The notes under the pieces: model-generated
What the model was told of the DNA's origin: nothing
The model's input: only the letters and a program-made list of their open reading frames with translations
The model's database searches: none
Part shown: positions 1 through 64,000 of the stretch, piece by piece
How positions within the stretch are numbered: position 1 is the first letter of the stretch
Layout: every line of letters begins with the position of its first letter
Source of the DNA: Mobula birostris
Lineage: Eukaryota
Direction of reading: 5' to 3'
DNA: 64,000 nt
NCBI RefSeq assembly: GCF_030028105.1
Contig: NC_092379.1
Location: 28,017,821-28,081,820, forward strand
Position numbers and translations under genes: made by a program

Positions 1-970
1 GTAAAGAGATTGAATATTTTTCCCAGGAACTCGTGGGTTTATGTCAAGTGCTTTGGTGCCTAAAGTCTGGCTGGTTTTGGTAATCCGATTTGTTAGTGTA
101 AACTGTAACCTAAGTAGGTTGTGATTTAAGCAGTGCATTTACGGGCTGCGAGCAATGATGTGCAGAAAGGGGAAATTCCTTAATGTATCTCAAATGCATT
201 CGTAATCATACAAACAAGCACATAAATAGGTAAAAAAAGAACCAGCTTGCCCTGCAAATCATATATTCGGTGCGAATTCGGGATGAATTTGGATTTTAAA
301 CAAATACAACGGTTATAGATGGCAAATAAATTATACTAAATGCTCATGTTGTCTGTATTTTTGGAGAACAGATGAAACTGCTTAAAATGCATGCCGGGAG
401 ATTCTACAAAACTGCATCTATAGCTGAATCCCTTTCGTGTGAAAAGTAAACCAAAATTCACTCTAGCAACATATCAATTTTCAGGCCCATTATTTGACCA
501 TATTTGAATTAATCTCAGTACAGTGTTCACAGTGAAGCTGCAAGAGGGTAATTATGTTTAGAAGCAGAAATGGATTGCACCATAGTTGCGCAATCCTTGT
601 GTTACACTCGCAAAACGCCACGTTAAGAATCTCTTTCCAGCATGAAACGGCTGAGATTCCCAGAGGTTTTCGATTGCAAATGTCCTTTCTCATTTGAAAT
701 TCTGTACATTTCTGTACGTCTTGAATGCTGAGCATTGATTTCGTAATGTCAACAGAGCGATGCAATGAGGGCATTGCTTATAGAAACGTTATTTTTAACA
801 TTTCAGTAATGGTCCACAAAATACCAGATGCACAACACTATTCTGAAAGAGAATGATGCTCCAGAGGGAACAAATGATTGAACAGTACATCTCGCCAGAC
901 TTCGATTTAAGAATGTTGCTGAAAATTCTCACGCTCATTAAGTCATGCTGAGTCATTTTTGCATTGTCAT

Positions 971-1884
971 TGTTATGTGGTCGGCAACAATGAATACAGC
1001 AAATGAGTCAGGGGTTTATAAAACACAAACAAACATTGATTAAACTCTGTTCAGCAATAGTGAAAAGTATTGAAACGACAAACTTAAGCGGAAGTTAATT
1101 GCTACACGGCATCCCTTGAACAGTTCTTAAAAGGGTAAATGCAAAAACAGTAAATTTGAACACAGTCTTAAAATGCCAAATTCGAAAGTCCAAGTGATTT
1201 ACACAGTGGATAAGGAGAGACCTGTCTGGAAACTGATTTCATCAAAGACATGGCGTTCCTGCTGATTCTCCAAAGGATTCACGACAAAGGAGATAAAACG
1301 GCTCTAATGAGCTGACCTTTTTCTAGCGAGTGAATCCTGTACAAACCTCCCTGCTCTTGCAGGAGTTATACAGATGCAGTTGGCCATATTCTAAACTAAT
1401 TCTCCCTAATGTTAATCCTTCATTAAACCGCCGAACCTTATTCCGATCCTTCAGGTTCCCGTCCTTTAGTAAGGTCTTAATTCTCCAATACTACTGTAAA
1501 GGTAAATCAAAGATACACCAACAAAGGTGACAGCGATTGGCGATACTGCCTGCACAATAATTCTGTGCCTTACAATAGAAAGTAAAGCTCCGTTTAAAAA
1601 CGAAACTGCGTCATGAGACGAATACGCAGCATAAGGGACTACCTGACGAACTAAACTGACAACTCAACTGAAAATCTAACTGCGTCACACCAGGGGTCTC
1701 CCATTTATACCTGTTGTGAAACATGTCATCACGTGACCTCACACTGGCGGGAAAATTACATCACCCCACCATCACAAGACCATTACACCTTGGTCATAAG
1801 ATACTAAGTTACATCATTGTCATAGGAAATTCAATTACATCATGGTCATAAGACAGTCACAAGATACCCACGAGGTATTGAACA
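971..1884 (-). mobile_element. Solo LTR (914 bp)
   Basis: TGTT...AACA termini with TCAT TSD (967-970, 1885-1888). Absent from the paralogous site near 46915; TATAAA on the minus strand at 1704-1709. Confidence 0.75.
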
Positions 1885-2799
1885 TCATGATGAGATGAAG
1901 TATCTGATAAATTGTTATAATCGAAATTATTTATTTAGTTATATGCTTGGTAGGGTACTTATACTTACCTCATTGTCAACAGAACTATATATCTACCTGT
2001 TTGTCTACGGTATCATTTGTTTATTTATTTTCTAAATAGCTTCATAATTAGTTATTTACTGACCTTTTTAGGTGTTAATTCTTTTAGCTATTTGTGTGAC
2101 TTGCCCAGTGTTGTTTATTTATTACCTGATAATTATTTATTTATGAATTATTTATTCAAAAAACGAGGTAGTCGTTCAGTACAAAACTGTAAAATGTTGG
2201 CCACAACTTATGATCTATCACACTCCCTTTTGGACTTCTGGGGAAAAAAAAAGAGCAAGGTCGACATGGTAGATAAAAACCGCTTGATTACCTTAACATA
2301 TTACTGAGAATTAACTTGAAGGTATTTTCCAGCTGATCGATAGATTTTGCAATACATATATATAAAGTGGCGGGGGGGGGGGGGCAACAACAACAGGGAA
2401 GGAAATGTAAGTTTGGTCCAGTTAGATTCATTTCCCTACTGAGTTGCGTTCACGATCATTACATTTGGGACGCTGCTATGTACTGATACAAACACATTCT
2501 TTTTTTTTTTTCTCGCGTGTTCCTTATTATAGCTAATAATAGATGAAGGAAGACACACTTTTTCTACTTTTATCCACACATTAAACTTGTTTTCCTCTTT
2601 TTCTGAGTTTTTGAGATAGAATGTTTCGTCAATTAGAAAATGAAACACTCACGAGGCCCACGGGTATTTTTTTTCATGCTCCACATCTGCCGGAATTTAT
2701 TTCCTACCTCAGACAAAATATGAACCCGGTGATTAAAATTGCTCCACATCGCGTTAGGCGACATTATTGGAGCGAAAACAACATATTTCACTGTGCAAA

Positions 2800-5700
2800 A
2801 AAGCGGCCAGTGAGTGAGTGGGCCAGTGAAGGAGTGGAGCTTTGACGCATTGACTTGAGAGGCTTCGCGATAAGAGGCGGAGGACAAGCTTGCTCGCAGT
2901 TAGTCTTTACAGTGCCTCCTGAGATGGTGATGTGCCTCTCATGTGAGATGTGGCAGTCTTGGATGACGCCACTGTCCCGCAGAGTCATATCTGACAGAAG
3001 TGCATACGGTTGGGCGATCTGGAAGACCGTGTAAGGAATCTGGAGCAGCAGTTGGATGATCTTCGACTCATAAGGGAGAATGAGGCAGTCATAGATCAGA
3101 GCTACAAGGAAGTAGCCACACCTAGGCTGTCGGAAGCAGGTCGTTGGGTGACAGTCAGAGGGGGGAAAGTGAAGGTGAGCAGACAGGTAGTGCAGAGCAA
3201 CTCAGTAGCCATTCTTCTGAATAATAAGTTAACTGTCCTGCATACTGTTGGCGGGACGGCCGACCAGAGGTGAGCCACGGTGGCAGGGCCTCCGGCACTC
3301 AGCCTGAGCCAGTGGTGCAGAAGTGTGGGACGGAGAAGAGGAGAGCTGACGTTATCGGAGACAGTATAGTCCGGGGAGCAAACAGGAGATTTTCTGGGCG
3401 TGATAAGGACACCCGCATGGTTTGTTGCCTCCAGGGTGCCAGGGTCCGGGATGTCTCTGACCGGGTGCACGACATCATGGTACGAGAGGGAAAGCAACCA
3501 GAAGTGGTGACACATGTTGGGACCAACGACATAGGCAGGAAGAGGGATGAGGTCCTGAAGTGTCAGTTTCGGGAACTAGGCAGAAGGCTGAAGAACAGGA
3601 CCTCAAGGGTGACGTTCATAGGATTGCTACCAGTGCTGCATGACAGTGATTGTAAGAATTGGAGGGATGACAGTTCAATACATGGCTGAGGCGTTGGTGT
3701 AGGGAGCAAGGTTTTAGATTTTTGGATCATTAGGATCTATTCTGGGGAAGATGGGACTTGTACAGATTGGATGGGTTTCACCTGAACTCGAGGGAGAGCA
3801 ATATCCTTGCAGGTAGTTTCGCTGCCATGGTTCGGGAGGGTTTAAAATAATTTGAAAGCGGGATGGGACCCAGAGCGATAGAGCAGTGAAAGAAGTGCAT
3901 GGAGTAAAGCCAGATCTAACATATGGAGAGGCTTTGAGGAAAGAAAAGCAGAATAAACGGAGTAAAGACAGTAAGGTAGAAGGACTGGAATGTGTGTACC
4001 TCAATGCAAGAAGCATTAGGATGAAAGGCGATGAACTGAGATCTTGGATACATACATGGAATTATGATGTAGTGGCTATTACAGAGACTTGGCTGGCACC
4101 AGGGCAGGAATGGATTCTCAATATTCCTGGATTTCAGTGCTTTAAAAGGGATAGAGAGGGCGGAAAAAGTGGAGGAGGTGTGGTATTACTGGTCAGGGAT
4201 ACTATTACAGCTGCAGAAAGGCTGGGTAATGTAGCAGGATCATCTTTTGAGGCAGTATGGGTGGAAGTCAGGAACAGGAATGGTGCAGTTACTCTTTTGG
4301 GGATATTCTATAGGCCCCCTAGTAGCAGCAGAGATACTGAAGAGCAGAATGGGAGGTAGATTTTGGAAAGGTGCAAAAATAACAGGGTTGTTATCATGGG
4401 TGACTTTAACGTCCCTAATAATGATTGGCACCTGATTAGTTCCAAAGGTTTAGATGGGGCGGAGTTTGTTAAGTGTGCCTAGGATGGATTCCTGTCACAG
4501 TATGTGGACCGGCCGACAAGGGGGAATGCCATACTAGATCTAGTACTAGGTGATGAACCGGGTCATATCAGAGATCTCTCAGTGGATGAGCATCTGGAGG
4601 ACAGTGACCACCGCTCCTGGTCTTTAACATTATCATGGAAAAGGATAGGATCAGAGGGGACAGGATTTATTTTAATTGGAAGGGCAAATTATGAGGCTAT
4701 AAGGCTAGTACTTGCGGGTGTGAACTGGGATGATGTTTTTGCAGCGACATGTACTATGGACATGTGGTCGATGTTAAGCGATCCCCTGCAGGATGTTGGG
4801 GATAAATTTGACCGGTGAGGAAGATAAGGAATGGTAGGGTGAAGGAACCATGGGCGCCAAGTGAGGTGCAAAATCTAGTCAGGTGGAAGAAGGCAGCACA
4901 CATGAGGTTTGGAAAGCAAGGCTCAGATGGTCTATTGTGGAATATAGGGAAGCAAGAAAGGAGCTTAGGAAGGGTTGAGAAGAGCAAAAAGGTGGCATGA
5001 GAAGGCCTTGGCGAGGAGGCTAAAGGAAAACCCCAAGGCATTCTTCAAATATGTGAAGAGAAAATGGATGACAGGTGTGAAGGTCGGACCGTTTAGAGAT
5101 AAATGTGGGAAGATATGTCTGGAGGCTGTGGAAGTGAGCGAGGTCCTCAATGAATACTTCTCTTCGCTATTCACCAATAAAAGGGAACTTGATGATGGTG
5201 AGGACAATATGAGTGAGGTCGATGCTCTGGAGCATGTTGATATTAAGGGAAAGGAGGTGCTGGAGTTGTTAAAATACATTGGGACGGCTAAATCCCCGGA
5301 GCCTGACGGAGTATACCCCAGGCTGCTCCACGAAGCGAGGGAAGAGATTGCCGAGCCTCTGGCTAGGATCTTTATGTCCTCGTTGCCCACGGGAATGGTA
5401 CCGGAGGATTGGAGGGCGGCGAATGTTGTCGCCTTGTTCAAAAAAGTTAGTAGGGATAGTCCCAGTAATTATAGAGCAGAGAGCCTTACGTCTGTGGTGG
5501 AAAAGGTGTTGGATAAGATTCTTAGAGATAGGAACCCTGGGTATTTAGAGAATAATGGTCTGATCAGGGACAGTCAGCATGGCTTTGTGGAGAGCATATC
5601 GTGTCTAACAAGGCTGATAGAGTTATTTGAGGAAGTGACTAGGCACACAGAAGAGTTTAGTGCAGTGGATGTGATCTATATGGACGTTAGTAAGGCATTT

Positions 5701-6835
5701 AACAAGGTTCAACACGGTAGGCTTATTAAGTAAGTAAGAAGGCATGGGATCTAGGGAAGTTTGGCCAGATGGATTCAGAATTGACTTGTCTGCAGAAGGC
5801 AGAGGGTCTTGGTGGAGGGAGTACATTCAGAGTGGAGGATTGTGACTAGTGGTGTCCCACAAGGATCTGTTCTAGGAGCTTTACTTTTCGTGATTTTTAT
5901 TAATGACCTGGATATGGGGGTAGAGGAGTGGGTTGGCAAGTTTGCAGACGACACAAAAGTTGGTGGTGTTGTAGATAGTGTAGAGGATTCTCAAAGATTG
6001 CAGACAGACATTGATTGGATGCAGAAGTTCGCTGAGAAGTGGCAGATGGGGTTCAACCCGGAGAAGTGTGAGGTGTACACTTTGGAAGGACAAACTCCAA
6101 GGCAGAGTACAAAGTATATGGCAGGATACTTGGTAGTTTGGAGGAGCAGAGGTATCTGGGGGTACAGGACCACAGATCCCTGAAAGTTGCCTCACTGGTT
6201 GATAGGGTAATTAAGAAACCTTATGGGGTGTTAGCTTTCATAAGTCGAGGGATAGAGTTTAAGAGTCGCGATGTGATGATGCAGCTCTATAAAACTCTGG
6301 TTAGGACACACTTGGAGTACTGTGTCCAGTTCTGGTCAGCTCACTATAGGAAGGATGTGGAAGCATTGAAAAGGGTACGGAGGAGATTTACCAGGATCCT
6401 GCCTGGTTTAGAGAGTATGCATTATGATCAGAGATTAAGGGAGCTAGGGCTTTACTCATTGGAGAGAAAGAGGAGTACAGGAGTCATGATAGAGGTGTAC
6501 AAGATAATTAGAGGAATAGAAAGACTGGATAGCCAGCGCCGCTTCCCCAGGGCACCACTGCTCAATAAAAGAGGACATGGCTTTAAGGTAAGGAGTAGGA
6601 AGTTCAAGGGGGATACTAGAGGAAGGTTCTTTACTCAGAGAGTGGTTGGTGCGTGGAATGCACTGCCTGAGTCAGTGGTGGAGGCAGATACTCTGGCGAA
6701 GTTTAGAAAGACTATTAGACAGGTATATGAAGGAATTTAAGGTGCGGGGTTATATTGCAGGCAGGCTTTGAGTGTCGGCACAACATTGTGGGCCGAAGGC
6801 CCTATACTATGCTGTATAATTCTATGTTCTATGTT
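2800..6835 (+). mobile_element. Near full-length, inactivated CR1-clade LINE
   Basis: ORF1 has a CxxC zinc finger/zipper remnant (~2926-3110) and an SGNH esterase (VIGDSIVRG, HVGTNDIG). ORF2 has an APE domain (YLNARS, ITETWL, GDFN, DSDH) and RT (GVPQGSVLG, KFADDTK). TTCTATG tail; candidate TSD CAAA; empty site near 47842. Confidence 0.93.
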
Positions 6836-9207
6836 CAAACATTCTCACAAGGCCTCATCATATAAGATTAAGTTCAGAATATTAGTTAATCTTCTGTTTA
6901 TTCTGCATAGCTGTTTAACGACTCTTTTTAAGACCTGGATGTCCGTTGCACTCCGGTCACTCATTCTACAGTTTACACTGGTTCGTAACAGTTTGGAACA
7001 GATTATTAGTCGTATGATTTTTAGCACGAACTCATCTTCGCTCTGCACAGATGCTGTTTGTTCTTGTGGATGTTGTCTCACGTTCTCATTCATTTGTGTT
7101 ATTAAGCACGCGGTATGTCGCCTTTCTCAAAAAGTGAAAGTGTACAGTGCCACTGACTTTGAACGTGTATTAATCATGACCATTCATAGTTCTTCTACGC
7201 AATGCTATTTAATGTTGTACAAACTCACTCCATATTACAGCAGCAACTTTGATACTAACCCTGCGCCTGTTTTCACTGTAGTCGTCCGCCAAACTCCATA
7301 ACATTAACTGAGCAATTTATAGCATTCACAAAGTTCATATAGGCAGCTGCAGAAACAGTAGAAGCCATTGGACATAAAACTGCGTCATACTAGAGCAGGT
7401 GCTGATGTATTAGACTGAGTGATTGGACAAACTATTTTTATTCCCACGATAGAAAGTGCGATATACAGCATTATCTGTCCTCGCAATGAGTAGCATAAAC
7501 CTGAGTTAATCTGCAACATCATGTATACAATAAATGTTAATTTATTATAAACTAGCGGTAATTACTCTCAGATAAGTCATATTATTGTTATTTTGTATTA
7601 CCTCATGACCTTATATTACATATTACCTTATATATTAAACCCCCCTTTTGCAGTTCCAAGAACTGCTGTCAGGTTAACACAACAGATTGACCACATACCC
7701 TTCTATGTCTGTTTTATTTCCACGTCACATTCACAGTATGAGATCGGCATTCGATCAGAAATTATTCCAAATTCAGGTGAAAAAGTTTTTGAATCAGAAT
7801 ATGATATGTGAGACACTGTAACACAAGGGATGTGAACTGCACTTTCTAAACCATGCTTTCGAGAAGGTTAGAGTCTGAACACATCGTCTGTTTGGAAGCT
7901 TCGTCACAGTCATACGATCCAGGATTAGGTTCAATATGATTGATTTTCATTTTTTTTCCCATTCTGGCTCTGTTAATGGGGTATTGTTTACTTCCGATAC
8001 CACAAGGTTTTAATCATAATTTAAATATTAAAACTAATTATAAGTGAGATAATTAAAAAACACTTTACTCTTGCCGATGATGAACGACACGTCCGACATC
8101 CAATGCCAAAGCGTCGCATTCCACTGTCCCAAAATGCGAGACTTGATTTTTGATTACTACGACCTGCAAGTCATTAATCAAAACATGCGGCAAACGTTTA
8201 CGCGGATGGTACTATGTCATATCCTGCTGAAAAAAAATGCAAAAATTAAAAAAAAAAACAACGTTGAACTGGTTTCATTTGATTATTTCTAAGCCTGAAA
8301 CTCAGAACATAGGTGCGTGTCAAATTCATTTAAATTAGGCGGGAAATTTGCTGATTAATCTCAACATTCCGGAAAGGAGGCTTTATTTTTTTCATATCCT
8401 GACATTGTTATCTACGTTTATCCATTGATCCATTATATAGAACAGGTAGATCATCGAGAGCTTTCAGCTCAAATTAGGAAAGGAAAGCTCTGCATCAAAG
8501 GCGAGATTCTCGTTTGTCTGCAGTTAATAAGGTAAATTGATTATTTTCATTTCACATGACAATTATTAAAGACGAACAGTTTGGGAACACCCTGCTGGCG
8601 AGGAACTTTTGCGAAAATCGATGAATGAACAGTCCAAGTGAGCGAACTACTTAATCCTTGCTGTCAACTGGTGGAATATAACTTCTTTGCTCTTGGCGAT
8701 GTTATATAACTTCCTTCATGTAACAACAACCTATACATAATCACTGCTTCCAAACGTCTAATTGATTGGTAGGTTACTCAAAGAAAAGCTAATTTCACAG
8801 TTTGCATGTGAACACGTCAAAATACCGTGCGCTGCGCAGCGTGCTCATTTCTTTATTTCAGATCAATTCTGCTGTCTCAATTCTGCCAGAAATCCACATC
8901 AGATTAAAGTAAATACTGTTATTGCATCTTTTGCTGCACCCACAGTTCGTTACACTCCCATTTATTCTGCTCTTCTCTGAGTCGTTGAGCAAGTGCAATT
9001 TGTTGACAGTCTTCTCACGAGAATTGCCGGATGCCACACATTCCTCCGCCTTTGCGTGGCGCTGCGCTGTTCTGTCAGCTCACAAAGTGTTTGACTCCTC
9101 TATTGTGCACTCTTGCGATCGCCTTGGCAAAATTTCATTTCCTGCACTGCGTGTGAACGCCTTTTTCCATTGTGTCTTTAGAGATTCAACACCGTGCGCT
9201 GCCTGAT

Positions 9208-9215
9208 GTGATTGG
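9208..9215 (+). promoter_or_regulatory. Inverted CCAAT-like V promoter element GTGATTGG
   Basis: About 90 nt upstream of the ATG; invariant at 38765-38772, 40729-40736 and 57811-57818. Confidence 0.45.
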
Positions 9216-9303
9216 TTGGTTTGGCTAAGAGTATGTGCATTTCTCCTCTGGCAATGAGTTTCCCCTCCGTGATCACTGGAGTACGGAGTCAAACAGAGTG
9301 ATT

Positions 9304-9778
9304 ATGAAGACCTGTCTCACGCCGGTCCTTATTGTTGTGTTTCTTCTGGGTAAGATGTTCCTTCACTGTAATATTTGAGACCTCCGTAGTTCTCTTTAAA
9401 CACGTTTTCTTGTCTATTTACGTAACCATGCTGTTCGAAATAGAACTTATGATCTATTATTTATTTTACTCTTAGATTGGAGCCTGCAAGACTCAGTGGA
9501 ACAGTCACTGGATGCAATGACGGTCGAAGAAGAAAGTAATGTTACCCTAAATTGTACTTTACAAACAAATGCTGCATTCCCGAATGTTTTCTGGTACAGG
9601 CAGCGCCCCAGACAGCGACCACAGTATTTGATCAGGATCATCAAAGGAACAGTAAACAGAAATGAAGATGTAACCAAACGATTAAATGCTTCCTATGATA
9701 ACAGTAAAAAGTATTCCGAACTCTCAATTAAGAACGCCGCAGTCTCTGACTCAGCCACGTACCTCTGCGCGATGAGCA
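9304..9778 (+). CDS. TRAV: V1: intact TCR alpha/delta-type V gene segment (leader 9304-9349, intron 9350-9475, V exon 9476-9778)
   Basis: The leader MKTCLTPVLIVVFLL ends at G|GTAAG and the acceptor is CTTAG|. The spliced frame is open through ...TLNC...FWYRQRP...DSATYLCAMS with Cys23, Trp41 and Cys104, followed by a perfect 23-RSS. The CAMS ending and lack of an octamer favour TRA/TRD over Ig. Confidence 0.92.
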
Positions 9779-9817
9779 CACAGTGTTGAAAAAACTCAAT
9801 TATCTCGAACAAAAACC
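9779..9817 (+). promoter_or_regulatory. 23-RSS of V1
   Basis: CACAGTG 9779-9785, 23-nt spacer, ACAAAAACC 9809-9817; both elements are consensus. Confidence 0.97.
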
Positions 9818-9838
9818 CACTTCCACAGTTTCTTCGAG

Positions 9839-9857
9839 AGCTCGATAGAGGGCGAAC
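9839..9857 (+). promoter_or_regulatory. CTCF-like motif 3' of the V1 RSS
   Basis: AGCTCGATAGAGGGCGAAC, 21 nt after the nonamer; core CGATAGAGGGCG resembles CCASYAGRKGGCR. Same position after every RSS in the window. Confidence 0.55.
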
Positions 9858-10377
9858 ATATCAAGGTTATAAAACGGGTAAATGAAGTCTAAAGGATTAG
9901 TCCCATGATTTCATATGATGTCACAACAAGCATCTATCACCAGTGATGCACCCAATTGGCATTTGCAATGGATGTTTTTTCTTTCTTCGATAGCTGTAAC
10001 TTTTATTGAAGCCACTTCATCTTCAGTGATTTCTATGTGTTACTTAATTTATCTGAAAATTCACCATTTCACATCGGAAGCTAACACAATCATCAGTACA
10101 TATACAGGATTCCTTTTTAGGGGTACTTTGACACAGAAAAGGACAAAACTTTGCCACAGGAATGGCGCATGTCTCAATCGATATTATACTTAAACTTGTG
10201 GAGAAGCCATCGTTTAGTGAAATCACTCAAATGCAATCATGTGGCTTTTGATTTCAGTCAAAGATTCAAAAGAACTTTGCTAAATTGTTGCGCTGAATGT
10301 CGGTGTTTTTTTTTTCATTACCACGCGACAGACTTACCTATTTAAACGCCAGCATCACATCGTTTCCGACATAAACA

Positions 10378-11528
10378 AAGATATGGATTTCAGCAAAGCA
10401 TTTGATAAGATAACCCATGCAAAGCTTGAAGTTAAGTGATCCAAGGTGACATTTTTTTGTGGATCCAGAACTGTCTGCACACGGAAGGCAAAAAGAAGTT
10501 GTAGACGTATCCTATACTGCATGGAAGTCGGTCACCAGTGGGGTGACTCAGGAATCTGTTCCGGGACCCTTACTTTCTTGATTTTTATAAATGACATGGA
10601 TGAGGAAGTGGAGGTGTGGGTTCGTAAGTCTGCTGTTAACACGAAGATTGGATGTGTTGTGGATAGTGTGGATGGCTGTCAGACGTTACGGCGGGTCATT
10701 GATAGGATGCAACATTGGGCTGAAAAGCGGCAGATGGATTTCAACCCAATGAAGTGTGAACCGGTTCATTCTGTTAGGTCAAATATGATGGTAGAGTACA
10801 ATATTAATGGTAAGACTCTTTGCAGTTTGGAAGATCAGAGGGATCTTGGGGCCCGAGTCCATACGAAGCTCAAAGCAGCGCGGCAGGCAAACTCTTTGGT
10901 TAAAAAGACGTACGGTGTATTGGATTTCATCAATCGTGAAATTGAATTTAGGAGCCGAGAGGTAATGCTGCAGTTATATAGGACCCTGGTCAGACACCAC
11001 ATGGAGTGCTCAGTTCTGGTCGCCGCACTACAGGAGGTTGTGGACGCCATAGAAAGAGTGGAGAGATGATTTTAAAAGATTTTGCCTGTATTGGGGAGCA
11101 TGCCTTATGAGAATAGGTTGAGTGAATTAGGCTTTTTCTTGGAGCGACGGAGGATAAGAGGTGACCTGATAGATGTGTATCAGATGATGAGAGGAATTGA
11201 CCGTGTGGCTATTCAGATGCTTTCTCCCAGAGCTGAAATGGTTGCCGCAAGAGGACATATGTTGAAGGTGTTGGCGAGTAGGCACAGAGGAGCTGTCGGG
11301 GTAGTTTTTTTTTTTTTCTCGGAGAGTGTTGAGTGCGTGGAATGCGCTGCCGGCAACGGTGGTGGAGGACGATACGATAGGGTCTTTTTAAAGACATTTA
11401 GATAGGTCCATGGAGCTGAGTAAAATAAAGGGCTGCAGGTAAGCCGAGTAATTTCTAAGATAGGGACATGTTCCGCAAAACTTTGTGGTCTGAAGGGCCT
11501 GTATTGTGCTGCAGTTTTTCTATGTTTC
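10378..11528 (+). mobile_element. 5'-truncated CR1 (RT C-terminus and 3' end)
   Basis: MDFSKAFDK start, IEFRSREVMLQLYRTLVR, TTTCTATG tail; the same insertion point is seen 3' of V4. Confidence 0.88.
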
Positions 11529-13029
11529 AAAGTTTGTAAATAAAGGCGGACTCACGATCCATTGCGTTTACCGAGAGTTTACGTTCGTGCTCATACAAAT
11601 TAGAGAATGTTCGCAGTATATTTCGATTGACTACATCTACAAGTCAAAGCACTGTACAATTGGCAATATGAATGGTTACAGAAATTAGGTCACGTAATTC
11701 CGAGCAGCGTTGACACCATACGTCCTGATTGTTTGAAGCATTGTACCTATTTTTGCAACACCTACAGTAATAGCCTCCGAATAAATTAATATACATGTTC
11801 TAACCTAGCAAGACTACTGAACGTTTTGGATGAACTCACAGCGCGTATCCAGCAAAATGGACTTATTGGATAAGCACGGTCATTGATATTAATATCACAG
11901 TTGAACGTTAAGTGTATTTTCAGATGTAAAAACTCGTAACCTCATATGTCCTAAAATGTCCGTTCTGTATTCTGTCGTGCAATTGACAATTTTAAGCCAC
12001 GATCAGGAGGCACTGTACGAGACCTGTCGATTAGTACGTCAATACATATTCGCTTGGCCAATTACCCTATTGTCTGTACTTTCCATTTTGCTGAATTTCG
12101 TCGAATATATAACAAGCACCTTTTATATTGAATGAAGTACTTTGTGCTGGAAAGCTGTTTCTTTTTTGTATTGGTTACTGGGAAAATAACTACAAGATAA
12201 TATAAAATTTATCATTCCAATTCTGAAAATAAAGATTAAAGACCTAGCCTTTTCTCAATGTCCGAAATAAATACAGTTCATTATTTGGACAGAATGTTAA
12301 TAAATCTCTGACATTTCTATCACTTCAGTTCACTTTGCATAGCTCAGTTAATAAGCAGACATTTGTCACAGTCTTCCATTCGAGACAGGCTTCCTCCTCC
12401 AATCCAGTCATTACTGAGAGTGTGTTTGTAATTCCCGCCCCTATATTAGGTCACCAAGAAGCGCAGGTTTGAACGTTGCAGCTGTTGCGCTCATACCTCA
12501 CTTATGTTTCACCTAGTCTGAGCACTGTTATTGTGCTAATATCCAGTGAGGCTATATGCAATTGTTCCACGAGGTAAAACCCAGGAAGGTAAAAGTGGGG
12601 ATGCATTTTTTTTTTCCATTTCGTTTCGATTTGTGTACTCTGAGTGCAAATTTGAAACAGAAAGAAACCCCGTAAAGAACCGCTTTTCGTCCAACAATAT
12701 ATATTCTACTAAACTCGACAAGAATTTAATTTACAAAAAATTCCAGACTTACTTTCAAACACAAATATATGAATATTACTATTGATGATAACAATGACCT
12801 GTTTGATTGAAGTATCAGTGGCGGTCCTTCGATCAGACCCCACTATGATAATTACTGCATTCAAAAGCTAGTGGAGTCTGAGCTGGATAACCAGTAGAAT
12901 CATCTACTGCCACTAATTTCAGTTGTCGGTTACTGGCAGGTTTTCACTACCAGTTCTAATGTGGACAGCGCATCGTGACCCCTCTAGGTAGTGATCAGAA
13001 ATGGTTGACCTTCTTGAGCGCATGATGTT

Positions 13030-13760
13030 CACCTCGGTGGTGAGCAAATGGAACAGGTCACGCTTGGGATCAATATCTCAAATGACCTGACTTGGACCAA
13101 CCAAGCAGTGTCCACTACCAAGAAGGTCCACCAGCGCTCTTTATTTCCTGAGAAAAGTAAATAAATTTTGCCTGTCCCCAACATCCTCACTGTGTTATAT
13201 AGATGCACCCGAGAAAGCATTCTTCTAGGGTGCATCACAACCTGGTATGGAGGTTGTCTTGTTCAAGATCGGAAGTAGCTGCAGAAGATCGTGAACACGG
13301 CGCAGCACATTACACAAAACAATCTTCCTTCCGTGGACTCACTTTACACCGTACGCAGTCGCAGCAGTGCTGCCAGGATAATCTGGGACACGACCCACCC
13401 AGCCAACGCACCTTCTGTCCCTCTTCCCTCTGGGAGAAGGCTCAGGAACTTGAAGGCTCTGACGCGCAGATTTGGGAACAGCTTATTTACAATTGTGATA
13501 AGAAGACTGCTGAACGGATCCTGTCCCGGATCTGGGCGGTACCCTCAAAATATCCGGACCTGCCTCTCGTTTTTTTTTTTTTTTTTCACTACCTTACTTT
13601 TAATTCTCTATTTTCTATTTACGGTATATAATTTATTTTTCTTTTTAATATTTACTATCGACTTGTAGTCCAGGGAGCGAGAAGCGCAGAATCAAATATC
13701 GCTGGGATCATTGTACGTTCTAGTCCAATTGTTTGGAGACAATGAAGTATAGAGTATAAA
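13030..13760 (+). mobile_element. Rex1/Babar LINE 3' fragment
   Basis: TKKVHQR.YFLRK, CITTWYG, TAQHITQNNLPSVDSLY...THPA...LPSGRRLR motifs plus 3' UTR. Confidence 0.8.
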
Positions 13761-14094
13761 GTATTCTGGTGGATAGCTTCTCCGGTGTTTATGAGGTGAT
13801 CGGGGTAAATCCACTAATTATGTTGTCACTATGTGCACGCAACTCATTTTGGAATAGCAGATAAGGTAAATTTTATAAATAGACACTGAAGGGAATTTCA
13901 CTCATCCATTCCTACTGGATATTCAGGCAAGAGTTCATGAGTTTTCAATCTCCCTGGATATTAAACAACAACAGCAACAAAAACGACAAGGACAATACGA
14001 TGAAGATTTCTTTTTTTTTCTCTCTGAGGAGACCGAGATGACGGTTTTAATGCTGACGATTTGTGAGGACATTACTAGAGAGTGACATAAGTGC

Positions 14095-14900
14095 ATGTCC
14101 TCGGTGATGGTGACTGGGGAGGAGTCCTCAATGAGGCATATCATCGCTTCGAAGTATCACCTTTGGCAGGTATCCTGCAGTATTTTGATTGTTGTGTCAA
14201 TGATGAATCTGGCTGAGTTTAAGATGATATGAGGTTATTTTGTTTGTTTGTTTTTTGTTCCTGTGCAGTTGCCCCACCATACCAGACACAGATGCAAACA
14301 ATTAGAATCGTCCCCATATATCTTTAGAAATTACTGTGAGTATTTGATGGAAGACCAGTTCTCAAGCCTCCAGTGACATTTAGCTGCTGTAATGCCTTCT
14401 TTGTAATTGTGCCCAGTTTAAATCCACAGCGATGTTGATAACCACGCATTCGAAACTACTTATCCTTTACACTTCTGATTCCTCGGTAGGAATTGGTGTG
14501 TGTTCCATCGCTTTCCATTCCTGAAGTCCCAAGTGAATTTTGGACTTACTAAGCCAACACTCAATCAGATGATCTCTATAGCTGTCGTATGCCCATTCGT
14601 CACTATCTGAAATTGTGCAAACAATATCTATGTTTCCGTCAAATTTAATGAAGGGATAGAGTTGTGCGAAGCCTCAGATTCGTGTTTGTAGTAAGGGTCA
14701 AGAATTGGGTATGATTGAATTACGGCACTGTTGATCGTCAGCGACGATGAGATGTTATTTCCAATTGGTTTATCAGGAGGTCTCCCATTTAGGAGATCTA
14801 ATCCAGTTGCAGGGGGAGGCTTTGAGACCCAGGTTTTGAGCTTGTTGAGTAAAGCTCAGGAGTGCTGATAGCTGAGAAGAAAGGTATCCCAACACTGATG
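14095..14900 (-). mobile_element. Old Rex/Babar RT relic (also at ~61865-62690)
   Basis: Nucleotide similarity to the Rex RT region (gttgatcgtcagcgacgatgagatgttatttccaat...atccagttgcag); duplicated with the cassette. Confidence 0.6.
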
Positions 14901-16156
14901 TTGTGAATACAAAATTAAATGTAAAATGAAATTATCCTAGTACATGATAAAGGGTTGACACAACTGATTGTAAATATTACCCAGGCGTACTGTAACATTT
15001 CAATCAGCGATAGAGTGCGGCGGCAATCATGAAACAATCCAGAAATATTTTCTTATATGCCAACTTTAGAGACATGTGACAATGTTGCAGTTAAGGAATG
15101 CGTCAACTGAATTTTGGATGTTTGAAATTTCTATACAGATATAATTCTGCATCAGCAGAATATTCTTGAATGTGCTGATGCCTGGATTTTTTGAATTTGT
15201 TTGTGAGTAACTATAGCCGTAGATATGCAAGCCGTCCAAGAAGAAACATAAATACCTGTTGTAGCTGTTTTACCTCCGCTTTTGCATCATACTTTAATTG
15301 GGTAATTGGGTAATAAATCACGGGAAGATAAGTCGCATGCTGTATATCAGCTCTTTTAGCAGACTCTGGAATGTACATCATCCTGTGCAAGTACAATCCA
15401 TCCAATATCTGAGAAGAAGTTAGAAAATATAAATTTTCCCATTTTCACTGTTATGCACAATAACAGGATGAACTGCAAACGCGCCTCCCATCAATTGCAA
15501 AGTAAGCAGTATGTGCAATTACTCAGTAGCATTGAAAGCAACTGCACAAAATAAACTCTGGGCTTTCATCGAGTGTCAAAGACGTCTACACAAATAAACA
15601 ATGCTACCATCTTCTCGATAAGTTCTGAAATTATTCAGAGAAAAGCTAAAATTCGCAGACACCGGTGAGAGACGAAGAAATGCTGCGCGCCAGAAGTTTT
15701 AGCTCGTTTCAGCATTTTTATAACAAATCGCATTCCCCTATGTTCTGTCTGAAATCAACCAGAGATGTTTACTGTCTGATGTTATCTCTTTTTTGGCACA
15801 CTTAATTCGTAACACCGCTTTCCATACCTCTGGCATAATCTGCCTCAACGTGCAAGCGCAGATTGATGACAATCTTCTCCAAGGCGCCCAAGAGCTTCAT
15901 TACATTCGCTCACCGACGAGTGGCACTGTGCAGTTAATGTTGACACCTGAAAACTTTAATCCATTTGTTTTAATATTTGTCGGTTGCAAGCTGACCTGTT
16001 GAATCCTGCACCACGTTTAAAAGCCTTTTATCACAGATTTGATACTGTTAGATTGCGCTTGAGTTTTGTTGTTTTAGACAGATTCTGCCGTATTTTTAAT
16101 CCGACATTCCGTTTCCACTGCACGATTACAGGATTACAGAGTCTGTGAACGTCACT

Positions 16157-16633
16157 TTAAGGTGCGGATTCGTGCCGCACCTCATTATTATGTTCCTCCT
16201 CGGTAAATTGTTACTTCACTGTAATAACCGATATTAATCTAAAATACTACTTTAATACCGGAGGCAAATCTAGTTTAGTACCGTAATATTCCAAACTACT
16301 CTAGCTGTCCTTCAACGACGCATATTCTATTTAAGTTTGTAATTTGTTGGAAGTGTTGATTGTGATTTCTAACTTATTTTACAGTTACAAATGGGTCACC
16401 AAGACATCGTGGAACAGTTGCTCGGTTAAAAAAAAAAAAAAAAAAACTTCCATGAAAAAAAATAAAACAGTTTTGAATTTAACTTTGCAATCAGGTGGTG
16501 CTCTCACAGATGTGTTCCTGAATGGACAACAACCACAGTAATTGTTGCGGATTCCAGCAGAGATAGTAAACCGACAAAAAAATATACATAACTATTCTGT
16601 TCAAATCCGACTCTGCCATGTACTTCCGCGAAA
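16157..16633 (+). pseudogene. Relic V segment of a second, diverged subfamily
   Basis: Hydrophobic leader ...FVPHLIIMFLL G|GTAAAT (donor 16203) without ATG, acceptor TTTTACAG| at 16384. Remnants QDIVEQ...LNLTLQ...SDSAMYFR (Cys104>Arg); frameshifts and a poly-A run in FR1. Confidence 0.7.
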
Positions 16634-16672
16634 GACAATGTATCAAAGTACATTTTGCATTGAACAAAAAAC
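16634..16672 (+). promoter_or_regulatory. Decayed 23-RSS of the relic V
   Basis: GACAATG + exactly 23 nt + ACAAAAAAC; loss of the first C of the heptamer predicts no function. Confidence 0.7.
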
Positions 16673-16692
16673 ACTTCCAAAAATTTCACGTG

Positions 16693-16711
16693 AGCTCGAT
16701 AGAGGGCGAAC
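16693..16711 (+). promoter_or_regulatory. CTCF-like motif 3' of the relic RSS
   Basis: AGCTCGATAGAGGGCGAAC, identical to V1, 20 nt after the nonamer. Confidence 0.5.
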
Positions 16712-17429
16712 TCATCAAAAGAAACAGGTCTGGCAAGCAATGTGGAAACAAATTCTAACTAACGTCAAAAGGTTTAATTGGATCGTTTTGAATTATCGAG
16801 TGTCCAGTACGAACGCGTTAATATTCTCTTCTATATTTTTGTATATTTTTGGATTTTGATCGGTTTAACTGTGCTCCCACCAAAATGGATTTCCCGGCTT
16901 CTGTGCTGTTTAAATGTAACATTCTGCCTTGAGTCTTGCATTACCACAGTAGACAATACCAATAGATTTATATTTTGAAGGGGGTGTCCGATGGATAGAC
17001 AGCCAAATGGCGAAAGACGTGCTCATATTCTATCAGACAAAACTTCCCATCAACATCAGAAATGAACCAACGTATGGTTATCTAACACACAACAATATTA
17101 TCGCTGAGGAGTTTAGTCAACGGCTTGTACACACACTTCTGATATATTTTATAAACATGCTGCCACTCACAGATATCTTCACTGTACGTCTTCCCGCACA
17201 TTCACTGGTAAAAATGGTCGCCCTTTGTCATCGTTATTCTGTCTCCTCTGTGTTCCGTACTCAGTATGATACTTTCAATAAAAACGTAAGAACGCTTAAG
17301 ATGTTATTATTCTGTAAAATACAGGGTTCATCTTCCTCTGAATTCGATACTGCACTCACGCGCATCTACTCCATTTTTCATCGTCGCATCGCCGTGAGAG
17401 GGGTAAAGTTCCCATTGTACTTAGGTGAC

Positions 17430-17810
17430 TCAGCCAGTACATCACGCCACGGAACCTCCGCAATCGGCCACGAGACGTATTGCGAAGCACAACTTTCGCT
17501 CCATCTTTCCAGTTTCCTTTCGCATTTTGCAGGGATCACCCTCTCCGCGACTCCATTGTCATGTGCAACTGCATACGGAACTGGATTCTGTCACTTTTTC
17601 TTGCAAATGGAACATCATGTGCTAACTTTGCCCATCATCTCACCACCATTCAGGGCCCAAACAGTCTTTCCAGATGATTTAATAGTTTACTTGGCTGTCT
17701 TTCGTGGGCACCAACTTTCCCTGACGCTCCAGGCGCGGCCTAGAATGATAGAATAAAATCGAGCTGGATTGGGGAGCTTCTTCGGGCATCTTCGCTCTGT
17801 CCCGAAAAAG
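17430..17810 (+). mobile_element. Penelope-like GIY-YIG relic
   Basis: AFCRDHPLRDSIV, LTTIQGP and F.GHLRSV remnants. Confidence 0.6.
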
Positions 17811-17902
17811 AAAGTTCAAAGTAAATTTACTAGTGAGATCATTTACTTGTGGGCATACTCAGAAAATTCAGTAACTGTAATAGAGTCATTGAAAGATGGC
17901 AC

Positions 17903-18043
17903 NNNNNNNNNNNNNNNNNNNNNNNNNNNNNNNNNNNNNNNNNNNNNNNNNNNNNNNNNNNNNNNNNNNNNNNNNNNNNNNNNNNNNNNNNNNNNNNNNN
18001 NNNNNNNNNNNNNNNNNNNNNNNNNNNNNNNNNNNNNNNNNNN
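17903..18043. other. Assembly gap (141 N)
   Basis: Run of N. Confidence 1.
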
Positions 18044-18189
18044 AGCATGAAATGAATAATTCCTTGAAAGTGCGTCGAGAGCTTGGAGGAACAGTTAACT
18101 GATGGGCAGATTTTCCCCCTCTGGTTCAACAGCCTAATTTTTGACAGGTAAAACATTTCCCTGTTCTTGGAAACGTGAGTTTTTTGCCT

Positions 18190-19050
18190 TATTTACATTC
18201 CATGATGGCGAACTGCATGGGGTCCATGACTAGGATGGTGGGGTCCCTGATAATGACTGCTGCTTCCTTGCGACAGCGATCTGTGTAGCTATGCTTAATG
18301 ATGAGGACTGTTTTATCGGTGATGGACCTGGATGTATCTAGTACTGTTTATAGGATTTTCCGTTCAAAGGCATTGTTGTTCCCATATAAGTCTGTGATGA
18401 AGCCAATCAACATAATCTTATGTAGGAGCGTGACCATGCCAGATCGTACTTTCCCAAACTCAAGGAAGTAGAGGCGCTGCTTCTGAGGGGTGATAAATTT
18501 AAATTTGCTGACCCTCCCTACCAGTGATTTCTCTGATAAAGTCTGTTACATGTACCTGAGATTTCCTCTACCTGAAATCAACCATCAGTTCCTTGGGTCT
18601 TATTCACATTGAATAAGATAATATTGTTGTGGCAGATTTCAATCTCCCTCCTCTCTACTGAGTAGTTATCACTCTTGATTCGGCAGACAATATCGTCAGC
18701 AAATGTAAATATAGCGGTTGAACTGACGTTAACCACATAGTCAGAAGGATAAAGTGAGTAGAGTTGGGAAACAGCACACAGACCTGTGGTGCAACTGTGC
18801 TGATGGAGATTATGGGTGAGGTATTGTTGCTAATCCGAACTGATTGGGTCTGCATGTGTGGAAATCGAGCACCCAATTTAACAAGGAAGAACGGATGCAT
18901 TGAAACATAATGGTTAGTTGTTGGGAGATAATAGCATTGAATGCCGAGATGTACATATCTGCGATGATCGCATGAGTCACCTTTGAGTGAACAGCCATGA
19001 AGCAGATATCCAAGTGATTACAAATACCAATACGACTTCCATTCTCAAAA
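18190..19050 (-). mobile_element. Rex/Babar LINE RT relic
   Basis: The minus strand gives WVLDFHTCRPNQ, ISISTVAPQVCVL and FADD-like remnants. Confidence 0.7.
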
Positions 19051-20119
19051 TGATTTATTGGCGATTGGCCTCCTCTACGTCTGACATGAAGATAGTCTCA
19101 GTTTTGAGGAGGCAACACGTCCTGTTCTGCCTTGGTACCCTCGGACCTGATGGCATGAATACTGATTTATCAAACTTTCCGTAATTTCTGGACGCTCGGT
19201 TGCAAACCAAGTTTTGGTGCTGGAATGGAATGTACTTCACGTAATCGGGAAAGCAAGAAGAATGTGAGTAGATAGATTGATATTTTTATTGTCGACTCAA
19301 AAGACACATTCTTCTGCATTTCTTGAAAAATATCATGTCGTACATTTCAAGACAGTTATTAACTCTACTCATATGCAGTCACTTCATACTCTTCTGTCCC
19401 ATGTTCATAGTGGTTGGCTCAGTGAGCAAGCACATCGTACCCATGAACACTTGGAGCTTCGCCCAGCTCAAGTGATCGCTGACATTAGTACGTTTTTGGA
19501 CTATGGGAGAAAGCCACTACACCCGGAGGAAATCCAGACAGATACGGCGAGTACCTACAAGTTCATTACAGACGGGTTGAAAATTGAACCTGAGTCGCTG
19601 AATATGGGATTTCTAGCGCCAGTCACTCTGCCATCATGCTGCCCAATTCGCAGCGTTTTTGTGTAGGTTATACAAGAGCGTATCTCTGCTTCAACATCGA
19701 AAACCACGATTATCACGATCAACAGTCGGCTTTATCACTTCAATGTCCGAGCCATGTCACACTGGAGTGACATTTGTCTTTTAACAAATACACTGTTTTG
19801 TAGCAAAGATTAGATCCGACGATGTCGGATCTCAGAGAAATCCCTACCGTATACAAACTGACCCGCCTGCTGCACTGTTCTAACTCTGAGGTATTTTGAA
19901 TTACAGACACATTAAACAATGCGTAAATATACAGAGACATTTCCGGACCGAAATAGTGCCAATAGAAGGCGTCATTTCTTCTGCGATTAGACGTAGGAAT
20001 TTGATATTGGTGGAGTGCTTTGAAATGTCTTATGATTAGACTGGAAAAAAACAATACAACTATCATATTCCAATGTTTTCTCAGCAGTTAGTGTGTGTAG
20101 ATCATGAGCAACTTTGTTT

Positions 20120-20308
20120 NNNNNNNNNNNNNNNNNNNNNNNNNNNNNNNNNNNNNNNNNNNNNNNNNNNNNNNNNNNNNNNNNNNNNNNNNNNNNNNNN
20201 NNNNNNNNNNNNNNNNNNNNNNNNNNNNNNNNNNNNNNNNNNNNNNNNNNNNNNNNNNNNNNNNNNNNNNNNNNNNNNNNNNNNNNNNNNNNNNNNNNNN
20301 NNNNNNNN
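20120..20308. other. Assembly gap (189 N)
   Basis: Run of N. Confidence 1.
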
Positions 20309-20430
20309 CTTTCTCTTTACCTCTCCCTTTTTCTCTCTTTCTCTCTCTTCCTCTCTATATGCCCTTCTGTTTTTTTTTCTCTCTCTCGCTCTCTTTCTTT
20401 CTCTCTCTCTCATATACTATCTTTCTTTCT
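20309..20430. repeat. Imperfect (CT)n pyrimidine tract
   Basis: CT/TTTC-rich microsatellite abutting the gap. Confidence 0.85.
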
Positions 20431-21012
20431 TGCTGTGAAAGCCAAATGCATGATCACGCAACCAAGAATCTGGCATAGAACGGAACATTGCAGTGAAATA
20501 ATAGTATTCGCCCAGGAAAGTGCAGAATACTTTACCGACTTTAACACATATCTAAGCTTTGATTCCTAAGCATCGCTCCATTTATTTTCTTTCATCCATC
20601 TGGTTAACTAAGAATTTCATAATTGCCGCAATATATCTGCTACGACCACAACACCTGACAGGCTGTTCTACGCACCCACAACTCTCAGTGAAAAGAACTC
20701 AACTCTGGTATCCAATCACCATATCGAAGTTCCGATCAATTTATATTATGACCCCGCCTATTTTATCTGACCGTCCTTAGAAAAAAAAATCTCTGATTAT
20801 CCAGTCGATTCATGCATCTTGGTTTCTTATTCAACTCGGTCAAGTCTCAGCCGATGCTCCTTCACTTCAAGTAGAAAGGTCCATGCCCGCCCATACTTTT
20901 TTCGAATAAGAAGTGCTCAGTCGAGGCAACATCCCACTAAATCGAATCCACACCATCTCCAACGTTATTACATACTTCCGAAAAAAAGGCAAACATAACT
21001 CAATAATATTCC

Positions 21013-21184
21013 ATCAAAGTTGCTGGTGAATGCAGCGGGCCAGGCAGCATCTCTTGGAAGAGGTACTGTCGAAGTTTCAGGCCGAGACCCTACGTCAGAG
21101 ATCCTGCCTGGCCTGCTGCGTTCACCAGCAACTTTGATGTGTGTTGCTTGAATATCCAGCATCTGCAGAATTCCTATTTTTGCG
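21013..21184. mobile_element. Short hairpin (fold-back) element, probably Penelope-terminus derived
   Basis: 36-bp inverted arms 21012-21047 / 21104-21139 (2 mismatches); flanking direct repeat TCAATAATATTCC at 21000-21012 and 21185-21197. Confidence 0.7.
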
Positions 21185-21829
21185 TCAATAATATTCCAAG
21201 TGTGGTCTAATTAGTGGTTTTTGGAACGTAACCATTACCTCGGAGCTCTTGGACTCCATCCTGTGATTTCTGAAGCTCAACGAAACATTAGCTCCCTCAA
21301 CAAATCTTTGGAGCTGCTAAATATACTCCTGTATACTCCATATTGAAACTGCAGAGGACCAACTGAGAGCTAAGAGGTCATGTATAGGGTAAATAAATTA
21401 CTGGATTGATCACAAACTCTAGGCAGAAGTTGATCAGATCACTACGCCAGGCTTCTGAAGCTAGGTACTCGATCCGGGGTCGGTTTGGGTTTCAAAGCCA
21501 TAGGTTCCTGAGAAGCTTTTGTCAGAGCGTTAAGTGTTACGGGGAGAATACAAAATAATCTGTTGATAGGGATAATAAATCATCCATGAAAAAATGACGG
21601 AGAAAACCCGACGGGCCGAATTCTGCTCATTCTTATTCTGCTTATTCTGCTCCTATTTCGCATATTATTCTGGTTTACGGAAAAAAAAAATAAATAAAGT
21701 GCCTCGTTTTCGACTGAAGATGTAGAAATTCTCTGGCAGCCCTGCAGAAAGACTCTCTGCAACAATAATAAAAGCCTATCATCGGAACCGGCTGACTTCA
21801 GTCATTTCTCCGTTCCAAATGGTTTGGCT

Positions 21830-22400
21830 TTTCAAAAAGACGTTTAGCGACGTTTCAATGACAGGTTCTGACATGTCCTTTAGGGATGGTCCTGAGCCAT
21901 GTCTAGTCGCATAGAATATATAGACCCGTTCGTCGTCCGCCCGGATTGGTTAGTCCTCATCAAATCAAGCTACAGCTGTCCTTCGTTGTTTAAAGGCGAC
22001 TTAATTTTACTTATAGGGAGAGCTTCATCTTCGTTGAACTTCTGTTTCTTTAGTTTAATTTCAATAGTTTTGTTCACCGGGCAGTCCCAAAAGTCGTTGG
22101 GGCTGCACAGTAGTTTGATGCCGTTGATGGTCCACTACTGCCGATTCGTCCAGGCAGAGCAAATGGATACCGTCCTGTGTTCCTTCACGCGGGTTTCTAC
22201 AATGCGTCTCTTTTGCGACATATACGCTGCTCCGTATTCACAGTAAACTGTTAAATTCCAGCCTTATTGACTCTCACGGAAAACGTGAACTGCATAAGCT
22301 GTGATCTGAGCCTCCTTACTGGTTTATGGATGCTATCAATCCGTATATTTTTAAATCCTTACGAACCGTCATGTGATTCCTCCACGTTTCCCGTTTTTTT
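21830..22400 (-). mobile_element. Penelope (Poseidon-like) GIY-YIG relic
   Basis: The minus strand gives CEYGAAYMSQKRRIVETRVKEHR...KLLC...FWD...IEIKL remnants. Confidence 0.65.
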
Positions 22401-22454
22401 CAGTCCGTCCTTGTAAAGGTTCATTTAAAATTTTAACGTTTCCCCAGTTCTGTA

Positions 22455-22825
22455 GGTAGAAACATGGAAACATTGAAAACCTACAGCACAATACAGGTCC
22501 TTCGGCCCACAAATTTGTACCGAACATATCCTTACCTTAGAACTATCTAGGCTTACCCATAGCCCTCTATTTTTCTAAGCTCCATGTATCCATCCATGAG
22601 TCTCTTAAAATACCCTATCGTTTCCGCCTCTCCCACTGCCGCCTGTAGCACATTCCACGCACTCAACACTCTCTGTGTAAACACTTAACACTGACATCCT
22701 TGCTGTATCTACTTCCAAACACCATAAAAATATGCCCTCCCGTGCTAGCCATTTCAGCCCTGTGGGAATACCTCTGACTAGCCACACGATCAATGCCTCT
22801 CATTATCTTATACACCTCTATCAGG
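22455..22825 (-). mobile_element. CR1 3' end (left part of a split element)
   Basis: LIEVYKIMRGIDRVASQR plus 3' UTR and tail on the minus strand. Confidence 0.85.
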
Positions 22826-25609
22826 AGGGGCAGGACTGGCAGCTAAATATTCCAGGGTTCCGATGTTTCAGATGTGATCGAGGCAGAGGAATTTAAGGTA
22901 GGGGAGTGCATAGCTTGTTAGGGAAAATATTACAGCAGTGCTCAGGCAGGGCAGATTAGAGGGCTTGTCTACTGAGTCCTTGTGGGTGGAGCTGAGAAAC
23001 AGGAAAGCTATGGCCACTTTAGTGGGATTGTATTACAGACCACCCAATAGTCAAAGAGAATTGGAAGTGCAAATCTGCAGACAAATAGCAGGCAACTGCA
23101 GGAAACATAAAGTTGTGGTGGTAGGTGATTTTAATTTTCCATATATTTATTGTGTCTCCCATACTGTTAGGGGTCTAGATAGTTTAGAGTTTGTAAAATG
23201 TGTTCAGGAAAGTTTTCTAAATCAATATATAGAGGGACCAACTAGAGGGGATGCAATATTGGATCTCCTGTTAGGAAACGAGTTAGGACAAGTGACAGAA
23301 GTCTGTGTAGGGGAGCACTTTGGTTCCAGTGATCATAACACCATTAGTTGCAACTTGATCATGGACAAGGTCCGATCTGGTCCTAGGGTTGAGGTTCTTA
23401 ACTGGAAGAAGGCCAAAGTTGAAGAAATGAGAAAGGATCTAAAAATCGCGGATTGGGACAGGTTGTTCTCTGGCATGGATGTGATCGGTAGGTGGGAAAC
23501 CTTCAAAGCAGAAATTTTGAGAATGCAGAATTTGTATGTTCCTGTCAGGATTAAAGACAAAGTGAATAGGAATAAGGAACCTTGGTTCTCAAGGGATATT
23601 GCAACTCTGATAAAGAAGAAGAGGAAGTTGTATGACGTGTATAGGAAGCAGGGAGTAAATAAGGTGCTTGAGGAGTATAAGAAGTGCAAGAAAATACTTA
23701 AGGAAGAAATCAGGAGGGCTAAAAGAAGACATGAGGTTGCCTTGGCAGTCAAAGTGAAGGATAATCCAAAGAACTTTTACAGGTATATTAAGAGCAAAAG
23801 GATTGTAAGGGATAAAATCGGTCCTCTTGAAGATCAGAGTGGTCGGCTATGTGCGGAACCAAAGGAAATGGGGGAGATCTTAAATAGTTTTTTTTTTTTT
23901 TGCGTCTGTGTTTACTAAGGAAACTGGCATGAAGTCTATGGAATTAAGGGAAACAAGTAGTGAGATGATGGAAACTGTACAGATCGAAAAGGAGGAGGTC
24001 CTTGCTGACTTGAGGAAAATTAAAGTGGATAAATCCCCGAGACCTGACCGGGTGTTCCCTCGGACCTTAAAGGTGACTAGTGTTGAAATTGCGGGGGCCC
24101 TGGCTGAAGTATTTAAAATGTCGCTGTCTACAGGTGAGGTGCCGGAGGATTGGAGAGTGGCTCATGTTGTTCCGTTGTTTAAAAAAGGATCGAAAAGTAA
24201 TCCGGGAAATTATAGGCCAGTAAGTTTAACGTCGGTAGTAGGTAAGTTATTGGAGGGAGTACTAAGCGACAGAACCTACACGCATTTGGATAGACTGGGA
24301 CTTATTAGGGAGAGTTAACTTGGCTTTGTGCGTGGTAGGTCATGTTTGACCAATCTTTTGGAGTTTTACGAGGAGGTTACCAGGAATGTGGATGAAGGGA
24401 AGGCAGTGGATATTGTCCACATGGACTTTAGCAAAGCCTTTGACAAGGTCCCGCATGGGAGGTTAGTTAGAAAAATTCAGTCGCTAGGTATACGTGGAGA
24501 GGTGGTAAATTGGATTAGACATTGGCTCGATGGAAGAAGCCAGAGAGTGGTGGTAGAGAATTGCTTCTCTGAGTGGAGGCCTGTGACTAGTGGTGTGCCT
24601 CAGGGATCAGTGCTGGGTCCATTGTTACTTCCCATATATATCAACGATCTGGATGATAATGTGGTAGAGTGGATCAGCAAGTTTTCTGATGATACAAAGA
24701 ATGGAGGTGTAGTAGACAGTGATAAAGGTTTTTAGAGCCTCCAGAGGGACTTGGACCAGCTGGAAAAATGGGCTAAAAAATGGCAGATGGAGTTTAATAC
24801 TGACAAGTGTGAGGTATTGCATGTTGGAAGGACAAACCAACGTAGAGCATACAGGGTTAATGGTAAGGCACTGAGGAGTGCAGTGGAACAGAGGGATCTG
24901 GGAATACAGATACAAAATTCCCTAAAAGTGGCGTCACAGGTAGATAGGGTCGGAAAGAGAGCTTTTGGTACATTGGCCTTTATTAATCAAAGTATTGAGT
25001 TTTAGAGCTGGAATGTTATGATGAGGTTGTATAAGGCATTGATGAGGCCGAATCTGGAGTATTGTGTTCAGTTTTGGTCAGCAAATTACAGGAAGGATAT
25101 AAATACGGCTCAAAGAGTGCAGAGAAAGTTTACAAAGATGTGCCGACACTTGAGAAACTCAGTTACAGGGAAAGGTTGAATAGGTTGGGACTTTATTCCC
25201 TGGAGCGTAGAAGAATGAGGGGAGATTTGATAGAGGTATATAAAATTATGACGGCTATAGATAGAATGAATGCAAGCAGGCTTTTTCCACTGAGGCAAGG
25301 GGAGAAAAAAAAAAAACAGAGAACATGGGTTTAGGGTGAGGGGGGAAAAGTTTAAAGGGAACATTAGCGGGGGCTTCTTCACACAGAGAGTGGTGGGAGT
25401 ATGGAATGAGCTGCCAGATGAGGTGGTAAATGCCGGGTTTTTTTTTTTAACATTTAAGAATAAATTGGATAGATACATGGATGGGAGGTGTATGGAGAGA
25501 GATGTTCCGTGTCCAGGTCAGTGGGACCAGGCAGAAAATGGTTCGGCACAGCCAAGAAGGGCCAAATGTCCTTTTACTTTGCTGTAGTTTCTATGGTTTC
25601 TATGGTTTC
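22826..25609 (+). mobile_element. 5'-truncated CR1 ORF2 (APE part plus RT), different subfamily
   Basis: ORF fragments 22938-25334 with VVGDFN, GSSDHN, GVPQGSVLG, KFSDDTK; TTTCTATGG tail. Confidence 0.92.
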
Positions 25610-26610
25610 TTCTGCACCATTTCCATGGTTTTCATTTCCGTCCGGTACTGAGGTGACCAGAATTGAGCACAAAACTCCAAGTGCGGTCTGACCAGGGTCA
25701 TATATAGCTGCAACATTACCTCTCGGCTTTTAAACTCAATCCCACGATTGATAAATGTCATTTGCGCCGTATGCTTTCTTAATAATAGAGTCAACCTGCG
25801 TAACAGTTTTGAGTGTCCTATGAACTCGGACCCCAAGATACCTCTGATCCTTCACACTGCCAAGAGCCTTGCAATTAGTGTTATAAGCTGCCATCATATT
25901 TGACCTACCAAAATAAGCCGCCTCACACCTATTTGGGTAGAACGCCATCTGCCACTTCTCAGCCAAGTTTTGCATCCTATCATTGTCCAGCTGTAAAAGC
26001 TGACAACCTCCGCAATATGGACAACACACCCAACTTTGCGCCATCAGCAAATTTACACACCCAGCCTTGCAATTCCTCATCCAGGTAATTTATAAAGCCC
26101 AAAAGGGTAGGGGTCCTAGAACAGATCCCTGAGGCACACCACCCGTCACCAGCCTCAATGCAGAATATGACCAGTCTGCAAACACTGTTTGCCTTCTGTG
26201 GGCAAGCCAGTTCTGGATCCACAAAGCAATATCCACTAGGATGCCATAGCTCCTTACTTTCTCAATAAGCCTTGCATGGTGTACCTTATCAAAGGCCTTG
26301 CTAAACTCCATATGTACTACATCTACGGCTCTAACTTCATCAATATATTTAGTCACGTCTTAAAAAACAAAAAAAAAAAAAACAATCAGGCTCGTAAGGC
26401 ATTTGTCTTTGACAAAGCCATGCTGACTATTGCTAATCATATTATGCCTCTCGAAATTTTCTTAATCCGGCCTCTCAGGATCTTCTCCTCCGTCCCTACT
26501 TCCAAGAACCCTAAAACTATGCCCTCTCGTGCTAGCCATTACAGCCCTGGGAAAAAGCCACTGACTATCCACACGAACAATGCTTCTCATTAACTTGAAC
26601 ACCTCTACGT
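25610..26610 (-). mobile_element. CR1 RT portion (right part of the split element) plus an extra 3' fragment
   Basis: MEFSKAFDKV, GVPQGSVLGP, IEFKSREVMLQLY on the minus strand. Confidence 0.85.
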
Positions 26611-27029
26611 AGTGCTTAATCATCTTACTTTATCGTGGCGAGTCTCTGGGTCCAAAAAAGATCTATATGGTTATTCAAAGTAGAAACCACTGGAGCTGTA
26701 TCAGCTTGGGTTACTCCTGGAAATATTCTGCAGCAGAAAATTGCATTCGCAATGGCCATGAGATTGACATCGACGACAGAACTTTTCTGTACCTCGTCTG
26801 GTGAAGAAAGCCATTGAAACAGAAACATGGAAAAATAAATCTAACACCGGCGGTCTCGCTACAAGTAACACGTGTAGAATGATTGTAAACAAGTTGTGGC
26901 AGCTGAAGCCTAATTATACGAGGACTAAACAATCAGATGGCTGATCGAAGGGACAATAAATATCACCGGGTACATGCATCATCGTTGATGTTTTTTGGCA
27001 GAGTTTGCCGGGGAAGCGTCGGTAGAATT

Positions 27030-29400
27030 TGACGTGTGCAATAAAACGGATTTGATGAGGGGACTCGAGGTAAAGGAGCGATTAGGAGGTAGTATGATCA
27101 TATGTTAATCATACTATAATCTTATATAATAATATCATAAGTTTTAATCTATAATTTGAGACGGAGAAGGGAAAATCGGAAGTGTCAGTATTACAGTTGA
27201 ACAAAGGAGACTAACGAGCCATGAGGGAGTAGCTGGCCAAAGTTGACAGGAAAGATACCCTAGCAGGGATGGCAGTGGGACAACAATGGCAAATATTTCT
27301 GGGAATAATACAGAAGGTGCAGGATCAGTACATTCCAAAGAGGAAGAAATATTCTACGGGGAGTAAGGGGCGAACGTGGATGACAAGGGATGTCAAGGAC
27401 AGTATAACAATAAAAGAGAAGAAGTATAATAAAGCAAAGATGAGCGGAAATCTAAAGGATTAGGAAGCTTTTAAAGAGCAACGGAAGATAACTAATAAGG
27501 CAATACAGGAAGAAAAGATGAGATACGAAGGTAAGCTAGCGAAGGATATAAAGGAAGGTAGTAAAAGCTTCTTTAGGTATATGAAGAAAAAACAAATAGT
27601 TAAGACGAAAGTTGGGCCCTTGATGACAGAAACGGGTGCTTTTATTATGGGCAACAAGGAAATGGCAGTCGAGTTGAACAAGTACTTTGGATCTGTCATC
27701 ACCAGGGAAGACACAAACAATCTCCCAGAAATAATACTGTCCAGAGGACATACAGTAACGGAGGAATTGAAGGGAATTCACCTTAGGCAGAAAGTAGTGT
27801 TGGTTAGGCTGATGGGAATGAAGGTTAATAAATCCCAAAGGCCCGATGCTTCGTATCTTAGGGAACTTAAGGAGATGTCTCTAGAAATCGTGGAACCATT
27901 GGTACTCATTTTCCACATGTCGATAGATTCAGGGTCAGTTCCTGAGGATTGGAGGGTAGCTCATGTTATCCCACTTTCTAGGAAAGTAGGGAGAGAGAAT
28001 AAAAGGGAATTATAGACCAGTTAGCCTGACATCAGTGGTGGGGAGGACTCTGGAGTCAATTATAAAAGATGACACACCGTCACGTTTGGATAGGAGTAAC
28101 AGGATCGGTCCGAGTCAGCATGGATTTACGAAGGAGAAATCATGCTTGACTAATCTTCTGGATTTTTTGAGGATATAACTATGAAAATGGACAAGGGAGA
28201 GCCAGTGGATAGAATGTACCTGGACATTCTGAAAGCCTTAGATAAGGTCCCACATAGGAGATTAGTGGGCAAGATTAGAACACATGGTATTGGGGATAGG
28301 GTACTGACACGGATAGAAAATTTGTTGGCAAACGGTAAACAAAGAGTAGGGATTAATGGGTCCCTTTCAGAATAGCAGACAGTGACTAGTGGTTTACCGC
28401 ACGGCTTGGTGCTGGGAACACAGCTATTTACAATATATATAACGATTTAGATGAAGGGATTAAAAGTAACATTAGCAAATTTGCAGATGACACAAAGGTG
28501 GGTGGCAGTGTGAAATGTGAGGAGGATGTTATGAGAATGTAGGGTGAATTGGACAGGTTGGGTGAGTGTGCAGATGCATGGCTGATGCAGTTTAATGTCG
28601 ATAACTGTGAGGTTATCCACTTTGGTGCAAGAGCAGGAAGGTATATTACTATCTGAATGGTGTCATGTTGGAAAAAAAAAAGGGAAGTACAACGAGATCT
28701 AAGTGTCCTTGTGCATCAGTAACTGAAAGTAAGCAGCAGGTACAGCAGGCAGTGAAGAAATCTAATGGCATTTTGGCCTTCATAACAAGGGGAGTTGAGT
28801 ATAAGAGCATAAGTCCTTCTGCAGTTCTACAGGGCCCTGGTGAGACCGCACCTGGAGTATTGTGTGCAGTTTTGGTCTCTAAATTTGATGAAGGACATTC
28901 TGCTATTGAAGGAGTGCAGCGTAGGTTCACGAGGTTAATTCCCGGAATGGCGGGCTGCCATATGTTGAAAAATTGGAGTGACTGGCCTTGTATACACTGG
29001 AATGTAGAAGGATGAGATGGATCTGATTGAAATATATAACATTATTAAAAGGATTCGGCACGCTAAAGGCAGGAAACATGTTCCCAATGTTACGGGAGTC
29101 CAGCATCAAAGGCTACAGTTTAAGAATAAGGGGGTCGGCCATTCAGAACGGAGTTGAGGAAAAACTTTTTCACCCAGAGAGTTGTGGATTTGTGGAATAC
29201 TCTGCGTCAGAAGGCAGTGGAGGCCAGTTCTCTGGATGCTTTCAGGAAAGAACTAGATACAGCTATTAAAGATACCGGAGTCAAGGGATATGGGGAGAAG
29301 GCTGGAACGGAGTATTGATTGTGTGTGATCATCCATGATCACAGTAAATGGCGGGGCTGGCTTGAAGGCCCGAATGTCCTAATCCTGCACCTATTGTCTG
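27030..29400 (+). mobile_element. 5'-truncated, frameshifted CR1 ORF2 with 3' end
   Basis: [43 protein letters not shown] and CR1 3' UTR. Confidence 0.9.
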
Positions 29401-30500
29401 AACCCCGCTGGAAGCCCGAGAATTGTTTATTCGTAATGCATAACCAAGCTGCTCCATTTGTCATGCATGCTGGAGCGCAATTTTACCTAGAAACGTATGG
29501 TTATGCGTGTAATATAAGAGCATAGTCAATATTTGGCATTATGGTTGATAACTAGCCGTGTGTACTGAGTTCAGACCAGACTCAAAGCTACATTAACCAA
29601 GACACTGCCTGCAATAACTTCACTAGAAACAAAATAAAAGTTACAAGTGTTTGGGATTACAGATTAAATTGACAACACTTTTTTTTGCCATTGATTTCTG
29701 TTTATCGCTCTTTCTTCGTCTTCAATTACAGTCAGAACCAAGAAAATGTTATCAGTATTTGCCTTCACGTGGTGCTCACATATAGTAAAGGCCATGTATT
29801 TTTTTGAGGAAATAACACCGACAGATTCTGATGTACGTAGAGAGTGAAAGATTCCACGACAAACAGCAGTAATAGAAACATAAACAGTGATGATCCTTAC
29901 CACATTCTGAACATCAGATTTCCAGTTGACATACAGTGGGTTATTGGTGTGAACGACCATAAAAAAAAGCGTTGTTGCTGTATGTACAGTTTTGGTCACA
30001 CTACTAAAGCAATAATATGGTAATTAGAAGGAGGATGCAAAAGCCATTAACTAGATATTCTTGAAAAGCAGGCCGGATGTTCAAAATACACACTGGATAA
30101 CTCCAGGTATTCTTTTTCACTTGATGCAGCTGGCAGAGGAGAGAACTGTTGGAGGTTTATAAGAAATATAAATTACATACTTAGGATAGAACGCTGAAGC
30201 ATTTTCTCCCACTGAAGACTTCTCTAAGCGCTGGTTTAAAGTATGCGAGGAGAGAACGTCAGAGAAGATCAAGTGAGAGATTGTTTTACACAGATGATAT
30301 TTCATGGAGTTAGGAATTGAGACGAAATGAGCGACCGTGAGCTGAAGCCAGCACGGAATAACAATCGTTCAAAGTACACTTTGCTGTTGATAAGGAAACG
30401 GAAATCTTGGAGAGATGTTCGATGAATGCAGGTGGAACGAAATTCCGACTATTGGAACAGCAGTTAGAAGAATATGAGAAGTGAAAGCACATGATTTTAT

Positions 30501-31380
30501 TGTTACATGCTCAAGGAGATCTGTTTTTTTTTTGTGAGAATGGTGTAATGGTCTTTTGGAGGTCACCTGATGTGATTTTCCAGCCCATGTGCGGTCACGT
30601 GATGACATCTGCCCCATGAATATATAAAGGTCGACCCAGGTGATGCAGTTAGTTTTTGAGTTTGTAGATTTCCAGGTAGAACGTGTTGTGCCTCCGTTTC
30701 TGTTGCGTGTTTGTTTTTGTGACGCAGTCTCATTTTTTTAAAAGGAAGTGCGTTCTCTTACAAGATGTAGTATTATTAGACTGGAAATGTGTGGCTGGAA
30801 GTGCCTATTTACTCAATTCCGACATTTGAAGGGAGAGTGCAGAATTCATCGAAGGATCGAGCGAAGTCAGCATCGATTGGCAGTTTAATAAATAATCGAC
30901 CTTATTGAGTCTTCCTTGGAAAGAACCTGCATCGAGATAACTCTTGCAAAGGGCATTGAGTCCATGCAATAAGGTGCTCTCTCTCTCTAACGGAATTTAA
31001 GTTCAGTCGATTGGAATTCTTTATTTTCGGCATCGGGAATCCTGTGGACAGAACCAGCAGTAAAGGTGCGTCTGTGAAGAAATCCTTCTCCAGAGAAGTC
31101 TCTCCCAACTGAATGTGTTAAATTGTTAGACTTTCGAAGTTATCGCTTTAAGAACTGTATCTGACTGTATCGCTTTATGAAATGTTCTCGCATTTAACGC
31201 TTTAAGAACCAGTTCCGAGTGGAGTTGGTGAACGCTGAATATCTGTTAAGTTCCGGTTAAAGTTTCCCTTTGTTTTTTTTTTTTTTTACTCCCTTATCGT
31301 TTATACGTGTTTAATAAATGTTTGGTTGTTTTTTATATAACCAGTCTCGATTAATATTCATTGTTGCCGGTTACGTAACA
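30501..31380 (+). mobile_element. Solo LTR (880 bp)
   Basis: TGTTAC...GTAACA termini, TATATAAA ~30621, AATAAA ~31313, near-TSD TTAT/TTGT. Confidence 0.65.
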
Positions 31381-32939
31381 TTGTAATAACCAATACTCTA
31401 TTATAGTACTCAATATAGTACGTAGATATATACAATTAAGAAAATTAAACCATGGTCCAGATTGTTATAGGATGAGAGATGTCGAATGGGCTTGTGCATT
31501 TTAATAGTCCTGTCCAATCCATTATTAGGCCCGTTTATTATTTTTAAACAAATTCTGCTCATATTTTCCAAGTCACACTTCTGCTTACAATATTTGTGCA
31601 TTTGACACAGATTTAGCCCGTTTCAGTATGGCTTGATATCACACTGGACAAGATTCATTTTTTTTTTTAATGCTGCTTGCTTGATTTTTTTTTGTTTGTT
31701 TATGTTAAACACCTTGAAGCTGAACAGAATTGAAACCCTTGGCTTCTTTGGCTGCATAAGTCGAAAGAAGACACTCTCCGATCCAGCGAAACTCGGAAGA
31801 TTGAGACGGCTCTCCAATGCCAAGCACCGGCTTGTGAGGATGCCTTGTAATTTGCTACCCCGTAACAAATTAGTGGCACAAAGAGACAGACAGTGTCCGG
31901 TATGTGATTGAGGGAATTATATTAATGAATTTGAACTTAACTAAAGTGCTACTAAAGAAAAGAAAAAATAAAAGTGCCCATTTTAATTAAACAGTCAAAT
32001 GTGCACAAGTTGGATCTCAGCACAAGTTGGAGCTCACCGTTTCACCATATTCATCGATCCTCAATCGATCATTCCTCCTGGCATCATCGAATCATGGTCC
32101 CGTTCCGGGTATATTCGTACGTCCTGTTTCTCCATCTCCGGCCGAACCAAATCCCCAGGCCCAACGTTATTTTCCCTCAGCAAAAAACCTCTCCTCAGTT
32201 CAATCATTCTAACTGTGTGTCACACAATCCCCTTCATACCTTATCACTAACAATAGAGCAAAACAGGCTGAAGGAAGAACATATTGCACTTACCGATATG
32301 CCAAACGAAATTTATAAAGCGTAATAGCTTTCAAATACAACAGGGCATTGCGCTATTCCACCAACAAGGTAGTCATGCCTTCATGACTTCGAAATAATTT
32401 GTAATTCCATCATTAATAAGACCATTTTCAAAGGAAATTTAAAATCGGTCAGAACCTCCAACCCATTTGTAAATGTAATGATATATCTCACAAGAGGATA
32501 TTCCTGACACTATGTTCCCACGGGGCTACATAGGACAGACTATCTGGGTGTCTTCTGACTCTTTGAGCCCTCCTTATCCCATCACCTACTTCTCTTTGGA
32601 ATACTCTTTGGGACACGCTTTGGGATACTTCTGTTGTACCTGGCGAGACTTCCCACGATCGATTACAGTGGACAACAAAGATTTTGCTTCCTCAATAATT
32701 TAGGTGTATCTGATGAGTTTTGGGCTGCTGATTATGTAAATCAACATGAACTGTTCTCATCATGCATAGTTTTTAAATAAACTTGTGTTTATTATATCAA
32801 TTCAAGTTTCAAGTCAATTAAACTATTGCCGATAATGTAAGCTGGAACGTTTCCTATCTTGTCCAGGCATGCTTGGGCATGCTTAGGCGGCGCGGCTGCT
32901 GCATAGCACGACAGGTTTTAGTAATAATTATTGGATTCA

Positions 32940-33550
32940 AGACTGTAAGGATGGAATTTGCTTTCACTGGGCACAAAGATTTCAATGAGGAATTTTGATA
33001 TTTGAGACTGGTGCTTCCCAGAATAACTGATGCTAAGATTAAGTAAAGCGTTTTTGTTGGTCCACAAATCAAACAGGCCACCAATGACAGGCAATTTGAA
33101 GAATTTCTAGTGGAGCCGGAGAAAATCACGTGGAAGGGATTCAAGGAAATTGTTGAAATTGTTCTCGGCACCTCCAGAGCACCAAACTAGATGCAGCTGG
33201 TTGAAAGCTTGTCTCAAGCATATAAAACCATTAAATGCATCATGTCACCAAAGATTCATTTTTTGCATTCCCATTTAGACCTCTCCCTGCAAATCTTGGT
33301 GCTGTTAGTGAGGAGCATGGTCAAAGTTCTCACCAGGACATTGCGGTCATGGAGAAAAGATACCAGGACGACTTGAATCCATCAATAGGGGCGAATTATT
33401 GCTTTACACTTCAGCGAGAAGCCTCAAACACTTAGTACAAATGAAAATCATTCACAAAATATTTTAACTCAGTTGAATTGTTGCAAAGCATCAGTACCAT
33501 TATGCAATTAAACACATTATAATCAATAAAAGTTGTTTTTTCTCCGGGTA
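32940..33550 (+). mobile_element. Chapaev3-type (CMC) DNA transposase C-terminal relic
   Basis: DAKIK..FVGPQI, MSPKIHFLHSHLD and NLGAVSEEHGQ.SHQDIAVMEKRYQ match the recalled SLKIHFLHSHLD...GAVSDEHGERFHQDI signature. Confidence 0.75.
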
Positions 33551-35838
33551 GATGTGGTAGCTCGATATGCTGATGCTACACTTAAATAATTCAATCTATA
33601 CGCTTCTGAGGAATTCCTTTTTGTTTATTATGTAAATATCTCAGTTATGCTCACTCAGTAGTCAAACAAAAATATCAAAAGTAATTTTGGTTTACAGTTA
33701 ACACAGTACATGTGTGAAGAAGGTGCAAATTGAAAACCTGAGCCAGTTAGTTCCTCACAGCTAGTTTCGAAAACGTTAAATGATTGTATTCACTTTCAAC
33801 GACTGGCACATTGGTAAATACTTCTTAGGACTGAAAAAAAAAGTCTCAGTTTACTGCTTGTTTTATGGACTTATTTGGAATGTGCCAACTCTGTAGGAAG
33901 AGGGAATTTTCACTGACAGGAATGTTTGTCAGTACAAAGAGAATGAGTCTGACATGCCGACTCTTATGTAAAGAGACCTGGGAGCACAAAACAACTGGAA
34001 CCGACAGAAACTGTTTTCTGCATATTTCTTAAAAAATACAGAGCTTTCTGGCCTGTTCCGCTGAACAAATCTAACTTCTTAAGTACCGATTTATTTGTTT
34101 CAATTTACACAAGCGGAACACACAATATAAATGGCAGGACCAAATTACTAAGCAAGTTCGTTTAGGTTCATATTGTGTAAAAGGGTGGTGCAGAAACTGA
34201 CTTGCTCAAGCAAATGTTTACAAGTGTTCAAGCAAAACTTGGGATATATTCATTAAACGTCATTATTCCACGTTTCAAAAAAAAAAATCTCAGTAATTAC
34301 AACCGCAACAGAAGAAAATGCACCACAAATGGCATCAAATGGCAATGAACTGGTCGAATGCGTGAACGATCGTTAGCTAAGAAAGGTATGCTTTCGAAAC
34401 CCAGTGACGACCAAGCCTGCATCCCGTTCTCGAGCAGAGGAATCCTATAGTGGGGGAAATATCCCGATGCTGTGGGAAGGTACTGTGGTAGCGATTTCCA
34501 GGAAATCGGCTACAAGGGTCTAAAATAGATGGTGAGTGATTGATGAGGGGAGACTGGCCACGAGTTTCATAAGGAAGAGGTCAAACAGTTATAAAATAGC
34601 CTACAGGTTAGCACAAAGATATACTGTTCCTATGACCCGTATTTAATTTGCACCACTGTTTCTAAAGCCGTTGTACTTCCTTCCTGGAACACGTGGGATT
34701 TATGTCGGTTGCAGTCGTTTCCACCATCAGCCCAAAGTCTGGAAAGATTTGTTAGGCTGATTGGTTATTGCAAATTATAGCGTGATTACGCTAGGATTAA
34801 ATCCGGATATTGCCGGACTGCGTACCTCGAGGTGCGGAAAGGGCTAATTCCTCACTGATATCAAGAAATAAATAAGTAATCAAATAAACAAACAAATACA
34901 TAAGTAAATAAATAAAAATGGGCATACCCTTTAAATCAATATGTTCGGGGCGAAGTCGGGATGAATTTGGATTTTTAAATAATTTATCCAACGCTTATAG
35001 ATGACAGGTAAATTAAATTAAATGCATAAGCTCTTTGGATTTTTGCAGAACCGAAGAAACCGTTTACAATGCATGCCGCGATCTCCTTCAGGACTGCAGC
35101 TATTGATTACCCCGTTTCGTGTGAAAGATGAAACAGAATTTCACTGTAACAATAAATCGGTTCATGCGCCCTTTATTTGCTACATTTGAATTCACTTCTC
35201 ACTGTGTTCACAGTGAAGTTACAGGAGGGAAAGTTTATTCGGAAGCGGAAATAAATTGCACCTTAGTAGCGAAATATTGTGTTACCCTTGCGACCCTGTA
35301 AGTCCCGCATCATCAATCTGTTTGCAGCAGGAAAAGTCTGAGTTTGCGATAGGCTTTCAACTTCAAATTTCCTTTTTGATTTAAAATTCTGTATTTTTGT
35401 ACGTCTTGAATTTTGAGCACCGATTTCATAATATGAACAGAGCGATGCAATGAGAACATTGTCTTCCGAAAGATCATTTTGAAAATTTTAGTAATGGACC
35501 AGATAATACCAGATGTACGATATTATTCGGAAGGAGTGAGATGCTCCAGCGGGTACAAGTGTTTGAACAGTAAAGCTCGCAGACTGAAAAGGTGAGTAAC
35601 TGTTCCTAGATAGTCTCACCCTCCAACAGTCGTTCAGTCGATTTTAAATCGTCATCATTAGACGCAGTACCTACAGAATTGTTTTAAATGTTATTACTTA
35701 TTTATTTGTTTGTTTGCCTGGTTATTTAACCTTTTCCCTTCATCTACAGAACGATCTATCTGTTCGTCTGCGACAAATAATTTGGTTATTTATTTATTTA
35801 TTTTTAAAATTCAATTTACTTAATTACCATTAGTTTAT

Positions 35839-36157
35839 GTGGCCAACTGGTTAAGGCGTTTGTCTAGTGATATGAATGTCGCTGGTCGAGCCTCGGCTGG
35901 TGCAGCGTGTTGTGTTCTCGAGCAAGGCACTTAACCACACATTGCTCTGCGACGACACCGGTGCCAAGCTATATGGGTCCTAATGTCCTTCCCTTGGACA
36001 ACATCGTTGGTGTGGAGAGGTGAGACTTGCAACAAGGGCAACTGTCAGTCTTCCATATAACCTTGCCCAGGCCTGCGCCCTGGAAATCTACCAAGGCACA
36101 AATACATAATCTCACGAGTCTAACGGATGACTATATATAGATATAGATATAGATATT
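35839..36157 (+). mobile_element. tRNA-derived SINE with CORE-like domain
   Basis: A-box GTGGCCAACTGG, B-box-like GGTCGAGCC, GAGCAAGGCACTTAACC core, (ATATAG)n tail; partial copy at ~44430-44636. Confidence 0.75.
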
Positions 36158-38859
36158 TACCTATGTATCTTCCTTATTCAGTTAGTGAGTTGCCTATTAA
36201 TTAATTATGTGATAATTATTTATTTATGTATTATTTTTTCGAACGTCTAGGTACCTTTGATTATAGAAACGTAAAATGCAGGCCACAATTTATAATTCAT
36301 ACACATTCCCTTGTGGACGTCTGGAAAAAAAAAAAAAAAAAAACAAGTTCTACTTTGTAGATAGAAGCCCAATGATTGCCTTAACAGTTTAATCAGAATT
36401 AACTTAAAGACATTTTTCCAGCTGATCGATACATTTTGCAATTTAAAAAACAACAACAACAACGTAAAACGTACGGAGGGAAATATGTAAATGTAAATGA
36501 AATATTTCATTGTAAACCGAGGAAAAATAATCACTTCCGATTGAGTTGAATTCGGTACGAGATATTTTATTTCATTTGTAACGCTGCTATTAACTGATAC
36601 GCAGTTTTATTTTTACCCACGTGATCTTGATCATCGCTAAAAACAGATGAAGGAAGACTGACACTCTTTAACTTTATCCAAATATTAATCATGTTTTCCT
36701 GATTTTGTGAGTTCCTGAGATAGAATGCTTCGTCAAAACAGAAAATTAAATAGTCGAAAGGTACACAGGTATTTCCTTCATAAGTTCTTTTTTTTTTATT
36801 TTCGAGATCTGTCTGGGTATATTCTCTGCCTGAGAGGACATATGACACCCATATAGTAAAATTGCGACAAGATCGCCCTCCGTTACAGGAGCGAAAACAA
36901 CAAATATTACTAAGAAAACATTCTTAAAAGGCCTGCTCATATGAGATTAAATTCGGTATATTACATAATCTTCCGTTTATTCTGCAGGGCTCTTTAACAA
37001 TAGTTTTTTTTAATACTCGGGACTCTGTTGCACTCTGGTCACTCACTCTGCGTATTACACTGGTTCGTCATAGATCAGAACGGATTATCAGGTATATGAA
37101 GAATAGATTGAAGTCTCCTTCGCACTGCACAGATGCTGTCTTATCTTGTGGATGTTTGTTTCGCGATCTCTTTCATTTGTGAAATTGATGACCCGGTATG
37201 TTCTCTTTGCCACAGGTTTACATTAAAGTGTACAGCGTTACTAACTTTCTACGTGTTGTATTAAACGTGACCATGCAGTGTCCTGGTACGTGATCCTATT
37301 TACTGATGTACAAACTCTTCCATATTACAGCAACAACTGAAATTGGCTCTTGCGTCTTGAATGAGGTGTCAGACGACAACTTTGTCAGTGGTCGTCTGAC
37401 AAAGTCCATGATATTTTCTGAGCATTTAACAGTGTTAACAAATTTCACATAGGCAGCTGCAGAAGTAACGAAAGGACGTAGACATAAAACTGCTTCATAC
37501 TATACCAAGTGTCGATGCATTAGACTGAGTTATTGAACAAGTTACTTTTATTCCCACGATATAAATTGCGATATGTGTAACGTGAAAATGAAGTAGCCTG
37601 CAACATCATATATTACAATGAAGATATAAACTAGTGGTAATTACTCTCAGATATATCATATCGTCACCTAATATGACCTAATTTCCTTATATTACAAAAT
37701 GAATTTTATGTTAAAACCCAGTGGAATGGTTCCAATAATGTCCAGAGACTGTGTTCCCAGCTTACCTCTCCATGTGCGTTTCACACTGTTTACAGTAGTT
37801 TGCAATGCCTAAATGATCGCAGTAGCTGTGAGAAGATTCATCTACTTTCGCTCAATTTCATCTCCGTACGGAATTAGTACGGGACGTCGATCAGATGCTT
37901 CAAAATATAGGTGCGCAACAAACTCCTTAAAATTAGGCTGGAAAAGTGTCTATTAATCACAACATTCTGGGAAAGGAAATATTGTTTTATACTCTGATAT
38001 ATATATTTACGTAAATCCATCGATCGTGTATATCCATCAGCTTGATCATCGGGAGTTTTCAGACCAGGTTTACGAGAGAAAAGTGCTTCATCGAAAGCGA
38101 GAGTTTTGATTGTCTATAGTCAATGACGGTAAATTGCTTATTCTCATTTCAGATGGCAATTATAATAGACGGAATAGAGAACGATTAAATTAAGATTTGA
38201 TGCCACCTGGTAGATTATAGCTTACTTGTTCCTGCCGATGTTACATGAACCTCAGTGACTCTTTTGCATCATAACAGCCCAGCCTCAATCAATCACCACT
38301 TCCAGCCGCGAAATTAATTGTTAAGTTATTCAGAGGAAAGTTACTTTCATAGACTGCAGGTGAACACGTCAAAATATCGTGCGCCGTGTTGCTTGCTCAT
38401 TTCTGCTTTTAAGGTCAATTCTGTCGTCTCCACGTTCTGCCATAACTCCACGTCATAGAAGAGTAAAGATTGCTATTTCATCATTTGCTGCATCCAGGCT
38501 TCGTTACCGTCCTCTCTATTCTGCTCGCACCCTATGCCTCAATGAGCAATCGCAATTTCTTAACCGTCTTCTCAACAAGAATTGCTGGCTGCCAAGCTTT
38601 CTTCGCCTTTGAGAGGCGCTGCACTGTTGATGTCAGCTCACAAACTATTTGATTTATTTGTTCAGCACTTCTGCGATCGCCTCCGCAAAATATCATTTCC
38701 TGCTTTGCGTCTGAACGCCTCTTCCTATTGTGTTTTAGGGACTCAACACTGTGCGTTGTATGTTGTGATTGGTCGCTTTGGCCAAGGTATGTGTTTTTAT
38801 TCTCTGGCAATGAGTCTCCACTCTTTGTTCACATGAGTACAGACTCAAACAGAGTGAAT

Positions 38860-39334
38860 ATGAAGAACTGTCTCACTCTGCTACTCATTATTGCATTTCT
38901 TCTGGGTAAGATGTTCCTTCATTGTAATATTCCACAGATGCCTAATTCCCTGTAAACACGTTTTATTTTCTATTTACGTAACCATATTGTTCGAAGTAGA
39001 ACTTATGATCTATGATTTATTTTACTGTTAGACTGGAGCCTTCAAGACTCAGTGGAACAGTCAGTGGAGGCAATGCCGATCGAAGAAGAAAGTAATGTTA
39101 TACTAAACTGCACCTTACAAACAAGTACTACAATCCCGAATGCTTTCTGGTACAAGCAGCGCCCCAGACAGCGACCACAGTATTTGTTTCGGATCATGAC
39201 AGGGAAAGTAGAACGAAATAAAGATGTGACCGACCGATTAAATGTTTCCTATGATAACAGTAAAAAGTATACCGAACTCTCGATTAAGAACGCCAAAATC
39301 GCTGACTCGGCCACGTACCTCTGCGCGGTGAGCA
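38860..39334 (+). CDS. TRAV: V2: intact TCR alpha/delta-type V gene segment (leader 38860-38905, intron 38906-39031, V exon 39032-39334)
   Basis: Leader MKNCLTLLLIIAFLL with G|GTAAG donor and TGTTAG| acceptor. Open frame ...ILNC...FWYKQRP...DSATYLCAVS; 76 of 100 V-exon residues are identical to V1. Confidence 0.92.
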
Positions 39335-39373
39335 CACAGTGCTGAGAAAACTCAGCTATCTCGAACAAAAACC
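39335..39373 (+). promoter_or_regulatory. 23-RSS of V2
   Basis: CACAGTG 39335-39341, 23-nt spacer, ACAAAAACC 39365-39373. Confidence 0.97.
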
Positions 39374-39394
39374 CCCTTTCACAATTTCCTCGAG

Positions 39395-39413
39395 ATATCG
39401 ATAGAGGGCGAAC
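39395..39413 (+). promoter_or_regulatory. CTCF-like motif 3' of the V2 RSS
   Basis: ATATCGATAGAGGGCGAAC, 21 nt after the nonamer. Confidence 0.55.
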
Positions 39414-40175
39414 AAACCACGGGGAACACAAATTCCTCTCTATCCATGTGAGCAATTGCTTTCGCATAGTTATTCTTTCACTGTCCAGTATGGTTCAAAT
39501 GAGAAAAGAGAAAAGAAAAAGCACTCCAGATGTTTCTGATACTAACATTTAATGATAATTCAAAATCGCTTGCATTCTAGCCGATGGTGAAGGGCACCCA
39601 GTACAGCAGAGGATCATACCTTTCATGCCAAGGTTGCAAAATCAGAGCATTCCTTTTTGATCTCTGCGGCTTGTGAGTCATTAATCAAAATCTGAGGAAA
39701 ACGTCCGGTGGGACGGTAAAATATCATATCCTGCTGAACGAACACAAGAAAAAAAGAAGTCGATCTGGTTTTATTTGTTTATTTCTGAGTCTGTACCTCA
39801 GAAAATAGGTGTGTGACCAATTCATGTAAATTAGGCAGGAATTACTATGATTAATCTCTGCATTATGCGAAAGGACATTTTTTTTTTATTTCAACCTGAC
39901 ATATATATCTACATATATCTATCGATTCTTAATGTAAATCAGTTTGATGTTGAGGAACTTGATCATTGGGAATTTTCAACTCAGGTTTATCAGAAAAAAA
40001 GAGCACTTCATAAGCTGCGAGAGATTTGTCTGTCATCAGTTACAGAGACAAATTCCTTATTTTTATTTCATGTGGCAATTATAAAAGAGAGAAATGTTAG
40101 AAACTCCAAACAGCAGTGGAAGCTGCTGCGAAAATCGAATAATTTGCAGTCCCAGTAAGCGAATTACTTAGCTTT

Positions 40176-40190
40176 GCTGCCATCTGGTGG
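40176..40190 (-). promoter_or_regulatory. CTCF-consensus/E-box site upstream of V3
   Basis: The minus strand reads CCACCAGATGGCAGC, an exact fit to CCASYAGRKGGCRS. Paralogues at 8660-8674, 38199-38213 and 57245-57259. Confidence 0.55.
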
Positions 40191-40823
40191 AATATATCAT
40201 CTTGATTTCTGGCGATGCTGCATGTATCTCAGGAACTCCTTCACGTCTCAACAGCCAATAAAGAAGCAATTACAACTTCCATCAGCCGAATTAACTGGTA
40301 AGTTATTCAGCGAAAAGCTGCTTGTACAGACTGCATATGAACAGGTCAAAATACCGTGTGCCGTGCTGCTTGCTAATTTCAGCGATTCAGATCAACTCTG
40401 AAGTGGCTACGTTCTGCCAAAAATGCACGTCAGAGAAGAGTAAAGGCTGTTTTTGCATCTTATGCTACTACGCTTCGCTACCCGACCATTTATTCTGCTC
40501 GCACCCTCTGCCTCGATGAGCAAGCACAATCTATTGACAGTCTTCTCCAAAAATTTTGACGTCTGTCGTGCATCACTTCACCTTTGAGTGGCGCTGCGCT
40601 ATTACTGACATCTCACAAAAGATTGGCTTCCTTTGTTCTGCTGTTCTGCGATCGCCTCTGCATTTTTTATTTCCTGATTTGCGTGTGAACGCCTGTTTTT
40701 CTATTGTGTCTTTGAAGCGTTGCCTGTTGTGATTGGTCCGTTTGGCCAAGGTATGTATATTTCTGCACTGGCAATGTGTCTCCACTCTGTGGGCACGGAA
40801 TGACAGACTCAAACGGAATGATT

Positions 40824-41304
40824 ATGAAGAACTCTCTGACGCCGGTCCACAGTATTGTATTTCTTCTAGGTATTAATTCCCTTCACTGTAATATTCCAGA
40901 CCTCCCTGTAATTCTCTGTAACTAAGTTTTTTTTTCTTTACAATGTAAGTAACCATGTTGTGTGAATTCGAGATTTTGTTCTGTTGATTATCTTTCTGAT
41001 AGGCTGGAGCCCTCAAGACTCAGTGGAACAGTCAGTGGATGCAATAACGATCGATGAAGAAAGTAGTATTACTCTAAACTGTACTTTACAAACAAGCAAT
41101 ACACTCCAAGTGTGTTCTGGTACAGGCAGCGCACCAGACAAAGACAGTAATTGATTTGGCTTAACGCAGGGAAAGTATACCGCAATGAAAAAGTAACTGA
41201 AAGGTTTTTTGCTTCCTATGATAAAAATAAAAAAAAAAATACCGAACTATCGATTCAGAACACCATAATCTCGGACTTGGCCACATACTTCTGCGCGATG
41301 AGCC
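40824..41304 (+). pseudogene. TRAV: V3: V pseudogene of the V1/V2 subfamily
   Basis: Leader MKNSLTPVHSIVFLL (40824-40869) and V exon from 41003. It has a 1-nt frameshift just before FWY, loss of one codon and a TAT>TAA stop at 41148-41150; it still ends ATYFCAMS. Confidence 0.88.
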
Positions 41305-41343
41305 CACGGTGCTTACAAATCTGAATTCTCTGGAACAAAACCC
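41305..41343 (+). promoter_or_regulatory. Variant 23-RSS of V3
   Basis: CACGGTG + 23 nt + ACAAAACCC. Confidence 0.88.
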
Positions 41344-41363
41344 TCTTTCGCAGTTTCCTCGAG

Positions 41364-41382
41364 AGCTCGATAGAGGGCGAAC
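41364..41382 (+). promoter_or_regulatory. CTCF-like motif 3' of the V3 RSS
   Basis: AGCTCGATAGAGGGCGAAC, 20 nt after the nonamer. Confidence 0.55.
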
Positions 41383-43479
41383 AAATCAAACCGAAAGCAA
41401 ATGCTAACTGAAGTCCAGAGGCTTCGTCCAATATTTCTCTCCCCAGTGAAGTACTGATTTGGCAATTACAATGGATGTTTTTACTTTTGAATGGCTGTAA
41501 CTGTGATCGAAACCACTTAATCTTGAATGATTCCTCTGTGTTACCTAATTTCTCTGGATATTCCCAATTCGCATCTGAACCTTCCTCCATCATCAGTACT
41601 GATACATTAATCATTTTAAGGGTTATTTTAACGGAGAAAGTTACTAAGTTTGACACAAAAATAGCACATGTAACAAGTATCATATTTCAAAACGCTGAAG
41701 AAGGTTTCATGTGGCTTTTGATTTCAGTCAAAGAGTTAATCACACTTTGGTGGATTGTTGTGCTCTATGTCGCTGATTTTTATTAACACACAAGAGGCTT
41801 ACGTATTTAAACGCCAGCGTCCTATTGTTTCGGACATGAGCAAATGCTGGCTGTAATTGGTTTCGCTGTTTTTTTTTTCAAAGTTACTTCTAGCGGTTAT
41901 TCCAAATGACGATCTAGTGTGTTTACCAAAAGTTATCATTTCGTTTCCATGCAAATAAGATAAAGGTGGCAATATATATTGGTTTGACCACAACAGCAGT
42001 ATTTTTTCCCTTCAGGGTACCTCTTTAGACCCCCACCGCGAGCTACATGCTGACTTCGGTTCTTTGCGGGAATGGGACAGCTCTCGGGGTGTCACGACAA
42101 GCCGTTATTCGACATGTAGCTCTTCTTCGAGTTTTGGGATTTCAATTCACCGGAGGCGGGCAGCGTCTAAAGTTGGTGCCTCTGCAGGATATCACTGTGC
42201 CGCAGGAGACAAAGGAACTCTGGTTGTGTGCAAACAAAATCGAGATCTTTGGGCACAGAGTTCGGAAAAAAAAAAATGAAAGAAAGGACGTTAAATATCG
42301 TAAATCAGCCAGTTGATGCGACATCTCTCCTCTCGCTATGCACAGCAGACAGCTGAGTGGGGGGGGGGGTGGATCGCTGCACTGCTACTTTTACGCGTGG
42401 GAAAGGGGACCTGGGTGGGGATTTCGGGTTGTACCATTCAATGGGCAATCGTTCTTTGCGACACCCCTCTGTTTTCCCAGATGCTTGCGAAAAAAAAAAT
42501 CAGGATGTATAATTTATGCATTTATCTGACATTAAGTATACATTTGAAACATTTGAAAATTAATTCTGAGCAGTGTTAACTCCATGCGTCTTAATTGAGT
42601 GGACCATTGTACTTGTATTTACAACATTTACAGTCAGAGCCGGGAAGCAATTTCATATTCACGTTTCAGCCGCTAGTAAATCTGTCAAATGTACTGAATA
42701 TTTTGAATGAAATCAACTGAAATCGCCTTACTGGATATGCACGATCATTGTTATTAATATCTCAGTTGAACGTAAAGTGAGTTTTCACATTTTATGGCTA
42801 GTTGTCTCAAATGCCCTAAAATCGTCCCTTCTGTATTCTATCCTTCAATTGACAATGATACCCGATCATGATACCCGAATGATACCCGAAGCTATATTTC
42901 GTGTTTTTGGAAAATAAGCAGTAAGTACAGTGGAGCTTATCACCCCAATCCTAGAAATAAAGATTAAAGACGTAGCCTTTCCACATTCTCTTTACTAAAT
43001 ACCGGACAGCATTTTATTTTTTTTCAGATCCCATGCCTGCAGTGTTTGCCTCACTGAACAAGCAGATTTTATCACCGACATCCAACTGACAGAGGCCTCT
43101 TCCTCAAGTCCAGTCATTACTAAGATGGGTTGTGTACTTCCCGCCCTTATATAAGGAGTCCAAACTGCGCAGGTTTGACTGTCGTAGCCGTTCTGCTCAC
43201 ACAGCAAGTGTGCTGCACCTCGTTTATACATTGTTATTAATATCAGGAGTGTCCATATGTAATTAGTCGATGCAGCAGGACCCAGGAGGTAAAAGTCAGC
43301 GTGCATTTTTTACATTTCTCTCTCAAATAATTTTACTCCGACTGCAAAATTTGAGGCTGAAGGAAACACCATGAAGTAGCGCTTTCCGACGAACGATATA
43401 TATTTTGGTAAATTCGACAAGAATTTAACAAAAGGCACCATACACCATGCACTATACACCACACATCATCCGAGTACAT

Positions 43480-44400
43480 ATCACATTCAGGAGGAGTTGG
43501 GGTGCGGTATAATCGTTTCTGCTGCTGGTCCTTCAGTCTCCACATGTCGCTGCAGAGCCCTCTTGTTATGTTTATGGTCCAGGCCAGGTACTGGGTCAAC
43601 ATGCACCTCTTGTCCCAGAAGTAGAAGCTAGTTCCGTTAGATAATATTGCGAGGCCCATACCCATCCTCTGGTTTCACCTGGAAAATTGGTGCGCTTGGC
43701 ATCTTACTCTGCACTGCATAGGTCGTAGCCGTCAAGCGGTCAGACAACTTATGCTTTCCAGGTAGCCTCAAATTCTTTATGAGTAGTCAATCTCCAGCCT
43801 TGTGTTGGGAGAGCCTAACCTTTTGGGCATAGCTACTCCCATTTCCATGATTATGCTTGGTGCCGCACTTTCAGCTAGTCCCTAAGCATTTTACAGCCCC
43901 CTTCTCATATGAGTCACATGCTGTTTTCGACGGTAGATGTTCCCCGCCAGCCCCAAAACAGAGCTCAACGGAAAAACTCGTCTCGCGCCCAAACATCAGA
44001 AAATATGGCGAGTACATTGTAGCTTCATTTTGTGTACAGTTGTAAATGCGGACCATATATCCAATACTTTGTTTCCTCTTGTTCTTTTCGATTTTCTTCA
44101 AGGTTTCAAACATGTCTAACAAGGTCCTATTGCGCCTCTCGTGCAAGGGAACAGCCAGCGAGACATAAGCCGTGGTCTTCGACTTCTCTTCTTCAAGCAT
44201 ACTCAGCTAGTCACGTAGGACCCCACTGTGAAAATTCCGTCCTTGATCGATATGCATCTGCCTGGGCAGGCCGTAATAAATGAAATACTTCTCCTATAAC
44301 ACTTTGACCACAGTGGGCGCCCAAATTTCCTTGATAGGGAATGCTTACGCATATCTGGTATAGTGAACCGTAATAACAGAGTCATTTGAATGTTTCTGGC
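43480..44400 (-). mobile_element. Gypsy integrase relic
   Basis: KSKTTAY...ERRNRTLLDM...YNCTQNEATMYSPYFLMFGRE (ORF 43871-44200). Confidence 0.8.
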
Positions 44401-44429
44401 ATATGGATCTATTGTTTTCAAACTCCTTC

Positions 44430-44636
44430 TGGCAACTTCTGCAACGACAATAGTGCCCTGCTGTATCGGCCTTTTCCCATCCTTTGGACAATATCGGTGT
44501 CGTGGAGAGGGGAGAATTGCAGCATGGGCAACTGCCGGTCTTCCATACAGCTTTTCCCAGGCCTGCGCCCTGGAGAGGATACTCCAGTAGACTCTGCAGG
44601 CGCAGATCCATGGTCTCGCGAGACTTGCGGATGCCG
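44430..44636 (+). mobile_element. 5'-truncated copy of the 35.8-kb SINE
   Basis: Shares ttggacaa...gggcaactgccggtcttccata...ggcctgcgccctgga with 35839-36131. Confidence 0.7.
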
Positions 44637-47600
44637 CCCCTCACTGAGTTGTCACACAAAAATATCGAAATTAATTTTCGGTTACAGCTGGCAGACGGGG
44701 GTATGTGAGTTTGAAAGCCATAACTGATCGTATTCACATTCAACGACTGGCTGATGTGTAAATAACTCCTAGGATTGAAAAATGAGCTTAGATTTCTGCC
44801 TGCTTTACGCACTTGTTTGGAATGTAGCAGCTCCATAAGATAAAGGAATTATTCATTCAGACGAATGTTTGTCAGTACATAGAGAACGTGGCTGAAATGC
44901 CGACTATTTTGTAAAGAGACCTGGGAACAGAAGACTTCTGGAACCAACAGAAATTATTTTCGTCTTAATTCATAAAAGATACAGACCTCCCTTTCCTGTT
45001 CAGTATATCTAAACTCATAGTGGTCTATTCATTTGTTTTCCATTTGCACTACATCAACCACAACATAAGTAACCGTACCTAATTAGCCAATTTCGTTAAA
45101 AGTGCAGACATGTGTACTGTGGTTGGTGCAGAAACTGAGTGGTTCAAGTAAATGTTTACTTGAGAGTTGAAATAAATATTGAGCTATTTTCATTGAACAA
45201 GTTGTTTGTTAATTTCACGTTTAGAAACTTCTAAATAATCGTCAATCGCAACAGAAGAAACTGCGCCGCATAGTCAGCAACGACTGAAATGTGTTTTATT
45301 CCTTATTTTGGGATCATTTTACGTGCAACCGTCCACTAGAATATGTATCTCAACCCGAATATTAAACAAAAACAGGATACGCACTTGTGTAACTCCAATA
45401 AGGTCACGATTAACGCCTTATTCATCTGCTGTATAAGTATTTACTCCGAAGGCGAAATGCTAGATTTGTCATTCATACCATAAATATGCAAAATAAATAG
45501 GCCCGGGCTTCTCGCAGCCCACCAAGACAACTGTAAAAATAACAGATTTACGTGGTACCATCGCAAAATTTCCGCCCTAGCATCAAATGGCAAGGAACTG
45601 GGCGAACGCGTGAAAGACCGTGCGCTAAGAGAGATATGCTTTCGAAATTCAATGACGACCAAGGCTGCAGCCCGTTGTCGCATCGAGGAATCTTACAGTG
45701 GGAGAAATATGCCGAAAACAACTGAAACTACTGTAGTGTTGATGGCCAGGAAATCGGTACTAAGTTCAAAAACAGACGGTAGGGAATTGATGACGAGAGG
45801 CTGCAGCAATTTTAGGAAACATTTCGGTTGCATCGACTTTCATAAAATGAGGGAAAAGTCAAACAGCTACACAGTAGCGTACTGATTTGCACAACGTTCT
45901 ACTGTACCTATGTCACGTATTCAATTCCCACCACTGCTTGTAAAGAGATTGCACTTTTTCCCGGAGGCGTGGGATTTATCTCGATTGCTCTGGTGCCTAA
46001 AGTCTGGCTGGATTTGGTAAACTGATTGGTTATTGTACTGTAGCGTAATTAGGCTCGGATTTATGCAGTGTATTGACGGGCTGTAAGCAACGATACGCAG
46101 AAAGGGCAAATTCCTTACCGTATCTCAAACACATAAGTAATCAAACAAACAAGTACATAAGTACGTAAATAAGAGCCCGTTTGCCCAGCAAATCATATGC
46201 TTGGTGCGACGTCGGAATGAATTTAGAATAAAAAAATGTATCCAACGGTTATAGATGACAGATAAATTATATTAAATGTCCATGCTCTTTGTATTTTTGC
46301 AGAACGGATGAAACAGTTTAAAATGTATGCAGGGAGATTCTTCTAAACTGCATCTATTGCTGAATCCCTCTCGTTTGAAAAGGTGAAACCAAAAGTCACC
46401 CCAACTACATATCCATTTTCACGCCCATTATTAGCCCATATTTGAATTGATTGTTGCAAGTGTTCACACTGAATCTGCAGGAGGGTAATTGTGTTCAGAA
46501 GCAGAAATAGATTGCACCTTAGTTGCGCAGTTCTTGTGTTACACTCGCAAAACAAGTCTAGTGTTAAGAATCTCTTAACAGTATGAAACGTCTGAGTTTG
46601 CGTCAGGCTTTCGATTTCCAATTTCCTTTTTCATCTAAAATACTGTATATTTCTGTACGTCTTGAATGCTGAGCATCGATTTCATAATGCAATGAGGACA
46701 TTGCTCATTGAAACGACATTTTTAACATTTCAGTAATAGTCCACAAGAGGCTAGATACACAATATACTTGGAAGGAGAGTGATGCTGCAGAGAGAAGAAG
46801 AGATTGAACAGTAAATCTCGCCTGTTGTGACATTACCTTTCGATTCAAGAATCGTCTTTGAATGTTGCTGAATATTCTCAGCCTCATTGAGTCATGTGGA
46901 TTCACCTTTGCATTGTTATCATGAGACGAAGTATCTGCTAAATTGTTTTGAACGCAATTACTTATTTAGTTATGTGCTTGCTTGGTTATTTATTATCTCA
47001 TTATCTACAGAACTATCTATCAAGCTGTTCTCCTGTGCTATGATTCGTTTATTTATTTTTAAAGCTTTATACTTATTTATTTATTTACTCACCATTTGAT
47101 TATGTATTTATTCATTTTTCTATTTGTGTTACTTTTTCAATGCTGTTTATTTATTATATGATCATTAATTATTTATGAATAGTTTATTCAAACAACGTAT
47201 AGACGTTGGGTAAAAAAAACATAAAATGTTGGCCACAATTTATAATTCATACACACTCTGTTTGCGACTTCTGGAACAAAAAAAAACTCAAGGTCGACAT
47301 GGTAGATAAAAGACGCTTGATTACCTTAACGGTTTACTGAGAATTAAGTTGAAGGTATTTCCAGCTGATCGATAGATTTTGCAATAAAAAAAAAGAGTAA
47401 GAAATGTAAGTTTGGAGCATTTAGATGTAAATTAAATAATTGATTTTAAACCGAGGAAAATTATCAATTTCCTGATTGAGTTGAATAAACTATCAATTCA
47501 TTTGGGACGCTGCCATTTACTGATACAAAGATATTTACTTTTCCCCGCATGCTCAATATTATAACTAATGATAGATGAAGGAAGACACACTTTCTCTAAA

Positions 47601-49645
47601 CTTATCCACATATTAAACTTGTTTTCATCTTTTCCTGAGTTTTTGAGATAGGATGCTTCGCCAAAACAGAAAATGAAACAGTCACGAGGCCCACCAGTGT
47701 TTACTCTATTCTTTCATTTTTCATTTTGCACACCTACCCGAATTTATTTCTGACCTGAGAGAAAATATGAAACCCATGATTAAAATTGCTCCAACATCGT
47801 CGTTAGGCGACATTATAGAGCGAAAACAACAATTCTCACTGTGAAAACATTCTCAAGAGGCCTGATAATATAATTTTAGTATATTAGCTAACCTTCTGTT
47901 TTTGCTGCATGTCTCTTTAACAACTATTAATTTTAAGACCTGGATCTTCGTTCCACTCATTCTGCAGTTTACACCGGTCCGTAACAGTTTGGAACAGATT
48001 ATTAGGTATATGATAAATAGCATGAAGTCATCTTTGCAATGCACAGTTACTGTTTGATCCTGTGCGTGTTTGTTTCACATTCTCATTCATTTATGAAATT
48101 AAGGACGCGGCATGCCGCCGTTGTCATAGATAAACATAACGTGTACAGTGCCACTGACTTTGAACGTGTACTAATCGTGGCCATGCAGTATTCTTCTACT
48201 CAATTGTATTTAATGCTATACAAACTCACTCCATATTGCAGCAACAAGTTTGATAATGGGTCCTGCGTCTTCTTCCACTGTGGTAGTCTAACAAACTACA
48301 TTACATTTACTGAGCACTTCATGGCATTCACAAAGTTCAGATAGCCAGCTGCAGAAGTAGTAGAAGAACGTGGACATAAAAACGCTTCATACTATACCAG
48401 GTGCTAATGTATTAGGCTGAGTTATTGGACAAACTATTTTTTTTATTCCCATACAGAAAGTGCGATATACAGCATTACCTTTCCTCGCAATGAGTAACGT
48501 GAATCTTTCTTTCTTTCTTTCTTTTTAAATCTTTTTATTGAATAAGTCTAGAAAAAGATAAGCCATTTTGGCACTAATACACTGTTAGAATATAATAAAA
48601 TTCCAGGAGATATTAATACAGAAAAAAAGTGATACAAACAATGTAATTTAAACATAACATACTAAGGTAACATAATAGTATACTAATATACTATATATAT
48701 CAATAGAGAAAAGGGAAAAAAAAACAAAAAATAAAACCCCACCGTGCAACTAAACTAAAAGCAACGCAAAACAATGGGCTAACTTGGAACCAAGTAGAGT
48801 TAAAGAACTTAAAATCACGTCCTCAAACCCGACCTCCATTAAAAACAGTAAAAAAAAACAAGAAGGGTATATAAATATGGAGCAAAAAAGAGAAGGAAAA
48901 AAAATTACATTAAATGAAAAAAATGAATAAAAGATCTCCAGGTCTGTTCAAATTTAAGTGAGGAATCATAAAGATTACTTCTAACTTTCTCTAAATTCAA
49001 GCATAATATCGTCTGAGAAAACCAAAAAAGGTGGTTGGAGCATTAAACTCTTTCCAATGTTGTAAGATACATCTTTTCGCCATTAAAGTAAGAAATGCAA
49101 TCATTCTACGGGCTGAAGGAGAAAGATTACTGGAAATTTTAGGTAGTCCAAAGATAGCAGTAATAGGGTGAGGGGAGATATCTATATTCAATACCTTTGA
49201 GATAATATTAAAAATGTCTCTCCAAAAAGTTTCCAGAGTAGGCCAAGACCAAAACATACGAGTTAAAGAAGCTATCTGCCCTGGACAGCTATCACAAAAA
49301 GGATTAATATGAGAATAAAAGCGAGCTAATTTCTCTTTGGACATATGTGCTCTGTTAACAACTTTAAATTGAATTCGGGAATGTTTAGCACAGATAGAGG
49401 ACGTATTGATTAATTGTAAAATCTGCCCCCAGTCATCCAAGGAAATGATAGAACCCAATTCCTGTTCCCAATCTACCCTAATCTTATCAAATGGAGCTTT
49501 CCTAAGTTTCATAATAATATTATAAATCATAGCCGATGCACTTTTCTGACATGGATTAAGGTTAATTATAGTATCTAAAATGTATGTAGGAGGAAGCATT
49601 GGAAAGGAAGAGAGTATAGTACTTAGGAAATTTCTAACTTGCAGG

Positions 49646-50344
49646 TGTAAGGGGGTTTCGATTTTTATGTTACTGCGGAGGTTAATTAAAATGGCGTTTT
49701 TGTTATGTTTATCTGTGGAATGCGGCTTTGTTGTGCTTTAACGCTGAGAAAGTTTGCGCTAGCAGCTTATTGTGGTTTAGTGTGTGATAAGAGAGTGCTA
49801 TTAACCAATTGGGATAGTTGTTATGGTTTTGGTGTATTTGAAGATACTGTATGCGCGGGGTTTTGGGGCAGAAGGCGGGAGAGCGAGACAGAGGATGGAC
49901 CAGGTGCTGTGAGTCCGCTAACGGGGTCGGACCCCGAGCGGGACGTTCGGCGAGGAGACGGAGACGGAGACGGACTCGTGTGGAGCGTCTGGTCGACCAC
50001 CGTTGTTGGTCCCAGGCGGCCGGTCGAGGTGGTCCGAGGGGTCACAGGGTGAAGAAGAAGGTCCTTGAGCTCCAACGGTTTTGTGCACGAAGAGATTGAA
50101 CTTTGATAAGTGTGGCGCCTTTTATTTTCCTTTTATATTTTATTCTCTTTTAATTATATAGTTCCAGTAATATCTATAAACTGTAAATCATTTAATCGTA
50201 TCTGGTGTATTGTCTGTTATTTGGGCGGGGTGGGGTACCTCACACAGCATCCACACAAACGAATTACCCAGTTTGGCGGGGCCGAGGCTGTTTCCCTAGA
50301 CGACAGCGAGCCGAGCGACTCTGAGGGTAGCCGGGGGGGCTACA
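49646..50344 (+). repeat. 5' LTR
   Basis: TGTAAGGGGG...GGGCTACA; six substitutions versus the 3' LTR found by eye. Confidence 0.95.
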
Positions 50345-51056
50345 TTGTGGGGGCTTTGTCCGGGATTGAGTCTGCTGGTATGCTGTGTGGGTGCCCTGTT
50401 TAAATCTGTAATGTGTGTCTCTGTGGGTTATTTGCTGGTGATTGCTGTATGTGTTGTGGGCGCGGTCTTTGTTCGAGCAGGCTGGCATTGACGAGTTAGA
50501 GGTGGCACTCGGGGCTGTCCATGCAGTTGGGAGAGAGAGGAAAGAGTGGTCTGATTTGGAGGTAGAGTCTGCGAATAAATGTTCTAGCTCTGGCAGGCTC
50601 CGCCTGGCACTGGGGATAGTGTCCACCCCAGGAGGGGCGGAGACGTGTGAGACGTGGGCGGAGCTGATCTCTCAGTTGTTAGATGAGTGGCAGTGCTTGG
50701 TTGAGGGAGAGCGACAGGGATTGGTTGAAAGTTTGAGTAGGCGGGCTGGTGACGGTGTGAGAGCTGTCAGGTTCACTTACACCGGAGTGACAGCTGTCAG
50801 TTATTTGAAAGAGGGGGGAAAGTTTTCAGTGTGTCTTCTCTGGCGAGGAGGGCGGCTAAATTGCTTGTAGTGCCAGGCGGATCATTTCAGGGGATCAGTT
50901 GTTCAGCTGATCAGAGAGGGGTCGGGAAACTTAGTGGAGGCCCAGTGAGGGGAACGGCTTGGGGTCTCTGGGGAAGCACGTTCCCAGCAATGTACCACTG
51001 AACTTCCGCAAGGAAAAGACCCTATTCCTGAAGACTTAGAGGGGCCACGCCCCAGG

Positions 51057-52772
51057 GTGTCGTTATGGATAGAGGGAAGTGATGCTAAAGCTATCCTCGA
51101 CCCCGGGGCACAGATCAAGTTGTTTTACAGTTCGTTTTACAACCGGTGTCTGAAGCATTTATCCTTGACAACCGCAAGGGCACCGGAGACTTTGGGTACT
51201 AGTGGCAGTAGTTATCCAGAAGATGATGATTGGTTAATGACCCTGGAGTTCATGGAGGCATTTTCTGGGCACCCAGTGTGTCGAGTTGCTTCTGAGGACG
51301 TGTGTAGCAGCCTTGAGCCAGTACCGAATTTAAATGAGACCCAGCGGTGGTACGGCTTGGGGAAAGTAGCTGAGGGTGAGACCCTCTTAGTAGACGCTCC
51401 GAACCACCACGTGGGAGGGGAGTTGACCGCTGAAGACACCTCAGTGAGAGAGAGGTCGCGGCAACTAGACCCTGGCGGCGTGGAAGATGAAGGCAGCGTG
51501 TGTGTGGATGATGCGACGTGGTTTAATGTGCTGCATCTGAGGGGTGGATGTTGCCAGATCGTGAGGAGTGCGGCTGTTGAGCCGAAGATGGCCTTTATTA
51601 GTTCCCTAGGATTCTTCCGATCCGAAAAGATGCCCAAGGGCATATCCGGAGCCCCTGCATCCTTCCCGCGGGGCATGAGGAAAACCGTGGGGGAAGTGAA
51701 GGTGTGTGGAGTTTTGACGTATGTGGATGACCGCCTAGAGCTTGGATTCGCCTGGGGAGACTATGAGGCGAGGCGAGTGGCTGAGCCCGGGCGACCGAAG
51801 CGAAGTGTCAAATGTGGAGGAGTTTTTGGCCGGAGGAGTTTGGTGCAATGTGAGGAAAATGACCCGACATACCAGTTGAACTTCCTGGTGTTGGGACAGA
51901 CGGTGGTGGACCGGGGGATGGAAACCCAGGTCGTCAATCTGAATGAGACACAGGGAAGAGAGGAGATTTGCATCACACTGCGGTCATATACTGACGAATT
52001 AATCCAGCGAGAAGAAACAATGACCCACCTTCGAAGGGATCAGCAGAAACTCAAGACGTCCATTCAGAATAGATTGGAAGATTTACAAGTTGGGGAAGAT
52101 CAAGGAAGTGTTCTGACTAAGGTCAACAGAAAACCGAGAGCCCAGGGAGGGGAGTTTGACTACACTCCCGAGGAGGTAAAGAAATGGAGGACAGATCTCG
52201 GAGAAGGGAGGCGGACGCTTGAAAGGAACCTGAAGGTGACAATCGTGAGTTTAAATGAAGTGGAAAAACTGAAAGTCGACCTGGAAGACGTCCTCAGGAA
52301 GAAACAACCGGAGGCTGAACAATCTTTAACTGCTGCTTTTCAAGTCAGGGTGGAAGAAGCTGGTGGGGTAACTGCGTCCCAGATTGAGATGGCCAGGAAC
52401 CCTGAGTCAGAACTGCTGAGGCTGTGGCGAGAGTTGAAGGAGTCCCCGAAGAAGCTGACGTCTCGACTGCAGGAGGCTGAAGGGGTAGCCCCAGCTAAAT
52501 GTTTCAGTTTGGAGAAACTCAAACAGCAGCTACCGATCGAAGGAATGAGGAAGAATACGGATTCGAAGGATGATGTGCTGCACATGTGGTACATGCTGCC
52601 TTTCGCTAACTTCCCCGTGATTGAGGAAGAGACCTTTGGCCCTTCTCCCACTGAGTCAGGTGTAGTGTGGAGGGCTAGCTGTGGGCAGTCTGAGTTACGG
52701 CAGGATCAGGAAGGAGGAGAGGCGGGGCCCCGGCCACGGGACAGGGGGCTCCGAGCTGTAGTGGTGGCCTGA
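51057..52772 (+). CDS. 571-aa chimeric ORF: degenerate protease + RT remnant + myosin heavy-chain rod-like segments
   Basis: Uninterrupted ORF; aa ~1-30 protease-like, aa ~177-225 RT-like, aa ~266-494 align to sarcomeric myosin rod motifs. Expression is unknown. Confidence 0.55.
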   Translation: MSLWIEGSDAKAILDPGAQIKLFYSSFYNRCLKHLSLTTARAPETLGTSGSSYPEDDDWLMTLEFMEAFSGHPVCRVASEDVCSSLEPVPNLNETQRWYGLGKVAEGETLLVDAPNHHVGGELTAEDTSVRERSRQLDPGGVEDEGSVCVDDATWFNVLHLRGGCCQIVRSAAVEPKMAFISSLGFFRSEKMPKGISGAPASFPRGMRKTVGEVKVCGVLTYVDDRLELGFAWGDYEARRVAEPGRPKRSVKCGGVFGRRSLVQCEENDPTYQLNFLVLGQTVVDRGMETQVVNLNETQGREEICITLRSYTDELIQREETMTHLRRDQQKLKTSIQNRLEDLQVGEDQGSVLTKVNRKPRAQGGEFDYTPEEVKKWRTDLGEGRRTLERNLKVTIVSLNEVEKLKVDLEDVLRKKQPEAEQSLTAAFQVRVEEAGGVTASQIEMARNPESELLRLWRELKESPKKLTSRLQEAEGVAPAKCFSLEKLKQQLPIEGMRKNTDSKDDVLHMWYMLPFANFPVIEEETFGPSPTESGVVWRASCGQSELRQDQEGGEAGPRPRDRGLRAVVVA

Positions 52773-53042
52773 GTGAGAGAGGAGTTGGCAAGCAGGCCCG
52801 AGGTATCCCTAGTAGTGTCTGAGCCTTGTGGGTTTAGGTGAGGGGGTACGGAGGTCTCAGAGGGTTAATAAGCTCCCAGATAGGTTGGCCTATTTAGCGC
52901 CCGTGGGACGGGAGTAAGGTCCACTGTTTGGGGAGCACTGTCACTGTGTGTATCTGTGTATGTGTGTGTTGTGTGTCTGTAGGACTGGGTGGCGAGTTAT
53001 TTAGAAGTCATGAGGACATGACTTTATTTGGTGGGGGGAGAG

Positions 53043-53741
53043 TGTAAGGGGGTTTCGATTTTTATGTTACTGCGGAGGTTAATTAAAATGGCGTTTTTGT
53101 TATGTTTATCTGTGGAATGCGGCTTTGTTGTGCTTTAACGCTGAGAAAGTTTGCGCTAGCAGCTTATTGTGGTTTAGTGTATGATAAGAGAGTGCTATTA
53201 ACCATTTGGGATAGTTGTTATGGTTTTGGTGTATTTGAAGATACTGCATGCGCGGGGTTTTGGGGCAGAAGGCGGGAGAGCGAGACAGAGGATGGACCAG
53301 GTGCTGTGAGTCCGCTAACGGGGTCGGACCCCGAGCGTGACGTTCGGCGAGGAGACGGAGACGGAGACGGACTCGTGTGGAGCGTCTGGTCGACCACCGT
53401 TGTTGGTCCCAGGCGGCCGGTCGAGGTGGTCCGAGGGGTCACAGGGTGAAGAAGAAGGTACTTGAGCTCCAACGGTTTTGTGCACGAAGAGATTGAACTT
53501 TGATAAGTGTGGCGCCTTTTATTTTCCTTTTATATTTTATTCTCTTTTAATTATATAGTTCCAGTAATATCTATAAACTGTAAATCATTTAATCGTATCT
53601 GGTGTATTGTCTGTTATTTGAGCGGGGTGGGGTACCTCACACAGCATCCACACAAACGAATTACCCAGTTTGGCGGGGCCGAGGCTGTTTCCCTAGACGA
53701 CAGCGAGCCGAGCGACTCTGAGGGTAGCCGGGGGGGCTACA
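53043..53741 (+). repeat. 3' LTR
   Basis: Direct repeat of 49646-50344. Confidence 0.95.
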
Positions 53742-56700
53742 CAGGTATCTAAAAAAAATGTATTCTTGATAAATTATATTTATTAGATAATTGTTCAAAA
53801 GACATAAGGGAACCATCTAAAAATAAATCCAAAACCCGTGAAATACCCTTAGCCTTCCAAATTTGAAAAGCACGATCCGTAAAAGAGGGAGGAAAAAATA
53901 TGTTACCTAAAATAGGAATCGCTAGCCCAAATTGAATAAGATCAAAACATTTTCTGAATTGAAACCAAATGCGTAAGGTATATTTAACTATCGGGTTAGA
54001 TACCTGTTTGAGGCGTTTCAAATCAAAAGGAAGAGAGGAACCTAAAATAGAGCCAAGTGTATAGCCCTGAACAGATTGTAATTCCAATGCTACCCATTTG
54101 GGAATGGATAGTATATCCTGGTCAAGTAAACAAAATTTCATACGTCGAATATTAATTGCCCAATAATAGAATCTAAAGTTAGGTAATGCTCAACCTCCAT
54201 CTCTCTTAGCTTTCTGTAAATGTATTTTACCCAGTCTTGGGTTTTTATTTTGCCAAATAAATGAAGAAATTTTTGAGTCAACTTTATCAAAAAAAAGATT
54301 TTGGAACAAAAATCGGTAATGCCTGAAATATATATAAAAACTTTGGCAGAAAAAAAACATCTTAACTGCATTAATACGACCAATCAAAGTTAAATATAAA
54401 GGAAACCATTTAGATGAAAGTTGAATAATATGGTCAATTAAGGGTAAAAAGTTAATCTTAAATAAATCTTTGTGTTTACAAGTAATTTTAATCCCAATAT
54501 ATGAAAAATAATTATTAATCAATTTAAACGGAACGTTATGATATAAGGTAAGTTGTTTATTGATCGGGAAAAGTTCACTCTTACTAAGATTTAATTTATA
54601 ACTTGAAAAAAGACCAAATTGTGCTAATAGCTCTAAAACGGCAGGGATTGATTTTTGAGGATTAGAAATATATAAAAGTAAGTCATCAGCATAGAGTGAT
54701 ATTTTATGGGACTTTAAGCCCCGAGTTATCCCAGTAATATCTGGAGATTCTCGAATGCCAATTGCAAGAGGTTTTAATGCAATATCAAATAATAAAGGAC
54801 TAAGAGGACAACCTTGTCGAGTGCCTCGAAAAAGAGGGAACAAAGGTGAGCTTAGAGAGTTAGTACGGACCGAGGCCACAGGAGAATGATATAACAATTT
54901 GATCCAGGATATAAATTTCGAGCTAAAATTAAAGATTTCAAGCACCTTAAATAAGTAAGACCATTCTACTCTATTAAAAGCTTTCTCAGCATCTGAAGAG
55001 ATAACACACTCAGGAATATTTTGTGAGGGGGTATAAACAATATTTAACAGTGTGCGAATGTTATAAAAAAAGTAACGACCTTTAATAAAACCCGTTTGGT
55101 CTTCCGAAATAATAAAAGGGAGTACTTTTTCTAATCTGTTTGCTAATAACTTAGAAAAAAAAATAATAAAGATATTGGTCTATAAGATGCACATTGAGCA
55201 GGATCTTTATCCTTCTTTAATATTAGAGAGATTGACGCTCTATTCAAAGATTCGGGAAGTTTACCAAGTTTTAATGAAGCCTCGAAAACCCTACAGAACC
55301 AAGGGATTAATGAATGTGCAAAAGATTTATAAAATGCTACGGTAAACCCATCAGGGCCAGGAGCTTTCCCCAGGTTCATAGAGGAAATAACATTCTTAAT
55401 CTCATCAGAGGTAATGGAAGTATCTAGCATGGAAGACATATCCTGTGAAATCTCAGGGAAGTCTAGGTTATCTAAAAAAACATTCATATGTTTAGAGTCT
55501 CGAGGAGACTCTGATTGATATAAGGAAGAATAAAAATCAAAGAAGGTTTGATTAATCCCCGCATGATTAAGTATCAGTCGATCATTTTGTTTATAAATCT
55601 GATTAATTTGAGATTTAGCATAGTTAGACTTCAATTGGTTAGCCAACAGTTTGCCAATTTTGTCACTGTGTACAGAAAATTCACTGCTTGTTTTCTTTAA
55701 TTGGTTTACAATCAAGGGCGAAAGTAATAAACTGTGTTCCATTTGAAGTTCAGTTCTTTGTTTATATAACTCCTCAGAGGGAGCTGTAACATATTTCTTA
55801 TCAATTTCCTTAATCTTGTCCACAATTACCAACTCCTCCTGCTTCAGCTTCTTCCTCAAAGCAGCAGAATACGAGATAATCTGACCACGAATATGAGCTT
55901 TAAAAGTATCCCAAAGAATGTTCACAGAAATATCCTCTGTATAGTTGATTGTAAAAAAAAAAGATCAATCTGTTCATTCATAAATTTAACAAAGTCCGAA
56001 TCCTGAAGCAACAGCGAATTAAAACGCCATTGTGTATTATTTTGTGTATTGGCCTGAATTTTAATAGAAAGCTTAAGTGGAGCATGATCCGAAATGGTTA
56101 TAGAGTCATAATCAACGTGAATCTAAAGTAATCTGCAACATCAGGTGTACAAAGAATGTTAATTTATTATAAAGTAGCGGTAATTACTCTGAGATGTGTC
56201 ATATTATTGTTATCATATATTACCTCATTACCATATATTACATACTACCTTATATACTAAAACCCCGTTCAGCAGTTCCAAGAACTGCGCTCACGTTGCA
56301 ATAACAGTTTGACCCCATTCACTTTTACGTCTGTTTTTATTTTTCCACATCAAATGCACTATAGTAGATCGGCGTTCAATCAAAAAATAATTCCAAATTC
56401 AGGTAAACAAGTTTTTGAATCAGAATGTGATAGTATGTGAGACACTGTAACTCAAGGGATGTGATCTGCACTTTCGAAAACCACGTTTTCGAGAACGTCA
56501 GAATTTGAACACATCATCTTTTTAGAAGCTTCGTGATGGTCATACAATCTATGTTCAATACGATTGATTTTCATTTTTTTCCATTATGCCTTTGTTAATG
56601 GGGTTATTATTTACTCCAGATACCGCAAGATTTTATGATAATTCAAAATCTCTTTACTCCTGCCGATGGTGAACGATACAGCCAACAGTCTAAGGCCAGG

Positions 56701-57906
56701 ACCTCGCATTCCGCTGTGCCAAAATGAGAGACCTGCTTTTTGATCTCTGCGACTTGTGAGTCTTTAATCAAAACATGCGGGAAACGTCCACACCGATGGT
56801 ATTACATCATATCCTGCTGAAAATCGTGAAAAGGAAAAAACAAAAAAACTTTGATCTGGTTTTATTTGTTTATTGCGGAGTCTCTAACTCAGAAAATACG
56901 TGCGTGACAAATTCATTTAAATTAGGCAGGAAATTTACTGAGTAAACTCAACATTCTGGAAAGGAAGCATTGTTTCATGTCCCGACATTACTTTCTACGT
57001 ATATCCATTGATCCTTCAAATCGACCGGCTTGATCATCGAGAGTTTTCTGTCCAAGTTGATGAAAGAGAAGTGTTGCATCAAAAGCGAGACTTCTGTTAT
57101 TCTGCAGTTAATGAAGTAGATTTATTATTTTCATTTCACATGCCAATTTTAAAAGACGAAAAATTTGGGAACACCAAGCTGGCTAGGAAACATCCGCGAA
57201 AATCGAAGAATAAACAGTCCAACTGAGAGAATTACTTAATCTTTACAGCCATCTGGTGGAATATATCTTCTTTGCTTCTGGCGATTTCACATGAACTCAG
57301 TGCTTCCTTCACGTAACAACAACATATACACAAACAATCATTACTTCCATACGTCTAATTAATTGGTAAGTAATTCAGAGAAAAACTACTTTCATAGGTT
57401 GCATGTGAACACGTCAGAATACCGTGCGCTGCGCAACTTGCTCATTTTTGTTTTTCAGAACAATTCTGCCGTCTCTAAATTCTGCAGAGATCCACATCAG
57501 AGAGAGTAAATACTGTTATTGCATCTTTTGCTGCACCCATAGTTTGTTACACTCCCTCTTATTCTGCTCGCATCCTCTGCCTCGATGAACAAGCGCAATT
57601 TGTTGACAGTCTTCTGCAAGAGAATTGACGGCTGTCCGGCATTCCTTCGCCTTTACCTGGCGCTGCGGTGTTTATGTCAGCTTACAAAGTATTTGATTCC
57701 TTTGCTGTGCACTTCTGCGATCGCCTCTGCAAAATTTCATTTCCTGCACTGCGTCTGAACGTCTTTTCCTACTGTGTTTTTAAAAGATTCAACACCCTGC
57801 GTTGCCTGATGTGATTGGTCGGTTTGGCTAAGGGTATGTGTATTTCTCCTCTGGCAATGAGTCTCTACTCTGTGGTCACGGCAGTACAGAGTCAAACAGA
57901 GTGATT

Positions 57907-58332
57907 AGAAGACCTGTTTCACGCCAGTACTCATTATTGGGTTTCTTCTGGGTAAGATGTTCCTTCACTTAATATTCCAGGCCTCCCTAATTCCCTGTAA
58001 ACACGTTTTATTTTCTATTTATGTAACCACGTTGTTCGAAGTAGATCTTATGATCTATTATTTTCTTTTTACTGTTAGACTGCAGCATTCAAGACTCAGT
58101 GGAACAGTCATTGGATGCAATGACGATCGAAGAATAAAGTAGTATTACCGTAAACTGTACTTGACAAAAAAGTGCAGCATTCCCGAATGTTTTCTGGTAC
58201 AGGCAGCTCCCCAGAGAGAGACCACAGTATTTGATCCGGATCATCGGAGGGACAGAAACCCGAAATAAAGATTTAACCAATCGATTTTTTTGCTTCCTAT
58301 GATACTAGTAATTAATATTCGGAACTTTCGAT
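57907..58332 (+). pseudogene. TRAV: V4: 3'-truncated V pseudogene with no Cys104 and no RSS
   Basis: ATG is reduced to AG at 57907; G|GTAAG donor at 57952 and acceptor at 58078. Stops TAA 58135-58137 and TGA 58162-58164. FWYRQLP is retained; after SELS(I) the sequence jumps into the downstream flank seen at V1 9992. Confidence 0.88.
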
Positions 58333-59848
58333 GGCTGTAACTTTCATCGAAACTACTTCATCTTTAGTGATTCCTATCTGTTACTTAATTTCACTGAATA
58401 TTCACCATTTCACATCGCAAGCTAACACAACCATCAGTAGAGACAGATGAATTCTTTTAGGGGGTCCTTTGACATATAAAGGGACCAAACTTTGCCACAA
58501 AAATCGCACATATCGCTATCAAAATTATACCTCAAAGTCTGAAGAAGGCATCGTTTAGGGAAATCACTCAGATCCAATCATGTGGCTTTTGATTTCAGTC
58601 AAAGATTCGATCGCACTTTGCTGGATTGCTGTTCTGAATGTCGTTGATTTTCATTACCACGCGAGAGGCTTACCTACTTTTACGCCGGCATCAGATTGTT
58701 TCCGAAATGAATTAGTATATGGATTTCAGCAAGGCATTTGCTAAGGTACGCCATGCAAGGTTTATTGAGAAAGTAAAGAGGCATGGTATCAAGAGGACAT
58801 TGCTTTGTTGGTCCAGGACTGGCTTGCCCACAGAAGGCAACGAATGGCTACAGACGGATCGTATTCTGCATGGAGGTCGGTCACCAGTGGGGTGAATCAC
58901 AGGATCTGTTCTGGGACCCTAACTGTTCGTGATTTTTATACATGACCTGGATGAGGAAGTGGAGGGATGGGTTAGTAAGTTTGCTTTTGACACAAATGTT
59001 GGAGCTGTTGTGGATCGTGTGGACTGCTGTCAGAGGTTACAGCGGGACATTGATAGGATGCAAAACTGGCCTGAGAATTGGCAGACGGAGTTCAACCCAG
59101 ATAAGTGGGAAGTGGTTCATATTGGTAGGTAAAATTTAATGGCAGAATATAGTATTGATGGTAACACTCTTGGCAGGGTGGAATATCAGAGGGATCTTGG
59201 GGTCCGAGTCCTTAGGCACTCAAAGCAGCTGCGCAGGTTGACTGTGTAGTTAAGAAGGCGTACAGTGTATTGACCTTCATCAATCGTGGAGTTGAATTTA
59301 GGAGCCGTGAGGTAATGTTGCAGCTATATAGGACCCTGGTCACACCCGATTTGGAGTACTGTGCTCAATTTTAGTTGCCTCACTGCAGGAAGGACGTGGA
59401 AGCAATAGAACAGGTGCAGGTGAGATTAACAAGGATGTTGCCTGGATTGGGGAGCATGCGTAGAGAATAGGTTGAGTGAATTCGGCCTTTTCTTCTTGGA
59501 GCGATGGACGATGAGAGGTGACCTGATAGAGGTGTATAAGATGATAAGAAGCATTAATCGTGTGGATAGTCAGAGGTTTTTTTTTTTTATCCCAGGGCTG
59601 AAATGGTTGCCACAAGAGGACACAGGTTTAAGGTGTCCTCTTAAGGTGTCCGCTTACCTTTAAGGTGTAGATAGAGAGGAGATGTCAGGAGTAGGTTTCT
59701 TACTCAGTGAGTGGTGGGTGCGTGGAATGGGCTGCCGGCACGGTGGTGGAGGAGGAAACGATTGGGTCTTTTAAGAGACATTTACATATGTACATGGAGC
59801 TTAGTAAAATAAAGGGCTACAGGGAAGCCTAGTAATTTCTAATGTAGG

Positions 59849-61369
59849 TGTTAAAGTCCAATCCGTGAAGTCAGTGTTCCGGTTCACGGTCCGGTCCATA
59901 GTTCCTTGTTCTGGGGTTTCAGGTTTTCCCCACTTTCTGTTGTGGGCACATGTTTCTCTTTTTGGGGCTGAGACATAAATAGCTCTGCAAACCAGAGATT
60001 ACCTGCTGTACTGTCCTGTTCCCCTCCCTATCCTTCCCTCCCTCGCCTGGCTCTCTGCCTGGATACCTTGCCTGACTCTCTGCCTGTTCACCTGGCTTGG
60101 ATACCCCGCCTGTATCGCTGAAGTCTTACGGCCGGAGTTTTGTTATGTCAAGATATGGAACTGTCTTTCGTTGTGTGGAATTGTCTCTCTGTGTCTACGC
60201 CTTCGCTAGGTAGGTCCGGCCGTTTGCTGCTACCTAGTATTGATTCTGTCTCTGAGTCCACGCCTTCGCTGGGTGGGAACGGCCGTTTGCAGCCACCTTG
60301 TGTTGGGATCCGTCTCTTCATATTCAGTGTTCTGTGTATGAGTCCCGGCCCTACGTCCTCTCCCCAAAGAGGGGTCCCGGCTCTGTGTTCCGTGCTCCTG
60401 TCTCTTCTAGTCCAAGGCTCCCTGCTACTAAAGACCTTCGTTCAGTCCGTGCCTAATCCAGTCTTATCCGAGTCCTCTCCATGTGTCTTTACCTGTCCTT
60501 GTGTCTCGCCCTACCCAGAAGTTCCACAAGCAAGCCATGTTCAGTCCTGTAGCCTCGTCTTGTCGTCACCTAGTTCTGGAGTCCGAGCCCGAGTTACGCC
60601 CAAGGTTCTGTGCCCTTGCCCAGAGTTCGGCTCGGAGTCCATACTCAAGCCTCGAAGTACCTCAGGCCTCAAGATCCAAGACCCAAGCCTGCAGCCGCCA
60701 GATCCAAGACCCGATCCTGCAGCCTCAATATCCATGATCCCAGCCTGCAGCCTCAAGATCTAAGACCGCAGCCTGCATCCTCAAGATTAAGTCCCCAACC
60801 TGCACCTTCAAGAGCAGAGACCCCAGCTTGATGGCCTCAAAACCAAGACTCAAGTTGCAGGCCTCAAGACCAAGAATCCAGTTGCTGCCGTCAAGACCAA
60901 GAATCCGGCCTGCAGGCCTCAGGACCAAGACCCGTGCCTGCAGGCATCAAGACCAAGACCCTAGCCTGCAGGTCTCAAGACCAAGACTCCAGTCTGCAGG
61001 CCTCAAGACCAAGACCCCAGCCTGTAGGCCTCAAGACCAAGACCCCAACCTGTCTCCAAACTCAAGTGTCTAGACCAAGACCCCAGCCTGTCTCCAAGCT
61101 CAAGCCTCCAGACCAAGACCCCAGCCTGTCTCTGTGCTCAAGCCTGAAGACCCAGACCCGAGCCTCAAGCCTGAAGACCCAGACACGAATCTTTCTTCAA
61201 GCCTCAAGCCTCAAGACCTCAAGCACAGGCTCCAAGTCCAGGGTTCCTAGCCTGGGTTCTCGTTTTTTTGTCCTTGTCCTAGCCAAGGTCCTGCATCTTT
61301 GTCCTGATCCCAGTACCTCAGTGTCTGTGGCTTGCATTTGGGTCCGATCCCAATGCCCTGATTGTGACA
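59849..61369. mobile_element. LTR-like insertion (TG...CA) containing a minisatellite
   Basis: Absent from the orthologous CR1 at ~11460; TGTTA...TGACA ends; imperfect TSD GTAGG/CTAGA. Confidence 0.55.
60660..61230. repeat. Degenerate 28-bp minisatellite (CAAGACCAAGACCCCAGCCTGCAGGCCT)
   Basis: Abutting variant units, clearest at 60948-61050. Confidence 0.85.
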
Positions 61370-63916
61370 CTAGATACATGTTCGGCAGAACATTGTGGGC
61401 CGAAGGGCCTGTATAGTGCTGTAGGTTTTCTATGTTTCTATGTTTCTAAGAAAACGCGGAGTCACGATCTATTGTGTTTAACGACAGTTTACGTTCGTGC
61501 TCATACATATAAGGTAAAATTCGCAATATATTTCAACTGACTGCATCTACAAGTCAAAGCACTGCACAATTGACAATATGAATGGCCTTTGCTCTCAGAG
61601 ATATAACAGACAGTTTTGCTGAATTTTCAAAGTTTAAAGCAAAAGTATTATCACATGTCTCACATGCCTCCTTGAGATTCTGGTGCAATTTGTTGTTTTG
61701 CATCAGCAGTGCATAACAATTATGATGCATTACCAAAATAAGTAAATATATAATAAATTATGAAATTAGCAGTACAGAAAGTGAGGGGAGAGATACTAAG
61801 CTTTTGGCTCATTTTCTATTCGGATATCTGACGTCAGATTCCTGAAAAGTTAAGTGTGACGGCATGTCCTGGATGATGGTGACTGGGGAGGAGTCTTCAA
61901 TGAGGCATGCTGTCTCTACGAAATATCACCTTTTGCATGTTTCCTGAATTTGTTTGAGTGTTGTGTCAATGATACTGCAGGCTGACTTTAAAATGTTCTG
62001 CGGTTATTTTGTTTGCGTTTTTTTTTTTTCTCTTCCTGCGCAGTTGCCCCACCATACCAGACAAAGATGCAACCAGTTATAATCGTCCCCGTATATCTTC
62101 AGAAAATACTTTGAGTATTTGATGGCAGACGAATTCTCAAGCCTCCAGTGACATTTAGCCTCTGTCATACCATCTTTTGTAATTGTGCCCAGAATAAATC
62201 CACTGGGCTGTCGAGAGCCACACAGTAGAAACTTCTTAACCTTACCACTTCTGATTTCCAGATAAAGATTGTTATGTGTTCGATCAGCTTCGATTCCTGA
62301 AGTCCAAAATGAATTTTGGTCTTAGTGAGACAAAACTCAAGCAGCTGATCTCTAATGCTTCGTACGCCTCTTCTTCACTATCTGAAATTATGCAAACAAT
62401 ATCTATTTTGCCGTCAGATTTAACGACTGGATTGGAGCTGTCGGAAATCTCACAACTCTGCTTGTAGTAAGGGTCAAGAAGGTATGGTTGAATCGTGGCA
62501 CATTTGATTGTCAGCGACGATGAGATTTTTTTTTTTCTAATTGGTTTACCATTAGGTATTCCGTTTTGGAGATCTAATGCAGTTGCAGGGTAAGGCTTTA
62601 AGAACCGGGTTTTGAGCTTGTTGGTTAAAGCTGAAGAGAGCTGATAGCTGAGAAGAAAGGCATCCCAACACTGATGTTGCGAATACAAAATTAAATATAA
62701 AATGCAAGTCTCCTAGTTCACGATAAAGGGTTGACACAACTGATTGTAATTATTCCCCAGACGTTTCTGTAATATTTCCATTAGCGATAGAGTGCGGTGA
62801 CAATCATGAAGAAATCAAGAAATGTTTCCTTCTGTGCTAACTTGACAATGTTGCAGTTAAGGAATGCATCATTTGAATTCTGTAGAGTATAACAGATATA
62901 ATTGTGCATCAGCAGAATAATCTTGAATGTGTTGATGCCTGGATTTTTTAAATTTGTTTGTCATTAACTATATATTCAAGCCGGCCGAGAAGAAACATAA
63001 ATACCTGCTGAAGCTGTTGTACTTCCGCCTTTACATCATACATTTTTTGAGGTAATACATTACACGAAGAAACACTGCATATGCTTTATAACAGCAGAGC
63101 TCGAGCTCGTTTAGCAGACTCAGCGATGTGCATCATCTTGTGCAAGTGCAATCTAGAAAATGTCTGAGACGAAGATAAAAAATATAAATTTTCCCATTTT
63201 CACTGGTGTGCATGATAACAGGACGAACTGCAAACGCCCCTCCCATCAATTGCCCAGTAAGCAGTATGTGTAAATAATCAGTGGCACTGAAAGGAACTGC
63301 ACAGAATAAACTCTGGGCTTCCTTCAAGCCTCAAAGCCGTCTACACAAATAATCAACGCCACCATATTTTCGATAAATTCTCAAGACATTAAGAGGAAAT
63401 AAAAAAAAAAATCACAGACACCGGTGAGAGAGGAAGAAATGTTGTGCGCCAGAAATTTTAGCCCGTTTCAGCGTTTTTCTGTTAAATCTGATTTCCCTAT
63501 GTTCTGCCTGAAATCGGCCGGAGATATTTACTGCCTGATTTTATCTCCTATTTGGCACACTTACTTCGTAACACTTGCTTTCATATTTCTGGCATTATCT
63601 ACCTCAACTTGCAAGCGCAGTTTGATGACAGTCTTCTCCAAGACGCCCACCAGCTACATTACTTTCGCTCACCGACGAGCGGCACTGTGCAGTTAATGTT
63701 GACAGGCAACGAGTTTACTCCATTGTTCACATATCTTCGCCGGTTGGAAGCTGACCTGTCGAATCCTGCATCACGTTTGAAAGCTGTTTGTCAAGGATTT
63801 GACACTGTTAAATTGCGCTTGAGTTTGGGTGTTTTAGACAGATTTTGCTCTATTTTTTAATCCAACAGTCCGTTCTCACTGGACGATTACAGAATTACAG
63901 AGACGGAGAACGTTAT

Positions 63917-64000
63917 TGTAAAGGTGGATTCCTGCCGCTCCTCATTATTATGTTCCTCTTCGGTAAGTTGTTACTTCATTGTAATAACCGACATCAACCT
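63917..64000 (+). pseudogene. Leader exon and intron start of the paralogue of the 16.2-kb relic V (continues beyond window)
   Basis: ...GFLPLLIIMFLF G|GTAAGT (donor 63963), collinear with 16157-16235; no in-frame ATG nearby. Confidence 0.6.

Follow-up and report, generated by a model that had tools for sequence, protein, structure and literature searches.

The locus considered here raises the question of how a reading frame that starts out in the pol gene of a Ty3/Gypsy-type LTR retrotransposon comes to continue as the rod of a muscle myosin. It lies in a window (the whole stretch of DNA that was analysed) of 64,000 nucleotides from the ray Mobula birostris, and the original prediction was that an LTR element had here exchanged RNase H and integrase for a spliced fragment of a myosin heavy chain. 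The answer favoured in this work, at a probability of about 0.82, is a non-autonomous Ty3/Gypsy-type LTR retrotransposon of batoid rays in which the part of pol beyond the reverse transcriptase (RT) was replaced by spliced myosin rod cDNA and which has spread in trans.

Architecture of the element and its gag and pol remnants

The assignment to a Gypsy-type LTR element is upheld by an LTR pair with TG...CA ends, a CAGG target duplication, a polypurine tract and an RT remnant that matches Ty3 only (Table 1). The LTRs (699–700 nt) are 99.14% identical with 6 mismatches in self-BLAST, the duplication that flanks them has a chance expectation of ~1/256, and the polypurine tract consists of 13 nt, all purine bar one T; among the copies of the family, LTRs and target duplication were established for the window copy alone. 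Because the two LTRs differ at just 6 of 700 sites, the insertion of this copy would be recent, very roughly a few million years old at an assumed 0.5–1e-9 substitutions/site/year. ARAGORN found no tRNA gene in the window with which the candidate primer-binding site could be compared. The element probably inserted within a LINE, of which the window holds no second copy for comparing the pieces on either side of the insertion. Many LINE fragments occur across the region.

Table 1. Features of the myosin-bearing element and its immediate neighbours (positions in the window)
Feature	Positions	Strand	Basis
Further ORF left of the element	48997-49599	-	ORF listing
Target-site duplication, left copy (CAGG)	49642..49645	+	same 4 bases abut the outer ends of both LTRs
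5' LTR, TG...CA ends	49646..50344	+	self-BLAST pair 49645-50344 vs 53042-53741
Candidate primer-binding site	50348..50365	+	position and TGG start only, 3 bases past the 5' LTR
gag remnant, one broken gene	50442..50867	+	sub-threshold Pfam PNMA match, likeness to P0147
pol remnant, one broken gene (protease-like stretch, truncated RT core with YVDD)	50949..51917	+	Ty3 RT match
571-aa ORF joining pol remnant, myosin-derived part and tail	51057..52772	+	ORF listing
Myosin-rod-derived segment, intronless	51918..52541	+	collinear with full-length myosin P0024, ~925 to 1434
3' tail of the ORF, predicted disordered	52542..52772	+	conserved between Mobula and Hypanus copies
Polypurine-tract-like run next to the 3' LTR	53030..53042	+	read off the sequence
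3' LTR	53043..53741	+	self-BLAST pairing with the 5' LTR
Target-site duplication, right copy (CAGG)	53742..53745	+	direct flank of the 3' LTR
LINE reverse-transcriptase ORFs, right neighbour	53749..55925	-	RVT_1 E=3.5e-15 for 54190-54942 (-)

The coding remnants between the LTRs are eroded to different degrees. The gag remnant matches Pfam PNMA below threshold (E=1.2e-4, 22 bits against a cut-off of 25), is 62% identical to residues 21-91 of a 729-aa Hypanus ORF (P0147) and lies in the frame of the long ORF, from which 2 in-frame stops separate it; gag pieces of other copies of the family match PNMA as well. Within the pol remnant, which carries YVDD at 51720-51731, residues 187-263 match residues 144-218 of Ty3 RT in PDB (4ol8_A, E=0.028). 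Pfam RVT_1 recognises this stretch at E=0.1-0.2 and better-kept copies at E=1.3e-6, in every copy under its cut-off, the window's gag and RT matches both being below curated thresholds; P0147 matches Ty3 RT at E=5.6e-11 over 130 residues. For the window copy and P0147 alike, Ty3 RT is the sole RT matched in PDB, with no retroviral RT among the matches. The protease-like stretch has no Pfam-level match, and neither protease nor RNase H nor integrase was detected by the Pfam search of the window ORF and pieces, in keeping with the earlier claim that the last two are missing and replaced. Since none of these three was detected, the copy is taken to be a non-autonomous derivative and not an autonomous member of its group.

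The frame that joins these parts is open far beyond chance. It is free of stops from 50949 onwards for 607 codons, as against 41 and 43 stops in the other two plus-strand frames, and ~30 would be expected in it by composition (P(0) ~1e-13). Its 3' tail is not myosin-like (best score -6) and has no Pfam match. In an AF2 model of the ORF (mean pLDDT 52) long helices are predicted in the myosin-derived segment only, at pLDDT 70-86, and the tail stays below 50.

The myosin-rod segment and its donor

The strings and coordinates quoted in the original prediction are all present in the ORF, with the four blocks starting at 52074, 52209, 52347 and 52449. The Pfam comparison that it had suggested was negative: the window ORF has no Myosin_tail_1 match at E<=1 and, over 18 aligned sequences, only one (1/18) matched at E<=0.01, which may be a Narcine host gene model. 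As Pfam gave no myosin match, a sequence search of PDB and family profiles were used instead. With 51852-52538 as query, phmmer retrieved from PDB sarcomeric myosin heavy chains only, the best of which was Myosin-4 (6ysy_A, E=7.9e-7); query residues 43-155 align ungapped on its residues 978-1090, and later blocks of the segment match it at about 1150-1185 and 1380-1424. The family profile likewise matched, at E=7.4e-18, striated-muscle myosin heavy chains only.

Register and order were resolved against P0024, whose numbering is used below. ORF residues 308-420 (nt 51978-52316) align ungapped with P0024 985-1097, with 37 of 113 positions identical; the gap-free stretch of ~109 aa that had been predicted for 51978-52304 thus proved to extend over 113 aa. 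In an ungapped scan these residues scored 163 at offset 985 and 43 at the runner-up, a 28-residue shift, and shuffled versions (n=500) reached at most 47, which places the collinear match above the level of generic coiled coils. Two further stretches, nt 52356-52454 (P0024 1162-1194) and nt 52452-52541 (P0024 1405-1434), also scored above all shuffles. The start at 51852 did not hold: detectable likeness begins at ~51918, ORF residues 255-287 are not myosin-like, and a myosin origin of the stretch upstream of 51918 was unsupported by block scans.

Motor domain, neck and full-length rod are absent, and only about 925-1434 of the rod is represented, with deletions. At least four of these are internal to the myosin segment of the window copy, and the internal deletions that had been proposed are corroborated by fuller copies, which retain more of the rod. 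A single protein, P0147, matches both Ty3 RT and MYH7. The observation of a myosin chimera is confirmed at this level, and by its sequence the segment is a derived fragment of a class II sarcomeric myosin rod and not a member protein.

The segment behaves as a copy of a spliced transcript. Intron sites of the myosin gene (984|985, 1014|1015, 1043|1044, 1092|1093, ~1122, 1336 and ~1399) were mapped on bird loci (L001, L002, L008), a Dallia locus (L003) and Narcine isoform data; since rod residues 904-983 fall in assembly gaps in L001 and L002, L008 was added as a third bird locus. The 113-aa ungapped block spans three of these sites (1014|1015, 1043|1044 and 1092|1093) with no insert, as a spliced copy should, and the gene models P0001, P0010 and P0012 consist of single exons. 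The myosin part of the fullest copies runs from ~925, within exon 904-984, to ~1434, within exon 1399-1460, the start of detectable likeness being fuzzy and the exon positions those of the bird gene and not of the donor's own map. The subfamily of the window copy lacks a rod piece whose end coincides exactly with the conserved intron site 984|985.

A MYH16-like donor, as originally suggested, is supported indirectly. The nearest relative outside the element is an intron-containing gene of the electric ray Narcine, which RefSeq names MYH16 and whose locus has a cassette exon precisely at P0024 1015-1043; copies of the element are 45-68% identical to its product (P0149) and 27-39% identical to MYH7B, MYH7 and MYH4 types. 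A search for full-length myosins returned MYH7B and MYH7 types only, and the case for MYH16 is built on RefSeq names and this one Narcine locus.

Spread among rays and origin of the chimera

The window copy has many relatives. At least about 33 RefSeq gene models with the order gag-PR-RT remnant-myosin-tail were found in four ray species (Mobula birostris, M. hypostoma, Hemitrygon akajei and Hypanus sabinus). Mobula, Hemitrygon and Hypanus have in common the RT-to-myosin order, the 3' tail and two deletions in the rod, the same junctions were seen on six or more chromosomes in M. birostris and on 11 or more in Hypanus, and each genome holds dozens of paralogous copies, many truncated differently. 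To judge from these models, the chimera is a multi-species family in rays (cartilaginous fishes) and not a lone copy. Some copies are modelled in RefSeq as genes with isoforms; the names given to copies, or to host models including one, comprise myosin-16-like, MYH16 and myosin heavy chain-like, and isoforms of TMEM192, SDHAF3 and GSTT2 are also among the models that involve element copies. A scan of viral and metagenome contigs found no relatives. Two candidates were set aside: P0152, a 54-aa JGI protein of the same 90% cluster, is bacterial, unrelated and a clustering artefact, and for gene model P0014, which was suspected of reading into an LTR, the match spans 9 residues at E=0.4 and is not significant.

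In the favoured reading, the RNase H and integrase part of pol in the ancestor of the family would have been replaced by ~500 codons of sarcomeric myosin rod, from a myosin of the type called MYH16 by RefSeq in Narcine. The rod piece would have been copied from spliced mRNA and fused in frame onto the RT remnant, to yield a single gag-PR-RT remnant-myosin-tail reading frame between two LTRs. The most likely route of capture is RT template switching between element RNA and a co-packaged myosin mRNA, which is plausible. Lacking enzymes of its own, the element would have to rely on an autonomous Gypsy partner whose proteins recognise its LTRs, its primer site and its packaging signals and mobilise it in trans. 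Subfamilies later arose that lost different parts of the rod, and the family came to occupy many chromosomes of at least four myliobatiform species.

The same product could have been reached by another route, like that of acutely transforming retroviruses, in which the element inserted in or upstream of a myosin gene, a spliced read-through transcript was co-packaged with a normal element RNA and one recombination restored the 3' end. This route, discussed for other elements (PMC4299795), likewise gives an intronless, in-frame and helper-dependent chimera, and the end of the missing rod piece at 984|985 could hint at splicing at some stage; yet it would place the 5' junction at an exon border, and both ~925 and the 3' end at ~1434 lie inside exons, which makes it the unlikelier course of events, though one that deserves some weight.

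That the segment belongs natively, as an accessory domain, to some autonomous Gypsy lineage, with the window copy a mere deleted derivative, is very unlikely. Some Ty3/Gypsy elements do encode extra products, e.g., CERV of Cer1 (PMC10309623) and additional ORFs in rotifers (PMC5408684), and autonomous elements that lack annotation would be missing from protein databases. Against this, protein searches found the segment in no protein longer than 729 aa and in none with RNase H or integrase, and the nearest match to the segment, collinear with it, is a host myosin gene that has introns. The original prediction had named ordinary Gypsy sequence shared with autonomous relatives as one of the things that would refute it, and no such carrier appeared among the proteins searched.

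That the locus is a domesticated host gene is highly improbable: the frame is open and RefSeq has gene models for it, some with isoforms, but the near-identical LTRs, the target duplication, the probable site within a LINE and the dozens of variously truncated paralogues per genome are those of a transposon copy. A LINE-mediated processed pseudogene is expected to be a cDNA anchored at its 3' end, to have a poly(A) tail and to be flanked by a target duplication of its own of 7-20 bp. Such a myosin pseudogene, caught between unrelated LTRs or segmentally duplicated and not part of a mobile composite, is scarcely credible here in spite of the abundance of LINE fragments in the region, as the myosin piece is flanked by neither poly(A) nor a long target duplication, is internal to the coding sequence and not 3'-anchored, and has an in-frame RT remnant upstream and a non-myosin tail downstream; the same junctions recur on different chromosomes of two genera, and a 4-bp duplication belongs to the LTR pair itself. 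An ordinary coiled coil with a generic likeness to myosin, to which the silence of Myosin_tail_1 and off-register BLAST matches along the whole rod might point, is ruled out by the family profile and the in-register score, by three further collinear blocks at the expected rod positions and by the fact that sarcomeric myosins alone were matched in PDB and among 1.84 billion representative proteins, where one true myosin was the only protein above 330 aa to contain the segment.

The open frame and comparison with known systems

The persistence of the open frame in lineages just 57% identical raises the question why a non-autonomous element should have to be translated. The window ORF and Hypanus P0158 differ at 210 amino acids and both frames are open; ~13.7 stop-creating changes were expected and 0 seen (P ~1e-6), a comparison subject to ascertainment bias since both ORFs were noticed for their length. 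That lineages which diverged long ago have kept the frame clear of both stops and frameshifts argues that it has been held open by selection, on translation or on the protein, in the copies that seeded new ones. No depletion of differences between copies was found at the heptad a/d positions (Fisher p>0.08), so there is no sign of constraint on the coiled coil itself. A tentative proposal, rather doubtful at present, is that the chimeric protein (gag-like N-terminus, enzyme remnants, myosin rod) is kept by selection as useful to the element or, in a variant, that one copy was co-opted by the host. The borrowed coiled coil might then promote oligomerisation or association with particles, so that the defective element could travel in those of its autonomous partner; on this view a Gypsy element of a vertebrate germ line would long have been parasitised by a 'gag-host fusion'.

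Host-mRNA capture by LTR elements is already known, and the myosin-bearing ray family adds a case; the literature search found no published description of a myosin-carrying Gypsy family. It is a clear example of such capture by a Ty3/Gypsy-type element in a vertebrate, and an unusual one in that the chimera kept moving and grew into a family present in several species, where it might have ended as a single dead retrocopy. It also explains annotation errors, dozens of RefSeq ray models being copies of the element or host models that absorbed one, and the shared rod deletions are a marker by which the age of the family among batoids can be estimated.

Several known systems resemble the ray element in part. 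Acutely transforming retroviruses (gag-onc) are defective and helper-dependent, with the pol region replaced by spliced host cDNA that is joined in frame to the element protein ahead of it. The ray element shares with them the replication-defective LTR structure and the spliced host cDNA in place of pol; it differs in that it is not a retrovirus, is ancient and resident in the germ line, and carries a muscle structural fragment without known growth function. Crocodilian endogenous retroviruses have captured host mRNAs, namely KIT-ligand and, in CrocERV31/ERV4, nectin3 (PMC4299795). There too an intronless host coding sequence sits in an LTR element, in several copies and more than one species with apparently maintained ORFs, and in the nectin3 case it replaces some of the element's own genes. 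Those elements are, however, retroviruses with whole ORFs of cell-surface or ligand proteins, whereas the ray element is of Ty3/Gypsy type, has an internal structural coiled-coil fragment fused to an RT remnant, and is present in far more copies with heavy erosion.

Chimeras formed in metazoans, including vertebrates such as zebrafish, by LTR-mediated retroposition through template switching, with short microsimilarity at the fusion points as their signature, were described by Tan et al. (2016; PMC5131818). As in the ray element, an internal retrocopy of spliced mRNA is flanked by LTR-retrotransposon sequence, often in frame; unlike it, they are described as young, mostly single and flanked by discontinuous elements, whereas the ray chimera kept both LTRs and continued to transpose as a family across genera. 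The plant LTR retrotransposons with gene fragments and the gag-only elements of the TR-GAG type (reviewed in PMC13317346) are likewise non-autonomous, carry captured host pieces or partial gag-pol and are amplified in trans; from them the ray element is set apart by its elasmobranch host and by one long chimeric frame that is open across both remnant and cargo.

Myosin-rod homology and the intronless segment

When the 229-aa stretch was compared with the PDB, the matches were to sarcomeric myosin heavy chains only (best E=7.9e-7). The best alignment placed 113 residues without gaps on rod residues 978–1090 (Myosin-4, 6ysy_A), in agreement with the gap-free stretch of about 109 aa proposed from 51978, and two further blocks fell downstream at ~1150–1185 and ~1380–1424. 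As a test of homology versus generic coiled-coil resemblance, residues 308–420 of the 571-aa ORF (51057–52772, +) were slid ungapped along P0024, a full-length lungfish myosin of the MYH7B type whose numbering is used hereafter for rod positions. The score reached 163 at offset 985, versus 40–43 for the next-best offsets, which were displaced by multiples of 28 residues, and a maximum of 47 or less in 500 shuffles; three further myosins gave the same picture. Nucleotides 52356–52454 and 52452–52541 were placed at rod 1162–1194 and 1405–1434, respectively, both exceeding all shuffles, so that the blocks follow the native rod order.

The peptide strings and coordinates quoted in the original prediction were all verified in the sequence, and its myosin segment at 51852–52538 holds as to rod homology but not as to its start, as detectable similarity begins at ~51918. 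No myosin likeness was found in the 33 residues preceding this point or in the last 76 ORF residues, and a myosin origin of the stretch upstream of 51918 is unsupported on comparison with the retrieved sequences. The suggested Pfam comparison gave no Myosin_tail_1 match for the window copy of the element, and a routine domain scan would therefore overlook the myosin segment.

Myosin introns were mapped by tblastn of P0024 onto two MYH fragments from birds, the MYH locus of a hornbill and one locus of Dallia. The intron sites lie at rod positions 903|904, 984|985, 1043|1044, 1092|1093, about 1122, 1336 and about 1399, with an additional one (1014|1015) in the Dallia gene. The ungapped block of the window copy (985–1097) spans three of these sites free of inserts, as anticipated for an intronless copy of a spliced transcript, and the entire family segment (~925–1434) spans at least seven, its 5' and 3' ends both lying within bird-gene exons. 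For three gene models from rays the gene span equals 3 x (aa+1), so these have a single exon. A Narcine bancroftii locus with six isoforms aligns ungapped onto rod 974–1124, and one isoform lacks exactly 1015–1043, which indicates that this locus contains introns at the same sites.

Compared with the family copies P0002 and P0146, the subfamily of the window copy lacks a rod piece whose end coincides exactly with intron site 984|985 (~51975–51978 in the alignment of family copies); the opposite end of this piece lies within a bird-gene exon. The coincidence could be due to chance or be a trace of splicing during family history.

Organization and Gypsy affinity of the element

The features of the element and its surroundings are compiled in the table. 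CAGG borders both outer sides of the LTRs (LTR pair and target duplication were seen in the window copy only), and a 13-nt purine run immediately precedes the 3' LTR. The interior of 2.7 kb is far below the size needed for an autonomous element; its two coding pieces share one frame and are separated by two in-frame stops, which sever the gag remnant from the remainder. The minus-strand LINE ORFs on both sides imply that the element is probably nested within a LINE. No second copy was found within the 64-kb window, which is repeat-rich and in which no host gene was recognised. The ORFs in the LTR cores, for which no family match was found, are probably not genes.

Features of the element and of the rest of the window
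Feature	Position	Remarks
Direct repeats	49645–50344; 53042–53741	700 nt each, 6 mismatches
LTR pair as delimited	49646–50344; 53043–53741	TG start, CA end
LTR cores (within both LTRs)	49705–50099; 53102–53472	G+C-rich; overlapping ORFs of 82–115 aa on both strands; short GGAGAC-type repeat
Gag-like piece	50442–50867	142 codons; Pfam PNMA (Gypsy-type gag), sub-threshold, E=1.2e-4
Stop-free run	50949–52769	607 codons; includes the 571-aa ORF
LINE-type ORFs by the element	53749–55925 (-); 48997–49599 (-)	RVT_1 at 54190–54942 (-), E=3.5e-15
LINE-type ORF	4975–5730 (+)	RVT_1, E=3.4e-4
LINE-type ORF	22938–23915 (+)	Exo_endo_phos_2 endonuclease, E=1.6e-6
N runs	17903–18043; 20120–20308	141 and 189 bases
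Strong positive GC skew	2001–6000; 24001–30000	0.22–0.38

The assignment to Gypsy-type LTR elements is upheld by the LTR pair and by the YVDD stretch of the window copy, for which Ty3 reverse transcriptase (RT) was the sole RT match in the PDB (E=0.028). The evidence for a Ty3-type RT is firm in the better-preserved P0147, an element protein of Hypanus sabinus (729 aa) that matches Ty3 RT over 130 residues (E=5.6e-11) as well as MYH7 (E=2.7e-5), with no retroviral RT match in the same search, and whose N-terminus also matches PNMA. In the window copy the RT is truncated at its 5' and 3' ends. Protease, RNase H and integrase families were undetected by Pfam in all copies examined, and the latter two are missing from the window copy, as the original prediction had noted.

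A multi-species family and its donor

A census that combined word-indexed and profile searches with cluster look-ups and a complete HMMER run against 1.84 billion representatives yielded at least ~33 RefSeq gene-model proteins, spread over many chromosomes, from Mobula birostris (7), M. hypostoma (9), Hemitrygon akajei (2) and Hypanus sabinus (about 15). In the annotation they appear as myosin-16-like, putative uncharacterized protein MYH16, myosin heavy chain ...-like or uncharacterized. Apart from true myosins, the HMMER and profile searches found no carrier of the segment longer than 729 aa, hence no autonomous carrier was seen. Three family proteins (P0147, P0015 and P0154, from Hypanus sabinus and Mobula birostris) are host gene isoforms with an absorbed copy (transmembrane protein 192, TMEM192; succinate dehydrogenase assembly factor 3, SDHAF3; glutathione S-transferase theta-2, GSTT2), probably annotation chimeras or exonised copies. 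P0152, a 54-aa bacterial protein from JGI metagenome contigs (loci L005–L007) that shares a 90% cluster with the Mobula copy P0001, is unrelated, its placement being an artefact of how the protein collection was clustered.

The upstream RT remnant, the downstream 3' tail and two rod deletions are common across genera (alignment of copies and tblastn onto the window), and the remaining deletions distinguish subfamilies. The window copy, whose nearest relatives are other Mobula birostris copies (95–96% identity), carries four or more internal deletions when set against the rod; P0002, P0146 and P0009 are fuller, with ~40 extra rod residues and a similarity start at rod ~925, which bears out the proposal of internal deletions after capture. 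Ten Hypanus proteins with at least 90% identity, among them three of 729 aa and others of 632–691 aa, suggest a recently amplified subfamily.

All copies tested are nearest to the Narcine gene model P0149 (45–68% identity, 99–124 bits), versus 27–39% identity to MYH7B, MYH7 and MYH4 types, and the captured segment thus has its closest relative in the Narcine locus. MYH16 is the RefSeq name of this locus and of several copies, and masticatory MYH16 expression has been reported in shark (PMC11050549). The predicted MYH16-like donor is thereby supported indirectly, the label resting on RefSeq names. The isoforms of the Narcine locus (P0149, P0016, P0164–P0167; 205–254 aa) are alternatively spliced, cover part of the rod only and jump from residue ~893 to ~974; the locus resembles a myosin gene that is truncated or in decay.

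Open chimeric frame and comparison with known captures

The 607-codon frame contains no stops, versus 41 and 43 in the other two plus-strand frames and ~30 expected from composition (P(0) ~1e-13). The window ORF and the Hypanus element protein P0158 are 57% identical across 487 alignment columns (210 amino-acid differences), every length difference is in frame, and in the absence of selection ~13.7 substitutions to a stop would be expected, versus none in either (P ~1e-6; both ORFs were noticed for their length). Since decay after insertion only adds stops, the source lineages of both ORFs must have been under selection to stay open. The heptad pattern persists (58% hydrophobic at a/d positions versus 17% elsewhere), no depletion of between-copy differences at a/d positions was found, and AF2 restricts long helices to the myosin part, with low overall confidence.

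This anatomy matches the capture of a host mRNA by an LTR element and its later mobilisation in trans, for which transducing retroviruses and gene-carrying plant LTR families provide parallels. Template-switching, LTR-mediated retroposition is also known in animals (PMC5131818), and crocodilian ERVs have captured KIT-ligand and nectin3 (PMC4299795). No published description of such an element was found in the portion of the literature that was searched. Compared with these parallels, the carrier in rays is a Ty3/Gypsy element of cartilaginous fish, the cargo is a fragment of a structural protein, and the chimera is a long-surviving, transposing, multi-species one with a conserved chimeric frame.
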